Part shown: piece after piece, positions 1 to 64,000 of the stretch
Layout: every line of letters starts with the position of its first letter
How positions within the stretch are numbered: position 1 is the first letter of the stretch
NCBI GenBank assembly: GCA_024278215.1
Contig: JAJRTR010000174.1
Coordinates: 23,489 to 87,488 of the forward strand
Direction of reading: 5' to 3'
Source of the DNA: a bacterium
Lineage (GTDB): Bacteria; UBP15; UBA6099; JAJRTR01
Length of the DNA stretch: 64,000 nt
Notes under the pieces: generated by a model
What the model saw: the letters and a program-made list of their open reading frames with translations, nothing else
Told to the model about the DNA's origin: nothing
The model's database searches: none
Program-made: the position numbers and the translations under genes

Positions 1-37
1 ATATATTGAGATTTCACTTTTACTTGGAGTATATGCC

Positions 38-3000
38 ATGGTAGCGATAGATTTTTTTCTGCGCAAACGCATTTTCAGTTTCATACTCATGGGACTTGTA
101 ATAGTAATCGGCTATACATCCGTTACCAGACTACATGTCGAAACCCTGCCGGAAGTCAACGCGCCTGTGATCTTTGCCGCCCTGCCGCTGCCCGGCGGCG
201 CGCCCGAGGAGGTCGAGATGCTGGTGACGAACCCGGTCGAGGAAAGACTCGCCGAGATCGAGGGCATCTCAAAGATAACATCTTCATCCTGGCAGAATGT
301 TTCCATTATTATCTGTTTCTTCGACCGTTCGGTGGACCCCGGGGAGAAATATAAAGAATTCCGCAGTGCTATCCAGCAGGTGAAATCGAAATTGCCGTCG
401 GAAGTCCTGGACCCGATTATCGAAGAGATAAGTTTCGAGAATCTCCCGATGATGTTCGTGGGTTTTGCGGACGAAGAGAAAACGCAATACGAGCTGAGCC
501 GCGACGCGGTGAAGCTGAAAAAAGAACTATCTGCCCTGTCGGGCGTAAAAAAAGTGGTAATGAAAGGCGCGACGGATAAGCGCATCGAAGTGCTCGTGCG
601 ACCCGAAAGCCTCAAGAAGTTCGGCGCGGCCCCGATGGCGGATGTTATAGATAAATTCAACGAGATCAACACCAATATGCCCGGCGGCAAACTCAATCTG
701 ATGGGTACGGAATATGTCGTCAGGACAATAGGCAAATTCAGCGGAGTAAATGACCTGAAGAAGATGGTGCTCGGTGTGCATGATGGCGAATCCGTCACGC
801 TGGGAAAGCTCGCGGACGTACATGAGAATTACCCCGAACCGGAAACGATCGTGCATCTGGACGGTAAGCGCGGCGTGGCGCTCGGAATCATGAAGAAACG
901 CGGTTTCGGGACTATAGACGTTGCCGAAAGAGTAAAGGAAGTCCTGAAGAACTATCCTGATGTGGTGATTATGTCCGACTCCTCTGAGTTCATCGAGCAC
1001 CAGATGGGCGACCTGCGGACACACGCGCTCTGGGGCGCATGTCTCGTCATGCTGATTCTTTTTCTGTCGCTCGGGTTCAAAGTTGCCTCTATAGTAACTT
1101 TCGCGCTGCCCATGTCGTTTTTTATGACATTCATGGCAATGAATTTCAAGGGAATGACAATAAATATGGTCACGCTTTTCTCGCTGCTGCTTGCACTGGG
1201 AATGATGGTAGACAACTCGATAGTGGTGTGCGAAAACATAGTGCGGCACCGCTCGCTGGGCGCGAGTCCGCGAACGGCGGCGCTCGAGGGCGCGGGCGAA
1301 GTAAGCTGGCCGATATTTTCATCTACAGCAGCTATCGTTTCGGCTTTTCTGCCTATGGCGTTCTTTCTCGGCGGCCCCATCGGTGAATTCACAAGGCCGA
1401 TCCCCATCGTAGTCACCTTCGCGCTCGTGTCGTCTCTGTTCGTCGCCAATTTTTTCAACCCGATACTGTGCGAAACATTCCTGAAAAACGTAAAACATAC
1501 GTCCGGTGGCCCCGGCAGCGGCACGATAGCCCAGCGCACATACAGGCGCGTCATGGAATGGAGCATCGATCACGGCGGCATAGTAGTTTCCGCCGCGCTG
1601 CTGCTTCTTGTCGGCGCTGTTTTGATAATGGCGCTGAAAATCGTAGGGCTACAGCTTTTCCCGCAGCTCGACACCGCAAAGTTTTATATCGACCTGCGAA
1701 CACCGGCCGGCACAAAGCTTGAAGATACACAAAGGGAAGTTCGAAAGATCGAAAAACTGTTCGACAATTCCAAATATGTCTCCCACTATATCGCCAATAT
1801 CGGCACATCGGGCATGCGCGTCGAGATCGATGACACAGTGGATTTCGGCTCGAATATCGCCCGTTTCATCGTGGACCTCGAGCCCGCGTCAAAAGTCAAC
1901 CGTGGAAACAAGGAAACGATCCATCACTTCAGGGAAGAAATACCGAAGTTGCTGAAAAAGGACACGAAAATCAATTTCATAGAAAAAATGCTCGGACCGC
2001 CCGTTGGCAAGCCGATAAATGTGCAGGTTTCGGGTCCGGAGTTCAAACAGCTCGGAGTTGTCAGGACGGCTATAAACAAGTTTTTGATGAATGAAAAAGG
2101 AGTTATCGACCTCGAGGATGATTTCCCGCAGAAAGTACCGCAGATTGTGCTGGAAGCGAACCAGGCGAATCTGGGCAGGCTCGGTATGACTACCCATGAA
2201 ATAGGCGGTTTCATTTTTCTCGCGCTCACCGGATACAAGATCGGAGACATGGTGATCGACGACGAAAAACATGACGTTTTTCTGAAAATTAAACAGGAAG
2301 GCGGCGGGATGGCCTCGATTCAGAACTCCGATTTTACCATGCCCGACGGCGAAAAAGTCAAGTTCTCCGACCTGCTGTCCTACAAAATAACAAGCGGCCT
2401 GTCGGCAGTCGAACACCACAACGACAAACGCACAGTGAAAATCGAGGCGGGTGTGGCCGCCGGTTATGAAGCTGAACCTGTAATAACAAGGCTCAAGAAG
2501 GCAGTACCTGGAATTCTTGAAAAGTTAAAAAAAGGGGATCCGTCAATAGGGAATGTCGAGGTTTCCTACGAAGGAGAAACGATGCTGCTCGGAGAAGCTT
2601 TCCAGGACCTGCTGACAGCTGTTCTCGTTTCCATCGCGCTCATATACCTGATACTGCTGCTCGAGTTCAGGTCGACTTTTCAGCCGCTGATAATTCTCGT
2701 ATGTATCCCTTATGCGCTGGTGGGCGTAATACTCGGGCTACTGATCATGGGCTACTCTTTCAGCATACTCGCGGGCATCGGACTGCTGTGCCTGATAGGT
2801 ATTGTTGTTAATAATGGGATAATATTTATCGACTACGCGAACCTGCTCCAGGAGCGTGGCAGGAGCCGCAGGGAAGCCTGTCTCGAAGCGTGCGCGACGC
2901 GCCTGCGACCGATCATCCTCACCAAGGCCACCGTCATCCTCGGCATCATGCCGCTGGCGCTGGCCTCGGCTTCGAAAACCCAGTTCTGGAAACCGCTCTG

Positions 3001-3145
3001 CTGGGCGATTATATGGGGACTTCTTATTGCGACGACCCTCACGCTCATTATCATTCCCGTCGTATATTACATCACGGAAGGCTGGCGCAAACATTATTAC
3101 GAAAAAAGGCCCGTCGATGAGCCGGTCATTGAGACTAAGGCATAG
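38..3145 (+). CDS. RND-family efflux transporter permease (AcrB/HAE1-like), 1035 aa
   Basis: 1035-aa ORF with 12-TM RND architecture. Two large periplasmic loops and conserved AcrB-like TM segments (e.g. 'LALGMMVDNSIVVCENI', 'GIVVNNGIIFIDYAN'). TAG stop. Confidence 0.85.
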   Translation: MVAIDFFLRKRIFSFILMGLVIVIGYTSVTRLHVETLPEVNAPVIFAALPLPGGAPEEVEMLVTNPVEERLAEIEGISKITSSSWQNVSIIICFFDRSVDPGEKYKEFRSAIQQVKSKLPSEVLDPIIEEISFENLPMMFVGFADEEKTQYELSRDAVKLKKELSALSGVKKVVMKGATDKRIEVLVRPESLKKFGAAPMADVIDKFNEINTNMPGGKLNLMGTEYVVRTIGKFSGVNDLKKMVLGVHDGESVTLGKLADVHENYPEPETIVHLDGKRGVALGIMKKRGFGTIDVAERVKEVLKNYPDVVIMSDSSEFIEHQMGDLRTHALWGACLVMLILFLSLGFKVASIVTFALPMSFFMTFMAMNFKGMTINMVTLFSLLLALGMMVDNSIVVCENIVRHRSLGASPRTAALEGAGEVSWPIFSSTAAIVSAFLPMAFFLGGPIGEFTRPIPIVVTFALVSSLFVANFFNPILCETFLKNVKHTSGGPGSGTIAQRTYRRVMEWSIDHGGIVVSAALLLLVGAVLIMALKIVGLQLFPQLDTAKFYIDLRTPAGTKLEDTQREVRKIEKLFDNSKYVSHYIANIGTSGMRVEIDDTVDFGSNIARFIVDLEPASKVNRGNKETIHHFREEIPKLLKKDTKINFIEKMLGPPVGKPINVQVSGPEFKQLGVVRTAINKFLMNEKGVIDLEDDFPQKVPQIVLEANQANLGRLGMTTHEIGGFIFLALTGYKIGDMVIDDEKHDVFLKIKQEGGGMASIQNSDFTMPDGEKVKFSDLLSYKITSGLSAVEHHNDKRTVKIEAGVAAGYEAEPVITRLKKAVPGILEKLKKGDPSIGNVEVSYEGETMLLGEAFQDLLTAVLVSIALIYLILLLEFRSTFQPLIILVCIPYALVGVILGLLIMGYSFSILAGIGLLCLIGIVVNNGIIFIDYANLLQERGRSRREACLEACATRLRPIILTKATVILGIMPLALASASKTQFWKPLCWAIIWGLLIATTLTLIIIPVVYYITEGWRKHYYEKRPVDEPVIETKA

Positions 3146-3422
3146 ATATTTAGAAATACTTGTGCGAATTCGTTCATTCCCTGAGGATTTTGTGGACATG
3201 ATCCGAACTTGTCTTTAGCCTGGATTTATAGAAGAAGAAATCCGGAAAATCGTCCCGGACACCTATTCTACGCCCGCTGCGGCGGCGGCTCGGGATCTGT
3301 CGCATACCGGCATTTTGCGAAAGAGTCCGTTGCGGCACCGGCTCCCTCACCTTTCACTTGCCGCACCTTGTATTATAAGTTGTTCTTTGGATATTTGAAC
3401 CCGCGTTTGTGAAATATACGGG

Positions 3423-4751
3423 TTATAATGGCATACCATTGTTACTTGATATGCCTAGTGTTTCGAGGAAAATGTGCTTCTGCGTCTCGATGCTGAATGA
3501 CTCCGGCATCTCACTTTCGATATTGCCGGAAGCACAGGATTCTATGAAAGACGATACCGCCACAGGCCGGTTGCTGTTTGCACTCTCGATATCGACATTG
3601 AAAAACTGCGGTATACCGGATGAAATATTCCAGACTTCGCTTCCCGGCGGCGAGGCTGAAAGTACGGGTTTGCGAGCCCATATATAGTCGAAAAGTTTGC
3701 TTGGTATAGCGGCGTTCGAGACCGACAAAAGAAGCAGTCCGTCGACATCGCTTATGATTTTCAGCATCTCGCTTTTTGCGACCGGTTTCCTTCTGTTGAT
3801 TGACCATCCGCATTTTTTCGCCGATTTTTCGTAATGTCTGATTTCTTTCATATCTGATTCCAGCAGGCCGCCCATGAGTATGATTTTCGCTTTGACTCCT
3901 GCATCTGCGGCACATGCTAAAAGTGGTTCGAGGAGCAGCGACGGCCTGCGCCTGTTGCTCGATCCCATGAATCTGCCTGCGTGCAAAAGAGTTATCGAAT
4001 CCTTTTTCCGGTCTATATTGTCAACTTCTACCGGCGGCGAATCTTCAGGATAACAGTTTGTCAAAACTTCGATCTTTTTTTCCGCCGCAGGGAATCTTTT
4101 CGCGAGCATTTTTTTCCATGTCCCGGAAGTTACGAAAATATGGTGGGCCGATGTCACAATATTCGCTTCGAGCGCGGCTTCGCGCATCCGCTTTTGTCCG
4201 GGTTTCCGGAGTGAAGGTTTCAGTGGTTCGTCGAGCCAGCCGTCGCGCAGGTCGACAACGAGTTTCGCACCTGCGCGGGAGGCGATTGTCCGGGCGGCGA
4301 CATGTGCCGATTCGGGCGGACTCGACGAGATCACCCAGTCTGCTCCGCGCGCATGCTGGATTACATTCTTATCCGCCGCCGCATGCCGCGCCCACACGGC
4401 ACCGGGATCGGGGTTGTATATCTGATACGACGCATTTCTCGCCGCGGCGTATAACATGCTCTTAAGTAAACCGCCGTTCGTGTTGCGCCCCGATGAATCC
4501 GGCGAACTGCTTCCCGCGCCGGACACTGCCACAAACGGGTCTCCGACCGTAATCTCGAATCCCCATTCTGTCTTTGCGACCGAATCATTGCCGCTACCAC
4601 AACTGGCGACGACAACAACTTCGACACCGGCTTCGGAAAGCCAGCGAATGAATCTGCCGCACCTGTAATTGCCGACGTGTCCGTCCCTGTTCATGAACGG
4701 CGCTATCATCACCGCTTTTCCGAATGTGTTCCGGGTTGTATTCGCTGTCAT
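3423..4751 (-). CDS. Glycosyltransferase, GT4 / group-1 family
   Basis: 442 aa with Rossmann GT-B halves. The C-terminal half has a typical GT4 E-x7-E-like region ('GGLLESDMKEIRHYEKSAKK', 'PSKLFDYIWARKPVL'). Confidence 0.65.
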   Translation of the reverse strand: MTANTTRNTFGKAVMIAPFMNRDGHVGNYRCGRFIRWLSEAGVEVVVVASCGSGNDSVAKTEWGFEITVGDPFVAVSGAGSSSPDSSGRNTNGGLLKSMLYAAARNASYQIYNPDPGAVWARHAAADKNVIQHARGADWVISSSPPESAHVAARTIASRAGAKLVVDLRDGWLDEPLKPSLRKPGQKRMREAALEANIVTSAHHIFVTSGTWKKMLAKRFPAAEKKIEVLTNCYPEDSPPVEVDNIDRKKDSITLLHAGRFMGSSNRRRPSLLLEPLLACAADAGVKAKIILMGGLLESDMKEIRHYEKSAKKCGWSINRRKPVAKSEMLKIISDVDGLLLLSVSNAAIPSKLFDYIWARKPVLSASPPGSEVWNISSGIPQFFNVDIESANSNRPVAVSSFIESCASGNIESEMPESFSIETQKHIFLETLGISSNNGMPL

Positions 4752-4847
4752 ATTTCCTTATCCGGTCGAGACCGATTCTTTATTATAGTTTTAATAAGAT
4801 CACGATATCGGGCCTTGTTTTGACGAATCGAAAAACATTACTGTACC

Positions 4848-4918
4848 GAGCCGATTGCAAAATTCTGATTCGGCTGCGGTCGGCTGCTATTGTCCATAGC
4901 TGCGTTGTCGGCACAAAT
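4848..4918 (-). repeat. Truncated copy (~70 bp, one terminal half) of MITE-like repeat family 1
   Basis: 'gagccgattgcaaaattctgattcggctgcggtcggctg...' matches the reverse complement of the right end of the full copies at 14868-15047 and 45760-45940. Confidence 0.6.
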
Positions 4919-5004
4919 TACCATTTAGACTCAACACGGACTTTTTACGCCGGAATCAAATGTACAAGTTCGCAATGAAAGTCAGCACTTAAGTCCGGGG
5001 TATT

Positions 5005-5394
5005 TCATTTCTTCAACACTGCGCTTGATATCGTTTTATACATCATATCTATATTGAGTGGTTTATGAAGGATGTCAAATACGCCCTCTGCTTTTATTTC
5101 CTTGATGATATTTTCTTCTTTGCCCAGGGCCGTCATCAATATTATCGGTGTCTCAAATGTTATCTTCCTCAGTTCTCTTATGGTTTTAATACCACTCATA
5201 GGACGCATAAGATAATCCACAATTATCAGACAGTATCGGTTTCTTTTCACTGCTTCGACAGCTTCATAGCCGCTGTTGACGGTTTGAACATTATAGCCAT
5301 CGAGTTCCAGCATATCTTTCAAAGCCTCGCAAATATCGACATCGTCGTCGACAATCAGAATTGACTCTGCGGATGTCATATCATTCGTCCTCAC
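5005..5394 (-). CDS. Single-domain response regulator (CheY-like receiver)
   Basis: 'ILIVDDD...' acidic pocket, conserved D in 'LIIVDYLMRPMSG' and K in 'ILMTALGK'. TGA stop. Overlaps the upstream kinase by 4 bp (ATGA). Confidence 0.8.
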   Translation of the reverse strand: MRTNDMTSAESILIVDDDVDICEALKDMLELDGYNVQTVNSGYEAVEAVKRNRYCLIIVDYLMRPMSGIKTIRELRKITFETPIILMTALGKEENIIKEIKAEGVFDILHKPLNIDMMYKTISSAVLKK

Positions 5395-7553
5395 TTCTCG
5401 ACGGGCAGTTTTATTGTTATATCAGTGCCTTCTCCCCTGCGAGACACTGCCTTTACAGTTCCTCCGTGCTGTTCGACAATCATGCCGACAATAGTTAATC
5501 CGAATCCTATTCCGTATGTTTTCGTAGTAAACAAAGGCTCAAAGACTTTCTCCTCGGTATTCTCCGGCAGGCCACCGCCCGTATCCGATATTGTAACAAG
5601 TGCGTACTTCGCGCCTCCCGAATCCACAGTCGATACAGTCAACGTCAATTTGCCTGCAACCTCCATCGCCTGCAACGCATTCTTAATAATATTATTTATT
5701 GCAATTTCCATCTGTTTGCGGTCAAGTTCAACGAAAAGGTCATCTTCGGGAAACCGCTTCACGATCTCTATGCTTTCGGGTATCTGCGCGGATTCGATTG
5801 TACTCTCGATAAAGCCGGAAATCTCAATAGATTTGAATACAGGGCTTTCCCTCCTCGTCAGCTTCATAATGCTTTCAATGATGTCAGCCATGCGATCGAC
5901 CTGGAAAACTATCTTATCCAGATGCCTCAGTTGTTTATCTCCAATGTCCTTAACGGTTCGTTTCAGGAAATGCGCGGAAAGGGAGATCACGCCGAGAGGA
6001 TTGCGTATCTCGTGCGCAAGGCTGCCTGAGAACTTGCCGAGGATAGCCAGCCGCTCGGACGCGATAAGTTTTTCCTGGGCTTTCTCGAGTTCTTCGGTTC
6101 TCTTCTCCACGAGTTCCTCGAGTTGATCTCTATACAGGTTAAGCTCTCGCTCAGCTCTTTTCTTCTCTGTTATGTCCCTTATGACAGTGATAATCTGTGT
6201 AATCTTATTATCGTTATATACAGGTATCTTTCTCGTTTCTGTTATTATTTCGTCGTTCCCAACAACATTACATTCCTCGCTTGTCAGCACCTCTCCGGTT
6301 CTAAAAACGCGAAGGTATTCTTCCTTAATGTTCTCCGTCAGAAAAGAATATATTTCGAAAATATTCTTCCCGACAATTTCCGTCTCGAGCCCGAGTTCCA
6401 GATTCCATTGTTTTATCGAGTTGTTGATAATAACAATATTGAAGTTTCTGTCAATTACATGAATAGCATCGCTCATGGAATTGATAGCGCTTCTGTACCT
6501 GGCTTCAGAATCGTTAGCAGCCCGCAGAGCTCTTTTTCGCTCGTTCTGGACAAGGATTTTTGCTACCTGATCCGCGATTTCACCGGCGAAGGAAATCTCG
6601 TCCGATGTCCATTTGCGTCTTTCGCCGACATGCTCGAAACTGACAACACCCATCACCCGGCCACGCAACCTTATTGCCGCATCGAGTACGGACTCTACCC
6701 TGTGGCGCTTGAAATAAGTGTTCTTGAACTCGAATGTGCGCGGGTCGCTGTTTGCGTCTTGTGCGTCGACAGCTCTTTCAAGCATTATCGCTTTGAAGTA
6801 TTCGGGATACTCCTTTGCCATGAATACTTCGCCCTCGGAAAATCTCTTTGTCGAGCAGTCATATATACAAACGCCGGTCAGTCGTTCTTCCTCTTCATCA
6901 AAAAGCCACGCGCCGCTTTTTTGCACGTCGAGCGTCTCGCCCGCTATCTTCGTAATCGTCTCCAGAGCTTTCTTCATGTCGGCTTCAATAACGGATTCGG
7001 CTGAAAGTATATCAATTATCGCAGCGTGGAATTTGCGTATTCGCAAGTCTCTTCTTTCGTTATAATCATCCGTATTCCTTCGCTCCGTGACATCAAGAAA
7101 AAAACCGGTATTGTATTCGATTCCATCAATTATGATATTTCCCATGTCGATATCAGTGAAAAAAACTTCACCATTTTTTCTGATACATGGAACATCGGAC
7201 GCCAATCGCACCTTTCCCTCTGCCTGGTCTTTAAACAGAGACAATACATAGTCGACATCCTTTTCAGGATGAATATCTCTCACATCAAGGCGCAGCAGCT
7301 CTTCCGCCGTGTATCCGAACATTTCGCAAGCGGCTTTGTTGGCATAATAGAACTGCCTGTTCGCGACATCCGCAACGAGAATTGCTTCGACGGCGCTGTC
7401 TAATATCGTCTTGTATCTCTCGGCCTCCACACGCAGAGCCTGATTCTGTATATGTAGTTCATCTGTTGAATCCGAATGATTATCGGATATTTCAGGTTTC
7501 GACAGGAGAACGTTTTGGCTTTCGGTACCGTCGATACTTTTGTGTTCACTCAT
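5391..7553 (-). CDS. Sensor histidine kinase with PAS/GAF input domains
   Basis: HisKA H-box 'LAHEIRNPLGVI'. HATPase_c G-boxes 'ISDTGGGLP' and 'GIGFGLTIV'. N-terminal PAS-like segments. Translationally coupled to the receiver at 5005-5394. Confidence 0.8.
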   Translation of the reverse strand: MSEHKSIDGTESQNVLLSKPEISDNHSDSTDELHIQNQALRVEAERYKTILDSAVEAILVADVANRQFYYANKAACEMFGYTAEELLRLDVRDIHPEKDVDYVLSLFKDQAEGKVRLASDVPCIRKNGEVFFTDIDMGNIIIDGIEYNTGFFLDVTERRNTDDYNERRDLRIRKFHAAIIDILSAESVIEADMKKALETITKIAGETLDVQKSGAWLFDEEEERLTGVCIYDCSTKRFSEGEVFMAKEYPEYFKAIMLERAVDAQDANSDPRTFEFKNTYFKRHRVESVLDAAIRLRGRVMGVVSFEHVGERRKWTSDEISFAGEIADQVAKILVQNERKRALRAANDSEARYRSAINSMSDAIHVIDRNFNIVIINNSIKQWNLELGLETEIVGKNIFEIYSFLTENIKEEYLRVFRTGEVLTSEECNVVGNDEIITETRKIPVYNDNKITQIITVIRDITEKKRAERELNLYRDQLEELVEKRTEELEKAQEKLIASERLAILGKFSGSLAHEIRNPLGVISLSAHFLKRTVKDIGDKQLRHLDKIVFQVDRMADIIESIMKLTRRESPVFKSIEISGFIESTIESAQIPESIEIVKRFPEDDLFVELDRKQMEIAINNIIKNALQAMEVAGKLTLTVSTVDSGGAKYALVTISDTGGGLPENTEEKVFEPLFTTKTYGIGFGLTIVGMIVEQHGGTVKAVSRRGEGTDITIKLPVEK

Positions 7554-7831
7554 ATCAATACCAATCGAATATTATTCAAGCGAAAAAATAAATTATATAG
7601 TATTATCTATCTTCGTATTATACACGTTTTTCAATATCCTACCGGAATATGTGCGCAAATAATTGAAAGCGCCGCAGGATTGGGAGAGTCCAATTCATTC
7701 ACTATGGGCACAACAACAAATATATAGAGTTGCCGAGATACGCAAGAAACATACGATCTGTATTTTGTTAAGGAGGGCTCAACTTCGCTACAAAAATCAT
7801 CACAAAATCACCCTGAAAGGCCTGTTCACTA

Positions 7832-8963
7832 TCATTTAACTACGCTGGCGCCTGTACCTTTTTCGGCGGTCTTGAACTTTAGAAACGACCATATAAAATC
7901 GTCCAGGTCGCCGTCCATCACCGCCTGTGTGTTTCCTGTTTTGTAGTCGGTCCGCAGGTCTTTGACCATGTTGTAAGGATGAAATACGTAGCTGCGGATC
8001 TGACTGCCCCAGGCAATCTCTTTGAGCTCGCCCTGTATTTCGTTGACCTTCTCTTCCTTGAGCTGGCGCATGTGCGCGGCGAGCCTGGCTCTGAGGATAC
8101 GCATGGCGACATCTTTGTTCTTGTGCTGCGAGCGTTCATTCTGGCATTGCACAACAATCCCTGTGGGTATATGTGTGATCCTGACGGCGGAGTCGGTCTT
8201 GTTGACATGCTGACCGCCTGCGCCGCTTGCACGGTATGTGTCTATCTTCAGTTCATCCGCGTTTATTTCCAGGTTGTCATCACCTTCAATCTCCGGGATG
8301 ACATCGACAGCGGCGAAAGACGTGTGTCGTCTTTTGTTCGCGTCGAACGGTGATATTCTCACAAGCCGGTGTATCCCTTTTTCGGCGCTTAGAAAACCGT
8401 AGGCGTTATGTCCGTTCACTTCGACCACTACACTTTTAATACCGGCCTCTTCTCCCGGTGTCGTGTCGATTATCGACGTCTTGAAATTCTTCGATTCCAT
8501 CCAGCGAAGATACATGCGCAGAAGCATTTCCGTCCAGTCCTGCGCCTCTGTGCCGCCCGCGCCGGCATGTATGGAAAAAATCGCGTTGCTGGAGTCGTAC
8601 TCGCCGGAAAGAAGGGTCGAGAGTTCGAAACTCTTGAATTCTTTCATTATAGCCTTGAAATCGTTTTCAATATCCTTAACGGTTTCATCATCATCTTCTT
8701 CGAGCGCCATTTCCAATAATTCACAGGAATCCTTAACTTTTGTGGAAAGCGATTGCCACGAATCGAGTTTTTCTTTAAGCCTGTTTCTCTTTTCGATCAG
8801 TTTCTGGGCGCTTTCGGGGTCGTCCCAGAACCCACTGGCTGACATTTCCGTCTCGTAGGCATCTATTTCCTTGCTCAGTTCATCGACGTTAAAGATACCC
8901 CCTCATGGCGTCGACGCGGGCCTCGAGTTCTTTGAGGTCCTCCACCACTGTTGTTTCAATCAT
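7832..8963 (-). CDS. prfB: Peptide chain release factor 2 with programmed +1 ribosomal frameshift
   Basis: Tracked ORF 7832-8845 has the GGQ motif 'RASGAGGQHVNKTDSAVRITHIPTG' and the SPF-like 'RISPFDANKRRHTSF'. A short upstream frame (ATG at 8961-8963, 'MIETTVVEDLKELEARVDAMRGYL*') ends in the classical shift cassette AGGGGG TAT CTT TAA C (complement of 8888-8903). A +1 shift after CTT restores '...NVDELSKEIDAYETEMSASGFWDDP'. Confidence 0.85.
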
Positions 8964-9517
8964 AGTTCCGCCTCCATTATCTCCATGCGGTTGTGCTGTG
9001 TCTGACAAATTCTATATGTATTTGTTGAACATGTCATCATTTTTGATTATTTTGATTTTAAGTAGCAGAGTCGACAAAAAACACTTATACTGTTGTCAGG
9101 TAGCCTTGTATCGTGCGTATTAAATGGAATATGCCTACCTATACTATATAGTATAATTACCTATCGCAAGGAATATCATTTGCAGGTTTCAGCAATTATG
9201 TCAGGTGATTGATATGTAAAATGTCGTGAAGATGGATGATGATGAGTTCGTTGCTGAAGGCAGACTGTAATATAAAAGATACAGGACAGCAAAGAATAGC
9301 GGTTGAATAATCGCGATATCAAAAAGCATGATTAAAGTTAAAAACCAAGAAAAAGCGGAGATAAACAGCAATATTTTGTAATACATGCAGCCTGAATCAC
9401 AGCACGAGTCAAACAGTATGAAATGAGAATAGCGAAAATGCAAGGCGGACTTGACTTTGAATAAACGATTTGATATAAATTTGTGGGCTGAAAAAATGAA
9501 AATCGGGCTATATTAAG

Positions 9518-9546
9518 TTGACAAAGTATTTGACAAGAGGTATATT
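9518..9546 (+). promoter_or_regulatory. Putative sigma70-type promoter of the dsr operon
   Basis: TTGACA (9518-9523), 17-nt spacer, TATATT (9541-9546). About 200 nt upstream of dsrD in an AT-rich gap. Confidence 0.4.
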
Positions 9547-9750
9547 ACATTAACTAAAAAGCAGTGATGGGTAAGACTGTGGCAGGAATACAGTTGCAGA
9601 AGCATCTTCACGGAAGCAGGCTAAGTCATTCCAACAGCAAGCCGACAGGAGAACGATCGTGTTGAAAGCTGCGCACCGGCATTTTGATGCTCGGTTTTGC
9701 GCATTAATGGCAGATGGCTCGAAAGAAGAACAAATATAAAGTAAAGGGAG

Positions 9751-10011
9751 GTGAATAAAGTGAACGAGGATATTAAGAAGGCAATATTCGGGTTTTATGA
9801 AAAGAAAAGAAAGACGAAGACACGATTTCCGATGAAAGATATTGTGACATACCTGAAGGATTTCAACAGGAGGGAAGTAAAAACAACGTTGATGGAGATG
9901 GCCAACGCTGGAGATCTTAAAGTGTGGTCGAGTGGAAGCAGCTCATATTATATGATGCCTGAGGATTTCGAGAAACTGATTAAAGCCGGCGCCGAGGAAA
10001 TGGAAGAATAG
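9751..10011 (+). CDS. dsrD: DsrD-like small winged-helix protein
   Basis: '...REVKTTLMEMANAGDLKVWSSGSSSYYMM' matches the DsrD signature ('...YWSSGSTTMYGL' in Desulfovibrio). The tracked GTG at 9751 abuts the SD GGGAGG, so the true start is more likely GTG 9760. Confidence 0.7.
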   Translation: MNKVNEDIKKAIFGFYEKKRKTKTRFPMKDIVTYLKDFNRREVKTTLMEMANAGDLKVWSSGSSSYYMMPEDFEKLIKAGAEEMEE

Positions 10012-10212
10012 GTTCCGGGTCAGAATCAAGTGATTTCTCAAGCGGCATGGATGTGGAATAAAGAAGATCAGGAAAATGTAGGTCGCCGAAGTGCGTTCGG
10101 GGCGGGTGAAGCAAGTGGAAAACGATTCCGCAAGCGGTTGAGAGGTACAGGAACGAAAAAGGCGATCTTTAGAAATACAGAATAATTCGGAAAAGATAGA
10201 AAAAAAACGGAG

Positions 10213-11439
10213 GTGAATCTTTTGGCCGAAGAAAGCAAAACACCATTGCTTGACGAGCTGGAAAAAGGTCCGTGGCCGAGCTTCGTAACAGACATTAAGA
10301 TGGCTGCGAAGAGAAAACCGGAAACAATGGATCTTCTGAATCAGCTTGAACTGTCCTATGAAGAGAAAATAGGACACTGGAAACACGGCGGTATCGTAGG
10401 AGTCATGGGATATGGCGGAGGAGTCATCGGAAGGTATTCCGACAGGCCCGACCTGTTCCCCGGTGTGAAGGATTTCCACACACTGCGAGTAAACATGCCG
10501 ACCGGGTGGTTTTATACCACCAAAGCGCTCAGGACGATTTGTGATATCTGGGACAAACGAGGAAGCGGAATGACAAACTTCCACGGTTCCACAGGCGACA
10601 TCATTCTCCTGGGAACAGACACAGATCAACTGCAGCCTTTATTCGACGATCTGTCGGAAGCGGGATTCGATCTCGGCGGTTCCGGCTCGGACCTCAGGAC
10701 ACCGAGCGCATGTTGCGGCCCGGCCAGGTGTGAGTGGGCATGTTTCGACAATCTTCAGATGTGTTACGACATGACCATGGAATACCAGATGGAACTGCAC
10801 AGGCCGATGTGGCCCTACAAGTTCAAATTCAAATTCTCCGGCTGCCCCAATGATTGTGTTGCCGCTGTCGCACGCGCCGACATGTCCTTTATCGGCACCT
10901 GGAGAGACGACATCCAGGTCAACGACGACGAGATCGCCGCATATGCTGAAGGCGGACTCGACATTCAGGCCGATGTCGCCGACAATTGCCCGACAAAGTG
11001 CATCAGCTACGATGCGTCGAGCAAAAAGATCAAGATCGACAACAGCAACTGTGTAAGGTGCATGCACTGCATCAACGTTATGCCCAAAGCGCTCAAACCC
11101 GGCAAAGAACGCGGTTGCACACTGATGGCCGGCGCGAAGGCCCCGATCCTTATGGGTGCCCGCCTTTCGTCAGTTATCGTTCCATTCGTACCAAAAGAAA
11201 AACTCGAACCGCCCTACGAATGGTTCAAAGATTTTATCGACAGGCTCTGGGAATGGTGGGACGAAAATGGAAAGTTCCGCGAAAGATTCGGAGAACTGCT
11301 CGACAGAGTAGGAATGAGGGTTTTCCTGAAAGCTATGGACATGGAACCCATTCCGCAGATGATCGAGGCGCCGAGAACAAATCCGTTCGTGTTCTGGTGG
11401 CCTGAAGATGTTGAAACTTCTGGAAAGGAGGCAAAATAA
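10213..11439 (+). CDS. dsrA: Dissimilatory sulfite reductase alpha subunit
   Basis: Extensive DsrA identity by eye: '[10 protein letters not shown]', '[20 protein letters not shown]', 'FHTLRV', '[14 protein letters not shown]', '[17 protein letters not shown]', 'CVRCMHCIN', 'GAKAPIL'. The tracked GTG abuts the SD, so the real start is probably TTG 10222. Confidence 0.9.
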
Positions 11440-12524
11440 TGCCGGCAAAAACTGACATTGGTCCTCCGTATTTTAAAGATTTTCTACCCAAAGTCATACT
11501 GGACAACTATGGCAAATGGGACTATCACGAAATCGTGAAACCCGGCGTGCTAATGCACGTGGGCGAGAGTGGAGACAAACTCTGGAGTGTGCGTGTAGGC
11601 GGCGCCAGATTGATCTGCACAGACCGTGTTCGCGAATACTGCGACATCGCAGACGAATTCTGCGACGGCCATTTCCGGTTCACGAGCCGTCACAATGTTG
11701 AATTCCTCGTTGCCGACGAAGCGAAGCTCGAACCCCTGATTAAAGTTCTCACCGATAAGGGATACCCCATCGGTGGAACGGGCAACGGAATCACCAGCAT
11801 CGTCCACACGCAGGGATGGGTTCACTGCCACACTCCCGCGACCGACGCCTCCGGCCCGGTCAAGGCCGTCATGGACGAACTTATCGACTACTTCACAGGC
11901 GTAAAGACACTGCCCGCGCAGTTGCGCATCGCCCTGGCCTGCTGCCTGAACATGTGCGGTGCCGTACACTGCTCTGATATCGCCATTCTCGGTATCCACA
12001 GGAAACCGCCGAAACCCGATGTCAACAAACTGCCTAAGGTCTGCGAAGTTCCTTCGACAATCTCATCGTGCCCGACTTATGCCATAAAACCCAAGAAACT
12101 CGAAGACGGCACAAAATCGATCGAGATCAATGATGAAAGGTGCATGTACTGCGGCAACTGCTACACGATGTGCCCGGCAATGCCGCTGGCAGACCCCGAA
12201 GCCGATGGAATCGCTATCTGGGTAGGCGGCAAAGTATCAAATGCACGCTCAGGCCCGAAATTCTCGAAACTCGCCATACCGTTTCTGCCCAACAACCCGC
12301 CCAGGTGGCCGGAAGTTGTCGACGCTATCAAGAATATCGTCGAGTTATATGCCGCAGACGCACGCAAGTATGAAAGGGTAGGCGATTGGATCGAAAGAAT
12401 CGGCTGGGAAACCTTCTTCGACAAAACAGGCATTCCCTTCACCGATATGCACATCGACGATTTCGACGGTGGCGCGCCGCCCCCGCATATCGCTTTCAGA
12501 ACAACGGCCCAGTTCCGGTTCTGA
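11439..12524 (+). CDS. dsrB: Dissimilatory sulfite reductase beta subunit
   Basis: '[13 protein letters not shown]', '[33 protein letters not shown]', '[26 protein letters not shown]', ferredoxin insert '[15 protein letters not shown]', '[14 protein letters not shown]'. AAGGAGG SD with ATG overlapping the dsrA stop. Confidence 0.9.
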
Positions 12525-12549
12525 TGATTGCCGGGAGGCAAATTGTATT

Positions 12550-13974
12550 GTGAATACACCGCGAGTACTCATAGCAGGCCTCCGCGGAGGCTCCGGGAAG
12601 ACTCTCTGCAGCACGGGTTGCGTTGCAGCCCTTGCGCGCCGTGGTCTTTGCGTGCAGCCATATAAAAAGGGGCCGGATTACATCGACGCCGCATGGCTTG
12701 GCCGCGCGGCGGGACGCCCCTGCTACAATCTTGATACCTTTATGACAGGCGAGGACCGTATATCACGGTCCTTCGCCTCAAGGGTGTCGGACGCGGATAT
12801 TGCTCTCATCGAGGGTAACCGCGGCTTGTTCGACGGCATGGATACCGACGGCAGCCACAGCACCGCGAAGCTCGCCGCATTACTCGAATCCCCCGTTGTT
12901 ATCACGGTCGACTGCACCAAGAGCACACGCACTGTCGCGGCCTTTGTTAAAGGCTGCATCGATTTTGATCCCGATATAAACATCGCCGGCATCATCCTTA
13001 ATCGCGTTGCGGGCATAAGGCACCAGAAAGTAGTTACTTCTTCTATCGAGAAGTACTGCGGCGTTCCCGTCCTCGGCGCTATACCAAAACTGAAGTTCCT
13101 CCCGTTTCCGGAGCGTCATATGGGCCTCGTTCCCCCGCAGGAACACAGCCTGCTCGAGGACGCAATAAACCAAACAGCCGACGTTATCGAACAATGTGTC
13201 GATCTCGACGTGCTGATTGATATCGCAAACCGGGCTGCACCTCTGCCTGCATGGGTTCAGGGGCACATATTAACGGAAAGCAGCCGGACTGCCGCGCCTG
13301 TTATAGGTGTAGTTCGTGATTCTGCATTCCAGTTCTACTACCCCGAGAATATCGAAGAGCTGGCCGCTCGTGGTGCGCGCATTGTGGAAACCAGTCCGTT
13401 GAAAGAAGAACGGCTTCCCGAAGTGGACGCACTATACATCGGCGGTGGATTCCCCGAGACTCATGCGCGGCAACTCGCGTCCAATGCAGGCTACAGGCGT
13501 TCAGTCAGGGATGCGGTCGAAGATGGTCTTCCTGTTTATGCGGAATGCGGCGGCGCAATGTTTCTTGGAAAAGAAATTGTCGTCGACGGTACAGCATACC
13601 CGATGGCAGGTGTTTTCAGGGCGACTTTTGGAATGGATAAAAAACCCCAACGGCACGGTTACACAATACTCGAAACTCAGAAACGCAACCCGTTCTTCAA
13701 AATGGGCACTGTATTTCGTGGTCACGAATTTCATTATTCGAAGATAATCGGGTGGGACGGCAATGAACCGCCGATGGCATTCCGTGTCAAAAGGGGATAT
13801 GGTATGAACGGCAGACACGATGGTTTGTGCTACATGAACACTGTCGCTCTATACACCCATGTACATGCACTCGGCGTAGATGAATGGGCAGAATTCTTTG
13901 TGAATTCCGCAAAGAACTCTGCTGCCGGAAGGATGATGGACAATCGAACAGTCCATGCCGCAAAGAGCAGTTGA
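12550..13974 (+). CDS. dsrN: DsrN-like siroheme amidase (CobB/CbiA cobyrinic acid a,c-diamide synthase family)
   Basis: CbiA P-loop 'RVLIAGLRGGSGKT' and the C-terminal glutamine amidotransferase ('YAECGGAMFLG', catalytic Cys), sitting right after dsrB. The tracked ORF starts at 12469 inside dsrB. GTG 12550, preceded by GGGAGG, is the likely start. Confidence 0.75.
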   Translation: MNTPRVLIAGLRGGSGKTLCSTGCVAALARRGLCVQPYKKGPDYIDAAWLGRAAGRPCYNLDTFMTGEDRISRSFASRVSDADIALIEGNRGLFDGMDTDGSHSTAKLAALLESPVVITVDCTKSTRTVAAFVKGCIDFDPDINIAGIILNRVAGIRHQKVVTSSIEKYCGVPVLGAIPKLKFLPFPERHMGLVPPQEHSLLEDAINQTADVIEQCVDLDVLIDIANRAAPLPAWVQGHILTESSRTAAPVIGVVRDSAFQFYYPENIEELAARGARIVETSPLKEERLPEVDALYIGGGFPETHARQLASNAGYRRSVRDAVEDGLPVYAECGGAMFLGKEIVVDGTAYPMAGVFRATFGMDKKPQRHGYTILETQKRNPFFKMGTVFRGHEFHYSKIIGWDGNEPPMAFRVKRGYGMNGRHDGLCYMNTVALYTHVHALGVDEWAEFFVNSAKNSAAGRMMDNRTVHAAKSS

Positions 13975-14065
13975 CGAGATAATGAAATTTGAAATATGTG
14001 TTATACTAAATCGTAGCGGAAGTTATGATTTTCGCACGTAAAATCTTTCAAGGGAGTACAGAATA

Positions 14066-14383
14066 ATGGCAACATTAAATCTTGGTGGAAAAGAAGTAGA
14101 AATTGACGAAGATGGCTTCATCCAGGACCCTGAAGTATGGGACGAAGATGTAGCAATAGACCTTGCCGCCACTGAAGGCGTCGACGAATTGGGCGAAGAC
14201 CATTGGAAACTTGTCCACTATCTGCGAGATTATTACCTGAAATTCGGGATCGCCCCGATGATTCGCAAACTCTGCAAAGAGACAGGATTCGATCTCAAGT
14301 ATGTTTACGAGATGTTCCCGTCCGGACCGGCCAAAGGTGCCTGCAAAGTAGCAGGACTGCCCAAACCCACAGGATGCGTCTGA
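14066..14383 (+). CDS. dsrC: DsrC (TusE/DsrC family) with the two conserved C-terminal cysteines
   Basis: 105 aa ending '...GACKVAGLPKPTGCV', the DsrC hallmark. 'DPEVWDEDVA', 'HWKLVHYLRDYY'. Confidence 0.85.
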   Translation: MATLNLGGKEVEIDEDGFIQDPEVWDEDVAIDLAATEGVDELGEDHWKLVHYLRDYYLKFGIAPMIRKLCKETGFDLKYVYEMFPSGPAKGACKVAGLPKPTGCV

Positions 14384-14540
14384 TTTTCAGGTATTCGCTG
14401 TAATTACGCAATTCTAAAGAGTCCTGTAAATGGGACGTATTTAATATTTGATTATTATTAAATCTTTTTGTGTTGATAAAATGGTCACAATGTGTGGCCA
14501 TTTTTATTTTGACCTGTAATCAATCATCTGCATTCGTTGC

Positions 14541-14746
14541 TATCTTACGACTGAAATGCTACGCAGGATGGTAAAGAGATGCTGAAAAGAGATCGCTGAA
14601 AGCTGGAACTTCCAGTTACAGGCGTTTCCAAGGTAGACCTTTGGAATGATGAAACTCTGTGTGCCGTGCTCAAACCGCATTTGTTTGGGCACGAAAATGA
14701 GGCCTGTTTGGTTTCGGCTTTGCCGGTTAGGGGATTCTTTGTAGTG
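14541..14746 (+). repeat. Repeat family 2, copy 1 (~205 bp, conserved hairpin-containing 3' half)
   Basis: 5' 'tatcttacgactgaaatgctacgca.gatggtaaaga' and 3' 'gatgaaac..tgtgtgccgtgctcaaaccgcatttgtttgggcacgaaaatg.ggcct.tttg.t.cggctttgccgg.ttagg' are shared with 28761-28997. Confidence 0.65.
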
Positions 14747-14867
14747 CTTAACTTATGCGAATTCAGATATTTTGTATGAATTTCGGGGACATGACTGGAA
14801 TGCGCCCTTTAATTCCGGATTGTGTCCCCAGGAAATTCAGCGCATGTTTCAAAAACGCACAGTCATA

Positions 14868-15047
14868 AGAGCCGATTGCAAAATTATGTTCGAAGCGAGG
14901 TCGAGCGAAATTGTTCAGAGCAAGGCTGAGGTGTAAAATCCTCGCAGGCGTACTTGTAGAGTACATCGAGGAAGATTTTGCGCCGACAACGCAGCTATAG
15001 ACAATAACAGCCGACCGCAGCAGAATCATAATTTTGCAATCAGCTCT
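14868..15047 (+). repeat. MITE-like repeat family 1, full copy (~180 bp) with 17-bp terminal inverted repeats
   Basis: Starts 'agagccgattgcaaaat' and ends 'attttgcaatcagctct'. Near-identical copies at 45760-45940 (direct) and 20413-20596 (inverted). Confidence 0.7.
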
Positions 15048-15147
15048 TATGTAGTGTTTAAACATGTTAAAAATACTGAATGCCGAATATTTGATGCTGT
15101 TCCATGCTGGTGTTATAATTCCCGTGAATTCATGAGGAAAATCTTTT

Positions 15148-16950
15148 ATGAGTGCAATTTCATTAATGATAATCATTCTCGGAACGTCAGATGTGAATAA
15201 ATGGCGAAGAGCGAATAATCTCAAAGATTTTAAAACAGTTTGTCCCATTGCAACCTTTGTGAATTATTGCTTTATAGCTTTCGCAGCAGCGGCTTCACTT
15301 TTGTGTTCCTCATCATACGCGGAAACAGGATATGCGCCGGAAACACTGAGATCTCCGGATAATTTCGCCGACTATATTGTCATTGCGTCACCGGATTTTG
15401 CGGATGCGCTCAGGCCGCTGATGGACCACAGGACATCAGGTGGACAGGTGGTTTTGCTCGCGACAACCGACAGGCTGGCAGATGAGTTCGGCATATATGG
15501 AACGGGGCCGGAGCACATCGCGGCATTTGTAAGGTATGCATATTTCCAGTGGCGTCCGCCCGCACCGCGCTATCTGCTTCTCGCGGGTGACGCTTCACCA
15601 ACAGGCGCAACACACACGACCGGGCTCGATATTCCAACAAATATTCTGTATTCACGTTATCCCGTCGTTCCAGAACAGAGCAAAACTATTGCGAGCGACT
15701 CGGCCTACGGAGACATGGACGGCGACGGCGCTCCTGAAATAGCTGTCGGCAGAATACCTGCGGACTCGCCAGAGGAACTCGGCAATATTGTCGAAAAGAT
15801 CATATCTTATGAGACCTGGCCGCCAGCCGGACTATGGAAACGACGCCTCACGTTTATCATGAGCCGGGGCGATTCCGGCGCAGTCGATAAAGTTGTCGAA
15901 AAGATGTACAGAACTATTATTCGCGACAATATCTCCCCTGCTATCGACGTGAATATGACTTGCACGAATCCTGAAACGCCTTATTTTTATCCACTTCCGC
16001 AATTCAACAAAAAAGTTATCGAAAGATACAACGACGGTTCACTGATGATGCTCTACATCGGACACGGCTTCACAGGGGATTTCGGGAAAGTCGGTCGGCA
16101 GGGGCAGGAATACCCGATAATGCGGATAGAAGATGTTCCGCTTCTGAATGCGGCAGGCAGGTTGCCGTTCATGGTTATTAGCGCGTGTCTTACCGGCAAC
16201 ATCGATGCGACAGGCACAGACAGCATATCAAAAGTGTTGTTGAAAAAAAACGGCGGCCCGGTCGGTGTGATTTCCGCTTCCGCTGTTTCACAGCCATACT
16301 CCAACACCATCTTTAATATGGCTATATTCAGAAGTGTGTTCCAGGAAAGTGTGCCGACGCTCGGTATGGCACTTGTACGCGCCCAGCACGAATTGCTTTA
16401 CGGAGAAAATTCCGAAGAGCGAAACATCATTGAAAAATTCGCCATAGAAAAATTCGGCGGATCAATATATACAAAAGCAGAAATGCTCGCACACAACAGG
16501 GAAACAGTCTTCATGTACAACCTGCTGGGCGACCCCGCGACGAAGATTCAATTGCCGCCAGGCGACATCGCGATAAGCGCGCCGGAAACGGCAACCGCCG
16601 GCGATTCAATTGATGTCTCGGGCACCACAGCGCGTATCAAAAGCGGCGAAGCGCACGTCGAACTCGCCTGTCTCCCGACCGATATTATTTATCCTGTAAA
16701 AAACATCGACGGACTTGAAGGCGAAACACTTGAAAAAACAATAAAAAATAATTATCGAAACGCAAACAATAAATCGGCATTGGAAAAAGTCGTCGGGATC
16801 AGCGATGGTAAATTCGAGGTTAACATACGGATTCCGGACTTTTTGCCGGGAAATATCTATTACATAAAAGTAATGGCAGTCGGCGCTGATGGGCTCGACG
16901 CTCTCGGTGCACAACCGATAAAGATAAAAGCAAACATCAAAACCGAATGA
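15148..16950 (+). CDS. Secreted clan-CD cysteine peptidase, gingipain-like (C25 family)
   Basis: His/Cys dyad context 'MMLYIGHGF' ... 'FMVISACLTGN'. Gingipain-type 'YGDMDGDGAPEIAVGRIPA' block. Hydrophobic N-terminus 'FIAFAAAASLLCSSSYA'. Confidence 0.55.
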   Translation: MSAISLMIIILGTSDVNKWRRANNLKDFKTVCPIATFVNYCFIAFAAAASLLCSSSYAETGYAPETLRSPDNFADYIVIASPDFADALRPLMDHRTSGGQVVLLATTDRLADEFGIYGTGPEHIAAFVRYAYFQWRPPAPRYLLLAGDASPTGATHTTGLDIPTNILYSRYPVVPEQSKTIASDSAYGDMDGDGAPEIAVGRIPADSPEELGNIVEKIISYETWPPAGLWKRRLTFIMSRGDSGAVDKVVEKMYRTIIRDNISPAIDVNMTCTNPETPYFYPLPQFNKKVIERYNDGSLMMLYIGHGFTGDFGKVGRQGQEYPIMRIEDVPLLNAAGRLPFMVISACLTGNIDATGTDSISKVLLKKNGGPVGVISASAVSQPYSNTIFNMAIFRSVFQESVPTLGMALVRAQHELLYGENSEERNIIEKFAIEKFGGSIYTKAEMLAHNRETVFMYNLLGDPATKIQLPPGDIAISAPETATAGDSIDVSGTTARIKSGEAHVELACLPTDIIYPVKNIDGLEGETLEKTIKNNYRNANNKSALEKVVGISDGKFEVNIRIPDFLPGNIYYIKVMAVGADGLDALGAQPIKIKANIKTE

Positions 16951-16963
16951 GAGGTTACAGGGA

Positions 16964-17173
16964 ATGGGAAAAATAGTTGGATGCGTATGTTTTTCGGCGG
17001 AAACCGCAAAGAATGTCGAGGAAGACTTGCTTGGTAAAAAGATCACAAAGTGGATGCAGGATAATCCCTTTGCACAGCTTGAAGGTAGAGAAGTTGTTCA
17101 GAGCGACAACTACATTAGTGTTCTTTTCCTCTATTCCGGACAGGCGGGCGCTGTGAATCCTCTGGACATATGA
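16964..17173 (+). CDS. Hypothetical small protein (69 aa)
   Basis: ATG 13 nt after the peptidase stop with a GAGAGG SD. No recognisable motif. Confidence 0.3.
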   Translation: MGKIVGCVCFSAETAKNVEEDLLGKKITKWMQDNPFAQLEGREVVQSDNYISVLFLYSGQAGAVNPLDI

Positions 17174-17300
17174 TTTTGAGTCTCTATCCTGATTACTGTA
17201 TCCATGTTTGATGTATAAACAATTACGGTATCCGTTTACAGCGGGTGATTGTCAAGCGGAGTTGAATTTTTCGCTTCCCATATATAATCCGCTATACTTT

Positions 17301-17350
17301 GTTTCGTGTGTAAAAAGTCACGGATGACATTTGTCAACAGCCAATAAGCT
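17301..17350 (+). repeat. Repeat family 3, direct partial copy
   Basis: 'ttcgtgtgtaaaaagtcacggatgacatttgtcaaca' resembles 17648-17697 'ttcgtgtgtaataagtcgaagataacaattgtcaaca'. Confidence 0.5.
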
Positions 17351-17453
17351 ACATTAGCGAACTCGCAAAGAGCTTTTTTGTGCATTTCCGCCAACTTTGA
17401 AAACAACGGCTGCATTGGGAATGACTAATTATACGTGAATCAATAATTCGGGG

Positions 17454-17687
17454 TCATTCTTCCTCTATATCCACGTACATTTGCGTATTGTCCATTTCTT
17501 CAAACTCTTTTATTTTCCCTTCTTTCGACAAGCGTGCTGCACGTATCCAATCATCATTGGCAGCGGTTGAACCAGGATTTATAATAATTTCACCGTCTTT
17601 GCCTCGTTCAATTTTCTTAATTGGTTTATAAACCATATCAAAATCCTGATTCGTGTGTAATAAGTCGAAGATAACAATTGTCAACAA
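17454..17687 (-). CDS. Hypothetical small charged protein (77 aa; possibly 60 aa from the internal Met)
   Basis: Non-low-complexity ORF bracketed by family-3 repeats. No recognisable domain. Confidence 0.3.
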   Translation of the reverse strand: MLTIVIFDLLHTNQDFDMVYKPIKKIERGKDGEIIINPGSTAANDDWIRAARLSKEGKIKEFEEMDNTQMYVDIEEE

Positions 17688-17787
17688 ACAATGATCGACT
17701 ATAACGAACGTGCGTTCAGCATTTTAAAGCATCATGACTGACTTTGGCAAAACATTGTTTTTGAAAATGACTTATTACACACGAATC
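17648..17787. repeat. 19-bp perfect inverted repeat pair (gattcgtgtgtaataagtc / gacttattacacacgaatc) separated by ~101 bp
   Basis: 17648-17666 and 17769-17787 are exact reverse complements. The left arm overlaps the start of ORF 17454-17687. Confidence 0.6.
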
Positions 17788-18074
17788 AAGCCTCCTCGAA
17801 ATCTTCTGAAGCTTGTTTTGGTTCCCCGTGAAATGGAGAATGAGGGGATACGTTTTTTGTGATGTTCAGCCCATCGGCCTGGTTCGATTATACGCCTTGC
17901 GGTCGTGGTGTCAAGGGTCTGCGATGAACGGCTGAAAAAATTTTGCTGCGCAATATCCCTCCGGCCCCACGGGTTTTCAGCCGCCTTTGACTGTCCGGCC
18001 CGCTGCGGCCTCGACGCTGCCCGCACAAAACGAACAGACAACAACTATGTGTACATTGGGGAATGGCGGACCCC

Positions 18075-19292
18075 TCAACTTTCGATCATTTCCATAAAAC
18101 CCTGCAAGCGTGTCAGGAGTTGCCCCTCGGAGTAATTGCGGCTGTCGACACAGTCCACATCGAGGTTTATCATCGGCACCCCGATCTTCGCAAGGTCCGA
18201 TTTGATGATCTCACGCACACCGCAGTTCTGGCGGCATCCCCAGTGCGAAGGATTAACAGCACCGTCGATTGCATAGTCTTCGCATAACTTCTTCAATATA
18301 TCTATCCTGTGCCCGACTTTTCCGTTCAGCGGGTGTGAGATCAATCGTATGGCAAGCGCCTCGAGCGGCCTGTCCTCGTCCATATCATCCCAGTAGATGT
18401 AGTTAAGTTCATCAATTACAATCTTCGCGTTGTAGTTTTCCTGCAGGTAGTCGATGAGTTTTGTCTTATACTGAATGCGGTTCTGGACCCAGAGGAGCCG
18501 GATGTCTTCCTTCGGCAGGTCGGCGCAACCGTTTTTCAAGTGCTGCTTCGCTTCGTCGAGGAAAACCTGTGCGACTTCGACACCTTCCTTTGTTCCCAGC
18601 AGCAGCGCGAATATTATCTGAAAATTCTTCAGAGTGTCGCTTGTTATCGGTGCGGGCTTTTGCGTGCAAAGTTCATACAATTCACGAATTATCCGTGTCG
18701 CTTCATTCGAGTAGCGAATCGACTCCTTCATTCTGTCCGGGTCGTATTTTTTGCCTGAAAATTCTGTGATATAATCGATCATACCTCGAAATTGCTTAAC
18801 GAGATAATCGGTTTTTTCCCTTGTGACGGGAGGATAGGGTATGTCGATGACAAAAGTTTCGAGCCCGATATTTTCGCCGAGATTCAGAATAGTTTTCAGT
18901 CCGCCGTCGCAGGGTGCCGTTGCGCCTATGAGGAGTTCCGGCCTGCCGATAAAACTGTCGAGCGCGGCGCCGACAAGGGCTCTGTGATATGCGCAGCCAT
19001 CGGGTGAATATCCGAACCGCTCGGCTTTCCGGAGAAACTCCGGTGCCTGGCCTGTGCCCGCGAGCATCGCGCCGATATACTCGACATAGACCGCGCCCAC
19101 ATCCATAGCCTGGAATATCTCGAACGGCATGAACACGCCGGTCCACGCGCTCGCATATTTTTTGTCGAAAAGCTTCCGGCCAATCCTGGCTGTTTCATAG
19201 ACAAGTAATCGGCGGGCGGTTTTCTTATCTTTCAGTTTCTTTTCAAGCGCGTCGACTACACTGTCGAAGTAAATTTCAATTGGTGTTGTCAC
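18075..19292 (-). CDS. 2-hydroxyacyl-CoA dehydratase family subunit (HgdB/HadC/BcrB-like)
   Basis: 405 aa with conserved Cys positions of the HgdB-like Fe-S dehydratase beta family ('ATAPCDGG', 'HWGCRQNC'). 17-bp overlap with the partner gene upstream. Confidence 0.65.
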   Translation of the reverse strand: MTTPIEIYFDSVVDALEKKLKDKKTARRLLVYETARIGRKLFDKKYASAWTGVFMPFEIFQAMDVGAVYVEYIGAMLAGTGQAPEFLRKAERFGYSPDGCAYHRALVGAALDSFIGRPELLIGATAPCDGGLKTILNLGENIGLETFVIDIPYPPVTREKTDYLVKQFRGMIDYITEFSGKKYDPDRMKESIRYSNEATRIIRELYELCTQKPAPITSDTLKNFQIIFALLLGTKEGVEVAQVFLDEAKQHLKNGCADLPKEDIRLLWVQNRIQYKTKLIDYLQENYNAKIVIDELNYIYWDDMDEDRPLEALAIRLISHPLNGKVGHRIDILKKLCEDYAIDGAVNPSHWGCRQNCGVREIIKSDLAKIGVPMINLDVDCVDSRNYSEGQLLTRLQGFMEMIES

Positions 19293-20394
19293 GTGGTATC
19301 GTCCCCCTGGTTTCTTTCAGCATCTCGATAAATGCCTGCACCCGTGTCGCTGCCTGGCCGGCACCTTGCGAATAGTCGCTTTCGAGAAACAGCGCCTTCA
19401 CGTTCATTTCGTCGAGCGCCGTCCTGAGGCGCGGCACATCGTACAGGTGCGTGTCGCAGAATTTCAATGTGTAGACTATCACCCCGTCGGGGTCCTGATG
19501 CGCGACAAGTTCTTTAACTACATCCACAGCAGTTTTCGATGCGGCCATACGCGAGCAAGGTGATTTCGTCAGATATGCTCTCGCCAGTGATCTGCAAAAC
19601 GGTTTGTCCGGTCTGGGCTCCGGAATATTCCAGAAACGGCGGCCCGGGCATACCTCGTCCATCATAACGTGCCCGCCATATTTCTCGACAAGTCGCAGGA
19701 AACCGGGGTCGTCCATCATATTGCCGTAAAGCAACAATCTTGGTCCGACGGGAAACTCCCTGTACTTTATTATCGACTCCTCCTCGTCGAGGAGTTTCAG
19801 CGCGAGCGGCGCGGGCATACGCAGAACCTGCAGCATGACTTCCATCACATAGGAACCTTTCACCTTCGGCGGTTGTCTGCGCCGCGCACCGTCATAACCT
19901 CTGAGCCGCGCACGCAAATACCTGTACAGATCCATCGCGTCAAGTAATTTTTTATCGTCTATTTCTTTTTTGAATGTCGTCTCTATCCAATTTTTAAGTT
20001 CGTCGATTTCACCTGCGAATCTCTCGATATGTTCATCACCATCTTTCTTGGGTACCTGAAGCAGGAAAACCGGTATGCCGGGCTTTCTGCTTCTGACAAT
20101 TTCGTATAGACGCCTCTGTGCGTCGCAGCCGTTTGTCAGGACGAGCGCGTCGAGGAAATCGAGCGTGCCCGATTCGAACTCATCCACCAACGACTTGATG
20201 AACGGGCAAATATTTGTGTGCATCAGAGAATCACCCAACGATGTGGGGCCGTGTGCGCCTGAAATTCTCACAGGTGTCAGTTCCGCTGCCTCGAATATTT
20301 CGAGCGGTGTGTATGTGCAGAACCAGCCTACTGCCGGTCTGCCGTAAGATTTTATCTTCTTCATTTCTTTTTCAGTAAATTGTGTTCCGGCCAT
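19276..20394 (-). CDS. 2-hydroxyacyl-CoA dehydratase family subunit (HgdA/HadB/BcrC-like)
   Basis: 'WFCTYTPLEIFEAAELTPVRI', 'ICPFIKS', 'TNGCDAQRR', 'KFCDTHLYD'. The tracked ORF extends to 20532 through a MITE copy. The Met at 20394 ('MAGTQFTEKEM') is the likely start. Confidence 0.65.
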   Translation of the reverse strand: MAGTQFTEKEMKKIKSYGRPAVGWFCTYTPLEIFEAAELTPVRISGAHGPTSLGDSLMHTNICPFIKSLVDEFESGTLDFLDALVLTNGCDAQRRLYEIVRSRKPGIPVFLLQVPKKDGDEHIERFAGEIDELKNWIETTFKKEIDDKKLLDAMDLYRYLRARLRGYDGARRRQPPKVKGSYVMEVMLQVLRMPAPLALKLLDEEESIIKYREFPVGPRLLLYGNMMDDPGFLRLVEKYGGHVMMDEVCPGRRFWNIPEPRPDKPFCRSLARAYLTKSPCSRMAASKTAVDVVKELVAHQDPDGVIVYTLKFCDTHLYDVPRLRTALDEMNVKALFLESDYSQGAGQAATRVQAFIEMLKETRGTIPRDNTN

Positions 20395-20412
20395 CTTGTC
20401 CTCGCTTCCTAT

Positions 20413-20596
20413 AGAGAGCCAATTGCAAAATTTCGATTCGGCTGCGGTCGGCTGCAATTGTCCATAGCCGCGTTGTCGGCACAAAATCATCCTCAACGTA
20501 CTCGGCGAGTTCGCCTGCGGGGGATTTTGCACCTCCGCCTTGCTTCTGAAAAATTTCGTTCGGCCTCGCTACGAACATAATTTTGCAATTGGCTCT
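20413..20596 (-). repeat. MITE-like repeat family 1, full copy in inverted orientation
   Basis: The reverse complement aligns end to end with 14868-15047 and 45760-45940, including both terminal inverted repeats. Confidence 0.7.
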
Positions 20597-20635
20597 AAAG
20601 TATTTTCTGCATATTATAGCAACTCCGAGTGAAAT

Positions 20636-21517
20636 TTACTTTGCGTGCCTGCTCTTATCCCTGCTGACATCCGTGACCAGCATTGCCGCGAAAATAAGAA
20701 TTCCGCCGGCGGCGATGCGCACAGTAATTATTTCACCAAGATAGATACAGGCGACTACAGCGGCGAAAACCGGCTCTGTTGCATATATCATCGCAGCCTT
20801 GACCTCGCTGATATATTTCTGGTATTGCGCCTGCACCGTGAGCACATAAGCGCTCCCGAAAACTGCGCAGAATATGATGCTGCGCCACACAGCTGGGTTT
20901 TCAGGCACCGATATGTTGCCGTTGACGACAAGACCGGCGGCACAGGATACGACGCCAACCGTCAGCAACTGTACAATCGAAAACAGCGCCGCGTCGATAT
21001 GATTTATCATTCGTCCCACCATCAGGATGTGCGCCGCAAATGTGAACGCGCATAACAACGCCCACAAATCGCCCCGGTTTACTGAATATCCATCTTTGAG
21101 TGTGAGCAGTCCGAGGCCGATGAAGGCCGCAATTATCGAAAGTATCTGAATGAGGCCCGGCAGCTTCCTGTCGATAAAAGCAACATATATGGGAACTATA
21201 ACAACGCATAAACCTGTGATGAATGCCGCGTTGGAGGCAGTCGTATATTTTATTCCGATTGTCTGAAAGATAAATGATATGCCGAGCACATAACCGATTA
21301 TTACACCCTTTTTGATGATCTCAAGGTTAATATCGGAAAAGCGCCGAAAAAATATAACGAACAGAATCAGCACTGCAATAAAAAACCTGAAAGCAATGAA
21401 AGAAAAGGCATCAATAGTCTCTAATGATTCCTTGATTAAGACGAATGTTACGCCCCAGAAGAATACTCCGATCAGAAGGAGTATTGTCGGAGCGCATTGG
21501 TTTTTCGGTTTATTCAT
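20636..21517 (-). CDS. EamA/DMT-superfamily transporter
   Basis: 293 aa with 10 predicted TM helices and the duplicated EamA-domain pattern. Confidence 0.7.
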   Translation of the reverse strand: MNKPKNQCAPTILLLIGVFFWGVTFVLIKESLETIDAFSFIAFRFFIAVLILFVIFFRRFSDINLEIIKKGVIIGYVLGISFIFQTIGIKYTTASNAAFITGLCVVIVPIYVAFIDRKLPGLIQILSIIAAFIGLGLLTLKDGYSVNRGDLWALLCAFTFAAHILMVGRMINHIDAALFSIVQLLTVGVVSCAAGLVVNGNISVPENPAVWRSIIFCAVFGSAYVLTVQAQYQKYISEVKAAMIYATEPVFAAVVACIYLGEIITVRIAAGGILIFAAMLVTDVSRDKSRHAK

Positions 21518-21558
21518 ATTTTTAATAGCATCATCATCTGTGTTGATCGAGAAGAATT

Positions 21559-21592
21559 TCAGCCCGCATTGATGAGATATGCGGGCTTTTCC
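21559..21592 (+). terminator. Possible intrinsic terminator hairpin
   Basis: 'agcccgcattgatgagatatgcgggct' stem-loop followed by TTTTCCCC. Confidence 0.25.
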
Positions 21593-21795
21593 CCCTCGGC
21601 ACAGGAAAGCTTTTCGTGAAGCTTTTCTTGATGAGATACTGGAAGAAATAGTCGTTTCGAGCCGTGGCCGTCGAAATCCGAGGGGGTATTAAACGAAAGA
21701 TGATCAATTGGCCGGTACGTCCAAAGCCTGTTGGCCCAACGCTACGAATCGAGTACAAGTGCAACATATTGATTCTTAACTAAGCAGTATTGGGG

Positions 21796-22431
21796 CTAAA
21801 TATCCTTCACCAGCGCTTCTTCATCGCAGTCTGGGAAATGTACGCATCGCACACATTCGAACCACACTTTTTTCGGCAGATCGTTCACGTCGACACGATA
21901 GAAGCCCAGCTTCTCGAAAAAACCCGCCTGAAACGTCAACGTAAATAATCGTGTTATGCCCAGTTTTTTCGCCTCGCGAGTAGCCTTCCCGACAAGCATC
22001 GTGCCGTATCCGTTTTTCGCATGTTTCGGATAGACAGCAAGTGATTTTACCTCCGCAAGGTTGTCCCAGCAGACATGCAGACTGCCGCACGCAACTATGC
22101 GGTCGTCTTTTTCTATTACGGAGAAGTCTCTGATGTTTTCGTATATCTCATTTAGCGAACGCGGCAACATTTCTTCTCGTTTCGCATAAAACATTACAAG
22201 CTTCTGTATGTCGGTGGCGTCTTTCATCTCGGCCTTGCGCATTACTGCTTTACTACTGTTCTTCACTTTTTTCTTCGTCGCTGCTTTCTTCGCCGTCTGT
22301 TTTCTCTTTGTGGATTTTGCCTTTACCGAGGAGGACTTTGATGAGCGTTTCCGAGAGTCCGGGTTGCTGCTTGCTTTCTCCGTTTTTGCTTTCTTCGCCG
22401 GTGTTGTCATTTTCTTTTTTATCTGTACCAT
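21796..22431 (-). CDS. GNAT N-acetyltransferase (ArgA-short-form-like) with a Lys/Ser-rich histone-H1-like N-terminal extension
   Basis: GNAT core 'IVACGSLHVCWDNLAEVKSLAVYPKHAKNGYGTMLV'. The N-terminal ~65 aa are K/S/A-rich. Internal Mets at 22242 and 22227 would give a conventional ~148-aa GNAT. Confidence 0.55.
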   Translation of the reverse strand: MVQIKKKMTTPAKKAKTEKASSNPDSRKRSSKSSSVKAKSTKRKQTAKKAATKKKVKNSSKAVMRKAEMKDATDIQKLVMFYAKREEMLPRSLNEIYENIRDFSVIEKDDRIVACGSLHVCWDNLAEVKSLAVYPKHAKNGYGTMLVGKATREAKKLGITRLFTLTFQAGFFEKLGFYRVDVNDLPKKVWFECVRCVHFPDCDEEALVKDI

Positions 22432-23281
22432 TTTTTTCTATCTCCGGTTGCTGCGTTTTTGCAGGCGACTGTACGACTGGGGGTTTCGGACCCGCTATTT
22501 TAAACTCTTCGTCACTGTCTCCCCGCCTGAATCTATCAAGCCCCAGCGCCGCCGACGCATCAAACGGACTTCTCCCCACCCTGTTTTTCATTTCATATAA
22601 AGTGTATAGCGTGTCCGCACAAAAGTTAATAGTTCGGTTGATGACGTCCTGTGTCTGTCTTTCAATCTGCCGGTATGTCGCACCATCCCGATATGCCTTA
22701 TAAATAACATCCGCCGTTTTTGACGAATGCTCGAGCTCCGAGCTGATACGTTTCGGAAACGAACTGATCAGCTTGCGCGTAACATAAAAATATCTGTAGC
22801 GACCGATGTTCTGCTCCGCGTCGTCCAGAAAGAAAATCCTGTTTGCGGAAATTCCGATAAAACGGAACGCTGATGATTGCGGCAACGGTTCGAGAAGGTC
22901 CGAGGCGGAGCGCACAAGTTTTCCGGCCTCGTAGGCAGTTGTCCTGTCGCCTGGCTTTCGTTCCATAAGAAACTGGACACGCTTATAGTTGAAGTAGAAT
23001 CTTTCGATGCCGAGATTCCTGAGATAATCGACACTGAAATCGTCTTTCTGTTCAAGTGCTCTGTCGAACAGTTCTTTCTCGTCGGTCACGCCTTTCAGGA
23101 AGTCGCGCTTATTCTCGTTCAGGAAATCTTTTAAAGCTGCCGGCAACAGAACGATGGTCTCCTCCGCAATCCGTTCATGCACCGGCAGAGTCCATGCAAA
23201 ACAATCTGAAGCCTTAAAACATACAAACACCGCAAGGAAAAACAACAGTGCGCCAAGTCTGAAACACTTGCTTGTGCGCAA
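22253..23281 (-). CDS. Secreted hypothetical protein with acidic/lysine-rich C-terminal tail
   Basis: Signal-peptide-like 'MRTSKCFRLGALLFFLAVFVCFKASDCFA'. Low-complexity E/K/S tail. The 3' 179 bp overlap the GNAT ORF's K-rich N-terminus in another frame. Confidence 0.45.
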   Translation of the reverse strand: MRTSKCFRLGALLFFLAVFVCFKASDCFAWTLPVHERIAEETIVLLPAALKDFLNENKRDFLKGVTDEKELFDRALEQKDDFSVDYLRNLGIERFYFNYKRVQFLMERKPGDRTTAYEAGKLVRSASDLLEPLPQSSAFRFIGISANRIFFLDDAEQNIGRYRYFYVTRKLISSFPKRISSELEHSSKTADVIYKAYRDGATYRQIERQTQDVINRTINFCADTLYTLYEMKNRVGRSPFDASAALGLDRFRRGDSDEEFKIAGPKPPVVQSPAKTQQPEIEKNGTDKKENDNTGEESKNGESKQQPGLSETLIKVLLGKGKIHKEKTDGEESSDEEKSEEQ

Positions 23282-23339
23282 GTTGAAATCACCAGTTGAA
23301 ATACTTGACGAAAAAACAGTTGTCGATGGAGAATGAGGT

Positions 23340-23642
23340 TCATTTTGACTTCAACTGCGCTTCCAGTTCGGCAATGCGCCGATTCGCGGCCTCAAGCTCG
23401 CGCTTGAGTCTGATAATCTCCTTGACGCCTGCGAGATTCACACCATCCTCTCGGGTAAGCTTCCTTATTTCTCTCACATCGTCGAGATCGCGCAGGGAAT
23501 AGAGTCTCTGCTGCGTATCGGTTCGCTTAGGCTGAATTAGTCCTTTGCGCTCATACATTCTGAGCGTCTGCGGGTGTGCTCCGAGCAGCTCGGATGCCAC
23601 CGAAATCACATAAACAGCCTCTTCATACAAGTGGAGTTCCAT
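23340..23642 (-). CDS. MerR-family transcriptional regulator (HspR-like)
   Basis: HTH '[39 protein letters not shown]' followed by a coiled-coil '[22 protein letters not shown]'. Confidence 0.75.
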
Positions 23643-23672
23643 AAAATATCCTGAAAGTTATACTTAGAATAA

Positions 23673-23876
23673 TTATCCGGAAATGCTTTTCACAAACGGC
23701 ACACCCCATCGGAATACCCATATCCAGATCAGCGCAATCAGCGCTATGCCGACAACAGACAGGGCGATCATCTTCCAGTCGTCGCCGCCCGACGCATCAT
23801 CCGCGGGTATCTCATGCACCAGTCCGCACTTCTCACAAACCTTTTTTTCAATCATCATGGTCTCCCGCTCCGCCAT
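23673..23876 (-). CDS. Small zinc-ribbon membrane protein (possible anti-sigma-like)
   Basis: 'KKVCEKCGLVHE' followed by a single TM 'IALSVVGIALIALIWIWVF'. Start taken at the internal Met (the tracked ORF extends to 24020). Confidence 0.35.
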   Translation of the reverse strand: MAERETMMIEKKVCEKCGLVHEIPADDASGGDDWKMIALSVVGIALIALIWIWVFRWGVPFVKSISG

Positions 23877-24146
23877 AACAGCATTGGACTCAAGCTTTTG
23901 TAAATAATATACTGAATTTATGCGTTTTTGTAAATGGTAATTGTATTTCCGGGAACATCCGGAATTAAATGGCAAATTCCGGTCATGTCCCAGAAGTTTA
24001 CAGGTAATATTGAAAAACATATAAGATCAGATAATTTTACAATCGGCTCTCCTGATAGATATTTTACCAGTTTACTTGACAAAAAGAGTAATACATTTAA
24101 AATACCAGTAAAACGATAAAGTTTATGATAGACATGGGTTTAGTCT

Positions 24147-24632
24147 ATGAAGATCAACACACGTGCAAGGTACGCGCTAAGACTCATGATTGACATGGCG
24201 CTGAATACGACTCCGGATAAACCTCTCAATCTCAAGGATATATCAGAGAGGCAGGGTATATCTAAAAGGTATCTAGGCCAGATTATCGTTTCACTCAGGA
24301 ACAATTCACTTGTAAAGGGAATGCCGGGTAAGAGTGGCGGTTACATTCTGGCACGCAAACCCGAGGAAATAACTATCAGGAGAATATTTGAGGCTGCTCT
24401 AGGCCCGATAAATATGGTCGATTGCGTTATGAATCCTGAAAGTTGCATCAAGTCGGATTATTGCGAATGCAGGCCTGTGTATGAGTTGATAAACAGCAGG
24501 GTAACGGAGTCGCTGAGTGAATTCACACTCGCGGACCTCGCGCTCGCGTCGAAAAATGCCGGGCACAGAGCGATTCAGGATGATGCACAGGTTGATTTCG
24601 GAATAGACCTGTGCAGTTCACCCGGCAAATAG
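24147..24632 (+). CDS. Rrf2-family (IscR-like) transcriptional regulator
   Basis: 'RARYALRLMIDMA', HTH 'LKDISERQGISKRYLGQIIVSLRNNSLV', Cys ligands 'CVMNPESCIKSDYCECR'. Immediately upstream of dsrMK. Confidence 0.8.
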   Translation: MKINTRARYALRLMIDMALNTTPDKPLNLKDISERQGISKRYLGQIIVSLRNNSLVKGMPGKSGGYILARKPEEITIRRIFEAALGPINMVDCVMNPESCIKSDYCECRPVYELINSRVTESLSEFTLADLALASKNAGHRAIQDDAQVDFGIDLCSSPGK

Positions 24633-24732
24633 ACTGTAGGCGACATATTTATACTTTCATGCCGGTTTGTTCATGGAACCGGATCAGGTGAATTTTTAAA
24701 TAAATGGAAAAATCAAATTAAGACAGGAGGCT

Positions 24733-25677
24733 TTGATGGGACCTATACTGCACCTATTGACCTACGTATGTATGATCGTTTTTGTTGTGGCGGTTGTGCA
24801 TAAATTCAACGAGTACAACAAAATGCCGATGCATCTGCGATGGGAACTCTACCCGGTTGCCCACGAGGGGAAGAAGGCGAGCTATGGCGGTTCGTATTTT
24901 GAAGAAGTCGACTGGTGGGAAAAAGAACGCACCGTAGACATGGGTACGGAAATGAAGCAGATGTCGCAGGAGATTTTATTTCTTGCCGCCGTGAAGGAAC
25001 ACAACCCGAAACTGTGGCTTCGGACATTTCCGTTTCATTTCGGCATGTACAGCCTGATCGGTTTTCTTATGCTTCTTATAGCGGGGGCGCTGCTGGGTGT
25101 GGCCGGTGTCGATATGAGCGGAGGCGGCTTCGGAACTGTGGTGGGCACACTGACAGCCATCGCAGGCTTTGCAGGCGCTGTGCTCGGCGCAATCGGTGCG
25201 CTCGGACTGATCGCGCGCAGGCTTTTCGACGAAGACCTCAAGGACTTCACAAAACCGTCGGATATTTTCAACCTTGTTTTCCTGCTGTCGGTTTTCCTGC
25301 TTATGGCGGCAACAGGAGCGTCCGATCCCTATTTCACCGGACTTCGCGAATATGTTCAGAGTATTATCACTTTCAATATAAACTACGTTCCGTCGAACCC
25401 GGCTGCTGTCGGAGCGATCGCGCTGGCATCGCTTGTGGTCGCATACATTCCTCTCACGCACATGGCGCACTTTGTCGTTAAATATTTCACCTACCACAAC
25501 ATCCGATGGGACGACAGGCCCAACGTGCCCGGTAAGGACCCGATGGGCGATCAGATTGCCGAAGTTCTTCAGTATGAAATAACATGGGCTGCGAGCCACA
25601 TAAACCCAAACGGCACGAAGAAGACCTGGGCCGAAGCAGCCACGGAAAATCCAGAAGAGTTAAAGGAGAGCAAATAA
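24733..25677 (+). CDS. dsrM: DsrM-like NarI-type membrane cytochrome b
   Basis: 314 aa, 5-6 TM with conserved His ('VVHKF', 'PLTHMAHFVVKYFTYH'). Directly precedes dsrK with a 1-nt gap. Confidence 0.65.
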   Translation: MMGPILHLLTYVCMIVFVVAVVHKFNEYNKMPMHLRWELYPVAHEGKKASYGGSYFEEVDWWEKERTVDMGTEMKQMSQEILFLAAVKEHNPKLWLRTFPFHFGMYSLIGFLMLLIAGALLGVAGVDMSGGGFGTVVGTLTAIAGFAGAVLGAIGALGLIARRLFDEDLKDFTKPSDIFNLVFLLSVFLLMAATGASDPYFTGLREYVQSIITFNINYVPSNPAAVGAIALASLVVAYIPLTHMAHFVVKYFTYHNIRWDDRPNVPGKDPMGDQIAEVLQYEITWAASHINPNGTKKTWAEAATENPEELKESK

Positions 25678-25678
25678 C

Positions 25679-27298
25679 ATGGCAAAACCCAAAGACACTA
25701 AACTTTCGCTGAACGATTTTGGGAAACCATGTGACCGCCTTGCGCACATGAACCCTGAAAACCTGATGCCTATGTCCAGGCCGCTCGACTGCCGGGAGCC
25801 CGAGTGGAGTCCTCTCAAGGAGGAGACAAAAGAAAAGTACATGGCATCTCTCGACGACACTCTTGTGCTGAATATTCCCAGACCTCAGAGCAAACGAGAA
25901 GAGCAGGAACTTGTCAGAAAATTTCTTTCCGGTGTGGAAAAGTTGTTTCAGAAGAACAATAACTGGACGTTCCTCCAGCCGCTGGTTTCTACGGTCGAGC
26001 ACTGTGCAAAATGCCAGACATGCAGCGATTCGTGCCATATTTATGAATCGAGCGGAAAGCATGATATGTACCGGCCTACATACCGCTCGGAGATATTCAG
26101 GCGCATCTACCAGGATTACATTCATCCTTCGGGCAGGTACCACAAAACGTGGAAAAACGGTGGTGAGATAAAACTAAGCTGGCTGACGGTGGCCCGTCTG
26201 GGCGAACTCTCCTACAGGTGTAATATATGCCGGCGTTGCGCCCAGTCGTGTCCGATCGGCGCGGATAATTCCGTAGTGGCGCGTGAGATTCGCAAAGTTT
26301 TCAGTCAGGAACTCGGCATCCATACCGTCGAACTGCACGACAACGGCTCGATGCTTCAGCTCAAGGTCGGCTATTCCACGGGAATGAATCCTGAGATCGT
26401 GAAAGACAATATCGAGTTTATCGACGAAGACATGAGCGAAAAAACAGGTATGAAACTCGAGACGCCATGGGATAAGAAAGGTGCCGACATCCTGCTGATC
26501 CACAATGCGGGCGAGATAATGGCATGGCCTGAAAACATAGGCGCGTTCACGGCTATATTCCAGAGCGCAGGCCTCAACTGGACGATGTCCAGTGAAGCGC
26601 TCGGCTACGACAACATCAACTACGGACTCTTCTACGACGACGTGCAGTTTGCGCGTGTAGTGATCAAGCATTTCCAGTGTGCGCAGAAGCTGGGTGTGAG
26701 GAAGATAGTTTTCGGCGAGTGTGGACACGCGACAAAGGCGGCGATGATTATCGCCGACCGCATTCTTACCGGCGACTTGAATATTCCGCGCGAAAGCTGC
26801 TTCCCGCTTTTGAAACAACTCGTCGAGGGCGGCTCTCTGAAGCTCGATCCTTCCAGCAATAACTTTCCGGTCACTCTGCACGATCCGTGCAATCTCGTCC
26901 GCCTGATGGGCATCGTCCAGCCGCAGCGCGACGTTATAAAAAAGATTTGCCCGAAATTCCGCGAGATGACGCCCCACGGCGTGAACAACTACTGTTGTGG
27001 CGGCGGAAGCGGGTTCGCCATCCACTCGGGGCACAACTTCGAAGAGTGGCGTTTCAAGATTTCAGGACGCAAGAAACTTTCGCAGATTCTCAATGCCTTC
27101 AGCGACTGCATCGAGCCGGAAACAAAGAAGTATGTCTGCGCCCCATGCTCGAACTGCAAAGGCCAGATACGAGATATTCTCGGGCATTACAATCTCTGGA
27201 ACGATGCGGGCATCACTTATGGAGGGCTCGTCGAGCTTATCGTCAACGCTATGACGGATGTGAAGCCGAACTATATCGACTGGGACGAAATCATCTGA
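25679..27298 (+). CDS. dsrK: DsrK-like iron-sulfur CCG-domain protein (HdrD-like)
   Basis: Two ferredoxin motifs 'CAKCQTCSDSC' and 'CNICRRCAQSCP'. CCG-domain cysteines 'PCN...YCCGGGSG' and 'CAPCSNCKG'. Confidence 0.8.
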   Translation: MAKPKDTKLSLNDFGKPCDRLAHMNPENLMPMSRPLDCREPEWSPLKEETKEKYMASLDDTLVLNIPRPQSKREEQELVRKFLSGVEKLFQKNNNWTFLQPLVSTVEHCAKCQTCSDSCHIYESSGKHDMYRPTYRSEIFRRIYQDYIHPSGRYHKTWKNGGEIKLSWLTVARLGELSYRCNICRRCAQSCPIGADNSVVAREIRKVFSQELGIHTVELHDNGSMLQLKVGYSTGMNPEIVKDNIEFIDEDMSEKTGMKLETPWDKKGADILLIHNAGEIMAWPENIGAFTAIFQSAGLNWTMSSEALGYDNINYGLFYDDVQFARVVIKHFQCAQKLGVRKIVFGECGHATKAAMIIADRILTGDLNIPRESCFPLLKQLVEGGSLKLDPSSNNFPVTLHDPCNLVRLMGIVQPQRDVIKKICPKFREMTPHGVNNYCCGGGSGFAIHSGHNFEEWRFKISGRKKLSQILNAFSDCIEPETKKYVCAPCSNCKGQIRDILGHYNLWNDAGITYGGLVELIVNAMTDVKPNYIDWDEII

Positions 27299-27319
27299 AT
27301 CGGTCGATTGTAATGTTAT

Positions 27320-28774
27320 GTGAAGGAGAAGCATGTGATTCCCGAGCAGGTCGACAACTGGATTCGCGAGGAGATTTTCGACCGTGTACCCGTCAGTATA
27401 TGCGTGATTGACAGGGACTTCGGAATAGTCAAAGCGAACGAATATTTCCGTCGCAAATTCGGCAGGATACGGGGCAGGCGTTGTTACGAGGCTTACAAGG
27501 GTAACGACGCCCCCTGCGACGACTGCCGGGCGATGAAAACATTCAGCGACGGCGAAGTGCGCGTAACTCAGGAACTGGGCATAGACCGCGACGGGAATCA
27601 TATTCTATACGTTGTCAGGCTCGCGCCGCTCGTCGAGAAAGACGGCTCGATCCCCTATATCATCGAGATGGCCACGGATATTACCGAAGTTAAATTTCTC
27701 CAGAACCAGCTCCGCGAAAAACAGGAACGCTACCGGCTGCTGTTCGACGAAGTTCCATGTTACATAACGATACAGGACCGCGATTTCAAACTTCTCGAAA
27801 CGAACCGGATGTTTAAAGATCATTTCGGAGACCACAAGGGAGAACACTGCTACGAAGTCTACAAACAACGCACAGAACAATGCTACCCCTGCCCCGTTGC
27901 GCAGACGTTCGAGGACGGGAAAGTTAATCGCAGTGAGATGGTGGTAACGTCTAAAGCAGGCGACACTATAAATGTTGTGTCGTACACAGCACCTATCAGG
28001 GACGCGGCCGGCGACATCATGGCCGTCATGGAAATGTCGACGGACATCACGCAGATACGGCAGTTGCAATCCCAGTTGACCAGTCTCGGCCTGCTCATCG
28101 GATCGATATCTCATGGGATAAAGGGCCTGCTCATGGGGCTCGACGGCGGCATCTATGCGATGGAAACGGGTTTTGAAAAGAACGACCAGCAAAAAATCGC
28201 CAAGGGCTGGGAAATGGTGAAGCGCAATGTCGGTCGTGTGCGCAGCATGGTTCTCGACATCCTTTATTATGCGAAAGAGAGGGCATCTGTTCCTGAAACG
28301 ATAGAAGCGCACGTGCTTGCCGGGGAAGTCGCGGAGATCATGCGGCCCAAAGCTACTACATTCAATATCGTTTTCAACACCGACATTCATGATATCTCCG
28401 GAGATATGGAAGTCGACTACAAGGCGGTTCGCTCGATGCTCGTCAATATTATTGAAAATGCTTTCGAAGCTTGCAGAGTCGACAAGGAGAAAACCATACA
28501 CAAAGTCGATTTCATTTTGCGTGAATCTGGCAATGATGTGGTTTTTGAAATAGTCGACGACGGTATCGGTATGGACAGGGACACAAGGAATAAGATATTC
28601 ACATTGTTCTTTTCGACAAAAGGGACTTCGGGAACCGGACTTGGCCTCTTTATTTCCAATAAGATCGCGCGTGATCATGGAGGAAGCATCGAGGTCGAGT
28701 CGACACTCGGCAAAGGCTCAAAGTTCACAATAAGACTGCCGAGGGATATGCCCTCCGCAGTATCTTACGACTGA
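27320..28774 (+). CDS. Sensor histidine kinase with two tandem 4-Cys PAS domains
   Basis: PAS1 Cys set 'SICVIDRD ... RRCYEAYKGNDAPCDDC'. PAS2 Cys set 'PCYITIQDRD ... HCYEVYKQRTEQCYPC'. H-box 'SISHGIKGLLMGL'. HATPase_c 'DDGIGMD', 'GTGLGLFISNKIARDHGGSIEV'. Starts 21 nt after dsrK. Confidence 0.8.
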   Translation: MKEKHVIPEQVDNWIREEIFDRVPVSICVIDRDFGIVKANEYFRRKFGRIRGRRCYEAYKGNDAPCDDCRAMKTFSDGEVRVTQELGIDRDGNHILYVVRLAPLVEKDGSIPYIIEMATDITEVKFLQNQLREKQERYRLLFDEVPCYITIQDRDFKLLETNRMFKDHFGDHKGEHCYEVYKQRTEQCYPCPVAQTFEDGKVNRSEMVVTSKAGDTINVVSYTAPIRDAAGDIMAVMEMSTDITQIRQLQSQLTSLGLLIGSISHGIKGLLMGLDGGIYAMETGFEKNDQQKIAKGWEMVKRNVGRVRSMVLDILYYAKERASVPETIEAHVLAGEVAEIMRPKATTFNIVFNTDIHDISGDMEVDYKAVRSMLVNIIENAFEACRVDKEKTIHKVDFILRESGNDVVFEIVDDGIGMDRDTRNKIFTLFFSTKGTSGTGLGLFISNKIARDHGGSIEVESTLGKGSKFTIRLPRDMPSAVSYD

Positions 28775-28997
28775 AATGCTACGCATGATGGTAAAGAAAT
28801 GATGAAAAAGAGATCGGTGAACGCGGAGCGTTCAGTCCCTGCGTTCCGGGTCGGAATCAGGATCGATGAAAAACCGGTGTGGACGAGTGTGAGTGTGATG
28901 ACTGTGGGAATGATGAAACCATGTGTGCCGTGCTCAAACCGCATTTGTTTGGGCACGAAAATGCGGCCTTTTTGTTCCGGCTTTGCCGGGTTAGGAA
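28761..28997 (+). repeat. Repeat family 2, copy 2 (~237 bp), overlapping the kinase stop codon
   Basis: Same 5' and 3' conserved blocks as 14541-14746. The TGA of the kinase lies inside 'tatcttacgactga'. Confidence 0.65.
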
Positions 28998-29033
28998 TAC
29001 GGTAAATATACGGGTGAAAGATGGAGAAGTTCG

Positions 29034-29432
29034 ATGCAGGATAAGAAAAAGATTTTCATTATTGACGACGAGCCGGATACCGTTGACTTTCTGTCAATGA
29101 TATTCGAGGATGGCGGTTTCGACGTTATTTCCGTTACTAATCCCGACAGGGCGGTCGAGATCATCGCTGCTGAGAATCCGGACCTGATAACGCTCGATAT
29201 TGTCATGCCGCACAAAACCGGCGCGAAAATATATAACGAACTACGCACTAAAATCGAATACGCGAATATCCCCGTTATTGTCATTTCCGGCGTTGAACCC
29301 GGAGATTACATCCACAACATATCCGTCAATGATTCGACTGAAAACTCGATAGCAGGCCCCTGCGCTTTCATTGAAAAACCCATCGATAAATCTTTTCTTT
29401 TGAACACTGTCCGCAAGCTGCTTTCCTGCTGA
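29034..29432 (+). CDS. Single-domain response regulator (receiver only)
   Basis: 'IFIIDDEPD', 'LITLDIVMPHKTG', 'PVIVISGV'. Confidence 0.8.
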   Translation: MQDKKKIFIIDDEPDTVDFLSMIFEDGGFDVISVTNPDRAVEIIAAENPDLITLDIVMPHKTGAKIYNELRTKIEYANIPVIVISGVEPGDYIHNISVNDSTENSIAGPCAFIEKPIDKSFLLNTVRKLLSC

Positions 29433-29550
29433 AACCGGCCCCGACTTCGACACCTTTTCATGATATATGTGCCGCATCCACGCATTTAGGCTCTTGTCAC
29501 TATTGATTCGATTGTAAAAACGCGCCGCTATCGGTGTGTGCAGGATTGTT

Positions 29551-30129
29551 CTACATTGTGAACATGACAAGATTTGTCAGGTATGCGGGGATGATAAAAA
29601 GTATGAGGTAGAGTACTGCGGTGAATATGAAAGAGAAGAACAGTGCGAGTGTGGACGATATCCAGTCGACGTTGAACACTTCCCTTGTGCCGATGATAAT
29701 GAGGATTATCGCGTAGGTGTGCGTAACGATGTTTATGTATGGCAGGAACTGGAAGAGCGAAAGGAAAAGTATAAATGCAAGAATTTTATATGCGCCTTCA
29801 AGGTTTCCGATGCCGCCGAAGAAATTGCTGATTCGGTACAGAAAAATGGATTGAGAATAGATGATGAGCAATAAAAGAAAAGGTATCATGCCGATGAATA
29901 TTGCCGCGGCAATTGTGACCGGCGGGATCGTCTGGAAACGCGGCGAGAAAAAATAGCCCTGGTTGTAGCTGATCAGAAAGTAGATTACGCAGCGTATGTA
30001 ATATATCATCAGCGCGAAGTATGTGGCTCGCCGTATTCCTTCTGTTATGGACATGCCTCGGAAGAAGTTTATCGGGGTCAGCAATATATCTCTGGCTATT
30101 GTTATATATTCTACGAACGATTCCCTCAT
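29551..30129 (-). CDS. Yip1-like multi-pass membrane protein
   Basis: 192 aa, about 5 TM, hydrophobic with a short soluble N-terminus. Family assignment by resemblance only. Confidence 0.35.
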   Translation of the reverse strand: MRESFVEYITIARDILLTPINFFRGMSITEGIRRATYFALMIYYIRCVIYFLISYNQGYFFSPRFQTIPPVTIAAAIFIGMIPFLLLLIIYSQSIFLYRISNFFGGIGNLEGAYKILAFILFLSLFQFLPYINIVTHTYAIILIIIGTREVFNVDWISSTLALFFSFIFTAVLYLILFIIPAYLTNLVMFTM

Positions 30130-30354
30130 CTACAGGGCCTTTCGATTTGTTTACATCCGCCGTATTTTATGAACCGCAAACTTAATAATAAGGTTATTTC
30201 AGTTTCGCTTCCATAATTGATGCACACATTCTAATAGTTCATTTTATTCGTTTCCATCGTGCTGTACAAGTAAAACTCAAGGTTGCCGGTTATTTTTTTA
30301 CATATAACGTGCAAAATGCTACAATCGAATAAAAGAAAACCGGGAGGAATCTAT

Positions 30355-30903
30355 ATGAAAGAATATACGCCTGAAGGTGGTTTGAGGATAATAAATTCGG
30401 GACCTGCCGTGGTGGTAACGTGCGGCCCGCTGGAAAAACCTAACGCTATAACGATTGCATGGAGCACAGTCGTCAGCCGTCAGCCGCCGCTTGTGGCTGT
30501 TTCGCTGGCGACGACACATTATTCGACAGAAATTATAGAAAAAAGCGGTGATTTCATCATAAACGTGCCGTGCGCCGACCATCTCGATGAATTGATGTAT
30601 TGCGGCAGGCACAGCGGCAGGGACGGCGACAAGTTCGAACCGGCGGGGATCACGGCAGCACCTGGGGAGAAAGTCGCTACCGCATATATTAAAGAATTTC
30701 CGGCGCGCCTCGAATGTTCTTTGCATAAAGCGATAACGGTCGGCGACCACACGCTTTTTATCGGGGAAGTCAGGGGCGCGTTTGCCGAGGAGGAAGCCTT
30801 CAACGGCAGTTGGACGCTCGACGGTCGCGGGCGCACGCTACACCATCTGGGTGGCCCGAAATTCGGCATCCTGTCTGAAATGGTCACATATTCCGCGAAG
30901 TAG
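30355..30903 (+). CDS. Flavin reductase-like FMN-binding domain protein
   Basis: Split-barrel flavoreductase pattern 'AVVVTCGPLEKPNAITIAWSTVVSRQPPLVAVSL', 'DKFEPAG'. ATG 30355 preceded by GGGAGG (the tracked ORF starts earlier at 30283). Confidence 0.65.
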   Translation: MKEYTPEGGLRIINSGPAVVVTCGPLEKPNAITIAWSTVVSRQPPLVAVSLATTHYSTEIIEKSGDFIINVPCADHLDELMYCGRHSGRDGDKFEPAGITAAPGEKVATAYIKEFPARLECSLHKAITVGDHTLFIGEVRGAFAEEEAFNGSWTLDGRGRTLHHLGGPKFGILSEMVTYSAK

Positions 30904-31063
30904 TTTCAGGGAATCTATGTCCATCATTAAACTGTTTTCTCATAGTTCCGAAGCTCTGCCCCTGAAAGTACGGAATGATCGCTTTGCATTCTAAGTTCTT
31001 TTCTTATTTGGAAATACACGTGCGATGATATGATAATGTTAAAAAATAAAACGATGTGAAAAT

Positions 31064-34000
31064 ATGCAAAAATCTAATTTGAAACATTTTGTTGTTGCAA
31101 TTTTCATGATCTGTGCAATCTCTGTGCATGCATCGGCTTCCGCCGATTTTACGTCGAGTTGGACAAGTATCGAAACGAATGAAAGCACGTGCTCGGCGTG
31201 GGGCGATTATGACGGGGACGGCGACCTGGACGTTGTAGTCGGCGACGCAAATACCGGCACTATGCTTTACAGCAACGCGGGCGGCGCGTCTTTCAGTATC
31301 GTGTGGCAGTCGGAGGACGCCGACCTTGTCGTCTCACTTGCCTGGGGCGATTACGACCGTGACGGCGACCTGGATATACTTGTCGGCAACAATCCCGGAA
31401 ACAACAGGGTTTACAGCAACAGCGGCGGCGGAGTTTTCACGCTCGCCTGGACTTCCAGCAGTGTCAGGAGAACAGTCAGGGCGGAGTGGGGAGATGCGGA
31501 CGCCGACGGTGACCTGGACTTTCTCGCGGGCGTCTACGATGAACCTGCAAGGGCTTTCAGGAACACGGGCGCGAGCCAATTTGAATTGATATGGAGTTCG
31601 CAGGAATCCGATCCGACTACATGTATCGACTGGGCCGACGCCGATGCGGACGGCGACCTCGATTTTGTAAAAAGTGCGAACAGCGCCGTCGACCGGGTGT
31701 ACCGGAATGAAGGCGGTTCGGCCTACACTCTTATGTGGTCTTCCGCAAGATCGGATAAGGCGTATTTCACCGAATGGAGCGATTACGACGGCGACGGCGA
31801 CCTTGATTTCGCGGTCGCCAATTACGATGAAAAAGACCGTGTCTACAAAAACTCCGGCAACTGGTATTTCGATATGGTCTGGGCTTCGGCGACCGACTCT
31901 CCCTCAATCGGACTGGCATGGGGCGACTACGACGGCGATGGTGACAGCGATTTGCTCTTCGGCAACTACGCTGCAAGCAATAATGTTGTTGCTTACGCCG
32001 GTTCCGATAATTTCACTGATTCATGGTCTTCGCCGGAAGCCGATTATACATACCAGGTGACATGGGCCGACTACGACGGCGACGGCGATCTCGACCACTT
32101 CGTTTCAAACATCAGCAGCCAGTCAAACCGACTCTACAAGAATAATCTTTCCATATCCAATTCACCGCCTGCGGCCCCGGTGATTACCGGACAGCCGGAC
32201 GGTCTGCCCGGACTCATCACGCTTAGCTGGTCCGCCGCATCCGACGACATCACACCCGCTGTGGACCTCACTTACCAGGTGCGCGTGGGCACTTGCTCTG
32301 GGTGTGGCGGCATAATATCGGGCGCTTTCGCGCCTCCTTTCGGCAATTCGCGACAGACGGAATTCCATAAACTTAATATCCAGGACGACGGTACGTATTA
32401 CTGGTCAGTGGCCGCCGTCGATAGCGCTGGGTTCTCGACCTCGACATGGTATGTCGAGGACTCGTTCACAATATCTGCTCCGAGCGGAACTCCGTACCAG
32501 TCTATATGGACCGGTCCGTCGTCTGACCAGACAACAGCTATTGCGACCGCCGACTACGACGACGACGGTGACCTCGATTTTATTGCCGCCAATGACTCTG
32601 AAGTCAATACAGTGTACAGGTATAACGGTAACAATACTTTCACCGCCGTGTGGTCGTCTCCGGAAACAGACGCCACGAACGACGCGGCATGGGCCGACTA
32701 CGACGGGGACGGCGACCTCGACCATGCTGTCGCCGACAACGGCGCGAACCGCGTCTACTCCAAAACGGACGATTACAACTTCAGCCTCGTCTGGTCATCG
32801 ACGGAAACCTCCAACTCACTCGCGACAGCCTGGGGAGACTACGACCGCGACGGCGATCTCGATTTATTTGCGGGCAACGTCGGCGCGAACCATCTGTACA
32901 GAAACAATTCGGACGACACATTTACTCTCGTCTGGACTTCGACAGAAACAGACACGACTTCGGGCGCGGTATGGCTCGACGCCGACGCCGACGGCGTTCC
33001 GGACATTTTCTGCGCCTCCGACGGCACTTCCGACAGGCTCTACTTGAACAACGGTGACGACACTTTCACTCTCGCATGGTCATCGACTCAGACAGACGCG
33101 ACAAAAGACGCGGCGGCGGCGGATTATGACGGGGACGGACTCGTGGACATTTCCGCGCCTGCGGTCGGCGCGACACAAAACAGGCTCTACTCAAATAACG
33201 GCGACGGCACTTTCACTCTCGCATGGTCATCGACTCAGACAGATGAAACATATTCGTGCACATGGGGCGATTACGACGGTGACGGCGACTGGGACCTGCT
33301 TGCCGGCAACAGCGGCGTCAACAGGGTATACGCGGGCGACGGCGCGGGCGGCTTCACGCTCGAGTGGTCATCCGCTGAAGGCGAAGTCACTTACGCTGCC
33401 GCATGGGGCGATGTGGACGGCGACGGCGACCTTGATATAATCTCCGGTAACAACACTTCGGCCAACAGGCTATATCTTTACACCTCCGATATCTCGAACC
33501 TCAACCCGGCCGCGCCCGTTTTAGTCGCCGGGAGCAACGCGACACTTTCCGGCGCTACCGTTTCCGTTACTTTCAACTGGAACGCTGCCGTCGACGACAC
33601 GACCGCCCCTGTCTCGATGATGTACCATCTGCGTGCCGGCACATGTTCCGGTTGCGACGACATCGTTTCCGGAGCTTACGCTTCACCAGTTCCCAATGTC
33701 GGCGCGACAACTTCCATTTCCATCGTTTTCGATGCTACCGGCACATACTACTGGTCTGTTGCTGCCATCGACAACACTTCTCTAAGTGCGTCATCATGGA
33801 GTTCGGAGGATAGCTTCGAGATTATCGAGCCCACGGGAACACAAACGCCGTTCGAGTCGATATGGACCGGAACGGATATCAACCTGACTCGAGATGCCGC
33901 GTGGGGCGACTACGACGGCGACGGCGATCTTGATTTCTTTGCAGCGAACTATACGCAGGGAAATTTCGTATACCGCAACGACGGCAGCGCTACTTTCAAT

Positions 34001-37000
34001 AAAGTTTACGAAGACAACCTTTTCTCATATACAACATCCGGTGCGTGGGGTGACTACGACGGCGACGGCGATCTCGATTTGCTGTTCTCAAACTATAATG
34101 AAAGCAATTACGTTTTTAAAAACACGGGAAGTGACGATTTCGTGTCGGCATGGTCCACAACGCAGGCGAATTCAACAAACGACGCCGAGTGGGGCGATAT
34201 GGACGGCGACGGCGATCTCGATTTCATCGCGGGCAATGACGGCCAGTCGATTTTAGTTTTCAGCAACAACGGATCGGGCGGTTTCACGTATGGCTGGGGC
34301 TCGACGGAAACGAATAATACGAGTTCTATTTCAGTGGTCGATTTCGATAAGGACGGTGACCTCGATTTCATCGCGGTGAACAACGGACAGTCCGATATTA
34401 TCTACGATAACGGCGGAGGCGGCACTTTCAGCGTCGCCTGGACGTCTGCTGAAACAGACAGCGGCAGCGGCGGCGCGTGGGGTGACTATGACGGCGACGG
34501 CGACTACGACATAGCCGTAGCCAACAACACGCAGTCGAATCGCGTTTACTCGAACGCCGGGGCCGCAAACTTCACATCGGTCTGGACATCCACGGAGGCG
34601 GATGCGTCGCACACTGCCGCGTGGGGCGACTACGACGGCGACGGCGATCTCGACCTGCTTTTCGGCAACTATTATACGACTTCCGACACCGACAGAGTCT
34701 ACACCAACGCAGGCGGCGACAATTTCCCGCTGGGCTGGTCGGCGACAAATCAGGAATACACGCGCGCGGCGGCCTGGGGCGATTACGACGGCGACGGCGA
34801 TCTCGATTTCATCGCGGCCAACGAAGACGGCTCCGACAGGATTTACAGAAACAATCTTTCCATCTCCAACACCGCTCCGCCCGCTCCCACACTGACGTTA
34901 ATTGACGACGGTGACCCGGGTACGGTCGTTTTTCAATGGGCTGCCACTTCCGATGACATCACCCCCGACAGCCTGCTTGCATTCCAGTTGCGCGTCGGCA
35001 CGTGCACGGGCTGCGACGACATTATAAGCGGCGAATTCGCGCCTCCTTTTGTCAACATGGGCGCTACCGGCTCCTACCCGATGATACTCGGCAACGGCGA
35101 TTATTACTGGTCCATTGCTTCTGTCGACACCACAGGTTTCTCTGTTTCCTCGTGGAGCACAGAAGACGACTTTCACCTCGAACATATACCGGCAGTCCCA
35201 TTCGAGTCCACATGGCAAAGCACCGAAAGCAACAGGACGGCGGCACTCGCATTGGGCGATTTCGACGGCGACAGCGACCTCGACCACATTGCTGCCGACT
35301 CCGATTCGATTCGCCTTTACCGCAACACAGGATCGTATTCTTTCACGCTCGCCTGGTCATCGTCGTCGATGACAAACAACATGGATGCCGCGTGGGGCGA
35401 CTACGACGGCGACGGCGATCTCGATTTCGCTGTTTCCACCGGCTCGGGCGGTTACGTGTCGGTCTATGAGCAGACAACTTACGCCGCCTTTTCATCCGTA
35501 TGGGCTTCGTCTCAAACAGATAAAACATACAGTGTCGCGTGGGCCGACTGCGACGCGGACGGCGACCTCGACCTTCTAACCGCCAATCTCGCGGACGGCT
35601 CGACTGGTTCGAACAACAGGGTATACCGTAACGAAGGCCGCGGCGACTTTGTCGTCAACTGGACATCTGCCGAGGCCGACATAACTTATGATGCCGCGTG
35701 GGGCGATTACGATGGCGACGGCTACAGGGATATTGTCGCGGGAAACGACGGCGCGAACAGGATTTACCGAAATGTCGCATGTGACTACTTCACCATCGTG
35801 TGGACTTCCGTCGAAAGCGACAGGACGACCGGCGTCGCGTGGATGGACTACGACGGCGACGGCGACCTTGATTTCGCCGCGGGCAGCGCGGACGGCAACG
35901 ACCGTGTTTATAATAACGACGGCGCGGGCGGTTTCTCCGCCGTGTGGACTTCCACCGCCACATCGACGACTTCATCAGTCGCATGGGGCGACTACAACGC
36001 CGACGGCTACCCCGATCTCGCTTCAGTCAACAACAGTTCTATCGCCGATTCGGAACATGTTTACGGCAACAACGGCGACGATACCTTTTCGACAGCGTGG
36101 AACTCGCCTCTCGATGAGGAATCGCAGGACGTCGCATGGGGCGACATCGACGGCGACGGCGACCTCGACCTGCTCATAGCTTCCGGCGGCGACACATCGG
36201 CGGATGCGAATATCCTGTATGTCAATTACGTCGAGCCGGCGAACAACGCACCTACTACTCCGTCCGTAACCGTGGTTCCAGACGGTTTCACCGGCTATGT
36301 CGACCTGCAATGGACTGCTTCAACTGATGATGTTACTCCGTCTGATGAAATCCGCTACATCGTCCGGGCCGGTACTTGCTCCGGTTGCAACGACATCATT
36401 TCCGGCCTCTATTCGCCGCCTCTGACCAATGCCGGTACGGCAACTAGTTACAGGGTACATATCGCCGGTGCGGATACATATTACTGGCAGGTTAAGGCGA
36501 TAGATATGGCAGGCTTCCGCGAATCAGGCTGGTCGAACGCCGATGATTTCGTCTTGACAGACCGTTTCTCATCCGCATGGACCGGAAGCGCATATTACAA
36601 TATTGAAGATGTCGCGTGGGGCGACTACGACGGCGACGGCGACCTCGACATAGCTGCGGCGGTAAACGGTACGCCCAACCTTGTTATCGAAAACAGCGGT
36701 GGCGGCAGTTTTTCGACGGTTTGGTCTTCTTCCGAAAGCGATTACACACGCTCCGCCGCCTGGGGCGACGCGGACAACGACGGCGATCTCGATATTCTCG
36801 TGGGCAACACCGATTCGGCTTCGGGCGGCGACCAGAACCGCGTCTATTCCAACAACGGCGACGGCACGTTTACTGTCACATGGTCCACCTTTGAAATGAA
36901 CCGTACTTACGATGCTGTGTTTACAGACTGCGACGCGGACGGCGACCTCGATATTGTCGCCGCTAATGAATATGAAAACATAATTTACACCAATAATGGC

Positions 37001-40000
37001 GGTAGTTCGTTCACTTCAAGTTCATTGTCTTCACACCAGGAGCGGACACGGGCGCTATCTCCCGCCGACTTCGATGCCGACGGCGACTTCGACTTGCTCG
37101 AAGGCAACTACGGCGCGCCCAACAGGGTATTCAGAAACGACGGCTCGGGCAATTTCTCCGAACTGTGGGCCTCTTCCGGCAGTGAATATACCTCTGCTGT
37201 CGCATGGGCCGACACAGACGGCGACGGCGACCTCGACGCTTTCTTCGGCAACAGTTACGTGGGTGCACTGAACTATATTAATGTTAATGACGGCGCGGGT
37301 TCGTTCTCCGCCTCATGGACATCGCGCGACGCCGACGAAACTTATGACGCCGCGTTCGGCGACACAGACGGCGACGGGGACCTCGACCTGATTACCGCCA
37401 ACAGCGATTCTGATTCCACCCGCGATAATTACAGGCTCATCCGCGTTTACTCGAATTCCGGCGGCAACTTGTTCGCGGCATCGGCAAACATGGGAGCCGG
37501 CGATTATGCCGTTGCTGTCGCGCTCGGCGACTATGACGGCGACGGCGACCTCGATATCCTCGAAGGTTCGAGCGACGGCGGCGACGACATGCCTGTTCGT
37601 GTGTATATGAATAACATGGACCCGTCGAATGCCGCTCCATCCGCGCCGTCTGTTATCAAAACAGACAACCAGGTTCTCTCAGCCGCTACTTCTCCGATCT
37701 CCATAGCGTGGTCCGCACCGTCCGACGACATCACAGTCACCGCGCTCCTGTCATATCAGTTACGTATCGGCACATGCCCCGGCTGCAGCGATGTTATGTC
37801 GGGCGCTTTCGCGCCTCCCGGCGGCAATATCGGCGCGACGACTGCTGTCAATATCAACATGTCCGATTCTGGCACGTACTACTGGTCGGTCGCGGCGGTG
37901 GACAACACAGGCTTCGCGACAGGCGCATGGTCGGACGAGGAATTTTTCGCCGTTTCACTTCCCCTGTTCGATACAGGTTGGACGAGTCCCGAAGGTGGAA
38001 CATGCAGGGATGCCGCGGCAGGTGACTTCGACGGCGACGGCGACCTCGATATTGCATCGAGCTTCGACGCGCAGAATATGGTTTATGAGAATAACGGCAG
38101 TGGCTCTTTCAGCGACGCATGGACATCCGCCGAGTCTGAAAACACGATGGAAGTCGCATGGGGCGACTACGACAACGACGGCGACCCGGACATACTTGTC
38201 GCCTCCGCAAACGGGCCTGCGAGGATATATAAAAACACTGGCGGCACCTTCTCTACTGCATGGTCATCCATTATGAGCGTGCAGGGCGGCGGCGTCTCAT
38301 GGGCCGACCTCGACAACGATGGCGACCTCGACTTCGCCGCCTCGAGCTACGGCATAAACAATCTCGTCTACAGAAACGACGGCGGCGATTCTTTCACCCT
38401 TTCATGGCTTTCCAGCGACACAGACAACACAACTGACGTCGAATGCGCCGACTTCGACAATGACGGCGACAGCGACATTGCCGCTGCGAATGAGTCCGGA
38501 CCTGTGAAGCTTTACGCAAACGACGGCGCGGGCAGTTTCATTGCTGTCTGGACATCCTCCGACACCGGCTACACAAGTGGGATTTCGACCGGAGATTACG
38601 ACGGTGACGGCAATTTGGATATGCTCACGGTGGCTGGTTCTTCATACTACAACAGAGTGTACCGGGGCGGTGGCGGCGGCACATTCACAGCCGTGTGGAC
38701 CGCTGGAGAGGACGGTCCGTTTTCCGGCGGCGCGTGGGGCGACTACGACGCGGACGGCGACCTCGATTTCTTCGTCTCCTACAGCGGCACAGACAGTCGT
38801 GGCAGCCACGTTTATCGCAATACAGGTAGTGATTCCTTCAACCTCGTGTGGGCGTCGCTGAATGATGACGCGTCGTACAGCGCCGCCTTCGGCGATTTCG
38901 ACGGCGACGGCAATATCGATCTGCTCTCGGCGAATACCGGCGTAAGAACATGGACGAATATGTCCACCGTATCGAACAGCGCGCCCGCGCAGCCGACTGT
39001 AACAGCCGTCGGCGATCAGGAATTCCACATCTCGGCCACTCCTGCCGTAACACTGTCATGGACCGCGCCCTCCGACGACTACACACCCTCGAATTCACTC
39101 ACATACCAGGTGCGAGTCGGCACTTGTTCGGGATGTAGCGACATCGTCTCCGACACTTTCGTGCCGCCGTGGGGCAACGCCGGCCCTTCGACGTCATACA
39201 CTTTCAACGCGACCGCATCCGGCACTTATTACTGGAGTGTATCCGCCGTGGACACTTCGGGGTTCCTCGTGGGCGCGTCGAGCGCGGAGGATGTCTTCGA
39301 TGTTTCATTTTCGATGCTCGGCACAAGGACACCGTTCGATTACTCGTGGTACGGCAGCGCGTCCGACTACAGCAGCGGCAGCGCCTGGGGCGACTACGAC
39401 GCCGACGGCGACCTCGACATCCTGATTTCAGACGCCGGCGCGTCCGCCGGCAACAGGATATACTCGAACGACGGCGGCAACACCTTCACGCTCGCGTGGA
39501 CGGCGACTGAATGGAACACAACGGAAGCCGCCGCCTGGGCTGACTACGACGGTGACGGCGACCTCGACGCTGTTTTCGTTTCAGGCGGTTCGGGCGAGCC
39601 GAATTATGTTTACCGAAATGTTGGCGCGGGCGGCTTCGTAGTCGGTTGGACTTCGACGGAAACCGAGCCTTCGCAGGCCGTTGCCATCGGCGATTTCGAC
39701 GGCGATGGCGATCTTGATATCTTCGTCGGAAATAACAGCGCGTCTGTTCCTGACCGCGTTTATAAAAATGTTTCCACAGGTTTCACCACCGCCTGGACTT
39801 CGTCTTCATACTACACGACGCGCGCCGTGGATATGGCAGACTACAACCTCGACGGTCGCCCCGACTTACTGCTCGGCAACAGCGGCTCTGCCATGGAACC
39901 GATTGTCATATATTCGAACAAAGGCGGCGAGTGTTTCACCGAAGCCTGGACTTCGTCCGAGCAGGAATACACTTCCGCCGTCGAGTGGGGCGACTACGAC

Positions 40001-42571
40001 GGCGACGGCGACCTCGACATCGCCGCCGGCAACTGGATGGGCGACGAAACTATCAGGATATACGCCAACATCAGCGGTAATTACTCTTCCGTCTGGACCC
40101 GCTCCAGCGTCGACAGAACCGTCGATGTCGCCTGGGGCGACTACGACGGCGATGGCGACCTCGATCTGCTCGCCGGCAACGCGGAAGTCAACTATAAATA
40201 TAATCGCATCTTCACAAACGACGGCGGCGATTCTTTCTCTCTCTACTGGTCTTCTGCCGAAGACGAGAGTACCGGTGATGTCGACTGGGCGGATTACGAC
40301 AACGACGGCGACCTTGACTTCTTCGCTGCAAACAACGGTATCGACAGGGTTTATACGAACAACGACAACCCGTCGAACACCCCCCCGTCCGCGCCGGTCG
40401 TCAATGCTGTGCCGGACGGCTATACCGGTCGAATATCCTTCTCGTGGTCGGCGGCTTCGGACGACATAACAGGCGGCAGCGCACTTAACTACCAGGTGCG
40501 CATCGGCACATGTTCAGCTTGCGACGACATCATGCCGGGCGAATTCTCACCACCACGCACGAATGCAGGAGCGACTACTTCCATCACTCTCGGCATCGCC
40601 GAGACCGGAACATATTACTGGTCGGTAGCCGCCGTTGACGCCACCGGTTTCTCCGTATCGTCATGGAGCGCGGAGGACACTTTCACATTGACTGAGCCCT
40701 CGGGGACATTCTCGACATTCTGGCTGGACATGACTTCTGACGAGACGCGCGGCGTCGCCTGGGGCGATTACGACGGTGACGGCTACCTCGATTTCGCCGC
40801 TGGTAATTACGGGCAGCCCAACCGGATTTTCCGAAACAGCGGCGGTACTGCTTTCGTGTTTACGTGGAAAACCACTGAGGCCGACAACACTACCGGCGTC
40901 GCATGGGGCGACTACAACGGCGACGGCTACCTCGACCTGCTCGCACCTTCTTACAACAGCAAAAACCGCGTTTACCGCTACGACGGCGGCGACTTCACAC
41001 TCGCATGGTCTTCGGATAATTCGGATACGACCACGGACGCCCTGTGGGGTGACAGCGACAACGACGGCGACCTCGATATTTTCGTTGCCGACAAAGGACA
41101 GGCACTTCGCGTTCTCAACAATTCTAATGGGAGTTTCTCTTCCGTGTGGACTTCGCTTCAGGCCTACAATACGAATTCTATTGACTGCGGTGATTTCGAC
41201 GGCGACGGCGACCTCGATATCATTGCAGGCATCGGCGGTTCCGCTTCGAACAGAATTTATGAAAATTCAGGCAGCAACTTATTTGTGCTTGTCTGGTCGT
41301 CCGCGCAGACTTACTCGACTGAATATGTGCTGTGGGGCGATTACGACGGCGATGGCGACCTCGATATTTTCTCTGCAAATACCGGCGGTTCGGACCCGAA
41401 TGTCATTTATTCAAATTACGGTCTGCGCACCTTTGTGCAAACGTGGGCCTCTGCTGAAATGGAAACATCACAGGCAGCCGCACACGGCGACTACGACGGC
41501 GACGGCGATTTCGACATCGTTGTCGGAAACACCGATGAAACTTCCAACCGCGTCTACAGCAACGACGGTTCCGGCAGTTTCACTCTCCAGTGGACATCCC
41601 CGCATACGGAAGACACGTACAGCATCGCTTTCGGCGACTTAGACAACGACGGCGACATCGACATGCTCGCGGGCGGCGACACGCTGCGCGTTTATGAAAA
41701 CAACACAGACCCCGCGAACACCGCGCCCGTCGCTTCGGATTTAACCGCTGTTTCGGATGCGGAAATTCAGGGAGATTCTCTCGATGTCGCTTTTCTGTGG
41801 TCCGACGCCGGCGACGATCTCACCGCGGCACCCCTGCTGTCGTATCAACTCCGAATCGGCACATGCTCGGGTTGCGACGACATCGTATCCGGCACATTCG
41901 TGCCCCCGTCCGGCAATATCACCGCCACTCAAACTTTTATAACTTTCAGCACTGCCGGTGATTACTACTGGTCTGTGCGCGCTGTGGACAGCACGGGCTT
42001 CTCCGCCGGAAGCTGGAGTTCGGAGGACACTTTCACACTCACTTTCGGCGCTCAGCAGACGACAACATTGACCTCCGGCTGGAATCTCATGACATTCCCC
42101 GGCGACATAGCTTCGAGCACTATCAGCTCATCTCTCAGTACTTACTCTGATGTCGGCGACACATTCGGTTTCTCCGGCGGCAAACTTATTGAAGGAACAA
42201 GCGTTAATGTCGAACTCGCTTCAGGCTACTGGGTATACGCGGAAAACTCCGTGGAAATAACACTCGGCGGCGCGTCGGCTACGCCAGACTCTCAAACCGT
42301 CACTGTCTCTCCACTCGACAACGGCTGGAACCTCGTCGGAAATCCTTATGTGAAATATCTGAAATGGGCCGACAACATAACCATCGACTGCGGCTCAGGA
42401 GACACAGTTCTTTCCGGTGCCGTGACAGCAGGATATACCGACGGCAACATATATGAATATTCGGGGTCAGGGTATGAAAAAATATCCAGCGGCGACTACA
42501 TAAAACCATGGAACGCATTTTTTATTAGGATCGAGCAAACCTGCTGCTCGATGAAGCTCACACTTGATTAA
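31064..42571 (+). CDS. Giant secreted FG-GAP/VCBS-repeat protein (3835 aa), eight [7-bladed propeller + FN3-like] modules
   Basis: Signal peptide 'MQKSNLKHFVVAIFMICAISVHASASA'. About 60 copies of 'AWGDYDGDGDLD..(N)..NRVY.N.G.G.FT..W.S'. Eight copies of an FN3-like unit '(LSWSA.SDDITP...YQLRIGTCSGCDDIVSG.F.PP...T......GTYYWSVAAVD.TGFS.S.WS)'. Confidence 0.85.
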   Translation: MQKSNLKHFVVAIFMICAISVHASASADFTSSWTSIETNESTCSAWGDYDGDGDLDVVVGDANTGTMLYSNAGGASFSIVWQSEDADLVVSLAWGDYDRDGDLDILVGNNPGNNRVYSNSGGGVFTLAWTSSSVRRTVRAEWGDADADGDLDFLAGVYDEPARAFRNTGASQFELIWSSQESDPTTCIDWADADADGDLDFVKSANSAVDRVYRNEGGSAYTLMWSSARSDKAYFTEWSDYDGDGDLDFAVANYDEKDRVYKNSGNWYFDMVWASATDSPSIGLAWGDYDGDGDSDLLFGNYAASNNVVAYAGSDNFTDSWSSPEADYTYQVTWADYDGDGDLDHFVSNISSQSNRLYKNNLSISNSPPAAPVITGQPDGLPGLITLSWSAASDDITPAVDLTYQVRVGTCSGCGGIISGAFAPPFGNSRQTEFHKLNIQDDGTYYWSVAAVDSAGFSTSTWYVEDSFTISAPSGTPYQSIWTGPSSDQTTAIATADYDDDGDLDFIAANDSEVNTVYRYNGNNTFTAVWSSPETDATNDAAWADYDGDGDLDHAVADNGANRVYSKTDDYNFSLVWSSTETSNSLATAWGDYDRDGDLDLFAGNVGANHLYRNNSDDTFTLVWTSTETDTTSGAVWLDADADGVPDIFCASDGTSDRLYLNNGDDTFTLAWSSTQTDATKDAAAADYDGDGLVDISAPAVGATQNRLYSNNGDGTFTLAWSSTQTDETYSCTWGDYDGDGDWDLLAGNSGVNRVYAGDGAGGFTLEWSSAEGEVTYAAAWGDVDGDGDLDIISGNNTSANRLYLYTSDISNLNPAAPVLVAGSNATLSGATVSVTFNWNAAVDDTTAPVSMMYHLRAGTCSGCDDIVSGAYASPVPNVGATTSISIVFDATGTYYWSVAAIDNTSLSASSWSSEDSFEIIEPTGTQTPFESIWTGTDINLTRDAAWGDYDGDGDLDFFAANYTQGNFVYRNDGSATFNKVYEDNLFSYTTSGAWGDYDGDGDLDLLFSNYNESNYVFKNTGSDDFVSAWSTTQANSTNDAEWGDMDGDGDLDFIAGNDGQSILVFSNNGSGGFTYGWGSTETNNTSSISVVDFDKDGDLDFIAVNNGQSDIIYDNGGGGTFSVAWTSAETDSGSGGAWGDYDGDGDYDIAVANNTQSNRVYSNAGAANFTSVWTSTEADASHTAAWGDYDGDGDLDLLFGNYYTTSDTDRVYTNAGGDNFPLGWSATNQEYTRAAAWGDYDGDGDLDFIAANEDGSDRIYRNNLSISNTAPPAPTLTLIDDGDPGTVVFQWAATSDDITPDSLLAFQLRVGTCTGCDDIISGEFAPPFVNMGATGSYPMILGNGDYYWSIASVDTTGFSVSSWSTEDDFHLEHIPAVPFESTWQSTESNRTAALALGDFDGDSDLDHIAADSDSIRLYRNTGSYSFTLAWSSSSMTNNMDAAWGDYDGDGDLDFAVSTGSGGYVSVYEQTTYAAFSSVWASSQTDKTYSVAWADCDADGDLDLLTANLADGSTGSNNRVYRNEGRGDFVVNWTSAEADITYDAAWGDYDGDGYRDIVAGNDGANRIYRNVACDYFTIVWTSVESDRTTGVAWMDYDGDGDLDFAAGSADGNDRVYNNDGAGGFSAVWTSTATSTTSSVAWGDYNADGYPDLASVNNSSIADSEHVYGNNGDDTFSTAWNSPLDEESQDVAWGDIDGDGDLDLLIASGGDTSADANILYVNYVEPANNAPTTPSVTVVPDGFTGYVDLQWTASTDDVTPSDEIRYIVRAGTCSGCNDIISGLYSPPLTNAGTATSYRVHIAGADTYYWQVKAIDMAGFRESGWSNADDFVLTDRFSSAWTGSAYYNIEDVAWGDYDGDGDLDIAAAVNGTPNLVIENSGGGSFSTVWSSSESDYTRSAAWGDADNDGDLDILVGNTDSASGGDQNRVYSNNGDGTFTVTWSTFEMNRTYDAVFTDCDADGDLDIVAANEYENIIYTNNGGSSFTSSSLSSHQERTRALSPADFDADGDFDLLEGNYGAPNRVFRNDGSGNFSELWASSGSEYTSAVAWADTDGDGDLDAFFGNSYVGALNYINVNDGAGSFSASWTSRDADETYDAAFGDTDGDGDLDLITANSDSDSTRDNYRLIRVYSNSGGNLFAASANMGAGDYAVAVALGDYDGDGDLDILEGSSDGGDDMPVRVYMNNMDPSNAAPSAPSVIKTDNQVLSAATSPISIAWSAPSDDITVTALLSYQLRIGTCPGCSDVMSGAFAPPGGNIGATTAVNINMSDSGTYYWSVAAVDNTGFATGAWSDEEFFAVSLPLFDTGWTSPEGGTCRDAAAGDFDGDGDLDIASSFDAQNMVYENNGSGSFSDAWTSAESENTMEVAWGDYDNDGDPDILVASANGPARIYKNTGGTFSTAWSSIMSVQGGGVSWADLDNDGDLDFAASSYGINNLVYRNDGGDSFTLSWLSSDTDNTTDVECADFDNDGDSDIAAANESGPVKLYANDGAGSFIAVWTSSDTGYTSGISTGDYDGDGNLDMLTVAGSSYYNRVYRGGGGGTFTAVWTAGEDGPFSGGAWGDYDADGDLDFFVSYSGTDSRGSHVYRNTGSDSFNLVWASLNDDASYSAAFGDFDGDGNIDLLSANTGVRTWTNMSTVSNSAPAQPTVTAVGDQEFHISATPAVTLSWTAPSDDYTPSNSLTYQVRVGTCSGCSDIVSDTFVPPWGNAGPSTSYTFNATASGTYYWSVSAVDTSGFLVGASSAEDVFDVSFSMLGTRTPFDYSWYGSASDYSSGSAWGDYDADGDLDILISDAGASAGNRIYSNDGGNTFTLAWTATEWNTTEAAAWADYDGDGDLDAVFVSGGSGEPNYVYRNVGAGGFVVGWTSTETEPSQAVAIGDFDGDGDLDIFVGNNSASVPDRVYKNVSTGFTTAWTSSSYYTTRAVDMADYNLDGRPDLLLGNSGSAMEPIVIYSNKGGECFTEAWTSSEQEYTSAVEWGDYDGDGDLDIAAGNWMGDETIRIYANISGNYSSVWTRSSVDRTVDVAWGDYDGDGDLDLLAGNAEVNYKYNRIFTNDGGDSFSLYWSSAEDESTGDVDWADYDNDGDLDFFAANNGIDRVYTNNDNPSNTPPSAPVVNAVPDGYTGRISFSWSAASDDITGGSALNYQVRIGTCSACDDIMPGEFSPPRTNAGATTSITLGIAETGTYYWSVAAVDATGFSVSSWSAEDTFTLTEPSGTFSTFWLDMTSDETRGVAWGDYDGDGYLDFAAGNYGQPNRIFRNSGGTAFVFTWKTTEADNTTGVAWGDYNGDGYLDLLAPSYNSKNRVYRYDGGDFTLAWSSDNSDTTTDALWGDSDNDGDLDIFVADKGQALRVLNNSNGSFSSVWTSLQAYNTNSIDCGDFDGDGDLDIIAGIGGSASNRIYENSGSNLFVLVWSSAQTYSTEYVLWGDYDGDGDLDIFSANTGGSDPNVIYSNYGLRTFVQTWASAEMETSQAAAHGDYDGDGDFDIVVGNTDETSNRVYSNDGSGSFTLQWTSPHTEDTYSIAFGDLDNDGDIDMLAGGDTLRVYENNTDPANTAPVASDLTAVSDAEIQGDSLDVAFLWSDAGDDLTAAPLLSYQLRIGTCSGCDDIVSGTFVPPSGNITATQTFITFSTAGDYYWSVRAVDSTGFSAGSWSSEDTFTLTFGAQQTTTLTSGWNLMTFPGDIASSTISSSLSTYSDVGDTFGFSGGKLIEGTSVNVELASGYWVYAENSVEITLGGASATPDSQTVTVSPLDNGWNLVGNPYVKYLKWADNITIDCGSGDTVLSGAVTAGYTDGNIYEYSGSGYEKISSGDYIKPWNAFFIRIEQTCCSMKLTLD

Positions 42572-42588
42572 TCGCATTTCCATGCAAT

Positions 42589-43533
42589 CTACTGCAACGG
42601 GTTCTCGCTGCGAGGTATCTCCTTAGCGTCATCCTGAATCTTCATGATTACCGGCAGGATACGCTGGAATGCAAACGTCGTCTCGGAAGAGATATGTTCA
42701 TACACAAACGGTTTGCCCGTTTCCGCCGACTTTGCGACAATCGGGTCGAGCGGGATACTGCCAAGGTAAGGGACGTCGAGATCTTCGCACATTTCCCTGC
42801 CGCCGCCAACGCCGAATATTTCGATCTCCTTCTTGCAGTGCGGGCACACAAGGCCACTCATATTCTCGATAACGCCGATAATCGGGATGTGGATTTTGCG
42901 GCAGAATGTAATAGTCTTTCTCACGTCGGTAATAGATATACCCTGCGGCGTAGTGACAATGACGGCACCGTCGATATTCGGTATCAACTGGCAGATCGTA
43001 AGGGGTTCATCGCCTGTGCCCGGCGGAGAGTCGATAATCAGGAAATCGAGATCACCCCACTGCACCTCGCGAAGGAACTGCTGCAGGAAGGATATCTTCG
43101 ACGGGCCGCGCCATATTACCGCGTCGTCTTTCGATCTCAGCATGAATCCAAGCGACATAACCTTAAAATACTTTTCGTATTGTTCCGGCAATATTATCTG
43201 ACCGGCGGTTTTCACCACACCGTCTTCCATATTCAACATCCTTGGAACACTTGGACCATGCAGGTCTGTATCCATCAGTCCCACTTCCCTGCCCGCGAGC
43301 GAAAGAGCCATTGCCATATTCACAGCAACCGTGCTTTTCCCCACACCGCCCTTGCAACTCATAACGATTACCTTATGTTTTATGCGGCCAAGACTGCGGG
43401 CAAACTCACGCCTGTCTATCGAGCCTTCAACCGACCTCTGTTCAATTTCTTCCTGTTCCTTCGGTGACTTCTGTTCACTACTTTGCCCACAGCTTGTTCC
43501 CGAGCAACTCTCGCATAAGTTTTCTTCAGTCAT
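42589..43533 (-). CDS. apbC: Mrp/NBP35-family Fe-S cluster carrier ATPase (ApbC-like)
   Basis: Walker A 'SCKGGVGKSTVAVN', 'DSPPGTGD', 'CPHC' motif. Confidence 0.85.
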   Translation of the reverse strand: MTEENLCESCSGTSCGQSSEQKSPKEQEEIEQRSVEGSIDRREFARSLGRIKHKVIVMSCKGGVGKSTVAVNMAMALSLAGREVGLMDTDLHGPSVPRMLNMEDGVVKTAGQIILPEQYEKYFKVMSLGFMLRSKDDAVIWRGPSKISFLQQFLREVQWGDLDFLIIDSPPGTGDEPLTICQLIPNIDGAVIVTTPQGISITDVRKTITFCRKIHIPIIGVIENMSGLVCPHCKKEIEIFGVGGGREMCEDLDVPYLGSIPLDPIVAKSAETGKPFVYEHISSETTFAFQRILPVIMKIQDDAKEIPRSENPLQ

Positions 43534-43933
43534 TATTCTTCACCTCGAAGTCATATATATAGCAGGATTCACCCGCCAATCCAATAAAAATCGAAAAACA
43601 AATCCCGACCCGGCATAGCCGGAACCAGAAAGGTCGCATTTTTCACCGATCTCTTTTCAACATTTCTTTACCACCTTGCGCAGGATCTCATTATTATTCA
43701 ATCCAGTTGATAAATACCACCTCACTGTGCAAGTATATCTGAAACCGTAAACTATTAAGGATATTTTTATTAACAAAACTTTTCTTATCACTGTATACGC
43801 GGCACTGTGCGTCACTTTCTTTTTTTCACATACCTCTCTTGCAGACCGGTGCGCAGAGGGCGCATGGGAGTGTTCGGAAGACGGATATACGCTGAAAACA
43901 TGTACGAAAGGCACATGGATCACGCGGGAGTGC

Positions 43934-45538
43934 ATGAGGGAAAGCGGTATGCTGTGCGAGGAAGGCGCATGTGTGCAGCCGTGGCGCTATGGCGATCCCG
44001 AGTGGTCCCGCGCCGGGGACGAGCCGCTCGCCACACCCGAATCACTGTCTGAGAAAGCTGCTTACTATGAGGAGATATCAAGACGACTGCATGTGCATCC
44101 GGAATTGAAATGGATGATGGGCGCTGAATTGCCCTGCAAGGAGATCGAATGCGGCGCGGGCCAGTCGCCGCCGTGCCTCGATTGCTCAAAATCCGATATA
44201 TCAATTGATGAAGCTACCTGGCGCGATGTCGTCAGATGGCGTTCGAGCGAAAACGACGGCCTGTGGAGCGCTCTCTACATGGCCGCTGAAGCGTTCAGGT
44301 ACGCCGCCACACGCGACGACGAGGCGCTCTCTATGATCAGGACGCTGCTCGAAGGCGACAACACCAGGATGGAAATCACAGGTGTGCCGGGAAATTTCAC
44401 AAGGCAGTACATACCTCCCGGAATAAATGGGCTTTCATGTCCGGAGAATAAAAGCAGCTATATACCGGATGTGGAAAAAGACGATAACAAGTGGGTGCGT
44501 ATCGGCAATGACGGATGCGCTGAATATGTTGACGCAGAAACATTGGAATGGGTTACGACCGACCACTGCATCGACAAAAAATACGCCGGTTGGTGCTGGC
44601 TGGACAACACGAGCAAAGACGAGTATAGCGGCAACATGTTCGCGCTCGGCGCGGTCTATAAACTCGTTGACGATCCGCAAATACGGGAGATGGTCAAAGG
44701 CCTGCTCTACAGGATCGGAGTCCACCTTGTCAAAAACGATATGGCTTTCACCGACTGGGACGGTCGTATATGCGAACACGGACGCATCTTCGCAGGCACG
44801 TTCGGCGACTATCCCGGCTTCAACGCCGCCATGGCGCTCGATTTCATGAAGATCATTGCTGTTGCAACCGGCGACGCGCGATTTCAGAAGTATTTCGACA
44901 CCTGCCTGATGCAGAAAAACAAACGGCGGCGCTGCTTTAAAAAGTCGATGTCCGCGCCAAGGCCATATACGGAATTTCTCCCTTTCAACGGCATGTTTCC
45001 CGGCTTCGAAGGCTGCAAGGCGAACTACAACAACATCTCGATGCACATGCTGAGCATGCACAACCTTGTCTGGTTCGAGCACGACCCTGCCCTGCGCGAA
45101 AAATACCAGGTAAGCCTCGACAGGGACGTGTTCAGAGCGCCGGGCCGGCCCCGCGCCGTAATAAAACAGAACAATCCATGGTTCGATTTCATCTGGGCAT
45201 CGCAGAAAAAACTCGGCCCGCTCTCCGACGGACCCGCTTTCGATGTCGTAGATAACGCGGTCCGCATGCTACGCCAGTTCCCGGCGCGCCAGCACCCCAT
45301 GAACATTGAATGCCCGCCTGATAAATGTAAAAACTATTGCAATGACCGCTTTAAAAGGCCTGTGTCGGATTACCCGAGACAAGCGGCGGAAAGGTGTCCC
45401 GGCAGATTCCTGTGGTGGTCCGATCCCTACCGCATGGGCGGCTGCACCGAAAACACGCGCATAATCTACCCACCTGCCGACTATCTCCTGCCCTACTGGA
45501 TGGGGCGCTACTACGGATTCATCAAAGAAGATCAATGA
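43934..45538 (+). CDS. Cys-rich hypothetical protein, probably secreted. The real N-terminus likely lies ~55 aa upstream.
   Basis: In-frame upstream sequence back to the stop at 43748 encodes a signal-peptide-like 'KTFLITVYAALCVTFFFSHTSLA|DRCAEGAWECSEDGYTLKTCTKGTWITREC' with no ATG/GTG/TTG in frame. Confidence 0.45.
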   Translation: MRESGMLCEEGACVQPWRYGDPEWSRAGDEPLATPESLSEKAAYYEEISRRLHVHPELKWMMGAELPCKEIECGAGQSPPCLDCSKSDISIDEATWRDVVRWRSSENDGLWSALYMAAEAFRYAATRDDEALSMIRTLLEGDNTRMEITGVPGNFTRQYIPPGINGLSCPENKSSYIPDVEKDDNKWVRIGNDGCAEYVDAETLEWVTTDHCIDKKYAGWCWLDNTSKDEYSGNMFALGAVYKLVDDPQIREMVKGLLYRIGVHLVKNDMAFTDWDGRICEHGRIFAGTFGDYPGFNAAMALDFMKIIAVATGDARFQKYFDTCLMQKNKRRRCFKKSMSAPRPYTEFLPFNGMFPGFEGCKANYNNISMHMLSMHNLVWFEHDPALREKYQVSLDRDVFRAPGRPRAVIKQNNPWFDFIWASQKKLGPLSDGPAFDVVDNAVRMLRQFPARQHPMNIECPPDKCKNYCNDRFKRPVSDYPRQAAERCPGRFLWWSDPYRMGGCTENTRIIYPPADYLLPYWMGRYYGFIKEDQ

Positions 45539-45759
45539 ATCTGAAATTCCGCTTTTCATTTATACATCAATGAAACAAAAGCCTTCGCGGCGGGAACTTA
45601 TATATATATTTGTTTGTCTGTATTTGATGCCACATTATTAACTGAACTTGTGCGTTTTTATAAAAGGTAGTGCCATGGCAACATAGAAAAAATGTAAGAT
45701 GGGGTAGCGTAAAAACTATTAAAGTGTAGGGCGGGGGCACCGTACCCAGCCTCAACTTG

Positions 45760-45940
45760 TGAGCCAGTTGCAAAATCATGTTCGAAGCGAGGTCGAGCGA
45801 AATTGGTCGGAAGCAAGGCGGAGGTGCAAAATCCCCGCAGGCGTACTTGTAAAGTACGTCGAGGATGATTTTGTGCCAACAACGCAGCTGTTGCCAATTG
45901 CAGCCGACCGTAGCCGAATCAGAATTTTGCAATTGGCTCT
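45760..45940 (+). repeat. MITE-like repeat family 1, full copy (direct orientation)
   Basis: 'gagccagttgcaaaatcatgttcgaagcgaggtcgagcgaaatt ... agaattttgcaattggctct', colinear with 14868-15047. Confidence 0.7.
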
Positions 45941-46141
45941 TGTGCCTGTACAAATTGTTTTCGCGAGAAATATGTTCAGGCGGGCTACGGTGCCCCCGCC
46001 CTTCCCGCGTCATTACAATCCTGACGTGACAGTAGTCGAATTTATGGAGACACGATCCGGAACTAAGGTCAAATTTCTGTTATGTCCCCTAAATTCTCAC
46101 AATATATTGAAAAACGCACATGTTTAGCTATTAAATTGTAA

Positions 46142-48298
46142 ATGGAGAAAAACGTGAAGCAGGTTTTAATACAGAACGGGCAGGCGGTCGTTGAAGATGT
46201 GCCGCCGCCACAACCCGAATCCGGCACAATTGTTGTCCGTGTACTGAACTCGTGTATTTCGCCCGGCACAGAAGGCAGCGGAATGAAAGAGTCGGCGGAA
46301 CCACTCTGGAAGCGTGCCCTGAAGAATCCCGGCAAAGTGAAGCAGGCGCTTCATATGCTGGCGACTTCAGGTTTTTCGCACACAAGAAGTGTCGTGCAGG
46401 GCAAACTCCAGTCCGGGTATGCTACGGGCTATTCGGCAGCTGGCAGAGTAATGGTCGTCGGCGCTGGTATAGACGACATCAAGGAGGGCGACATCGTGGC
46501 CTGCGCCGGCGCTCAATGCGCCCATCACGCCGAGATCATCAGGGTACCGCGCAACCTCGCCGTGCAGGTGCCAGACGGACTCGACGCCTCGCACGCAAGC
46601 ACCGTAGCACTCGGCGCTATAGCCATGCAGGGCGTGCGCCGCGCGAAACCGTCGCTTGGTGAAAACTTTGTCGTCATCGGGCTCGGCGTTATCGGGCAAC
46701 TTACCGCTCAATTTCTCAAAACGAACGGCTGCCGGGTTATCGGCGCAGATCTCGATCCCGAAAGATCACGCATCGCCATGGAACTCGGTATGGACATCGA
46801 ACTCAAGCCGGACGACGGTCCCGGCGTCGAGAATGTGATGCGACTGACCGGCGGCCTCGGCGCGGACGGTGTCATCATTACAGCTTCCACAAGCTCGCAT
46901 GAAGTCCTCTCCACCGCGTTTCAGATGTGCCGCCGCAAGGGCCGTGTCGTACTTGTCGGCGTTGTCGGCATGACTATGAACAGGGAAGACATTTACGCGA
47001 AGGAACTCGACTTCTTTATTTCCACCTCTTACGGCCCGGGCCGCTACGACAACAATTACGAGGAAAAAGGACACGATTATCCGCCATCTTATGTGCGCTG
47101 GACCGAAAACAGGAACATGTGGGAATATCTCCGCCTGCTTGCCGACGGTAGAATAAATATCGAGCCTCTAATATCCGCAACGCATGTTATAGACGATGCT
47201 CCCACAGCTTATGCGGCGATAGCGGACGGCGAACACAGGCCGATGATCACACTTCTTTCTTATCCCGAAAACAGCAACGCGGCCACCGGCGGCAGGTTAC
47301 TCAATCCTTCCGCTTCGCCCTCACAAAAGAGTGTTCTTAATCTCGCGCTTGCAGGAGCGGGCGGCTTCGCGCACGGGATGCACCTTCCCAATCTGAGCAG
47401 AATGAAGAACCTTTATTGTCTTCATGCCGTTATGAGCCGCACCGGTCACAACGCGAAGGCGACAGCGAAACAGTTCGGCGCAAAATATGCGACGACCGAT
47501 TACCGCGAGATCGTCTCCGACGCGGATGTCGACGCTGTTCTTATCTGCACACGGCATGACTCACACGCGAAGATGACACTCGACGCACTTCGAGCCGGAA
47601 AACACGTTATCGTCGAAAAACCGCTTGCCCTCGACCGCGATGAAATGAGTGCTGTCGAAGAGTTCTATAATAACGCCGGCGGCGAATCCGGCGCGCCGGT
47701 CCTGCTGACCGGCTTCAACAGGCGCTTTTCGAAATTCTCGAGGCGTATCGCAGAAATAATTGCAGGCAGGAAAAACCCGATAATCATCAACTACCGTATG
47801 AACGCAGGCTATATCCCACTCGACAGCTGGCTCCACAACGAACAGGGCGGCGGCCGCAATATAGGCGAAGCCTGCCATATTTACGACCTGTTCACGTTTT
47901 TCACGAACGCGAAAGCCGTTGCAGTTGACGCAAGATCAATCACCGCCGAGCCCGGTTATTACTCGAACAGGGACAATTTCATCGCCACTGTTTCCTTCGA
48001 CGATGGCTCGATTGCAACCCTCACATACACTGCGCTCGGATCGAAAGACTTCCCTAAAGAGACTATGGAAATATATTGTGACGGAAAAATACTTTCGATG
48101 TGCGATTACAAAAAACTTACTGTTTACGGCACGAACCTGAGCGGCATCGAATCATCAGCGTTCGACAAGGGGCACCGCGAAGAACTCGAAGAGTTCGCGC
48201 GCGCTGTGAAGGGCGGCGGCGCGTGGCCGATACCGTTGTGGCAGCAGCTACAGGCAATGGAAATAGCTTTCAGGGTTGAAGAAATGTTGACGCGGTGA
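46142..48298 (+). CDS. Bi-domain oxidoreductase: N-terminal zinc-type MDR dehydrogenase fused to C-terminal Gfo/Idh/MocA oxidoreductase
   Basis: MDR GroES-like plus Rossmann 'VIGLGVIGQL'. Gfo/Idh/MocA 'LALAGAGGFAHGMHLP', 'VLICTRHDSHA', 'AGKHVIVEKPLA'. Confidence 0.8.
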   Translation: MEKNVKQVLIQNGQAVVEDVPPPQPESGTIVVRVLNSCISPGTEGSGMKESAEPLWKRALKNPGKVKQALHMLATSGFSHTRSVVQGKLQSGYATGYSAAGRVMVVGAGIDDIKEGDIVACAGAQCAHHAEIIRVPRNLAVQVPDGLDASHASTVALGAIAMQGVRRAKPSLGENFVVIGLGVIGQLTAQFLKTNGCRVIGADLDPERSRIAMELGMDIELKPDDGPGVENVMRLTGGLGADGVIITASTSSHEVLSTAFQMCRRKGRVVLVGVVGMTMNREDIYAKELDFFISTSYGPGRYDNNYEEKGHDYPPSYVRWTENRNMWEYLRLLADGRINIEPLISATHVIDDAPTAYAAIADGEHRPMITLLSYPENSNAATGGRLLNPSASPSQKSVLNLALAGAGGFAHGMHLPNLSRMKNLYCLHAVMSRTGHNAKATAKQFGAKYATTDYREIVSDADVDAVLICTRHDSHAKMTLDALRAGKHVIVEKPLALDRDEMSAVEEFYNNAGGESGAPVLLTGFNRRFSKFSRRIAEIIAGRKNPIIINYRMNAGYIPLDSWLHNEQGGGRNIGEACHIYDLFTFFTNAKAVAVDARSITAEPGYYSNRDNFIATVSFDDGSIATLTYTALGSKDFPKETMEIYCDGKILSMCDYKKLTVYGTNLSGIESSAFDKGHREELEEFARAVKGGGAWPIPLWQQLQAMEIAFRVEEMLTR

Positions 48299-48369
48299 GC
48301 TGCATGTTACGTACCTTTACTCACAGTGAGTGCGAACAGACTCATATCATTTTGAATGGATAAAACAAG

Positions 48370-50268
48370 ATGTGCGGAATCACAGGAGCGCTGACTTTTA
48401 AAAACAGCGCTTTCGAAATAACGGAAGAATACATAACGGCAATGCGCGACACGATGATACATCGCGGCCCCGACGGCGCGGGCACATGGGTGTCGGGCGA
48501 CAGGTCTGTCGGGCTCGGACACAGGCGGCTCTCGATCATCGACCTATCGGAATCCGCCGCGCAGCCGATGTGCAGCCACGACGAATCCGTGCAACTTGTG
48601 TACAACGGCGAAATATATAATCACGAGGAAATACGCAGGGAACTCGATGCGATTCGTCCGCGCAAATGGAAAACCCACCACTCGGACACCGAGGTAATTA
48701 TCCACGCTTACGAAGAATGGGGTGTCGACTGCCTCGAAAAGTTTCGTGGCATGTTCGCCTTCGCCCTGTGGGACACGCGACTCGGTCGCCTGTGGCTCGT
48801 CAGGGACAGGATCGGCATCAAACCCCTCTACTACAGCATCCATCACGGCAGGATCACCTTCGCATCCGAGATAAAAGCACTGCTCGAAGACCCCGATCAG
48901 AAAAGGGTTCTCGACGAGCGCAGTTTCTTTCATTTCCTCTCTATGATCTTCTCTCCCGCGCCTGATTCGCTTTTCGAAGGGATAAATAAGATTCCCGGCG
49001 GCTGCTGGCTGATGGTGGACAGAAACGGCAAATCGGAACTCAGACGATACTGGGACGTGCTCGAAAGAACGACACCGCTGACGGATGCGAGCGAAGATGA
49101 AATCGCCGAAATGATTATCGAGACACTTCGCGAGGCCGTGCAGCTGAGAAAGGTAAGCGACGTGCCTGTCGGTGTGTTCCTTTCGGGCGGAATCGATTCG
49201 AGCACCAACACAGCCCTGTTTTCCGAAGGCGCGCGCGAGCCGGTAAAAACATTCACTATCGGCTACGACACGGATTACGGCTCATACAAAAACGAAATAC
49301 ATTACGCGAAGATGATGGCCGAATACGGAGGCGCGATTTATCACGAGAAACTTCTTAATATCGATTACCTCATTGATTTCCTGCCTCAGATGGTTCACCT
49401 CCAGGACGAACCGATTGCAGACCCCGTATGCGTCCCAGTCTATTATGTATCGAAGCTCGCGCGGGACAACGGCGTCATCGTCTGCCAGGTGGGCGAAGGC
49501 GCGGACGAACTGTTTTTCGGCTACGGCCACTGGAAACACCTTCTGCAATTGCAACAGTGGGACAACCTGCCCGTGCCGCGTTTTATGAAAAAAATGGGGC
49601 TCGCGGCCTTGCGTTCCATCGGCAAAGAGGACAATCTGCCGTTCGAGTGGCTGCGGCGCGGCTCGCTCGGACAGCCTGTCTTCTGGGGCGGCACAGACTA
49701 TTTCACCGACTACCAGAAACGGAAACTTCTATCAGATCGCCTCAATAAAAACTTTTCAGACATTACCACCTGGGATGTCATGCGTCCCCTGCGACAGCGG
49801 TTTATCGAGAAAGACTGGGAAAAATCGGACATGAACTGGATGTCTTTCATCGACCTTCACCAGCGATTGCCCGAACTGCTCCTTATGCGCGTCGATAAAA
49901 TGAGCATGGGCGTAAGCCTCGAAACTCGCGTGCCTTTTCTCGATCATAAATTCGTCGAACTCGCCTTCAGCATCCCGCAGTCTCTCAAACTGAAGAACGG
50001 CACACTGAAATATATGCTGAAAAAATCAGTCCGCGGCGTGATACCCGACGAACTGATCGACAGACCCAAACAGGGCTTCGGCGTTCCTCTTCACGAATGG
50101 TTTTTCGACAAACTCGGCGACAGGGTCAAAAATGAAATCAAATACTTTTGTGAACAGACCGACCTGCTGGACAAACAATATGTCGACTCTCTTTTCGATT
50201 CACAGAGGTTCACGGACCTGTGGTTTGTTTTCAATTTCGCGCTCTGGTGGAAAGAATTTTTGGAATGA
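48370..50268 (+). CDS. asnB: Asparagine synthase (glutamine-hydrolysing)
   Basis: 'MCGITG' Ntn nucleophile, 'HRGPDG', 'RRLSIIDL', PP-loop 'VGVFLSGGIDSS'. Confidence 0.9.
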   Translation: MCGITGALTFKNSAFEITEEYITAMRDTMIHRGPDGAGTWVSGDRSVGLGHRRLSIIDLSESAAQPMCSHDESVQLVYNGEIYNHEEIRRELDAIRPRKWKTHHSDTEVIIHAYEEWGVDCLEKFRGMFAFALWDTRLGRLWLVRDRIGIKPLYYSIHHGRITFASEIKALLEDPDQKRVLDERSFFHFLSMIFSPAPDSLFEGINKIPGGCWLMVDRNGKSELRRYWDVLERTTPLTDASEDEIAEMIIETLREAVQLRKVSDVPVGVFLSGGIDSSTNTALFSEGAREPVKTFTIGYDTDYGSYKNEIHYAKMMAEYGGAIYHEKLLNIDYLIDFLPQMVHLQDEPIADPVCVPVYYVSKLARDNGVIVCQVGEGADELFFGYGHWKHLLQLQQWDNLPVPRFMKKMGLAALRSIGKEDNLPFEWLRRGSLGQPVFWGGTDYFTDYQKRKLLSDRLNKNFSDITTWDVMRPLRQRFIEKDWEKSDMNWMSFIDLHQRLPELLLMRVDKMSMGVSLETRVPFLDHKFVELAFSIPQSLKLKNGTLKYMLKKSVRGVIPDELIDRPKQGFGVPLHEWFFDKLGDRVKNEIKYFCEQTDLLDKQYVDSLFDSQRFTDLWFVFNFALWWKEFLE

Positions 50269-50322
50269 CGACGGGCTCCACGCACCTTTCGCACATTGTC
50301 CGGCCTGTTCCAGTTGGAATGA

Positions 50323-51945
50323 TTGACTTTGAATAGAAAAAAACAGTTCATCCTCGACCTCGATGATGTCGGAGACCGCGCCGCAGCCCCTGCCGGTTCC
50401 ACATACTACGATATTTATTCGCTCAGAGAAATACTAAGCCCCCGCGAACTCCTGAAACATATATTCAGATACTCTGAATCGACTGTCCTTGTCTACATCA
50501 ACGATTCCTTCCGTCGCCCTCTGTTCGTTTCCGTTCTGCTGCGTCTCATGAGCAGGGGCAGGTGTTTTTCTCTCGATTGCAACGGCCATAGAAAGAACAT
50601 TACATTTTTCAACATCATTGGCTTTGCTTCAAAGTTCGCTATTGATTATTTGCGCAGTAAAAAAGTTGTCCGCAATGCAGAAAACGATGAGCGGGAGATA
50701 AAATATAAATATGCTAGCATTGCCAATAAGCAATTACGTATAGACATGTCCGCGTCACCCGTTTATATGAGAACCGACCTTAAACTCGGACTCACCGCGG
50801 GCGGTTCCGTAGGCCACATCGCCGGTGTGTTGAACAATCTCGACTGTTTCTGCGCAACACCCATATTCATTACTTCGGATAATATACCCACAGTTCGAGA
50901 CGACATCGAAAAGCATATTGTAGATGCCGGGCCGGATTTCCGCGACTTCACCGAAGTGCAGTTCCTTCACTATTCAGCAATATTCTTCAATCGTTCACTC
51001 GAAATATTGAGCGGCGCAAAACCATCATTTATATACCAGAGATACAGTCTCGGCAATATGTCGGGAATAATGCTTGCGCGGCATTTCGGGGTTCCGCTCG
51101 CACTCGAATTCAACGGCTCGGAAGTATGGGTGAGCCGTAACTGGGGCAAGCCGGTGAAATATGGAGACCTGCTCGAAAGGATCGAGTCGACCGTCAACCT
51201 TGCTGCCGATGTCGTTGTTGTTGTCAGCAGGCCGCTGAAGGAACAACTTGTCGCGGCGGGCGTCGAGGCTGGGAAGATACTTGTCAATCCCAACGGAGTC
51301 GATCCTGCGAAGTATTCACCCGGCATCGACGGCTCGAAAATAAGGAATAAATACAGGCTCGAAGGAAAAACCGTTATTGGATTTATCGGTACTTTCGGGA
51401 TGTGGCACGGCGCGGAGGTTCTCGCGGAAGCATTCGGAAAACTTCTAGCGAAACGACCCGAACTGCGTCATAAAACAAGTCTCCTTATGATAGGCGACGG
51501 CGTGATGATGAAGCAGGTTCGCGAAAACCTGAATAAATATGATGTGATGAAATATGCAACGCTAACCGGCATTGTGCCGCAGAGCGAAGGACCTGAACAC
51601 CTTGCCGCCGCAGACATCCTTGCGTCGCCTCATGTGCCTAACCCGGACGGATCGCCTTTCTTCGGTTCGCCGACAAAGCTTTTCGAGTATATGGCGATGG
51701 GCAAAGGGATAGTCGCTTCCGATCTGGCGCAAATCGGCGAGATACTCGACGACAACCACACCGCTGTACTTGTCGAGCCGGGCAACTCCGACGATTTCAT
51801 GCACGGACTTGAAGTTTTACTCGACGATAAAAACAAGAGAGAATCGCTCGGCCATGAAGCTCGCAGGGTAGTTGTCGAAAAATATACATGGAAAGAACAC
51901 ACTCGCAGGATAATCGAAAAACTGAAGGAAAGATGCGGTGCGTGA
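50323..51945 (+). CDS. Glycosyltransferase (GT4-like C-terminal domain) with an uncharacterised N-terminal half
   Basis: 'GKILVNPNGVD', 'FIGTFGMWHG', 'ASDLAQIGEILDD'. TTG start in the track. Confidence 0.7.
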   Translation: MTLNRKKQFILDLDDVGDRAAAPAGSTYYDIYSLREILSPRELLKHIFRYSESTVLVYINDSFRRPLFVSVLLRLMSRGRCFSLDCNGHRKNITFFNIIGFASKFAIDYLRSKKVVRNAENDEREIKYKYASIANKQLRIDMSASPVYMRTDLKLGLTAGGSVGHIAGVLNNLDCFCATPIFITSDNIPTVRDDIEKHIVDAGPDFRDFTEVQFLHYSAIFFNRSLEILSGAKPSFIYQRYSLGNMSGIMLARHFGVPLALEFNGSEVWVSRNWGKPVKYGDLLERIESTVNLAADVVVVVSRPLKEQLVAAGVEAGKILVNPNGVDPAKYSPGIDGSKIRNKYRLEGKTVIGFIGTFGMWHGAEVLAEAFGKLLAKRPELRHKTSLLMIGDGVMMKQVRENLNKYDVMKYATLTGIVPQSEGPEHLAAADILASPHVPNPDGSPFFGSPTKLFEYMAMGKGIVASDLAQIGEILDDNHTAVLVEPGNSDDFMHGLEVLLDDKNKRESLGHEARRVVVEKYTWKEHTRRIIEKLKERCGA

Positions 51946-51968
51946 CTGCCGCGTGATAATTTTCTGCT

Positions 51969-54296
51969 ATGGGAATCACATCTTATGTGAAAAAAGCGTT
52001 TTCGATGCCGCCCGGCATGTTGTTCAGGAAGGCGGCGGCACGTGTGCTTCCCGGCTGGAACCAATTCAAAAGGAAACGTCATGATCTAAGGCATACTACA
52101 TATATATGCGAAACTCCATTTAAGAATAATTCGTTTGATCTTAACCTGCCGGACATAACAATATCCGCCGAACAATTGGTGCCGCATTCGGAATGGATCG
52201 CGGGAACAACGGAAAATTATCTGGCCCATCGTTTCGACCTTCTCGGCTCGGGCTGGACGTGCGTCGCGCACGGGATACGCTGCCGGGGCTTCGAGGGCTC
52301 ACGCTATGACAGCGGCTGCGCGGTCGACACCAAAACAGGCGACAGCCGCTTCCGCGACAGAATCAACAAATCCAATTCGGCTGAATCTCATAGAATATGG
52401 TCGCTTATCGGCAATGATTACGATCACATAGATTGGCATATCGATTTCAAGTCCGGCCGGCGCTGGAGCGAAGCCGCCTGGTACCGGAATATCTGGTACG
52501 GGCACAAGCGAGGCGTCGATGTGAAAGTGCCCTGGGAACTCGCCCGCATGCAGCACCTGCCGCATCTCGCTTATGCTTTCATTCTCGCCGCCGGCGGCAC
52601 AGACGGATTTGATGAACCGGCGCGGTACGTGCATGAGTTCCGCAATCAGGTTCTTGATTTCGTTGCCGGCAATCCGCCCCGCTTCGGCGTCAACTGGACA
52701 TGCACAATGGACGTTGCGATACGTGTCTCTAACTGGATCATGGCACGCGCTTTATTCGAATCCGGCGGAGCGGACTTCGACAGCGATTTCATTTCCGTTT
52801 TCAACAGGAGCGTCTATGAGCACGGTGTTCACATAATCAACAATCTCGAATGGAACCCCGAACTGCGCGGGAATCATTATCTGTCGGACATCGCCGGGCT
52901 GATATTCGTTTCAGCAGCTCTGCCGTGTGTGCCGGAGACAAACGCATGGCTCGCGTTCGGAGTGCAGGAACTGATCTCGGAAACAGAGAAACAATTTTTC
53001 AGGGATGGCGGCAATTTCGAATGCTCGACCGCCTACCACAGGCTGTCCGCAGAACTCGTCGCGTATTCCGCGGCTGTGATTCTTGGACTGCCGCCTGAAA
53101 AAATCGACGCGCTCTGCGAATACGACAATAAATTGCACAAAACCTTACCCCCGCTGAAACCCGCGCCGATTAAACTGTATGACATTCCGGGCCTGAACAT
53201 GACCAGCCCCCTGCCCCGCCGGTTCCTCGACAGAATGCACCGTATGGCGACATTCAGCATCGACATTACCAAACCGTGCGGCCACATTCCACAGTTCGGA
53301 GACAACGACAGCGGCAGGTTTTTCAAGTTTAACCCGATATACAATAAAATGGCGGTTTCAGATGCTCGCGGCCTGTACGGCAATCTCTGTGATTACAAAG
53401 AGCTCGACGATGATGCCGTTTATTGGGACGAAAACCATATCGATCACCGCAGTACAGTTTCAGCGATAAACGGTTTTTTCCTCGACCGCCGTTTTTCTGC
53501 CTTTACAGGCAGCAACATACTGGATGAAATCGTAATCAGAGAGCTTGCGGGTTTTTCACCTGGACAGTCACTTCCGAGAGCGGACATTTGCAATCGTCAT
53601 ATCATCGCGACTTCGGAACATACGCCGGAAACATGTAACAACATACTGGAATCATTGCCCGACAACAAAAAAAACACGATAGAGATTGAGTTGCCCGGCG
53701 TTTCGAGCGCGGGAGAAATCGTTCTGACGCAGTACCCTGAATTCGGACTGTATATCTTCAGGAATGAGGTGATGTTTCTCGCCGTCCGATGCGGCCCCAT
53801 CGGACAGAACGGGTTCGGCGGCCACGCCCATAACGACCAGCTTGCCATCGAGTTACAGCTTGCCGGAAAGGACATTATTGTCGATCCGGGCACATACATT
53901 TATACGCCGGTCCCCGAGATAAGAAATAAGTACAGGTCGGTGCGCGCACATTTCGCCCCCAGGCCCGTCAATGCAAAAGAACCCGGCAGGTTGGACCTCG
54001 GACTGTTCCGGCTCGGCGATGAAGCGAAAGCCGAATGTCTCTACGCAGACGACCACACATTCGCAGGCAGGCACTTCGGCTTCGGCAGCCCTGTCTATCG
54101 CATGATAAAAATCACACAGGAAAAACTGATAATCACCGACTGGATCGAATCGGATGACGACACGGAGGCAATCGAGTTGCTTACAGTAGACAAACACGCC
54201 TCGGCAGTGAATGAATTGGGTTTTTCACCTGCCTATGGCGTTAAATATACGAAAACAAATGCCTCTTCGCTATTTGGTGTGGATAGAGAAATGTAG
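51969..54296 (+). CDS. Heparinase II/III-like family protein
   Basis: 'WNPELRGNHYLSDIAGLIFVSAALP', 'GGHAHNDQLAIELQLAG'. Typical neighbour of AsnB and the bi-domain oxidoreductase in polysaccharide loci. Confidence 0.65.
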   Translation: MGITSYVKKAFSMPPGMLFRKAAARVLPGWNQFKRKRHDLRHTTYICETPFKNNSFDLNLPDITISAEQLVPHSEWIAGTTENYLAHRFDLLGSGWTCVAHGIRCRGFEGSRYDSGCAVDTKTGDSRFRDRINKSNSAESHRIWSLIGNDYDHIDWHIDFKSGRRWSEAAWYRNIWYGHKRGVDVKVPWELARMQHLPHLAYAFILAAGGTDGFDEPARYVHEFRNQVLDFVAGNPPRFGVNWTCTMDVAIRVSNWIMARALFESGGADFDSDFISVFNRSVYEHGVHIINNLEWNPELRGNHYLSDIAGLIFVSAALPCVPETNAWLAFGVQELISETEKQFFRDGGNFECSTAYHRLSAELVAYSAAVILGLPPEKIDALCEYDNKLHKTLPPLKPAPIKLYDIPGLNMTSPLPRRFLDRMHRMATFSIDITKPCGHIPQFGDNDSGRFFKFNPIYNKMAVSDARGLYGNLCDYKELDDDAVYWDENHIDHRSTVSAINGFFLDRRFSAFTGSNILDEIVIRELAGFSPGQSLPRADICNRHIIATSEHTPETCNNILESLPDNKKNTIEIELPGVSSAGEIVLTQYPEFGLYIFRNEVMFLAVRCGPIGQNGFGGHAHNDQLAIELQLAGKDIIVDPGTYIYTPVPEIRNKYRSVRAHFAPRPVNAKEPGRLDLGLFRLGDEAKAECLYADDHTFAGRHFGFGSPVYRMIKITQEKLIITDWIESDDDTEAIELLTVDKHASAVNELGFSPAYGVKYTKTNASSLFGVDREM

Positions 54297-54366
54297 TGTG
54301 CCGGAGGATAACCAAATGTTTGCAAAGGCCTATGAAGAGTTTTTCGTGCTCACTGAAGTTTTTTAT

Positions 54367-54428
54367 GGTGAATGCGGAGCGTTCAGTCCCTGCGTTCCGG
54401 GTCGGAGCCTTGGAACGATGAAAGCTGT
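54367..54428 (+). repeat. Repeat family 2 fragment (mosaic of the middle blocks of copies 1 and 2)
   Basis: 'gcggagcgttcagtccctgcgttccgggtcgga' is identical to 28826-28858. 'ttggaacgatgaaagct' resembles 14641-14657. Confidence 0.5.
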
Positions 54429-54506
54429 TTTACCCACACGATTCAGCGAAGAGCCAAATGAATAAATCGACTTAATGATTTTCACGCATGTTTGCGGTGC
54501 GGCACA

Positions 54507-54842
54507 TTACTTATTACTGCCGTAGACGACGATATGTGCTTTTTCGAGCGTGACAAGGCCTCCCGGAACCATTTCTTTAACAATTGGAATAAACTCCTGT
54601 ATTTTTTCCGTCTTATCGACTATCTCGACAACAAAAGGCAAATCTTCCGACAGACGGAGTATGCTGGTTGTACTGATGTGATTATTTGCACCAAAGCCCA
54701 TGCGCCCCCGGATCGCTGTTGCACCCGCAAGGCCATGTTCCCTTGCTTTTTTCACAATGGCTTCGTACAGTGGACGGCCCTTCCATTTCTGAGTCTCGCC
54801 TACAAATATTCTCAGCAGTTGCGCGTCATCTCTGGCATCCAT
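54507..54842 (-). CDS. DUF190 (P-II-like) protein, the usual crcB partner
   Basis: 111 aa; 'RIFVGE...KGRPLYEAIVKKAREHGLAGATAIRGRMGFG'. Confidence 0.7.
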   Translation of the reverse strand: MDARDDAQLLRIFVGETQKWKGRPLYEAIVKKAREHGLAGATAIRGRMGFGANNHISTTSILRLSEDLPFVVEIVDKTEKIQEFIPIVKEMVPGGLVTLEKAHIVVYGSNK

Positions 54843-54869
54843 TGGAAGCCTCCATTTAATAAGGTAATT

Positions 54870-54900
54870 AGAACCGATTGCAAAATCATGTTCGTCGCAG
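54870..54900 (+). repeat. MITE-like repeat family 1, 31-bp terminal fragment
   Basis: 'agaaccgattgcaaaatcatgttcgtcgcag' matches the left end of the full copies. Confidence 0.45.
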
Positions 54901-55003
54901 TTGAATATCTTATCATTAAGTATAACAAGCTACAGTAAAACAAGAGCTATCGAAAGAAAAAACTGGTGATCGTGACAAAAAGCAGGCTATCGAACAAACC
55001 GCA

Positions 55004-55384
55004 TCAGAAATGCAATGATTTCATCATAATCCATCCGGCTGCAACAGCGAAAATGCCGACAATAAGATTAGTGCCGATATTTGCAATCGCAGAAACATAC
55101 TGAGATTCGCGCAACAATGCATAAGTCTCGAAACCGAATGTCGAGAAAGTTGTGAACGAGCCAAGAATCCCCGTAAATATAAAAAGACGCGCTTCCGTTT
55201 CTATCATACGCCTGTCCTCTACCAGAAACATAAGCGTACCGATAATGAAGCAGCCAAGCACATTCACCAGTAGTGTACCGTAAGGGAACGAACCGTTCAG
55301 GAATCTGTGCGGCACACCGGAAATAACATACCTTGCAATTGCCCCGATAAATCCACCGAATCCTATAAGCAAAAATTTTTGCAT
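55004..55384 (-). CDS. crcB: Fluoride ion channel CrcB/Fluc
   Basis: 126 aa, 4 TM. 'GFGGFIGAIARY', 'TLLVNVLGCFIIG', 'GILGSFTTFSTF' (conserved F/T and the Fluc TxxF motifs). Confidence 0.85.
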   Translation of the reverse strand: MQKFLLIGFGGFIGAIARYVISGVPHRFLNGSFPYGTLLVNVLGCFIIGTLMFLVEDRRMIETEARLFIFTGILGSFTTFSTFGFETYALLRESQYVSAIANIGTNLIVGIFAVAAGWIMMKSLHF

Positions 55385-55863
55385 CCGGCATTATAGCAAT
55401 TTATCACGTCTAAAAACAAGTCGGAAATGACAAGAGTATTCAAAACAATTAATGGGAGCATAAACATTCACTTCCTGTTTTCACGTATCTGTTCACAGGC
55501 AACTGTTTGCAATGGAACATCTGAAATTCCGGGGAGTGCAACGACTGTGTGGTGCAACGGTGAAGAAGTCGCATTTCGCAAAAACTGACGTTTTTGCATT
55601 CCAGAATTTGCTGATAGTACAGTTAACCCCAATACCGTTTACTTAAGAAGGTATGTGTATCAATATTCGCGATAAATACAGGCTTTTTACGCATCATTTT
55701 TGCTAAAGCGAACGGTATTGCCGTTAACCCGCATATTTCACCAATCCGGGCTAAACTCAAAATCCGTATATTGTCATTCTGAGAAAAGCAAATAATTTCC
55801 AGGTGTTTAACGCAATATTTCCAATGCCACCCCTTCGTGAACAGTTACATTTTTCACAGACTC

Positions 55864-57495
55864 TCAATCCGGCAATTCCCCGTTGTTGCCAGCGTTCAGT
55901 ATTGTGGTGATATTCATACGGAAACCGCCCTGCGAGGAACCTGCGTACAGGAACTGCCCGTCTGATGAAAAGTTCAGTCCCCTTATACGCCTTCCGATGT
56001 AACATTTCGTGATTATCCGCCACGAATGGGCATCCAGAAAATAGAGATGCCCGTCGGCATAACCCGCGACTATTATGGTGTCTCCGTCCGGCGTTACAGC
56101 TATGTTTCTGACACCCGGCGCTATGAACTTGCGTCTCTCCTCACGGAACTTATCGTCCATTTCCGACAATGTTCCGGCCCACATATTGCTCACAAGAATA
56201 CTGCCCGGCTCGATGCCCCTTTGCAGAAAAACGTCCAGCCGCTGATATACCGGAATGTGTATATCCTGCCTGTTTTCAACTACTATCTCACCGGCATCGC
56301 CGCCATCTTCGTAACGAAAACGCACCATACTGTAGTCGGGCTCGGTGACGGCAACGAAATAATCATTTTCAGTATAATATATCCACTCATCAGGACCGGT
56401 TATCCGGGCAATCGCCTTTCCTCCGGTCCCGGGATAAACGAAAAACGTATGGGATTCGTTCAATGCGTAATAGCGACTTCCGTCACGCGCGGCCTCGATC
56501 CTTGTCGCCTTGAAATCGACAGGTATCGGCGGGCGCGTCGCCTCAGATATATCGTCCGCCCGAATGAAACGGATAGCGCTTGCACCGGAAAAATCCCCTA
56601 TTGCGATTTCGTTCCGTTCGCAATCGAGAATCATATTGTCGGAACTCTCGCCTATCACAGTTGAACTTTCCGCCCGGCCCGCCGCCGGTTCGTATTTTAT
56701 CAGTCCGCTTTTTCTCCCCCCCTGCATTCCGATATAGATGATATCGCCCCCACAGCCTTCCATCACAAACATTATCTGTTCGCCAATGATTTTACCCACC
56801 GGCTGCTCTCTGTCATAAGTGAACAGTACATCCACTCCAGGCTGGGACTCGATAATCCGCATGTCCGCGTCTCCGTTTATGTTATAAAACCTGAATGCAA
56901 CAAATATTGTAAAAAATGTCATCGCGGCCGATGCAGGCACCCAGGCGGGTACCCTGTATTTGTGCTTTCCGGGTAGTACTTTCGCTATAAGCAAAAGAGC
57001 GCAAAGCACAGCTATTGCAAGCAACAACGACATAAACGGGAAATAAATGAGCCACAGAGCCAAAGCAGGCAGACAGACCGCTATCCTTATCCAAAAAGGA
57101 ACTTTACCGCCGATGCACAGTCCAAAAACTGCGGTTCCGCAGGCTATTGCAACCCAAGGATACATCGGGTTCACGAGCCGAATTTCACCGCAGAGTACCA
57201 GGCCCCACAACGGCATCAGAACCAGTGCCGGGCTCCACAACAAAAATACAGGAACACGCGGCTCGCACCTTTTTTTTATCAGGTATACCCACCTCGCAAG
57301 ATGCAGCAGCAGCAACAGAACTACCCACCCTGCAAGCAGATCGAAGAATACAATATAATTGATAGCGGGTGGCACGGCCGCGAGCCACAGCGCGAGACAC
57401 ACTGCCTCAAGCAATAATCTTCTGCCGATCTGCACCACTTTTTTCATTACCGGTAAGCTTCTTTCTTTTTTGGGCGAAACACATCTCTCCAGCAT
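55864..57495 (-). CDS. Membrane-anchored hypothetical protein with C-terminal beta-propeller-like domain
   Basis: The N-terminal ~230 aa hold 6-7 TM helices. The C-terminal ~300 aa have repeated D-G-x / PDG beta-strand blades. Confidence 0.45.
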   Translation of the reverse strand: MLERCVSPKKERSLPVMKKVVQIGRRLLLEAVCLALWLAAVPPAINYIVFFDLLAGWVVLLLLLHLARWVYLIKKRCEPRVPVFLLWSPALVLMPLWGLVLCGEIRLVNPMYPWVAIACGTAVFGLCIGGKVPFWIRIAVCLPALALWLIYFPFMSLLLAIAVLCALLLIAKVLPGKHKYRVPAWVPASAAMTFFTIFVAFRFYNINGDADMRIIESQPGVDVLFTYDREQPVGKIIGEQIMFVMEGCGGDIIYIGMQGGRKSGLIKYEPAAGRAESSTVIGESSDNMILDCERNEIAIGDFSGASAIRFIRADDISEATRPPIPVDFKATRIEAARDGSRYYALNESHTFFVYPGTGGKAIARITGPDEWIYYTENDYFVAVTEPDYSMVRFRYEDGGDAGEIVVENRQDIHIPVYQRLDVFLQRGIEPGSILVSNMWAGTLSEMDDKFREERRKFIAPGVRNIAVTPDGDTIIVAGYADGHLYFLDAHSWRIITKCYIGRRIRGLNFSSDGQFLYAGSSQGGFRMNITTILNAGNNGELPD

Positions 57496-57787
57496 TCAGC
57501 AATGCTTATAAAAGAGTAGTGAGCAACTTCATTTATGCCTCGAACGCCTGATATAAGATGCTTTTCAAGGTGTGTCGGGAGCAACGGTAATATTGCACTC
57601 CTTGTAAACAGTTTTCATAAATGTTTCTTCAGGCAGCTATCCGAAATTCCGATCTGCAATAAAAAACGAATCATCATCATTATATCCCACTTGCAGATTC
57701 TACGCAGGAAACTTTCATTTTCACTTCAAAGTCATTATATTCAATGTTCAGCAGATTCTTTTTTTTGCTCTGCGGACTGGTGAATCA

Positions 57788-60760
57788 ATGAATACAATTT
57801 TTCCCGCTAATGTGTCTGCGCACTTACTGCTGCAGGCCATGGCAGCTAATTACAATCTCAGGTATCGATACAGGAAGTATCTCAAGAGCACAAACGGCTG
57901 GATCGACTTCTCGGTGGGTTTCAGAACACGCGACGACACCATCGTTCAGACTATTAGCTTCAAAGACGGTCGTGCCCGTGTGACAGGCCGAATCATAAAA
58001 AATGTGGATGCGGTGATAGTGTTCGAGGACGATTCCGCTTTCATGAATATGCTCAGCAATTCTTCCGAAGAAGTATTGACTATGATGCTTAAAAACCGTA
58101 TCCGCATAAAAGGCAATCATTTATGTGTGCTGCTGTTCTATTTTCTTATGTCCCTTCTTATGAATGAGTTCAAGGGCAAGGGGACGGGTAAGGAGACGGC
58201 CCGCAACGGCAACACGCCGCCTCGCAAAAAAAGTGCATTGCCGAAGCACGTACCGGAGCGCCCCAGTATTCGACGCAAGGCTACCCTCACTATCGAGCGC
58301 ACCGGTGAGGGGGTTAAGTATCTCGACGATCCATACCTGTCACAATACTGCCTTGAAGACTTTCCGCGCCTGGGGCGTTTCCTTTCCATTCACTTCGACA
58401 CGATGCCCGAGGTTTGCCCGGAGCGTGCAAAGTTGATCACGGACTGGTATCTGAAAAACGGGTTCGAGAAGAAGCGCAACGGGCAACCGTGGATTCCCGA
58501 GACGCGCCAGGCTTACGCGTTCAAGCACCTGATGGAAAACAAGAAACCCATCATTCGCGAAGATGACCTTATCGCCGGAACCACCACGACTATGCCGATA
58601 GGGGCGGTAATGTATCCCGATTCGCAGGGTATGTTTATATGGCCCGAACTGTACACTATGTCCAGCCGTGAGATGAACCCGTGCCGCGTTTCACGCAGAA
58701 CGGCAAAGGTCCTGCACCACCATGTGTTTCCGTTCTGGATGCGGCGCAACATCAAGCTGTGGGTAGGCGAAAAATACAATAACCCGCTGTGCGAACAAAT
58801 CGGTGACCACCTTGTGGTGTACATACTGTCAAAAAGTGTGGCCCTGTCGCACACGATTGCGGATTTCCCAACACTTCTGGCACTCGGCACCAGCGGCATC
58901 CGCCGTAAAATCAGCGAGGAATTGCTGCGCGATACGGCGGCGGACAAGCAAAAACGATATACCCTGGAAGCAATGTCTATATGTCTCGACGGACTGGAAT
59001 CGTATACAAGAAACCTCGCCGGGCACGCGCGTAAACTTGCGCGCAAGGCCGTAAGCACGCAACGACGCGGGGAACTCGAGCGCCTCGCTGAAATCTGCGA
59101 CAAAGTTGCTGTTGATCCGCCCGATACCCTTGACGAGGCGATAAATCTCATCTGGATCGCCTGGGTGGCTCTGCACATGGAAAACACCAACGTGGGGCTG
59201 TCGCTGGGTCGTATGGACCAGTGGCTGCAACCGTTCTTCGAGTCCGATATAGAAAAGTGCACAACACAGGAACAACGCGAGAAATATATCAAGCACGCCA
59301 TACGGCTTGTGTGCTGCTTCTTCCTGAGATGTACGGATCATATACCTATGTCGCCGGATGTGGGCAAACATGTGGTGGGCGGTGCGCCTGCCAACCAGGC
59401 CGTTACTCTGGGCGGTGTCACGCCGGACGGCAAGGATGCCGTCAACGACATGACCTATATTTTTCTTAAGGCAACCGAGATGCTCGGCATCCGCGACCCC
59501 AACGTGAACGCGCGATACAGCCCGGAGAAGAATTCCGACACGTATCTCAAGCGCCTGTGCGAAGTGAATCTGATCACCACCGCTTCACCGTCCATGCACA
59601 ATGACAGCGCGGTGATAACATCGCTTGAAGAGTTCGACTATCCTATTGAAGATGTACGCGACTGGTCGTCCACAGGCTGTGTCGAGCCCACGCTTTCGGG
59701 CAAACACATCGGGCACACCGGCTGCATGATGATGAACATGGTTGCCGCGCTGGAGATGGCACTCAACGACGGCACCCACCCGCTGATGAAGTGGGACCTC
59801 GGCCCGAAAACAGGGAGTATCGACAACGGCGCTTTCCCCACTTTCGAGGACTTCTTCGAAGCGTTTAAAATACAGTTCGAGTTCCTGATTGCAAACGCCG
59901 TGCAGTACAACAACTACCTTGGCGAATCGCACAGCGTGATGCGCCCTACTCCGCTGCTTTCGGCCATGATCCGCGACTGCATCCGCAACGGAAAAGACCT
60001 GACCAAAGGCGGCGCACGCTATAATTCATCAGGCATAGCCTGCATCGGACTGATCGACGTTACGGACTCGCTTATCGCTATAAAAAAATTCGTTTACGAC
60101 GACAAACTCATTACGTTCGCGGAACTCAAGGACGCAGTTGATTCCAATTTCAAAAAACACAGTATGCTGTACGCCATGATCCAGAATAAATCCGTCCGGT
60201 TCGGATCGGGCAACGCCGAGGCGCTCGAAATGGCCAACAGGATAACGAAAGTCACGCACGACGCGTTCGCGTCGCACAGGAACTTCCGGGGAGGTATCTA
60301 CACTACCGGGTTCTGGTCGATGTCCAACCATGTGGCGTTCGGAATGCTCACAGGGGCGCTTCCTTCGGGGCGCCTTGCTGGTGCTCCCTTCACACCCGGC
60401 CTCACGCCGCAGTCGCACGCTTCCAACAACCTGCTCGACAATATCAAGGACGTTGCCGGGCTGGACCCGCACAACATGAACAACAACATCGCCTTTAATA
60501 TAAAGGTATTTCCCGCTGCCGGAGAAAGCCATGAGAAATCTGTGGACGATATATATTCTTACGTGAAGACATACTTCGATCTGGGCGGTATGCAGATACA
60601 GCTCAACGTGATCAACACCGAGACGCTGCGCGATGCGATGGCCCGCCCTGAGAATTACCAGAACCTGCTTGTGCGCATTTCGGGGTATAACGCTTACTTC
60701 ACTACACTTACAAAGGAGCTTCAGCTCGAACTCATCCATCGGGCCGAGTTCGGCATCTGA
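57788..60760 (+). CDS. Glycyl radical enzyme, 1,2-eliminase/lyase class (GCVEP Cys loop), with N-terminal SCP2-like extension
   Basis: C-terminal glycine-radical motif 'VRISGYNAYFTTL'. Cys loop 'SSTGCVEPTLSG' (TGT at 59668-59670). PFL-like fold signatures throughout. The first ~130 aa resemble an SCP2 lipid-binding fold. Confidence 0.85.
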   Translation: MNTIFPANVSAHLLLQAMAANYNLRYRYRKYLKSTNGWIDFSVGFRTRDDTIVQTISFKDGRARVTGRIIKNVDAVIVFEDDSAFMNMLSNSSEEVLTMMLKNRIRIKGNHLCVLLFYFLMSLLMNEFKGKGTGKETARNGNTPPRKKSALPKHVPERPSIRRKATLTIERTGEGVKYLDDPYLSQYCLEDFPRLGRFLSIHFDTMPEVCPERAKLITDWYLKNGFEKKRNGQPWIPETRQAYAFKHLMENKKPIIREDDLIAGTTTTMPIGAVMYPDSQGMFIWPELYTMSSREMNPCRVSRRTAKVLHHHVFPFWMRRNIKLWVGEKYNNPLCEQIGDHLVVYILSKSVALSHTIADFPTLLALGTSGIRRKISEELLRDTAADKQKRYTLEAMSICLDGLESYTRNLAGHARKLARKAVSTQRRGELERLAEICDKVAVDPPDTLDEAINLIWIAWVALHMENTNVGLSLGRMDQWLQPFFESDIEKCTTQEQREKYIKHAIRLVCCFFLRCTDHIPMSPDVGKHVVGGAPANQAVTLGGVTPDGKDAVNDMTYIFLKATEMLGIRDPNVNARYSPEKNSDTYLKRLCEVNLITTASPSMHNDSAVITSLEEFDYPIEDVRDWSSTGCVEPTLSGKHIGHTGCMMMNMVAALEMALNDGTHPLMKWDLGPKTGSIDNGAFPTFEDFFEAFKIQFEFLIANAVQYNNYLGESHSVMRPTPLLSAMIRDCIRNGKDLTKGGARYNSSGIACIGLIDVTDSLIAIKKFVYDDKLITFAELKDAVDSNFKKHSMLYAMIQNKSVRFGSGNAEALEMANRITKVTHDAFASHRNFRGGIYTTGFWSMSNHVAFGMLTGALPSGRLAGAPFTPGLTPQSHASNNLLDNIKDVAGLDPHNMNNNIAFNIKVFPAAGESHEKSVDDIYSYVKTYFDLGGMQIQLNVINTETLRDAMARPENYQNLLVRISGYNAYFTTLTKELQLELIHRAEFGI

Positions 60761-60762
60761 CT

Positions 60763-61665
60763 ATGGCCGGCGATCCGCTTATATTCGAGATAAAGAGAAA
60801 TTCACTTGACGACGGACCCGGCATCCGCACGGTAATATTCTTCAAGGGCTGCCCGCTGTCCTGCTCATGGTGCCAGAACCCGGAGGGCCGCTGTCCGCGT
60901 GTCGAGATTTCCTTTGATCGGAAAAAGTGCATTGATTGTAAGACCTGCCTTAACATCTGCAAAAACAGCGCGCTGGACCGCCATCCGCTTTATTTCATCG
61001 AACGCGAGAAGTGTGACCTGTGCTTCGAATGCGCGGACAACTGCCCGACCGAAGCGCTGGCACGTGTGGGCAGGCATATTTCGGTACAAGAAATCATGGA
61101 CGCCGTTGTTCGCGACATTCCGTTCTTCAACACTTCGGGCGGTGGCGTCACTCTGTCCGGCGGCGAGGCAACTCTATACATGCCGTTCGCCTCGAAACTC
61201 CTCCAGGCTCTCAAGCAGCAGGACATCAGCACACTGCTCGAAACCTGCGGCCATTTCGATTTCCAGGCCTTCGACGAGCTTATCTACCCATGGCTGGACC
61301 AGATTTATTACGATTTGAAGTTTTTCGATTCCGGCTTCCACCGGAAATACTGCGGGGTCCCAAACGATCAGATTCTCGAAAACTTCGAGAAGCTCTACGC
61401 TCGCTCGCTTGACGGCGGCGTGCCGATTCTGCCGCGCATTCCGCTCGTTCCGAGACTGACTGCCGTGAAGACGAATCTACGGGCTCTGGCCGCTTTCCTC
61501 CGCAAGAACAAGGCTCGGCAGGTTTCCCTGCTCGAATACAATCCACTGTGGCAGGATAAAATGATTACCGTTGGAATGACCAGTGATTACGACAAGACCG
61601 ACTGGATGACAAAAAAGGAAGTGAAAGTATGCCGGTCTTTCTTTAAAAAATTCGACATCATATAA
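60763..61665 (+). CDS. Glycyl-radical-enzyme activating enzyme (radical SAM) with two extra ferredoxin-type clusters
   Basis: Radical-SAM 'GCPLSCSWCQNP' (CX3CX2C). Ferredoxin motifs 'CIDCKTCLNICK' and 'CDLCFECADNCP'. SAM-binding 'LSGGEAT'. Starts 3 nt after the glycyl radical enzyme. Confidence 0.9.
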   Translation: MAGDPLIFEIKRNSLDDGPGIRTVIFFKGCPLSCSWCQNPEGRCPRVEISFDRKKCIDCKTCLNICKNSALDRHPLYFIEREKCDLCFECADNCPTEALARVGRHISVQEIMDAVVRDIPFFNTSGGGVTLSGGEATLYMPFASKLLQALKQQDISTLLETCGHFDFQAFDELIYPWLDQIYYDLKFFDSGFHRKYCGVPNDQILENFEKLYARSLDGGVPILPRIPLVPRLTAVKTNLRALAAFLRKNKARQVSLLEYNPLWQDKMITVGMTSDYDKTDWMTKKEVKVCRSFFKKFDII

Positions 61666-61753
61666 TCAATCGCGTCGAGCCCATATATGTGCGCCTCAAC
61701 CACGGGCTTCTTCGCATTCAGGAACAGGATTACAGGAAAGAGGATATCGACTC

Positions 61754-64000
61754 ATGCAGAACAGAAAGTGGAACTACGAGGAATATTGCAGGCCGGATTT
61801 TGTGAAGATGCTTCGGGCGCTGAGGCTCGATGTGCATTTCACGAGAGCCGCCGGCGATTACCTTTATTATACCGACGATAACGGGCAGGAGATTGCTATA
61901 CTCGACCTTGCGGGCGGCATGGGCTCAACGATACTTGGACACAACAATCCGGCAGTAAACAAAACACTTGCCCGCTGCCTCGAGTCCGGTGTGCCGATGC
62001 ACGCCCAGGGCACGGTACGCGAGTCTGCCGGCAGGCTGGCCGCCCGCCTCAACCAATTATATCCCGGCGCACAGAAACGCATTTGTATCTTTACCAACAC
62101 TGGCACCGAAGCTGTCGAAACCGCACTCAAACACGCCGAGATGAATCGCATGAAACGCCTGCTTGCAATCGGTAAGGACCTCAAAGCGCACCACAAAAAG
62201 ATGCGGGAGTACTTCCGCGACAATACAGGCTACACCCTGCCGGAAAAATATCGCGACAGGGGCTTCGACTCGCTGCTTAACGACATTCTCATGCAGGGGC
62301 TGCTGCTCGAGCAACTCCCGCCGGTCGTTATATCCACAAAAGGCGCGTTCCACGGCAAGACCACCTCGGCGCTGAGCGTGACAGGCAACAAGATGTACCG
62401 CGAGCCTTTCGCCCGTATGAGCGGCATCCGGACAAAGTTCATCGATTTCAACGATGCCGCTCAACTCGAATCAACTCTGGAAAATAATTATTTCGAAATA
62501 AACAAGATCGTTGTCGAAGACGGCATTGTCAGGCTTGTCCCCGATAAGCATCTGAATATTACGGCATTCATCACGGAACCGATTCAGGGCGAGGGCGGTA
62601 TACATGTCGCCACACAGGAATTTATCGGGCAGATCGCCGCTCTTCGCGACAGACACGGGTTCGAATGGATCGTGGACGAAATACAGTCGGGCATGGGCCG
62701 CACTGGTTCTTTCTTCGCTATGGAACGATACGGAATCGACCCGGACACGGTGGACTATGTGCTGCTTTCCAAGTCGCTCGGCGGAGCCGTATCCAAACTC
62801 AGCGTCGCTATGATCCGCGAGCCGATACACGACGGCAATTTCGGGATGCTTCACACGTCTACCTTCGGCGAGGACGCTTTATCATGCGAAGTGGCCCTGA
62901 CTGTTCTGGATGAACTTACCGGTAATGATAAAGCGCTGATACGCAACTGCTCCGACATGGGCGACTACCTGATGGCCGGACTGCGCGAACTGAAGGAAAA
63001 ACACCCGGGCGTTGTGTCGGGTGTGCGCGGAGCGGGTCTCATGGCTGGTGTCGAGTTCAATGTGCGACGCAACGGCAAGTCGATCTTCTTCGCCGAACTC
63101 GCGGCCCAGGGCGGACTGGGAATGCTCATTGCCGGATACCTGTTCCACGAGCACCGCATACGCACTCAACCACCCCTCAACTCCATCATCACTAAAAAAC
63201 CTTCGAACATACTCCGCATCGAGCCTTCCGCACTTATCGACAAAAAAGACATCGACCGTGTGCTCTTCGCCCTCGACCGCGCATGTGAGATCGTCGAAAA
63301 ATCAAATGCTTACGAACTTACAAAATTCGTGATCGACAAGGAAACACCCGGCGAATATGTAGATATTAAGGACTTCTTCGAACCTGTGGAACCGTCCGCG
63401 GAGCAGGCGGACTTCGAGAACGTGCGCCAGATGGGTTTCCAGTTCCACCCGCTGGACGTACACCAGGTGATGGAAGGCTTCGACAAATCGCTGTGCGAGT
63501 TCAGCCGCGAGCCGGACCCCGCAACCGGGCAATCGGAGCGCGACCTGTACTGGGACCGCCTCGTGCCCATTCTGGGCGCATTCGTGCTCAAGGTAATCAA
63601 TCTGAAGTCGCCCCGCACCGGCGACAGAGTGCGTGCCACACTGTTCGGACTGCCCTACACAACACGTCAGATGCTGGACCTGCATAAAAACAATCCCCAA
63701 TTCCTCATCGACCGCATCCAGGAAGGTGCCGAACGCGCCGCCGCTATGGGCGCGCGCATATTCGGGCTCGGGGCTTTCAACTCCATCGTCACTCACGACG
63801 GCATGGACCTCGACGACACCAACATCCGCATCACCAGCGGCAACTCATACACCGCCGCACTGATATGGCAAAGTGTCCTCAAGGTTGCCGATTACGCCGA
63901 ACTCGATCTGGAAAAATCAACCGCTGCAATCGTCGGCGCCGGCGGCAACATCGGCAGCGTCACAGCCAGTCTTCTGTCCGAAGACATCTCGCACTTTATC
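61754..64000 (+). CDS. Fusion protein: class-III (PLP) aminotransferase plus acyl-ACP-reductase-like NAD(P) domain. 3' end outside window.
   Basis: Uninterrupted frame from ATG 61754 (SD AGGAAAGAGGA) to the window edge; it is absent from the ORF track because it has no stop. Aminotransferase motifs 'KGAFHGKTTSALSVTG', 'EPIQGEGG', 'DEIQSGMGRTGSFFA', 'LSKSLGG'. C-terminal 'GLGAFNSIV', 'TSGNSYTAALIWQSV', 'AAIVGAGGNIGSVTASLL' parallel cyanobacterial acyl-ACP reductase. Confidence 0.7.
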   Translation, partial: MQNRKWNYEEYCRPDFVKMLRALRLDVHFTRAAGDYLYYTDDNGQEIAILDLAGGMGSTILGHNNPAVNKTLARCLESGVPMHAQGTVRESAGRLAARLNQLYPGAQKRICIFTNTGTEAVETALKHAEMNRMKRLLAIGKDLKAHHKKMREYFRDNTGYTLPEKYRDRGFDSLLNDILMQGLLLEQLPPVVISTKGAFHGKTTSALSVTGNKMYREPFARMSGIRTKFIDFNDAAQLESTLENNYFEINKIVVEDGIVRLVPDKHLNITAFITEPIQGEGGIHVATQEFIGQIAALRDRHGFEWIVDEIQSGMGRTGSFFAMERYGIDPDTVDYVLLSKSLGGAVSKLSVAMIREPIHDGNFGMLHTSTFGEDALSCEVALTVLDELTGNDKALIRNCSDMGDYLMAGLRELKEKHPGVVSGVRGAGLMAGVEFNVRRNGKSIFFAELAAQGGLGMLIAGYLFHEHRIRTQPPLNSIITKKPSNILRIEPSALIDKKDIDRVLFALDRACEIVEKSNAYELTKFVIDKETPGEYVDIKDFFEPVEPSAEQADFENVRQMGFQFHPLDVHQVMEGFDKSLCEFSREPDPATGQSERDLYWDRLVPILGAFVLKVINLKSPRTGDRVRATLFGLPYTTRQMLDLHKNNPQFLIDRIQEGAERAAAMGARIFGLGAFNSIVTHDGMDLDDTNIRITSGNSYTAALIWQSVLKVADYAELDLEKSTAAIVGAGGNIGSVTASLLSEDISHFI

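Follow-up and report, generated by a model that had tools for sequence, protein, structure and literature searches.

DsrD marks DsrAB of the reductive type and activates it (PMC8794893, PMC10591310). Activation of the enzyme by DsrD has been established in Archaeoglobus fulgidus and Desulfovibrio vulgaris, and the dsrD gene normally lies 3' of dsrB (Ferreira et al. 2022, PMC8794893). In the canonical cluster dsrABD(N)(C)(TMKJOP), represented in Desulfovibrio, Zixibacteria, Chloroflexota and Acidobacteriota, dsrD is located between dsrB and dsrN. Among 80 related loci of species-representative genomes we found the A-B-D order 60 times and the D-A-B order three times, in keeping with the statement of the first-pass annotation that dsrD normally follows dsrB. 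The exact order dsrD-A-B-N-C is present in the cultured Desulfacinum hydrothermale DSM 13146 (L070) and in two Syntrophobacterales MAGs (L053, L077), so the order as such is not new. The dsr operon of Thermodesulforhabdus norvegica, whose "novel organization" is named in the title of Larsen, Lien and Birkeland (2001), reportedly also carries dsrD upstream.

The stretch analyzed here (the window) comprises 64 kb. Five ORFs on its plus strand follow one another in the order dsrD-dsrA-dsrB-dsrN-dsrC, which are the gene set and order, at essentially the same coordinates, that had been proposed in the first-pass annotation, and all five Dsr proteins passed family, motif or fold tests. Positions 9518-14512 very probably constitute a single five-gene operon for the cytoplasmic core of sulfite reduction by the Dsr pathway. 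Its host is an uncultured bacterium from a lineage, possibly Latescibacterota, that has rarely been sampled. The operon is ordinary and intact, and its sole oddity is the location of dsrD ahead of the enzyme genes. It shares with the canonical clusters the same proteins, cofactor motifs and inferred chemistry, with DsrA of the canonical lineages 58-70% identical to that of the window, but differs from them in having dsrD upstream of dsrA and in lacking dsrT, dsrJOP and a contiguous dsrMK. The Syntrophobacterales loci (L070, L053, L077) are identical to the window in five-gene order and strand, and likewise have a non-coding dsrD-dsrA spacer of ~150-210 nt and dsrN and dsrC directly after dsrB; their proteins are 61-63% identical to those of the window for DsrA and DsrB and 30% for DsrD.

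The dsrD gene (9760-10011, plus strand) starts with a GTG codon at 9760, immediately preceded by the ribosome-binding site GGGAGGTG, and encodes an 83-aa winged-helix protein, in agreement with the public annotation P0247. The protein matched Pfam family PF08679 with 51 bits (cut-off 24.2) and the crystal structure 1UCR with E=1.2e-6. The four best PDB fold matches of its AlphaFold model (pLDDT 86) were all DsrD structures, with TM scores of 0.57-0.81. These results confirm as DsrD what had been annotated as a small DsrD-like ORF with a WSSGS motif. The motif, described elsewhere as YWSSGSTT (PMC8794893), reads VWSSGSSS in the window, and its WSSGS core does not vary in alignment A5. Among 5.8 billion proteins, only 5 of this DsrD subtype turned up. 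The divergence of DsrD follows that of DsrAB as in other lineages, which fits a relocation with co-evolution rather than a foreign gene. Foreign acquisition was considered and is unnecessary as an explanation, since this DsrD is no farther from other DsrDs than the DsrAB distance would lead one to expect.

Translation of dsrA (10222-11439, plus strand) from a TTG codon at 10222 yields a 405-aa protein, and a protein of identical sequence is deposited in a public collection. It scored 558 bits against TIGR02064 (cut-off 393) and aligned to 3MM5_A with E=3e-163, including the cysteine motifs for siroheme/[4Fe-4S] and for ferredoxin. When the two subunits are aligned to 3MM5_A, 2XSJ_A and 2V4J_B, the DsrA motifs CxxxxxCxxxC, CPNDC, CPT... 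and CVRCMHC, and likewise the DsrB motifs, fall on conserved cysteines. The ATG start codon of dsrB (11439-12524, plus strand, 361 aa) lies over the stop codon of dsrA in the overlap TAATG. DsrB scored 510 bits against TIGR02066 (cut-off 341.5) and aligned to 2V4J_B with E=5e-150 and identical cysteine motifs. Both subunits had been called shortened, a description that does not hold, as enzymes in this region of the DsrAB tree normally have such lengths. The TIGR02064 and TIGR02066 models, of 402 and 341 positions, are covered nearly end to end; DsrA measures 390-421 aa in the best 120 homologues, with 398 aa being the commonest length, and the Archaeoglobus subunits DsrA and DsrB measure 418 and 366 aa. 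The longer Desulfovibrio subunits (437 and 381 aa) owe their extra length to insertions specific to the Desulfovibrio lineage.

The fourth gene (12550-13974, plus strand) has a GTG start at 12550 after a GGGAGG ribosome-binding site and encodes a 474-aa CobB-like glutamine amidotransferase with CbiA and GATase_3 domains, which matched the CobB/CbiA family (CobB-type a,c-diamide synthase) with 430-446 bits. Its context in a dsr cluster identifies it as the probable DsrN, predicted to function in siroheme amidation, and dsrN is also found between dsrB and dsrC in the related loci L081, L084, L086 and L087. The last gene, dsrC (14066-14383, plus strand), encodes a 105-aa protein that scored 117.6 bits against TIGR03342 (cut-off 53.5) and 128.5 bits against PF04358. 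Direct reading of its C-terminus, ...CKVAGLPKPTGCV, shows both arm cysteines, one as the penultimate residue and the other 10 residues earlier.

Based on established knowledge of these protein families, sulfite would be reduced by the siroheme/[4Fe-4S] enzyme DsrAB, with its siroheme amidated by DsrN, while DsrD would bind DsrAB and activate it allosterically. The two-cysteine co-substrate DsrC would be released as a trisulfide and re-reduced by a membrane DsrMK-type module, perhaps by the gene pair at 24.7-27.3 kb of the window or by one encoded elsewhere in the genome. The presence of DsrD and of a two-cysteine DsrC suggests that the pathway operates in the reductive direction. None of the genes dsrEFH, dsrL, dsrT and dsrJOP were found in the 64 kb, and dsrEFH and dsrL are the oxidative markers, so that the gene set points the same way as the reductive reading given in the first-pass annotation. 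No sat, aprAB or qmoABC genes were found in the 64-kb window either, so that the acceptor respired may be either sulfate or sulfite. [quoted passage not shown] The same genes could thus serve sulfur disproportionation or sulfide/sulfur oxidation instead of sulfite/sulfate respiration, as the missing sat, apr and qmo genes would allow. We consider this improbable in view of DsrD and of the missing dsrEFH and dsrL genes, and also because the closest wider relatives L085 and L087 have qmoABC-like genes directly 5' of dsrAB, an arrangement typical of sulfate reducers, and because the neighborhood in the window, with a glycyl-radical enzyme, 2-hydroxyacyl-CoA dehydratase-like genes and polysaccharide lyases, resembles that of an anaerobic heterotroph. 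In a neighbor-joining tree of concatenated DsrAB (77 loci, 744 columns), built without an oxidative or archaeal outgroup, all neighbors of the window were DsrD-bearing lineages or cultured sulfate reducers.

Four contigs, independent of one another and drawn from different samples, share the location of dsrD ahead of dsrA: L083 (DsrA 93% identical to that of the window), L081 and L082 (both 84%), and L088 (81%). Of the four, L081 alone covers the full D-A-B-N-C order. This bears on the alternative that an assembly or binning error joined a dsrD fragment to a dsrABNC fragment. The window is a metagenome-type contig, and its GC content shifts across the region from 0.44 upstream to 0.52-0.53 in the operon, as such a chimera might show. 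However, the passage from dsrD to dsrA is repeated on the four other contigs, which come from JGI, Logan and NCBI samples, and a prfB neighbor is common to the window and L083. The chance of a chimeric join is therefore negligible, and in our view the independent contigs refute it.

The closest DsrAB outside this subclade, at 70-75% identity, belong to L084-L087 and the Phycisphaerae MAG L001. Their loci share the B-N-C succession with the window and have no dsrD between dsrB and dsrN. In contrast to the window, L084-L087 have no dsrD within 6-8 kb, while in L001 dsrD lies upstream of dsrA and is divergently transcribed. Further differences are the dsrT-dsrM-dsrK genes that follow straight after dsrC in these clusters and the qmoABC-like genes upstream of dsrAB in L085 and L087, none of which the window has at these places. 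In front of dsrA, dsrD occurs only in the subclade whose DsrA is 81% identical or more; the wider clade shows A-B-N-C and lacks a nearby dsrD. In the DsrAB tree, a group with 100% bootstrap unites the window with L081, L082 and L084. The two D-first clades stand apart, each with 100% bootstrap and with A-B-D lineages between them, which indicates that the order arose independently, at least twice. Common descent of the D-first order with the dsrDABNC of the Syntrophobacterales type was rejected for the same reason. The arrangement in the window appears to be a lineage-specific rearrangement. Around this clade dsrD has no set place with respect to dsrAB: the gene follows dsrB, precedes dsrA, is divergently oriented or is absent from the neighborhood. 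Pipelines and surveys that check only downstream of dsrB would consequently miss it.

A putative sigma-70-type promoter is located upstream of dsrD (9518-9546, plus strand), with a -35 hexamer TTGACA (9518-9523), a 17-nt spacer and a -10 hexamer TATATT (9541-9546). At 11 of 12 consensus positions, it was the top match in the region 8800-15200. The best promoter-like site of L081 is identical, also scores 11/12 and is likewise found upstream of dsrD. Across the four relatives the -35 hexamer is invariant at 6/6 positions and the -10 hexamer at 5/6, and the flanks have diverged; in alignment A1, GTTGACAAAG and TATA.TA are invariant, with a mean column identity of 62% over the upstream alignment. 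The near-invariant hexamers provide comparative support for the candidate sigma70 promoter of the first-pass annotation. From the position of this promoter, transcription is predicted to begin at ~9553 and to cover the operon as one unit, with a 5' leader of ~205 nt (9553-9759, plus strand) that agrees with the ~200 nt suggested earlier. The leader sequence is loosely conserved among the relatives, and its folding energy was no better than that of shuffled sequences (z=+0.57). At the other end, an intrinsic-terminator-like hairpin of 12 pairs with a T-run (14478-14512, plus strand) lies 95 nt past dsrC, and the 84% relative L081 has a stronger hairpin there, of 16 pairs, also with a T-run. No Rfam family matched in the leader or the spacer, and two sub-threshold chance matches both fell within coding sequence.

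Between dsrD and dsrA lies a 210-nt spacer (10012-10221, plus strand) that could be read differently. According to this alternative, dsrD forms a separate transcription unit, dsrABNC is transcribed from a promoter in the spacer that deviates from the sigma-70 consensus, and the D-first order is mere adjacency. All four relatives keep the spacer, at lengths of 179-241 nt, and it holds a conserved stem (GGTCGCC at 10081-10087, GGCGATC at 10161-10167) followed by TCTTT; this closing stem was seen in three or four sequences, and covariations among them are few. Furthermore, the wider clade L084-L087 has dsrABNC without an upstream dsrD, which means that dsrA must ancestrally have had its own promoter. 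On the other hand, the spacers of the window and L081 contain neither a promoter-like site scoring at least 9/12 nor a T-run terminator hairpin, the spacer folds no differently from shuffled sequence (z=-0.02), and the single strongly conserved promoter-like site is the one upstream of dsrD. We therefore regard two separate units as unlikely and favor the predicted single five-gene transcript. The stem was also considered as an ancestral dsrA leader, an explanation that was rejected because it is found 5' of dsrA in the window and L083 only, with other matches at unrelated positions.

The first-pass annotation had suggested that gene order and subunit lengths could mark an unusual lineage. The lineage is indeed very sparsely sampled, with no species-representative genome carrying a DsrA more than 70% identical to that of the window, but the order itself already exists in the Syntrophobacterales. 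The contig L088 (DsrA 81%) bears the NCBI name 'Ca. Latescibacterota', and on the taxonomy of this one named MAG the window possibly belongs to a rare lineage of that phylum. The named RF2 homologues, at ~60% identity, are spread over many phyla, the window contains no rRNA or tRNA, and Latescibacterota are not mentioned in the searched text of a 2023 census of dsrAB-carrying genomes. A tentative, bolder reading is that the window represents an undescribed sulfite- or sulfate-respiring lineage that falls within Latescibacterota or a candidate phylum allied to them, with its own DsrD subtype (VWSSGSSSYYM) and an independently re-invented dsrD-first operon. If this is true, a promoter-proximal dsrD followed by a conserved spacer of ~200 nt could uncouple the expression levels of DsrD and DsrAB. 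The locus would add one more uncultured lineage to the bacteria able to respire sulfite, leaving the understanding of the pathway unaltered.

A glycyl-radical enzyme encoded at 57.8 kb was considered as an isethionate sulfite-lyase that would supply sulfite, and rejected: it scored 259-264 bits as IslA versus 360-390 bits as PFL2/glycerol dehydratase, and reached no equivalog cut-off. Farther along the plus strand from the operon, a gene for an Rrf2 regulator (24147-24632; Pfam Rrf2) precedes genes encoding a DsrM-like membrane cytochrome b (24733-25677; Pfam Nitrate_red_gam) and a DsrK-like CCG iron-sulfur protein (25679-27298; Pfam Fer4_8 and CCG). The best match of the latter is the DsrK model NF045796, with 314 bits, below the 400-bit cut-off, and the protein is 26-29% identical to the operon-linked DsrK of L086 and L087. 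The pair at 24733-27298 is thus DsrMK-like only and of uncertain membership in the Dsr system, and the true DsrMK partner may be encoded outside the window.

Five open reading frames follow one another on the + strand at 9.5-14.5 kb of the window, and their reading and family matches bear out the order dsrD-dsrA-dsrB-dsrN-dsrC proposed in the first-pass annotation, with the starts refined from the gene junctions. The dsrD gene starts with GTG at 9760, preceded by GGGAGGTG, and its 83-aa product is identical to the deposited protein P0247. This protein matches the Pfam DsrD family with 51 bits (gathering score 24.2) and the crystal structure of Desulfovibrio DsrD, 1UCR, with E=1.2e-6. An AlphaFold model built with nine homologues as input has a mean pLDDT of 86 and the topology H-H-H-E-E-H, and the best four matches in a PDB fold search with this model are the DsrD entries 1UCR and 1WQ2 (TM 0.57-0.81). 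The dsrA gene (TIGR02064, 558 bits) starts with TTG at 10222, preceded by GGAGGTG, and its 405-aa product exactly matches a deposited protein, while the ATG start of dsrB (TIGR02066, 510 bits) overlaps the dsrA stop in TAATG, as read at the junction. The fourth gene, starting with GTG at 12550 and preceded by GGGAGG, encodes a CobB-type a,c-diamide synthase that occupies the dsrN position. The start of dsrC, ATG at 14066, was likewise read from the junction; its 105-aa product has a C-terminus (...CKVAGLPKPTGCV) that retains both functional cysteines.

The first-pass annotation had also described DsrA and DsrB as shortened, which was not borne out, as their lengths fall within the range of relatives; Archaeoglobus has a DsrA of 418 aa and a DsrB of 366 aa. 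The 120 best DsrA homologues measure 390-421 aa, most commonly 398 aa, and DsrB of relatives 352-362 aa. Alignment to solved structures revealed two insertions of ~13 and ~15 residues in the 437-aa DsrA of Desulfovibrio and Desulfomicrobium, and an N-terminal extension with small loop insertions in their DsrB (381-386 aa). All the cysteine motifs that bind the clusters and siroheme are present in the window proteins, whose lengths are ordinary.

The placement of dsrD before dsrA is a genuine feature conserved in the lineage of the window. It recurs in the four closest relatives, namely L083 (Logan; DsrA 93% identical), which also has the prfB neighbor in common with the window, L081 and L082 (JGI; 84%), of which L081 spans the full D-A-B-N-C order, and L088 (an NCBI MAG named Candidatus Latescibacterota; 81%). 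A profile search over 5.8 billion proteins yielded only five proteins of this DsrD subtype at ≥63% identity; the next matches, at 35-41%, include loci L089 and L090, both in canonical A-B-D clusters. The loci of the wider clade, L084, L085, L086, and L087 (DsrA 72-74% identical), have the order A-B-N-C, two of them continuing into dsrT-dsrM-dsrK, and no dsrD was found within 6-8 kb in any of the four. L085 and L087 have no nearby dsrD; immediately ahead of their dsrABNC-T-M-K genes, at positions 1-5900, are qmoABC-like genes together with a fusion of pyridine-nucleotide-disulfide oxidoreductase and rhodanese.

To place this arrangement, DsrA was scanned over one genome per GTDB species, and dsrA, B, D, N, and C were located in the 80 best loci by phmmer and an iterated DsrD profile. 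The top species-representative match, a Phycisphaerae MAG, is only 70% identical. The premise that dsrD normally follows dsrB holds, with dsrD directly after dsrB at 60 of the 80 loci, in agreement with Ferreira et al. (PMC8794893). Directly before dsrA on the same strand it was found at three loci, before dsrA but divergent at one, and elsewhere in the locus at three; seven loci have no dsrD within ~8 kb, and six were uninformative. In the Phycisphaerae MAG locus L001, a divergent dsrD (7412-7708, - strand) lies immediately upstream of dsrABNC. All three same-strand loci are exactly D-A-B-N-C, and belong to Desulfacinum hydrothermale DSM 13146, a Desulfacinum MAG, and a Syntrophobacterales MAG. 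The D. hydrothermale locus has the same order as the window, so that cultured sulfate reducers already show this arrangement. Desulfacinum shares its taxonomic order with Thermodesulforhabdus, and a 2001 paper on T. norvegica, whose title speaks of a "novel organization" of its dsr operon, reportedly concerned an upstream dsrD. The order singled out as an oddity is real, lineage-conserved, and in the minority (3/80 related genome loci plus the window clade), but it is not new, being present in cultured Syntrophobacterales, and nothing points to an altered mechanism.

In a neighbor-joining tree of concatenated DsrAB (77 loci, 744 columns, 100 bootstraps), the window groups with L081 and L082 at 100% bootstrap and is then joined by L084, also at 100%. 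The Desulfacinum clade (100%) is placed elsewhere, adjoining Desulfobulbia and Desulfocapsaceae sequences. Since the two clades stand apart in the tree, the dsrD-first order has at least two separate origins. DsrD of the window clade is 18-39% identical to that of other lineages, within the range of other lineage pairs at equal DsrAB distance. Foreign acquisition of dsrD is unneeded, because this divergence is normal for the DsrAB distance; a relocated, co-evolving dsrD suffices as an explanation.

The promoter proposed at 9518-9546 (TTGACA-17-TATATT, 11/12) is the top sigma-70-like match in 8800-15200, and the sequence comparison supports it: GTTGACAAAG and TATA.TA are invariant upstream of dsrD in the four closest relatives, with a mean column identity of 62% over the whole alignment. 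L081 has the same 11/12 promoter-like site, again the best of its region. A 12-pair hairpin with a T-run is located at 14478-14504, and in L081 dsrC is followed by a 16-pair hairpin with a T-run. As no promoter-like or terminator-like site was found in the 210-nt dsrD-dsrA spacer, we infer that the five genes are read as one transcription unit with a predicted leader of ~205 nt. Neither leader nor spacer matched an Rfam family, and the folding energy of each was no better than that of shuffled sequence. The spacer contains a conserved closing stem, GGTCGCC...GGCGATC (10081-10167), followed by TCTTT; the stem is common to the window, L083, and, with one mismatch, L088, is confined to this subclade, and did not turn up before dsrA in relatives without an upstream dsrD. 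A second promoter-like element, TTGACT-17-TATAAA (9451-9479), precedes the main one by ~65 nt. L083 has a near-identical copy, and the -10-like part is kept in all four relatives (alignment A1 of regions upstream of dsrD); the element could act as a tandem promoter or as the site of a regulator.

The neighbors of the window in the DsrAB tree are all DsrD carriers or cultured reducers. Together with the genuine DsrD, the two-cysteine DsrC, and a search of the ORFs in the 64 kb that found no DsrEFH, DsrL, DsrT, or DsrJOP, they favor the reductive direction suggested earlier. That the same genes serve sulfur disproportionation or sulfide/sulfur oxidation has a low probability. Sat, AprAB, and QmoABC were also not found in the 64-kb window. 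We read the locus as an intact dsrDABNC operon, probably reductive, of a sparsely sampled lineage, and the respired compound may be sulfate, or sulfite, thiosulfate, or organosulfonate. The region 24147-27298 holds an Rrf2-family regulator and, behind it, DsrM-like (Nitrate_red_gam) and DsrK-like (Fer4_8 and CCG) genes, with a PAS histidine kinase next in line. The product of the DsrK-like gene scores 314 bits, under the 400-bit curated cut-off, and is only 26-29% identical to the dsr-operon-linked DsrK of relatives; the DsrM-like/DsrK-like pair is a candidate partner only. A 990-aa glycyl-radical enzyme with an N-terminal extension of ~200 aa adjoins its activating enzyme at 57788-61665. It is nearest to the PFL2 and glycerol-dehydratase type, reaching no equivalog cut-off, and a role as sulfite supplier is unsupported, isethionate sulfite-lyase being a weaker match.

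The sole named close relative is the Latescibacterota MAG. The gene content of the window, including a C25 peptidase, a heparinase-like lyase, glycosyltransferases, and a 3835-aa FG-GAP protein, fits Latescibacterota without being proof. The text of a 2023 census of dsrAB genomes mentions neither Latescibacterota nor Planctomycetota (PMC10591310), and our literature search found no paper describing a Dsr pathway in Latescibacterota. The 3835-aa protein is encoded by a single ORF (31064-42571) with ~41 FG-GAP/VCBS-type repeats and a G+C of 0.57-0.59, above the rest of the window. Two adjoining genes at 18075-20532 (- strand) belong to the 2-hydroxyglutaryl-CoA dehydratase D-component (HGD-D) family and point to either a benzoyl-CoA-reductase-like system or an anaerobic radical dehydratase. 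In prfB (8963-7832, - strand), the gene for release factor 2, the classic programmed +1 frameshift cassette, AGGGGG-TAT-CTT-stop-C, occurs at 8903-8888. CTTTGAC was not found at this site, where the in-frame stop is TAA in contrast to the canonical TGA. Frame 0 stops at codon 25; reading in +1 leads on into the 337-aa ORF.

Follow-up and report, generated by a model that had tools for sequence, protein, structure and literature searches.

Correia elements of Neisseria, ERIC/IRU, and RUP are small intergenic MITEs bounded by terminal inverted repeats (TIRs); they are often cotranscribed with neighboring genes, each element as a whole is an imperfect palindrome that forms a long RNA hairpin, and effects on mRNA have been documented for them. 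REP/BIME units are also imperfect palindromes, short ones of about 20 to 40 nt that are associated with RAYT and lack target duplications. Within the IS1182 family of insertion sequences (ISs), Methanosarcina acetivorans carries MITEs derived from ISMac2, 160 to 169 bp long and present in 7 to 14 copies; one family of them has a direct repeat of 4 bp (PMC3852290). Another member, IS1272, targets stem-loops, which it replaces without leaving a duplication (PMC5678879).

Here, we analyzed a palindromic repeat that is dispersed over 64,000 nucleotides of a bacterial contig (this whole stretch is referred to as the window). Our data make it very probable that the repeat is a noncoding MITE moved in trans by an ISUnCu17-like DDE transposase of the IS1182 family. 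Direct support comes from its ends, its target duplications, an element-free spacer in a relative, an autonomous IS that matches, and several independent MITE families built on the same ends. The element has the characteristics by which MITEs are recognized, namely, small size, TIRs, duplications of fixed length, dispersed copies that differ by presence or absence, and ends in common with an autonomous IS. The first-pass annotation had offered two identities for it, a nonautonomous transposable element, which holds, and a structured regulatory RNA family, of which the conserved hairpin exists but does not constitute the primary identity. The same annotation had regarded the element as specific to this lineage. 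It is not, since metagenomes from many sites contain 78 or more homologous elements and many more with only the ends in common; the family is widespread and a fairly ordinary kind of mobile DNA.

Direct reading and alignment identified three full copies of 178 to 180 nt and three truncated copies in the window (Table 1), and all six are intergenic, in agreement with the gene-end and intergenic positions previously assigned to them. Five copies had been counted before; the three full and two truncated ones stand, as do the orientations given for the full copies, but a sixth remnant was missed. The terminal motif GAGCCRRTTGCAAAAT occurs nine times in the window when up to two mismatches are allowed, versus 0.18 occurrences expected from shuffles. 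This pattern search also found the remnant at 24031-24049, with one mismatch in its 19 nt, and a profile built from the copies recovered both of the other truncated copies, 4848-4919 and 54871-54898. The TIRs, described previously as 17 bp long with an AGAGCC start, are real, but the element itself starts at GAGCC, the preceding A or T being flank, and the exact TIR is 16 bp, reading GAGCCnnTTGCAAAAT at both ends, beyond which imperfect pairing continues along the whole element. Similarly, the internal core gaggtgcaaaatcc, thought to be conserved throughout, is found in two copies, but copy 14869 reads GAGGTGTAAAATCC at that place. None of the reading frames stays open across all copies.

Table 1. 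Copies of the element in the window and database gene calls that contain a copy
Feature	Position or identifier	Strand	Description
Full copy 1	14869..15046	+	178 nt; TIRs 14869-14884 and 15031-15046; 3' TIR with one mismatch, AGCTC
Full copy 2	45761..45939	+	179 nt; perfect 4-bp duplication TTGT at 45757-45760 and 45940-43
Full copy 3	20416..20595	-	180 nt; flanks TTTA / TCTA (3/4 match)
Truncated copy	4848..4919	-	3' 72 nt (profile positions 108-179), 3' TIR included
Truncated copy	54871..54898	+	5' 28 nt including 5' TIR (GAACCGATTGCAAAAT)
Truncated copy	24031..24049	-	5' 19 nt (GAGCCGATTGTAAAATTAT); directly abuts palindromic repeat 23905-24033
MITE-bearing gene call	P0028		HicA-like protein with false 3' extension
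MITE-bearing gene call	P0029		NCBI protein; false extension
MITE-bearing gene call	P0030		PhoH-like ATPase with false N-terminal extension

Target duplications in the window are perfect for copy 45761 (TTGT/TTGT), match at three of four positions for copy 20416 (TTTA/TCTA), and are absent for copy 14869, as its flanks read ATAA and TTAT. The latter copy lies upstream of a promoter-like site (15091-15119) and of a peptidase C25 gene that starts at 15148, and the truncated copy 54871-54898 lies 28 nt upstream of the start of a DUF190 gene on the other strand. Copy 45761 is inserted within a 29-nt GC-rich inverted repeat (45728-45756 / 45974-46002), the arms of which are 90% complementary; the loop that took the copy would have been ~34 nt before the insertion. 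The three full copies are 86.0 to 87.7% identical to one another. Given this divergence of 12 to 14%, a perfect duplication at only one of the three, and the truncation of half of all copies, the copies look like old insertions in decay and not like the products of recent activity that had been proposed.

Two other palindromic or leader-like repeats share parts of the window with the element. One, of ~120 nt, has copies at 14747-14867 (+) and 23905-24033 (-) and a third that is split between 45635-45659 and 46040-46134 (-). It has GGGGACATGACCGGAAT...ATTCCGGAT.GTGTCCCC as its core hairpin, with ends similar to TTAATAGCTAAACATGTGCGTTTTT / AAAAACGCACA.GTT.AG. Every copy of this repeat touches a copy of the MITE, and at 45.6 to 46.1 kb the three are nested, with the MITE inside the GC-rich inverted repeat and the latter inside the ~120-nt repeat, which might represent another MITE family or a favored landing site. 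The other repeat, of ~100 nt, is found at 14552-14650 (+), 28772-28870 (+), and 43590-43690 (-), contains CTGAAATGCTACGCAGGATGGTAAAGAAATG.TGAAAAGAGATCGGTGAAAGC, and lies 5' of the C25 peptidase region, a response regulator gene, and a gene for a ParA/NUBPL-like ATPase. It has no Rfam match even at E ≤ 10 and could be a shared leader or a cis-regulatory RNA. The window additionally contains one open reading frame (ORF) of 3,835 amino acids (aa) at 31064-42571 (+), composed of FG-GAP/VCBS-like Asp-rich repeats of about 48 aa (WGDYDGDGDLD) that are arranged in super-repeats of roughly 1.35 kb, with more than 50 repeat units detected.

Beyond the window, metagenomes were scanned with a pattern that requires both TIRs 135 to 165 nt apart, and this TIR-gap-TIR pattern matched no fewer than 120 loci. 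Among the matches listed, the elements measure 168 to 196 nt, with a mode of 177 nt. The first-pass annotation had advised looking for flanking target-site duplications, and among these listed matches perfect 4-bp duplications abut GAGCC...GGCTC at 71 of 113 distinct sites, while a further 18 of the 113 match at three of the four positions. The listed sites also reveal a weak, symmetric, AT-rich target preference of roughly T..C|AWWT|G..A. Insertion into individually palindromic sites, as described for IS1272, was considered and rejected for the metagenome flanks, in which mirrored complementarity amounts to 3.17 of 10 positions versus 3.09 under the null. Scanning genome contigs with the bare 16-mer TIR gave chance matches only, with no locus similar to the element over more than 21 nt; a scan of metagenomes for a 3'-terminal 30-mer of the window subfamily gave no match, nor did the TIR-gap-TIR pattern in viral contigs.

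All-against-all clustering placed the three full window copies together with at least 78 metagenome elements in one cluster (cluster 0), the members of which are homologous from end to end at ~70% identity. Another 15 or more clusters have only the ends (GAGCCnnTTGCAAAAT) in common with cluster 0, so that at least 16 unrelated interiors occur in total. The members of these other families, at loci L110-L229, are 168 to 196 nt long, with unrelated and often strongly structured interiors. To judge from the sequences, such a variety of interiors on the same ends would be expected if one type of transposase mobilizes anything that lies between two ends. Other copies are hidden in protein databases, where six-frame translation uncovered eight or more additional members of the window subfamily as spurious ORF translations. 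They include the NCBI gene calls P0028-P0030 (Table 1), among which a secreted protein also carries a false N-terminal extension, and five short ORFs (P0031-P0036), whereas P0038 corresponds to a copy in the window itself. The copies in P0028-P0036 probably come from the same genome as the window.

An autonomous partner came into view at one locus (L207) among 877 kb of MITE-bearing loci, where a solo TIR lies 170 nt after the stop codon of a truncated DDE_Tnp_1 transposase gene. This transposase has more than 7,800 homologs at E ≤ 1e-10, of which the full-length ones comprise 356 to 367 aa with DUF772 (PF05598) and DDE_Tnp_1 (PF01609) domains, and the retrieved copies are part of elements of 1,396 to 1,400 bp with the ends GAGCCTCTTGCAAAAG / TTTTTGCAAGAGGCTC (GAGCCTCTTGCAAAAA for the end on the other strand). 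One of these IS copies is flanked by the duplication TTTT; others have mismatched flanks, which look like the result of chimeric assembly. Some flanks of the 1,396-bp elements at L231 and L235 match across contigs and not within them, with "tcac" to the left of L231 and to the right of L235, a pattern that suggests chimeric assembly across identical IS copies. The best NCBIfam model for the transposase is IS1182, at 83 bits versus a cutoff of 270, and the next, IS5, is also below its curated cutoff; the IS1182 label therefore rests on the identical ends and on the PGAP annotation of relatives, i.e., plasmid-encoded proteins named "IS1182 family" and "IS1182-like element ISUnCu17 family" that are 44 to 52% identical to it (tblastn). 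An ISUnCu17-family copy on the Aeromonas caviae plasmid pKAM643_2 is 1,483 bp long, with the ends GAGCCTCTTGCAAAA/TTTTGCAAGAAGCTC and the duplication ATGA/ATGA, and the left end of the ISUnCu17-family copy at L239 is identical at 15 of 15 nt. Thus, on sequence grounds, both the ends and the duplication length agree with those of a curated IS type. A match to a known IS end had been listed beforehand as something that would refute the initial interpretation; the ends are indeed those of an ISUnCu17-type IS1182 element, which identifies a mobilizing partner and leaves the MITE reading intact. In the literature library that was searched, neither ISUnCu17 nor the TIR string is mentioned in any paper.

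A transposase with matching terminal repeats, for which a search had been advised, exists in ISs elsewhere, but none of the ISUnCu17-like type is encoded within the 64-kb window. A cognate transposase acting in trans on ends of the form GAGCCRRTTGC presumably exists, or existed, in the source genome. The lack of such a gene in the window counts against this model, as do the NCBIfam scores below the cutoffs, the RR at TIR positions 6 and 7 of the window copies versus TC in all sampled IS copies, and the fact that a perfect duplication is missing at two of the three full copies. The interior is a further point against it: we considered whether the element arose from the sampled IS copies by simple internal deletion and rejected this because there is no clear similarity past the TIR, where the MITE and the sampled IS ends share only a short CGGTCGGC-like subterminal motif. 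In the mechanism that we propose, the transposase would recognize the 16-bp TIRs (GAGCCnnTTGCAAAAT) and insert the element through a 4-bp staggered cut, yielding the 4-bp target-site duplication, with the target chosen according to the weak, symmetric, AT-rich preference described above. The interior of cluster 0 elements would fold as one long imperfect hairpin, apparently preserved by compensatory changes, and wherever a copy is transcribed, as is probably the case in the HgdB-like leader, it would add a stem-loop of roughly -70 to -85 kcal/mol to the mRNA. Such a stem-loop might have a regulatory effect.

A gene for an HgdB-like 2-hydroxyacyl-CoA dehydratase starts at 20394, and copy 20416-20595 separates its start codon and ribosome-binding site from a TATAAT box; this position makes it probable that the copy lies within the 5' leader of that gene. 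As noticed in the first-pass annotation, the copy stretches the ORF call. The longest ORF, 19276..20532, extends into it, and the start of the 372-aa protein at 20394 is common to the database protein P0001 and its 72%-identical homolog P0002. The nearest available relative (Logan assemblies, L108/L109) is distant, with 72% amino acid identity of the HgdB-like protein, and does not represent an exact empty site. It has kept the EamA-HgdB gene order, and its orthologous spacer, 121 nt long, contains no trace of the element as judged by BLAST and spacer length, the two criteria on which this absence rests because the spacers are too diverged for an alignment of the leader to be informative. When the element is subtracted from the window's spacer, a similar distance remains from the TATAAT box to the start codon. 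Together with the element-free spacer, this argues that copy 20416 is an insertion into the leader.

Folding of the consensus, another step that had been suggested at the outset, was carried out with RNAalifold on a nonredundant alignment of 28 sequences and yielded a single long hairpin of 56 pairs. Changes on both sides occur at 27 pairs, versus 12.8 ± 1.9 in shuffles; 95.2% of the cells are paired, versus 87.4% in shuffles and ~40% with slid partners, and double-change cells number 109 versus 30. The hairpin is strand asymmetric, with 155 G-U cells versus 26 A-C cells and with G-U, always on the same strand, at every position of fixed mismatch, and in 71 of 73 members the RNA of the G-U strand folds more stably than the complementary RNA (means of -86.7 versus -76.7 kcal/mol). 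With regard to gene context, all three full copies in the window are co-oriented with the downstream gene, and the metagenome loci, on crude ORF calls, show 19 sense versus 8 antisense tandem contexts (p = 0.05) and 11 divergent contexts to 1 convergent context. Rfam gave no match at the gathering score over the whole window and none at E ≤ 1 over 45600-46150, which holds copy 45761. Scans around copies 14869 and 45761 revealed no terminator-like site, copy 20416 contains one weak terminator-like match, no more than shuffles give, and the element ends show no convincing outward-facing hybrid promoter.

The conservation of this hairpin, its G-U pairs on one strand, and the weak co-orientation bias leave room for a role at the RNA or single-strand level. 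A MITE lineage might have been co-opted or selected as a strand-specific structured RNA, with transposition merely as its means of spread; by analogy with Correia and ERIC elements, such a stem-loop in 5' leaders or between cistrons might alter mRNA stability, processing, or read-through. The excess of compensatory pairs over the shuffles and the higher share of paired cells than with slid partners speak for this scenario. The covariation, also present near the ends, reaches the central helices, far from where the transposase would bind, and the G-U excess, the greater stability of one strand, and the orientation of the copies point in the same direction. However, the copies are related by descent, and the asymmetry may trace to 5 to 8 positions in one founder. 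Sporadic mismatches, which arose after insertion, are A-C about as frequently as G-U, contrary to what ongoing strand-specific selection on individual copies would leave behind. The bias in orientation is of marginal significance, the probable promoter of the C25 peptidase gene comes after copy 14869, which is not in the transcript, and neither Rfam nor the terminator scans lend support. Furthermore, the interiors are unrelated in other MITE families with the same ends, and the stem would likewise be preserved by arm-to-arm correction through template switching in the palindrome or by the need for a single-stranded DNA hairpin in transposition. The hairpin data are compatible with selection on a strand-specific single-stranded structure, descent from one founder, arm-to-arm correction, or a requirement of transposition, and we regard co-option as a structured RNA as rather unlikely. 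A broader idea is that selection acts on the hairpin as a strand-specific structure of RNA or single-stranded DNA, which would make the element a mobile, self-spreading cis-regulatory stem-loop across distant hosts instead of a mere parasite of the ISUnCu17-type transposase; we hold it to be similarly doubtful.

Being intergenic, palindromic, and present in multiple copies, the element could also be taken for a REP/BIME-type palindromic unit or some other repeat maintained by the host through a RAYT (Y1) transposase or host proteins. At ~180 nt it is several times the size of a REP, though, and neither 4-bp duplications nor 16-bp TIRs identical to those of a DDE insertion sequence are REP features; clustered BIME-like arrays are absent as well, and we consider this explanation highly improbable. 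That the repeats might be artefacts of assembly or binning, arising from collapsed or chimeric reads, had been raised in advance, and the metagenome-assembled source of the contig and the mismatched flanks of some full IS copies are all that favors it. The divergence of 12 to 14% between the window copies excludes collapsed identical reads, the flanks of these copies differ, and members of the family, with duplications specific to each site, occur in over 100 independent contigs of many projects, so an artefactual origin is next to impossible.

Recognition of the element as a MITE with an IS1182-type partner has practical consequences. It becomes possible to mask its copies or annotate them as mobile-element repeats and to correct spurious ORFs and N-terminal extensions such as the long HgdB-like call and P0028-P0030, and contig breaks and repeat families can be explained by such copies, here and in many metagenome assemblies. 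In addition, an unnamed but evidently abundant MITE chassis, defined by GAGCCnnTTGCAAAAT ends, a 4-bp duplication, and at least 16 unrelated interiors, becomes tied to the ISUnCu17 branch of IS1182. The one feature that merits follow-up is the hairpin of cluster 0, which is strand asymmetric and unusually well conserved and provides a testable case of whether MITE stems are preserved for transposition or for effects at the RNA level.

Considering the described systems again, the element resembles Correia, ERIC/IRU, and RUP in that the whole of it is an imperfect palindrome forming a long hairpin, but its sequence is unrelated to theirs, and the partners and duplications differ (TA for Correia). 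With IS1272 it has in common the IS family, by annotation, as well as a certain association with palindromes, since copy 45761 lies inside a 29-nt inverted repeat and three of the six window copies touch another palindromic repeat; in contrast to IS1272 (PMC5678879), elements of the present family make 4-bp duplications, and their metagenome flanks are not individually palindromic. The ISMac2-derived MITEs, which we liken to it by description, are likewise MITEs with an IS1182-family partner but differ in their archaeal host, their partner IS, and their inverted repeats of 25 to 26 bp (PMC3852290). The closest match is the ISUnCu17/IS1182 type itself, represented by the pKAM643_2 copy and the 1,396-bp elements at L231-L238. 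These are autonomous elements of 1.4 to 1.5 kb encoding a DDE transposase of 356 to 389 aa, whereas the MITE is noncoding and has 178 to 180 nt, an interior unrelated to the sampled IS ends, and RR instead of TC at positions 6 and 7 of the window TIRs. Nevertheless, the two have identical or nearly identical terminal sequences of 15 to 16 bp (GAGCCTCTTGCAAAA) and both make a 4-bp duplication, and the transposase that moves the MITE probably comes from an IS of the ISUnCu17 type.

Follow-up and report, generated by a model that had tools for sequence, protein, structure and literature searches.

Why should the genes of an electron-transfer module for sulfite reduction lie next to those of a cysteine-rich sensor kinase and a free-standing receiver? 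The question is raised by positions 24147-29432 of the window, the 64,000-nucleotide stretch of DNA analysed here, where five forward-strand genes encode in turn an Rrf2 regulator, a DsrM-type cytochrome b, a CCG iron-sulfur protein of the DsrK type, a soluble histidine kinase with two PAS domains and a regulator made of a receiver alone. An earlier note on this DNA had read the arrangement as a candidate redox-sensing circuit coupled to sulfite reduction; its delineation of the five reading frames and their domains was confirmed, and its interpretation as a whole is partly supported. The answer we favour, with a probability of about one half for the entire reading, is that the interval forms a single functional cassette within an uncultured bacterium's locus for dissimilatory sulfite reduction, that DsrM and DsrK form a minimal menaquinol-to-DsrC-trisulfide module, and that the other genes are a dedicated DsrMK control system, in which a redox- or sulfur-sensing kinase switches the docking of a receiver on DsrK and Rrf2 serves transcription. 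If so, a sensor kinase and its small partner would directly control the final transfer of electrons in sulfite respiration.

The four closest kinase orthologues that were examined (59-66% identity) all lie in the same gene order, and the flanks of these four cassettes are unrelated. About 10 kb upstream of the cassette, and outside it, the forward strand carries dsrA, dsrB, a dsrN-like amidase gene and dsrC (10213-14380), none of which the earlier note had mentioned. DsrA (TIGR02064, 557.8 against a cut-off of 392.85; nearest named relative a Latescibacterota MAG, 81% identity) and DsrB (TIGR02066, 510 against 341.5) are the reductase, the third gene of the cluster is CobB-type, and DsrC (Pfam DsrC, 128.5), whose C-terminal cysteine pair is intact with C-x10-C spacing, is the substrate protein served by DsrMK.

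Within the cassette, the NarI-family membrane cytochrome b (24733-25677, + strand, with a possible alternative start ATG at 24736) exceeds the Pfam Nitrate_red_gam cut-off (35.9 against 22.9), and reaches only 21 against the NCBIfam DsrM cut-off of 300. Seven DsrM histidines are at least 95% conserved among 64 orthologues, and in 74 of 80 genomes the gene immediately preceding that of the DsrK orthologue encodes a DsrM orthologue. The cytoplasmic DsrK-type protein (25679-27298, + strand), which starts one base past the dsrM-like stop, contains two [4Fe-4S] motifs, a GECGH motif and one CCG motif, with cluster and catalytic cysteines 94-100% conserved in 130 relatives; its top NCBIfam match is DsrK at 313.7 bits, below the cut-off of 400 (TmcB 198, HmcF 178). 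In agreement with the earlier description of a minimal pair, tblastn searches of the window with references of the HmcB, HmcC and cytochrome types gave no match.

The missed cut-offs allow the pair to be seen as a paralogous module acting on another thiol/disulfide substrate, its link to sulfite reduction being coincidental. Several dsrMK-like copies are possible in sulfate reducers (PMC10861901), dsr, apr or sat genes lie within 8 kb in only 25 of 80 orthologous, DsrK-centred loci, and the kinase also stands beside Hmc- and Tmc-like modules, partly in phyla not known for dsr. However, DsrK is the best-scoring family, the GECGH cysteine and single CCG motif described for it (PMC10861901) are present, and the window, with its dsr genes 10 kb away, holds no second CCG protein. 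In Acidobacteriota genomes (L031, L079, L083) orthologues immediately precede dsrAB, and in many genomes they adjoin sat, aprA, dsrN or dsrC. Because orthologues abut dsrAB in this way, we accept the dsrMK label despite the unmet cut-offs, and consider a coincidental association quite improbable.

The kinase gene (27320-28774, + strand) begins with GTG 21 nt past the dsrK stop, as described earlier. Pfam finds PAS_4/PAS_9 twice in addition to HATPase_c, a DHp helix carries the invariant H265, and no membrane segment was recognisable in the protein. Both cysteine strings quoted previously, CYEAYKGNDAPCDDC and CYEVYKQRTEQCYPC, are present in its sequence; the spacing of about 33 residues after the first cysteine proved to be x26 in PAS1 (C28 to C55) and x29 in PAS2 (C147 to C177). 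Likewise, the proposal of four cysteines per PAS domain holds for PAS2 (residues 132-253; 27713-28078, + strand), with its complete set C147, C177, C188 and C191, but not for PAS1 (residues 20-124; 27377-27691, + strand), where C55, C66 and C69 are conserved and C28 is not: the majority of homologues carry a cysteine three residues earlier, at the position of V25. In this lineage PAS1 is a three-cysteine rather than a four-cysteine site. The seven remaining cysteines are invariant in a 30-sequence alignment, and C-x10-C-x2-C recurs in each PAS domain of the best 120 of more than 5210 homologues (E ≤ 1e-10), unchanged whether the protein has one PAS copy or up to four in tandem. The fourth cysteine, in an upstream P-C at x29, is found in 86% of 415 PAS copies and absent from 14%.

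The AlphaFold model of PAS2 (pLDDT 94.9) has a canonical PAS fold, with the cysteines located where A-beta and E-alpha begin and in the loop that precedes F-alpha, elements which we take to line the ligand-binding pocket of PAS domains that carry haem or flavin (LOV, FixL). The cysteine sets would line the predicted cofactor pocket of each PAS domain. No solved PAS structure matched by sequence, and none with a metal at the equivalent site was found for comparison. A CxxC pair and two further cysteines could equally form a zinc site, the cofactor not being readable from the sequence. The sets might thus be structural zinc sites, the kinase responding instead to something like a protein partner or a small molecule bound in its PAS pocket, and neither Fe-S nor thiol redox sensing would take place. 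A CxxC pair with two more cysteines is a classic zinc ligand set, the motif is unchanged across tandem copies as a fold-stabilising feature might be, and the comparison with solved structures offered no metal-bearing counterpart. Conversely, the first cysteine is dispensable, as its loss in some copies and in PAS1 of the window illustrates, and the loss of a ligand is seldom tolerated in structural Zn(Cys)4 sites; the set is absent from 48 of 147 representatives of related PAS domains (about 30% identity), so the cysteines are dispensable for the fold. They also appear in the model to sit inside the pocket rather than on a surface knuckle, the gene neighbours are Fe-S and sulfur-redox proteins, and three-cysteine Fe-S sites in PAS domains are documented (PMC8359166, PMC13478379). 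A purely structural zinc role is in our view unlikely.

The kinase stop codon is, as the earlier note recognised, supplied by a repeat. The same 25 nucleotides, TATCTTACGACTGAAATGCTACGCA, are found at both 14541-14565 and 28761-28785, an exact match for which the chance expectation is none; since the repeat copy spans 28761 to approximately 28995, it provides the last three kinase codons and TGA. The upstream copy covers 14541-14731, and a partial one in inverted orientation is located at 43641-43690. The gap between kinase and receiver is 259 nt here compared with 12-18 nt at three of four orthologous loci, which suggests an insertion, and co-expression of the two genes may be altered in this genome.

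The receiver (29034-29432, + strand) is a single domain of the DVU0259/DivK type (Pfam Response_reg 63.9), and its catalytic residues D11, D12, D55 and K115 are 91-100% conserved in 139 relatives. Formerly termed an orphan, it is likely the cognate partner of the adjacent kinase. In a sample of 80 kinase-centred metagenome contigs, a receiver lies within 700 nt of the kinase in 49 of the 55 contigs that extend 500 nt or more in both directions, and a CCG protein of the DsrK/HmcF/TmcB type within 4 kb in 32 of the 37 with at least 2.5 kb upstream. The partner is DsrMK-type in 5 cases, HmcF above the NCBI cut-off in 10 and HmcF/TmcB-like in 22; the 10 HmcF-type loci are Hmc-like operons that also hold a universal stress protein, receiver, kinase and Rrf2, and carry a one-PAS version of the cysteine-PAS kinase (at L150, HmcE and HmcF were both confirmed above NCBI cut-offs). 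Thirty of the CCG proteins at the surveyed loci, moreover, bear a receiver fused to the C terminus, with the kinase gene directly downstream. The best 120 database relatives of one such fusion protein (72-100% identity) all combine CCG and Response_reg domains, and the fused receiver likewise has DVU0259 as its top family match. Fused and free receivers are 35-41% identical and fall into separate subgroups, so the argument rests on family rather than orthology. These fusions to paralogous CCG proteins single out the CCG subunit as the receiver's putative target and, together with the CCG neighbours of the kinase, are the main new result.

Coupling of kinase and receiver to a cytochrome b/CCG module is thus real and strongly conserved, across phyla, and the earlier note's two computable grounds for rejection, non-conserved cysteines and kinases never adjacent to dsrMK elsewhere, do not apply, as the cysteines are conserved and the adjacency recurs. 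Among DsrMK-type loci, adjacency is nevertheless by no means general. Among 80 DsrK-centred, species-representative genomes, a receiver immediately follows dsrK in 26 of 75, a cysteine-PAS kinase lies within 8 kb in 22, and one or the other within 8 kb in only 42 of 80; both are absent from most loci with dsrAB beside dsrMK.

Upstream of the operon, a promoter-like site (TTGACA, 16 nt, TAAAAT; 11/12 by consensus scan) is followed by a palindrome (together 24076-24126, + strand), making a candidate operon promoter and a candidate Rrf2 operator. TTGACA is invariant upstream of five of five orthologous cassettes; the palindrome, ATAAAGTTTAT at 24116-24126, occurs once in the window and identically at one orthologous locus (L002). 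The Rrf2 protein (24147-24632, + strand; Pfam Rrf2 112.7 bits; TIGR00738 114, above the cut-off of 73.3) scored below the equivalog cut-offs for IscR, CymR and NsrR, and its presumed Fe-S ligands C93, C100 and C106 are retained in 28 of 29 orthologues.

These elements bear on a purely transcriptional account, in which a phosphorelay starts with kinase and receiver, or the receiver acts on Rrf2 or some other DNA-binding protein, and the pair sets dsrMK expression alone; adjacency would then mean co-regulation, with no physical contact to DsrK. Single-domain receivers are frequently phosphorelay intermediates, Rrf2 lies within the cassette and in 21 of the 80 kinase-centred loci, and a conserved promoter and the palindrome precede the Rrf2 gene. 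Yet the receiver has no DNA-binding domain, the cassette contains no Hpt or second kinase, Rrf2 is upstream in only 8 of the 80 DsrK-centred loci with many dsrMK-receiver loci lacking it, and a highly conserved family joining this receiver type to the CCG enzyme is hard to square with a transcriptional role. We regard this account as rather unlikely. The sole experimental precedent, rrf1 (a response regulator) and rrf2, described as regulators of hmc expression in Desulfovibrio vulgaris (Keon 1997, as related in PMC9338935 and bioRxiv 2023.11.02.564894), is an effect on expression, which counts against direct docking. No literature precedent was found for a receiver acting on a respiratory CCG subunit.

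In the mechanism that we infer, from cofactor and signal through phosphotransfer to receiver-DsrK binding and the sign of its effect, Rrf2, probably with an Fe-S cluster on its three cysteines, would control transcription from the conserved promoter 5' of its own gene. The soluble kinase would read the cytoplasmic redox or sulfur state through its pocket cysteines, most likely Fe-S ligands, with PAS2 using four of them and PAS1 three together with an exchangeable ligand; the redox state of the same electron-transfer chain, the signal suggested in the earlier note, is hypothetical. It would phosphorylate the receiver, which, having no DNA-binding output, could dock on the DsrK-type subunit and tune electron flow to DsrC.

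Several known systems resemble parts of this cassette. The earlier note's likening of the kinase to NreB stands as a concept, both being cytoplasmic PAS histidine kinases, with an Fe-S cluster as NreB's feature; motif order and spacing differ, and no sequence relationship to the window kinase was detectable. NreB has one PAS domain, against two to four in cysteine-PAS kinases, and a HisKA_3 core, and is paired in the NreBC system with NreC, a DNA-binding regulator. In Staphylococcus carnosus and Bacillus licheniformis its cluster is held by three or four cysteines in C-x2-C-x11-C(-x2-C), compared with C-x29-C-x10-C-x2-C here, and the B. licheniformis protein senses sulfide (PMC13478379). OrpR of D. 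vulgaris, an anaerobic sulfate reducer, likewise conserves three cysteines around its PAS pocket, binding a [4Fe-4S] cluster that senses redox potential (PMC8359166), but they are spaced C-x8-C-x3-C, its output is that of a sigma-54 activator rather than a kinase, and it has no link to a CCG module. Chloroplast Sensor Kinase/Hik2, described as an Fe-S kinase reading the quinone pool (PMC6949291), is alike in concept alone, as a histidine kinase following the redox state of membrane electron transfer. The receiver, with intact phospho-acceptor residues, resembles CheY/DivK-type proteins, which act by protein binding, and has DVU0259_DivK as its top NCBIfam match, although below the cut-off (101.5 against 160).

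DsrMKJOP is a menaquinol:DsrC-trisulfide reductase (PMC10861901), and the window pair shares with its DsrMK the NarI-type cytochrome b, the CCG protein with the same cluster, GECGH and single CCG motifs, and the proximity to dsrAB and dsrC; it fits the known minimal form, DsrMK without JOP. It differs in belonging to a divergent clade whose members occur in Acidobacteriota, Planctomycetota, Gemmatimonadota, Zixibacteria and others, in scoring below the NCBI cut-offs, and in being co-transcribed, judged by layout, with Rrf2, kinase and receiver. That this is no standard feature of dsr loci is true for classical sulfate reducers, but comparable regulatory neighbours of the paralogous hmc and tmc operons were noticed long ago: in D. 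vulgaris and Desulfococcus multivorans, genes for histidine kinases, response regulators and a universal stress protein adjoin them (PMC5109826). The hmc/tmc literature found makes no mention of the cysteine-PAS signature or the receiver-CCG fusion. The likeness is nonetheless close: HmcEF and TmcCB, cytochrome b/CCG modules paralogous to DsrMK, stand beside a receiver-type regulator, Rrf2, stress protein and kinases. What sets the window apart is that the control set is attached to DsrMK itself, an arrangement reported in neither PMC9338935 nor PMC5109826.

The cassette comprises five open reading frames, encoding an Rrf2 regulator (24147-24632), a NarI-family, DsrM-type cytochrome b (24733-25677), a DsrK-type CCG iron-sulfur protein (25679-27298, starting 1 base past the preceding stop), a two-PAS histidine kinase without recognisable membrane segment (27320-28774, GTG start, 21 nt past the preceding stop) and a receiver-only protein in which Pfam detects no second domain (29034-29432). 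The frames and domains listed in the earlier note were recovered by ORF and domain searches with small corrections, and both cysteine strings it quoted were found in the kinase. The kinase and receiver genes are separated by 259 nt occupied by a repeat element, which indeed also supplies the last three codons of the kinase and its TGA (exact 25-mer at 14541-14565 and 28761-28785). The corresponding spacing is only 12-18 nt in three of four orthologous loci, and the window's intergenic repeat consequently has the appearance of an insertion. The four closest kinase orthologues examined, which are 59-66% identical, were all found in the same five-gene order amid completely different neighbours. 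The alternative that the genes are chance neighbours was rejected on these grounds, as the cassette is kept in 4/4 of these orthologues and the flanks are unrelated. We regard the five genes as one conserved functional unit, with a probability of roughly 0.85.

The earlier note labelled the cytochrome b/CCG pair as DsrMK, the minimal module of the DsrMKJOP complex (PMC10861901). The NCBIfam DsrK equivalog NF045796 was the best-scoring model for the CCG protein, yet it returned 313.7 bits against a cut-off of 400. Likewise, the DsrM equivalog NF038037 gave 21.2 bits against a cut-off of 300 for the partner, which was recognised as a NarI-type membrane protein by Pfam Nitrate_red_gam (35.9, cut-off 22.9). 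The hallmarks of DsrK are two [4Fe-4S] motifs, a T/GECGH cysteine and a CCG motif that is present once and has Cys or Asp as its final ligand (2024 DsrMKJOP study, PMC10861901). In the window protein, two CxxCxxCxxxC motifs (C109/112/115/119 and C181/184/187/191, 98-100% conserved among 130 relatives) are accompanied by a GECGH motif containing C348 (100% conserved) and by one noncubane-cluster CCG motif, in which C404, C439-C440-G, C490 and C493 are all present; C493 is replaced by Asp in 5 of the 130 relatives, and the hallmark residues together are 94-100% conserved. Seven histidines of the DsrM-type protein (H34, H44, H102, H243, H246, H255 and H289), conserved at ≥95%, are candidate haem ligands of a dihaem cytochrome b. 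A scan of species-representative genomes returned at least 578 DsrK relatives, the best 80 of which (62-67% identity) served as a DsrK-centred sample; they derive from Acidobacteriota, Planctomycetota, Gemmatimonadota, Zixibacteria, Ignavibacteria, Chloroflexi, Poribacteria, Abyssobacteria and others. Among these best 80, a cytochrome b gene lies directly upstream of the DsrK orthologue in 74, and dsrA, dsrB, dsrN, sat or aprA is found within 8 kb in 25 loci, and several loci carry dsrC; in three loci (L031, L079, L083) the DsrMK-type pair is immediately upstream of dsrAB. Because the hallmark residues are conserved and orthologues lie beside dsrAB, sat or aprA, the pair was accepted as dsrMK, apparently of a divergent clade beyond the curated models.

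The window holds further dsr genes that the earlier note did not mention. A block of dsrA, dsrB, a CobB-type dsrN-like amidase gene and dsrC lies 10 kb upstream of the cassette (10213-14380, + strand). Both dsrA and dsrB score above their respective TIGRFAM cut-offs, and DsrA is 81% identical to a Latescibacterota MAG protein, its nearest match bearing a name. DsrC is full-length and retains both C-terminal cysteines in a C-x10-C arrangement. No second CCG protein and no HmcB-, HmcC- or cytochrome c-type gene was found anywhere in the window, in agreement with the reported absence of dsrJOP.

The element between the kinase and receiver genes (28761-28995) belongs to an intergenic repeat family of roughly 200 nt, delimited by sequence alignment, with another copy after dsrC (14541-14731) and a partial, inverted one at 43641-43690. 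No part of the window matched an Rfam family, and the kinase-receiver repeat is therefore not a known RNA; a terminator inside the inserted repeat was rejected, as a scan of the + strand found none. A second, unrelated family of internally palindromic units of ~190 nt (4838-4917, 14862-15051, 20406-20601, 45754-45944 and 54864-54894) gives the impression of miniature transposable elements. One of its copies overlaps the 5' end of a long ORF (19276-20532), the true start of which may lie further downstream. Elsewhere in the window, a single + strand ORF of 3835 aa (31064-42571) is built from FG-GAP-like repeats (its first 1500 aa contain 20 matched stretches) arranged in eight super-repeats of ~1.35 kb, at a G+C content of ~57% compared with ~48-50% in the surrounding DNA. 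The far end encodes a PFL-like glycyl-radical enzyme of 990 aa and its radical-SAM activase (57788-61665, + strand).

The coupling of the Cys-PAS kinase to a DsrMK module, central to the earlier note, holds beyond the closest orthologues. In a kinase-centred sample of 80 metagenome contigs, a DsrK/HdrD-type CCG protein was encoded within 4 kb in 32 of the 37 contigs that reach at least 2.5 kb upstream, and a receiver within 700 nt of the kinase in 49 of the 55 with at least 500 nt on both sides. Three types of partner were distinguished. The first is the DsrMK type seen in the window. The second is an Hmc-like operon (cytochrome c, Fe-S protein, NrfD-type protein, HmcE, HmcF) followed downstream by genes for a universal stress protein, a receiver, a form of the kinase that has a single PAS domain, and Rrf2; in one such locus (L150) HmcE and HmcF exceed the NCBI cut-offs. 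The third pairs an HmcF/TmcB-like CCG protein with a membrane partner resembling HmcE/TmcC, and a macro-domain gene often lies ahead of the pair. In several loci (L111, L137, L152) the third and first types flank one kinase on either side. The Acidobacteriota MAG contig CAVWDS010000002.1 (L007) carries, on one strand, sat, the macro-domain gene, the TmcC-like gene, a CCG-receiver fusion, the kinase, a receiver, dsrM, dsrK and aprA, placing the signalling set in the middle of a sulfate-reduction gene cluster. Viewed from DsrK, a receiver gene is immediately downstream of dsrK in 26 of 75 loci, the Cys-PAS kinase is within 8 kb in 22 of 80, and an Rrf2 gene is found upstream in 8 of 80; the association is thus frequent but not obligatory.

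Several side observations concern the gene neighbourhoods. In 16 of the 80 kinase-centred loci (L092, L100, L111, L113, L114 and others) the TmcC-like/CCG-receiver pair is closely preceded by the macro-domain gene, whose domain type was judged by inspection of its sequence. In 9 of the 80 DsrK-centred loci (L009, L017, L018, L050, L053, L092 and L111 among them), several of them in Planctomycetota MAGs, the place of Rrf2 directly before dsrM is taken by a MerR-type regulator that has a cysteine-rich tail at its C-terminus; the window's own MerR gene (23340-23642, minus strand) is without such a tail. The closest orthologous cassette, L001, has a 42-aa HmcD-like ORF (Pfam DVU_0533) and an extra receiver gene just upstream of Rrf2 (547-1096 of that locus), and two receivers after the kinase, a gene content that hints at descent of the cassette from an Hmc-type operon. 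A gene pair for HGD-D (2-hydroxyacyl-CoA dehydratase D-component) near the cassette, at 18075-20532 (minus strand) in the window and 10579-13374 in L001, is the sole flanking similarity among the orthologous loci.

The Rrf2 protein scores above the Pfam and TIGR00738 cut-offs and below those of the specific equivalogs IscR, CymR, NsrR, RirA and SufR. Its C93, C100 and C106, a three-cysteine ligand set, are conserved in 28 of 29 orthologues, and by sequence criteria it qualifies as a putative cluster-binding regulator of the IscR/NsrR/RsrR type. Upstream of its gene lies a strong sigma-70-like promoter (24076-24126, + strand; TTGACA, 16 nt, TAAAAT), the -35 hexamer of which is invariant in all five orthologous cassettes. 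The palindrome ATAAAGTTTAT, spotted by eye in the alignment after the -10 element and identical in the orthologous locus L002, is a candidate Rrf2 operator; an automatic inverted-repeat search of the window's promoter found no operator.

The kinase belongs to a large family (more than 5210 matches at E ≤ 1e-10), with relatives at ~50% identity over 95% of the length spread over many phyla. The PAS cysteines proved to be conserved in homologues: C-x10-C-x2-C occurs in every PAS domain of the best 120 matches, irrespective of whether 2, 3 or 4 PAS copies are present, and a 30-sequence alignment shows as invariant C55, C66 and C69 of PAS1, C147, C177, C188 and C191 of PAS2, the phospho-acceptor H265, and C385. 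The signature derived from 415 PAS copies reads P-C-x29-C-Y-x-x-Y-K-x-R-x3-C-x2-C-P-V-x2-T-F, its first (P-C) cysteine being found in 86%; the window motif is C-x26/29-C-x10-C-x2-C. PAS1 of the window kinase and its close relatives has V25 at the canonical first position, and C28 is lineage-specific and not equivalent to it, so PAS1 is a three-cysteine site. Domains ~30% identical to PAS2 yet devoid of the cysteines make up 48 of the 147 best cluster representatives, from which it follows that the cysteines are an added functional feature rather than a requirement of the fold. With ~3,356 cluster representatives matching at E ≤ 1e-10, which the signature could serve to annotate, it marks what may be a large family of Fe-S or thiol sensors, as yet uncharacterised. 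A second two-component pair in the window (5125-7553, minus strand), a 720-aa PAS-GAF-PAS-HisKA kinase with a weak receiver-like match downstream (31% over 87 aa), is without C-x10-C-x2-C and provides a useful internal contrast.

The AlphaFold model of PAS2 (pLDDT 94.9) has a canonical PAS fold, with the cysteines placed where strand A and helix E begin and in the loop that precedes helix F. In LOV and FixL domains, these structural elements form the wall of the cofactor pocket. All Foldseek matches to this model were generic PAS domains of the haem, flavin or ligand kind, 11-23% identical, which pointed to no particular cofactor, and no hit with E below 0.02 came from comparing the PAS-pair sequence with the full set of solved structures. 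Fe-S clusters can be held by PAS domains, as in NreB (PMC13478379) and OrpR (PMC8359166), and the resemblance to NreB suggested in the earlier note stands as a concept, that of a PAS Fe-S kinase. Homology to NreB was rejected: its motif, C-x2-C-x11-C(-x2-C) (PMC13478379), differs in order and spacing, Pfam detects no HisKA_3 core as in NreB in the window kinase, and no NreB-like PAS homologue was significant among the solved structures, a set that may not include the 2026 NreB entry. OrpR, for its part, has a C52-x8-C61-x3-C65 triad and a sigma-54 AAA+ output (PMC8359166), and thus differs from the window kinase in both spacing and output. The two proteins are functional precedents, not relatives. 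An Fe-S cluster is the favoured predicted cofactor because of the three-cysteine variants, the pocket position and these precedents. Zinc or reactive thiols at the same sites are a possible alternative.

The receiver, called an orphan in the earlier note, is better seen as a partner of DsrK, given its place in the cassette and a family of gene fusions. Its acidic pocket (D11, D12), phospho-Asp (D55) and K115 are conserved in 139 relatives, and its best match is the DVU0259/DivK family (NCBIfam NF045717; 101.5 bits, cut-off 160); nothing on DVU0258 and DVU0259 was found in the literature accessible without subscription. In partner type three, the CCG protein encoded directly upstream of the kinase itself bears a C-terminal receiver domain. 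Thirty such fusions were counted in the fetched loci, and the best 120 database relatives of one of them (72-100% identity, 571-604 aa) all carry both the CCG and Response_reg domains. Those with an organism name come from Ignavibacteria, Kapabacteria, Bacteroidota, Calditrichota, Zixibacteria, Acidobacteriota and 'Deltaproteobacteria', and are labelled only 'response regulator' or 'Fe-S oxidoreductase/CheY-like'. Fused and free receivers share the acidic pocket, the phospho-Asp, the conserved Lys and DVU0259/DivK as best family match. Direct orthology between the fused receiver and the free receiver beside dsrK was not supported, the groups being about equally distant; since they are 35-41% identical and form separate subgroups, the fusion argument applies at the family level only. 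On this basis we infer that receivers of this type act on CCG proteins, in the window presumably as a separate polypeptide from the same cassette.

In combination, the observed gene content, conservation, synteny and fusions can be accommodated in the following model. Rrf2 would control transcription from the promoter with the invariant -35 hexamer, and the kinase would read the cytoplasmic redox or sulfur state via its PAS cysteine sites and phosphorylate the receiver, which would dock on DsrK and tune electron flow from menaquinol to DsrC trisulfide (cofactor, signal, phosphotransfer, docking and direction of effect are all putative here). This full mechanism is given an even chance. A more specific version appears rather unlikely, namely that the receiver serves DsrMK-type (cytochrome b/CCG) respiratory modules as a regulatory subunit switched by phosphorylation, and that the PAS cysteines, whose C-x10-C spacing is also that of the two redox-active cysteines of DsrC, may be a probe of the DsrC kind (thiol, persulfide or Fe-S) that follows the DsrC pool through oxidation and reduction or is oxidised and reduced directly by DsrK. 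If true, the terminal sulfite-respiration step would be under two-component control of activity, not just of expression, and the state of the substrate would feed back directly on the activity of the enzyme. The interpretation in the earlier note is partly supported: the coupling stands, as does conservation of the cysteines, whereas the likeness to NreB beyond the concept and the orphan status of the receiver do not.

DsrMK constitutes the last, energy-coupled step of sulfate and sulfite respiration, which drives much of the anoxic sulfur and carbon cycle, and we know of no account of its regulation; for the related complexes Hmc and Tmc, even the role is still a matter of debate. The present loci tie the DsrMK, Hmc and Tmc module types to one signalling set, the Cys-PAS kinase and a DVU0259-type receiver, often with Rrf2 or a universal stress protein, across many phyla that include recently recognised dsr-carrying lineages. 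The literature searched yielded no report of this set attached to DsrMK proper, nor of the receiver-CCG fusion family and its implication, and the part accessible without subscription no paper describing the cysteine-PAS signature. Related linkage is on record for the other complexes: rrf1 and rrf2 are located downstream of hmc and influence how it is expressed (Keon 1997, as cited in PMC9338935 and bioRxiv 2023.11.02.564894), and tmc and hmc of D. vulgaris and D. multivorans are flanked by genes for response regulators, a universal stress protein and kinases (PMC5109826). The receiver-CCG fusions point to a mechanism specific enough to test, in which phosphorylation would govern the enzyme itself, and two-component control of the activity of a respiratory enzyme is the more novel possibility that these loci raise.

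Follow-up and report, generated by a model that had tools for sequence, protein, structure and literature searches.

How does a sensor histidine kinase come to end on a stop codon that lies inside an intergenic repeat, and what kind of element would have supplied it? The question arises from a 64,000-nt stretch of bacterial DNA (the window), in which the last codons of a kinase gene fall within one copy (copy B) of a short repeat, here called family 2 (Table 1). The host is an uncultured, dsrAB-carrying, sulfite-reducing bacterium. The reading favored here, which is given a probability of roughly two in three, is that family 2 is a lineage-restricted, non-coding and modular intergenic repeat that behaves like a non-autonomous mobile element, and that copy B reached the kinase gene by insertion.

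Table 1. Positions of the kinase locus, the five family-2 loci and the parts of copy B in the window
Feature	Position	Strand	Remarks
PAS/HATPase_c sensor histidine kinase	27320..28774	+	last four codons and stop supplied by copy B
Present kinase stop TGA	28772..28774	+	inside 5' block of copy B
Putative ancestral kinase stop TAA	29003..29005	+	in frame (...RDMPSAVR*) after excision
Single-domain response regulator	29034..29432	+	usually 12-32 nt downstream of kinase; here 259 nt
Terminator-like hairpin after dsrC	14478-14504		copy A begins 37 nt 3' of hairpin
Copy A	14541..14740	+	5' block, one middle module, hairpin module, tail
Copy B (longest, 237 nt)	28761..28997	+	5' block, 1.5 middle modules, hairpin module, tail; between kinase and response-regulator genes
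5' block of B	28761..28823	+	each of the three forward frames meets a stop within 14 codons (read directly)
Candidate hairpin CAUGAU-GGUAAAGAA-AUGAUG	within 28761..28823	+	in 5' block of B
Middle modules of B	28817..28929	+	full module 28817-28878; partial second module, 3' half 28900-28929; nhmmer E=7e-16, 0.03
Hairpin GTGCUCAAAC-CGCAUUU-GUUUGGGCAC in B	28930..28956	+	10 bp, -13.9 kcal/mol
Tail module of B	28957..28997	+	small hairpin CCGGC-UUU-GCCGG at 28977-28989
Copy C (minimal element)	43598..43690	-	5' block fused straight to tail; no middle or hairpin module
Copy D (middle module alone)	54367..54433	+	89% identical to that of B; downstream of heparinase II/III-like gene
Copy E (diverged middle module alone)	30938..30991	-	found by nhmmer with middle-module profile, E=6.9e-5

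The end of the kinase gene

The initial annotation had the kinase frame run into the repeat and terminate at its TGA with the residues ...SAVSYD*, which is indeed the case, the final 14 nt of the ORF (gTA TCT TAC GAC TGA) lying within the repeat. Three relatives share the gene order Rrf2/DsrM-like/DsrK-like/kinase/regulator, with kinases that are 83%, 66% and 62% identical to the one in the window; their kinase-regulator spacers measure 32, 12 and 18 nt, compared with 259 nt here. The comparison of C-termini that had been proposed as a check bears the observation out: the orthologous kinases have different C-terminal ends and carry no repeat, and neither blastn nor nhmmer detected any family-2 module in the four kinase loci and four dsrC loci of relatives. 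Excision of exactly 28761-28997 (237 nt) yields ...SAVR followed by a TAA that aligns with the TAA of the orthologue, and the 28 nt 3' of this codon are homologous to the orthologue's 32-nt kinase-regulator spacer. Because the relatives' spacers span only 12-32 nt and excision restores a frame ending at TAA, copy B is, as far as sequence comparison indicates, a lineage-specific insertion at the very 3' end of the kinase ORF. Insertion had been offered alongside recruitment of the element as the 3' end of the gene; the spacers and the excision speak for the former, and for the latter nothing was found beyond the exchange of VR* for VSYD*.

The element would have entered 9 nt ahead of the original TAA. 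Its 5' end has stops in all three frames, which is why the kinase frame now closes at the TGA of the element. Judged from the aligned residues, the insertion alters only the last residues of the kinase, from VR* to VSYD*. The HATPase_c domain ends near residue 475 of 484 and the changed residues lie beyond it, so the exchange is expected to leave the catalytic domain unaffected. Donation of a stop codon by an intergenic repeat is a well-known and nearly harmless bacterial behavior. The main value of the case is one of annotation, in that the kinase's last four residues, its stop and the long spacer would stem from repeat insertion and not from a lineage-specific feature of the protein. A sequence of 237 nt with several predicted stable hairpins now parts two otherwise tightly linked genes, and the kinase:regulator expression ratio could shift, either through protection of the upstream mRNA by a 3' hairpin or through partial termination.

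Copies and modular architecture

The copies at 14541 and 28761 have the coordinates and sequences reported in the initial annotation, and BLAST of copy A against the window confirmed the second copy of its blocks. These had been put at about 50 and 80 bp; the shared blocks exist and are longer, namely ~67-68 nt for the 5' block (14541-14607 versus 28761-28827, 89.7% identity) and 90 nt for the 3' block (14643-14731 versus 28907-28995, 92.2%). The string GTGCTCAAACCGCATTTGTTTGGGCAC occurs exactly twice in the window (14666-14692 and 28930-28956), as does TATCTTACGACTGAAATGCTACGCA, where dinucleotide shuffles expect no occurrence of either. Instead of the three copies initially counted, five loci of 54-237 nt were found on both strands, copies C and E having been missed, and 5/5 are intergenic or lie at the extreme 3' end of a gene. 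Copy C ends ~65 nt upstream of an Mrp/NBP35-type ATPase gene (43533..42589), whose homologues reach at most 66% identity, and copy E lies between a flavin-reductase gene and a gene for a 3835-aa FG-GAP repeat protein. Copies A, B and C are 84-92% identical in their blocks and have sharp common boundaries, with TATCTTACG... at the 5' end and ...GTTAGG at the 3' end.

Because copy C consists of the 5' block and tail and the middle module also stands alone at copy E, the family is, on this alignment, modular: a 5' block is followed by zero to ~1.5 middle modules, in some copies by a hairpin module, and then by a tail. The variable middles fit such a build better than they fit two unrelated inserts. 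Copy D had been described as a mosaic of the two middles, which is fair since BLAST aligns 54367-54423 with the middle of B at 89.5% identity and the last ~20 nt resemble '...CCTTTGGAATGATGAAAC' of A; the better reading would nevertheless be that A, B and D carry one homologous middle module.

Small reading frames and hairpins

Two observations might point to the element as the gene of a small cysteine-rich peptide (MMK[LP]CVPCSNRICLGTKMRP...) or, in A and C, the 6-codon leader peptide MLKRDR*. The ORFs of copy A (32 aa, 14646-14744) and copy B (68 aa, 28799-29005) have MMKxCVPCSNRICLGTKMRP in common, and MRP[VF]WFRLCR[LV]G is found in both A and C, where several of the differences are synonymous. 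Against this, a search of 1.84 billion protein representatives with the 68-aa ORF across B yielded no credible homologue, the sole match being a marginal one (E=2e-4) to a repeat-rich 1259-aa protein. Frameshifting indels separate A, B and C, and B is out of frame with the other two in the 5' block and again in the tail. Moreover, the cysteine-rich part is wholly missing from C, the seemingly coding stretch coincides with a perfect 10-bp hairpin, and a convincing Shine-Dalgarno sequence is missing. A peptide product is thus very improbable, and family 2 is, by these comparisons, non-coding, with spurious small ORFs across it. A 49-aa ORF over copy D, which is preceded by a good SD-like GGAGGA, was rejected on the differences between D and E, which number 4/6/4 at codon positions 1/2/3, and on the lack of a Pfam match.

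A function at the RNA level deserves closer consideration. The core formed by 5' block and tail, as in copy C, could be a structured small RNA or cis-regulatory leader in which the middle and hairpin modules are tolerated expansion segments; it would operate as an antiterminator/terminator switch between GUGCUCAAAC/GUUUGGGCAC and CCGCAUUU/AAAUGCGG followed by CCUUUUUGUU, with the regulator gene as target at B and mrp at C. Taken together, this proposal is considered unlikely. Some of its structural ingredients are present. In copy B, the loop and one stem base of the strong hairpin (28939-28946) are complementary to AAAUGCGG at 28959-28966, giving an alternative stem of -10.0 kcal/mol that is mutually exclusive with the 10-bp hairpin (-13.9 kcal/mol). 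Written as CCGCAUUU/AAAUGCGG followed by CCUUUUUGUU, this stem encloses a loop of 12 nt at about -10 kcal/mol; in copy A it is weakened by a G-A mismatch to -7.1 kcal/mol. The two stems are treated as alternatives because the 2-nt link cannot bridge a 10-bp stem, and a pseudoknot arising from the same complementarity is ruled out by this geometry. A stretch of 42 nt around the hairpin is identical between A and B, in blocks that are otherwise 8-10% diverged.

The 5' block offers a second candidate hairpin, CA[N]GRU-loop-AUG[N']UG, in which one pair reads G:C, U:A and A:U in A, B and C; all 15 of 15 cells are paired, and pairing falls to 15-67% in slid controls. Yet this covariation comes from three sequences and is equaled by 81 of 500 shuffles, with many chance 'covarying' column pairs, and whole-element folds compared with shuffles are modestly stable for A (z=-2.2) and no better than random for B (z=-0.5) and C (z=-0.4). 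Position speaks both for and against it: B and C lie just 5' of, and co-oriented with, a gene, as a leader would, but D sits between convergent genes and E is antisense to both neighbors, and the orthologous operons function without the element.

The initial annotation described a stem-loop followed by a T-run; the hairpin of 10 bp is identical in A and B, but the T-run begins 13 nt after it in both, and a terminator scan called no terminator in B and none on the element's strand in A. The tail of C, which would suit a leader, is the only part of family 2 that scored as terminator-like, and no promoter-like site was detected upstream of B or C, reading in the direction of the element. Rfam covariance models gave no match anywhere in the window at gathering thresholds, and at E<=5-10 the three element regions returned only noise (such as sR20, with 13 bits where 44 are required), those of A and C giving nothing at all, so that the one outcome that had been named as undermining the initial annotation on this point, a match to a known small RNA or terminator family, did not materialize. 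An archaeal C/D-box sRNA was likewise set aside, its recurring AUGAUGA motifs reaching 13 bits against the threshold of 44. The sigma-54 promoter consensus is GG-N10-GC, and a candidate site of this type, TGGGCACGAAAATGC, was rejected with a GG-to-GC spacing one nucleotide below canonical.

Mobility, distribution and known repeat systems

The favored reading of a non-autonomous mobile element has to accommodate ends that bear few marks of transposition. No terminal inverted repeats were found in A, B or C, where the first 90 nt aligned to the reverse complement of the last 90 nt score only 7-8. A 'TA' is present at both junctions of B (28761-62 and 28998-99), a 2-nt match that is too short to count, and no direct repeat matches across comparable ends of A and C. 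No motif is common to the left flanks of these few copies (GTTGC, CGCAG and AATAA). A Pfam scan of window ORFs revealed no transposase (Y1/HUH included), no RAYT and no reverse transcriptase. An integron attC origin was dismissed, the copies not being arranged in an array and the core sites being unfit, as was a DGR variable/template repeat pair, for which no reverse transcriptase is present and the differences are not adenine-specific.

Searches of public DNA were equally sparse in matches. The 5'-block pattern GGTAAAGANATGN{3,4}AAAAGAGATC has none in GTDB representative genomes and none in viral contigs, and its six matches in metagenome contigs are all chance occurrences inside coding regions of unrelated contigs. 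The tail pattern is absent from GTDB genomes and the hairpin from viral contigs, and blastn in its 'distant' setting found no match to family 2 in plasmid and phage collections. Family 2 has therefore been seen so far only in the source bacterium; its sequence appears to be new, and the kind of element to be a known one. Because no copy was found in the collections or in the relatives' loci searched, the case for mobility draws on a single comparison of a filled with an empty site.

These results would also suit copies that never moved but were left behind when an intergenic terminator or UTR underwent local segmental duplication or gene conversion, with the kinase copy placed by illegitimate recombination: the copies are few and all lie inside 64 kb, inverted repeats and clear target duplications are missing, no transposase is nearby, and nothing was found outside the source genome. 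Such an origin is regarded as improbable, slightly more so than the RNA switch. The five intergenic contexts of the copies are unrelated and fall on both strands, yet the boundaries are sharp and common to them; BLAST of A against the window revealed no co-duplicated flanking sequence; a variable interior between conserved ends is what selection on the ends of an element would leave; and copy B is a clean insertion of 237 nt.

The element would accordingly be best pictured as a non-autonomous mobile mosaic. As a conjecture, its copying may depend on an enzyme that acts in trans from another place in the genome and for which the conserved 5' block and tail could be the recognized ends; internal modules might be gained or lost through unequal or slipped recombination, as in pneumococcal BOX. 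A bolder version would make the ~95-nt core a functional hairpin element, either an undescribed small structured RNA or a single-stranded DNA element lacking terminal inverted repeats and target duplications and moved by an HUH-type enzyme, with the modules as exchangeable cargo. Its insertion would then rewire the stoichiometry of kinase and regulator, a two-component pair tied to a DsrMK-like redox module, but this is a long shot.

By architecture, and apparently not by sequence, the nearest analogue of family 2 is pneumococcal BOX. BOX elements follow the scheme boxA-(boxB)n-boxC, including boxB-less A1C1 forms; they are found in clusters with other repeats, and the stop codons of 36 CDSs lie in them (PMC3049150). 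Both have conserved 5' and 3' modules around a variable number of internal ones, zero included (none in C, one in A and ~1.5 in B). BOX also resembles family 2 in its size range (~70-640 bp), in being intergenic, in its predicted stem-loops, in its clustering with other repeat families, and in its frequent overlap with extreme 3' gene ends, where it donates a stop without meaningful truncation (PMC3049150). The differences are that BOX has terminal inverted repeats and target duplications, neither of which is detectable in family 2, and that family 2 has an internal module that also occurs alone (D and E), five loci and a host that is not a Firmicute.

REP/BIME sequences and hairpin elements of the IS200/IS605 type (REPINs, PATEs) are reported to affect mRNA 3'-end stability (PMC3333891, PMC2817692). 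They are like family 2 in being intergenic mosaics of short hairpin-forming units in which hairpins rather than sequence are kept, with no terminal inverted repeats and no target duplication (none convincing in family 2). Unlike REP, family 2 has no 20-40-nt palindrome headed by GTAG/CGTC and no pair in alternating orientation: its hairpins GTGCTCAAAC...GTTTGGGCAC and CCGGC...GCCGG lack such a head and occur 2-3 times each in 64 kb, far fewer copies than the >100 per genome typical of REP. Compared with the IS200/IS605 hairpin elements, its few copies have hairpins but no common left-flank target motif, and no RAYT/TnpA gene was seen in the window. MITEs (Correia, RUP) and a further repeat of the window, family 1, are likewise short intergenic sequences that occur in several copies, encode no protein and can alter the ends of genes and the transcripts of operons. 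Family 2 agrees with MITEs in size (54-237 nt, where MITEs stay below ~600 bp), in copy number (five loci) and in coding status (frame-shifting indels, no ORF homologue), but the definition of a MITE calls for terminal inverted repeats and a target duplication, and such inverted ends, ~58 nt long in family 1, were not found in family 2. SPRITE elements resemble family 2 in carrying a hairpin with a U-rich tract near 3' gene ends and may be co-opted as terminators (PMC3049150); A and B differ in the 13-nt gap between hairpin and T-run and in not being called as terminators, and only the tail of C scores. Should family 2 prove to have a discrete transcript, or to transpose without terminal inverted repeats, a lineage that has been little sampled would contribute a new case to the BOX/BIME class; none of the present results calls for this.

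Association with family 1 turned out to be looser than first described. Two copies had been placed beside family-1 elements, suggesting an insertion hotspot or composite element. Only A is adjacent (122 nt); D is ~436 nt away, with a DUF190 gene (54507-54842) in between. Of the ~20 intergenic gaps that measure 100 nt or more, each family occupies five by our own count, with one gap common to both against 1.25 expected, so that adjacency is no more than chance and a hotspot or composite is not supported. The window also shows a dsrAB-carrying genome rich in short intergenic repeats, which is relevant to MAG assembly and to searches for regulatory RNAs. At least three repeat families fill about half of its larger intergenic gaps.

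Copies and modular build of family 2

Family 2 is best explained as a modular intergenic repeat that is non-coding and specific to its lineage. The sequences quoted by the initial annotation for 14541-14746 and 28761-28997 are correct, and a BLAST comparison of A with the window bore out the two shared blocks, a 5' block (14541-14607 in A, 28761-28827 in B; 68 nt, 89.7% identity) and a 3' block (14643-14731 and 28907-28995; 90 nt, 92.2%). In the window, the 27-nt hairpin (GTGCTCAAAC-CGCATTT-GTTTGGGCAC) has exactly two occurrences, as does the 25-nt 5' end (TATCTTACGACTGAAATGCTACGCA), against an expectation of 0 from dinucleotide shuffles even with 3 mismatches. The first observation is thus confirmed and extended, since its three copies were too few: BLAST and profile searches (nhmmer --max, one alignment per module) add C and E, giving five loci. 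In C, a third 5' block (~43690-43641, 84-86% identity) is directly followed by the tail (43643-43597, 88%), forming a minimal form of ~95 nt that lacks the middle module and the GTGCTCAAAC hairpin and ends ~65 nt short of the downstream gene for an Mrp/NBP35-type ATPase. E (E=6.9e-5) is a diverged middle module lying between a flavin-reductase gene and a 3835-aa FG-GAP repeat gene. D was rightly related to the middle of B (89.5% identity by BLAST at 54367-54423), although it is better read as a solitary middle module than as a mosaic. The same middle-module profile detected a second, partial unit within B (28900-28929, E=0.03). These differing module sets make the family modular, and the unlike middles of A and B are best read, from their alignment, as diverged versions of one module with a partial duplication.

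Several features adjoin these loci. Downstream of C, before the mrp start codon is reached, inspection by eye gives a sigma-70-like promoter candidate (TTGGAT-17 nt-TATATA); the mrp transcript may therefore begin after C instead of including it in the 5' UTR. The 49-aa ORF passing through D (MFAKAYEEFFVLTEVFYGECGAFSPCVPGRSLGTMKAVLPTRFSEEPNE) is preceded 7 nt upstream by a strong GGAGGA Shine-Dalgarno-like motif; it is probably spurious, because it has no Pfam match and shows no third-position bias in comparison with E. The single FG-GAP/VCBS-like ORF beside E comprises dozens of ~144-nt (48-aa) repeats with a WGDYDGDGDLD motif and a super-period of ~1350 nt, and one such unit occurs in the C25 peptidase (15701-15749).

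Repeats and other features of the window
Feature	Position	Strand	Content
Family 2, A	14541-14740	+	5' block, one middle module, hairpin module, tail
Family 2, B	28761-28997	+	5' block, ~1.5 middle modules, hairpin module, tail
Family 2, C	43598-43690	-	5' block, tail
Family 2, D	54367-54433	+	middle module alone
Family 2, E	30938-30991	-	middle module alone
Family 1	14864-15051, 4841-4917, 20415-20601, 45754-45944, 54864-54894	both	full copies and fragments
Third family	14747-14820, 23957-24030		74 nt, second locus inverted
dsr genes	10213-14383		dsrA, dsrB, dsrN-like cobyrinic-acid-amidase homologue, dsrC
dsrC-peptidase gap	14384-15147		765 nt
C25 peptidase	15148-16950
HGD-D dehydratase ORF call	19276-20532
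Conserved operon	24147-29432		Rrf2, DsrM-like, DsrK-like, PAS kinase, response regulator; ~10 kb from dsr genes
PAS/HATPase_c kinase ORF	27320-28774		TGA at 28772-28774
FG-GAP/VCBS-like ORF	31064-42571	+	3835 aa
Promoter candidate	43560-43590	-
49-aa ORF	54316-54465	+

Copy B at the 3' end of the kinase gene

The kinase frame does run into copy B and end at its TGA (...SAVSYD*), as first described, with the last 14 nt of the ORF inside the repeat. A kinase protein search recovered orthologues (P0002 at 83% identity, others at 62-66%) on contigs with the same gene order, namely Rrf2, Nitrate_red_gam/DsrM-like, CCG/DsrK-like, PAS kinase and response regulator. The distance from kinase stop to regulator start is 32 nt in relative L001, 12 nt in L008 and 18 nt in L009 and L010, as against 259 nt here. 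The C-terminal tails of the orthologues (...RLPVDTCSERDCCV and others) vary among themselves and differ from that of the window kinase. Exact deletion of B (237 nt, 79 codons) yields ...RDMPSAVR followed by a TAA at 29003-29005, which coincides in the alignment with the TAA of the L001 orthologue, and the spacers 3' of it are visibly homologous (tatacgggtgaaagatggagaagttcgATG vs tacacggggaagctggtgatagctgATG). Both the spacer lengths and the excision result support the proposal of insertion with donation of a stop codon: copy B would have entered the gene 9 nt ahead of its original stop, changing VR* to VSYD*. The HATPase_c domain ends near residue 475 of 484, which suggests a functionally untouched protein. 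Within its first 42 nt, copy B has a TGA in every forward frame (after 3, 8 and 13 codons), so that a gene entered from that side is soon closed. By analogy with REP and BOX elements, B might plausibly alter the kinase:regulator ratio locally, because 237 nt of hairpins now part two genes that almost abut in relatives.

Candidate identities, folding and known analogues

A known RNA is rejected: Rfam returned nothing at gathering thresholds across the window and, at E<=10, noise around B and nothing around A and C, so that no known small RNA family is matched. In A, B and D (14640-14655, 28785-28920, 54410-54420), every module has (A/G)AUGAUGAAA or GAUGAAA at its 3' end, a recurrence that accounts for weak matches to archaeal C/D-box sRNAs, which stay sub-threshold (13 bits vs a gathering score of 44); the motif is probably a module-junction mark, not a k-turn. 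A protein-coding element is ruled out by the 68-aa ORF across B having no credible homologue among 1.84 billion protein representatives, by frameshifting indels between copies in both 5' block and tail, and by the even spread of D-E differences over codon positions (4/6/4). A canonical terminator is likewise rejected. The sequence GAAAAUGCGGCC intervenes between the strong hairpin (-13.9 kcal/mol) and any U-run, and a terminator scan made no call in B or, on the strand of the element, in A; the tail of C was the only part called terminator-like. The loop of the hairpin together with one base of its stem (CCGCAUUU) complements downstream AAAUGCGG; this mutually exclusive stem reaches -10.0 kcal/mol in B, followed by CCUUUUUGUU, and -7.1 kcal/mol in A, where it carries a G-A mismatch.

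Hairpins are clearly present in every module. RNAalifold of the three 5' blocks predicts CA[N]GRU-GGUAAAGAR-AUG[N']UG, whose variable pair changes from G:C in A to U:A in B and A:U in C. All 15 of 15 cells pair, vs 15-67% with the partner strand slid; 81 of 500 shuffles of these three sequences equal this pairing, and many column pairs covary by chance. The tail hairpin CCGGC-N3-GCCGG is retained with one U-G change. Whole-element folds are no better than shuffled sequence in B (z=-0.5) and C (z=-0.4) and modestly better in A (z=-2.2). These data do not demonstrate selection on structure.

The family is probably a non-autonomous mobile or mosaic element, as indicated by conserved 5' and 3' ends, a variable interior, sharp shared boundaries and one demonstrable filled-vs-empty site. 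It would be copied in trans and would gain and lose internal modules through unequal recombination. Pfam scans of the window ORFs revealed no transposase, RAYT or reverse transcriptase. A classical MITE is excluded, as the copies have neither terminal inverted repeats (TIRs) nor convincing target-site duplications (TSDs). Among known elements, the streptococcal BOX element, with its boxA-(boxB)n-boxC build (PMC3049150), comes closest in behaviour; family 2 differs from it in lacking TIRs and TSDs. It shares that lack with Y1/HUH-moved REP/BIME or IS200/IS605-type hairpin elements (PMC3333891, PMC2817692), but has no GTAG/CGTC-headed palindrome and no shared left-flank target, so it is not an established member of that group. 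Modular intergenic repeats are already known as a kind, to which family 2 adds one; interest is otherwise low and would rise if genome-wide copies or transcripts showed structured RNA or unusual TIR-less mobilisation.

Host lineage and neighbouring repeats

Degenerate 5'-block and tail patterns gave 0 matches in 185,579 GTDB species genomes, and the 5'-block pattern gave 6 chance matches in metagenome contigs, all in unrelated coding regions. No family-2 match was found in viral contigs, plasmids or phages, and no module in the relatives' loci around the kinase (L001, L008-L010) or dsrC (L011-L014; 91% DsrC identity). Within reach of these searches, family 2 thus appears lineage-restricted, all five loci lying in one 64-kb window. 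The best relatives of the window's Mrp show 50-66% identity and none exceeds ~66% (those named are Hydrogenedentes, Kiritimatiellia and Sedimentisphaerales MAGs), indicating a poorly sampled lineage; kinase matches other than P0002 are at 38-66%, those named including Poribacteria and Abyssobacteria. The window encodes dsrAB, the dsrN-like amidase, dsrC, HGD-D dehydratases, glycosyltransferases, a glycyl-radical enzyme and others, and the dsr genes together with the DsrMK-like operon indicate a dissimilatory sulfite or sulfate reducer.

Family 1, an element distinct from family 2, is MITE-like, ~190 nt long and has imperfect inverted ends of ~58 nt (AGAGCCGATTGCAAAAT...). Two of three family-2 copies had been placed beside it; this holds for A alone (122 nt), a DUF190 gene separating D from the nearest family-1 fragment. 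By hand count, ~20 intergenic gaps are 100 nt or longer, of which each family occupies 5 and the two share 1, vs 1.25 expected by chance, which supports neither an insertion hotspot nor a composite element. The dsrC-peptidase gap holds members of families 1 and 2 and of the third family, and looks like a permissive region. The third family, 73% complementary between its loci, carries a GGGGACA...TGTCCCC hairpin, and one copy lies between A and the family-1 element. At its 5' end, an HGD-D dehydratase ORF call overlaps the family-1 copy at 20415-20601, and its start codon is therefore probably mis-called.
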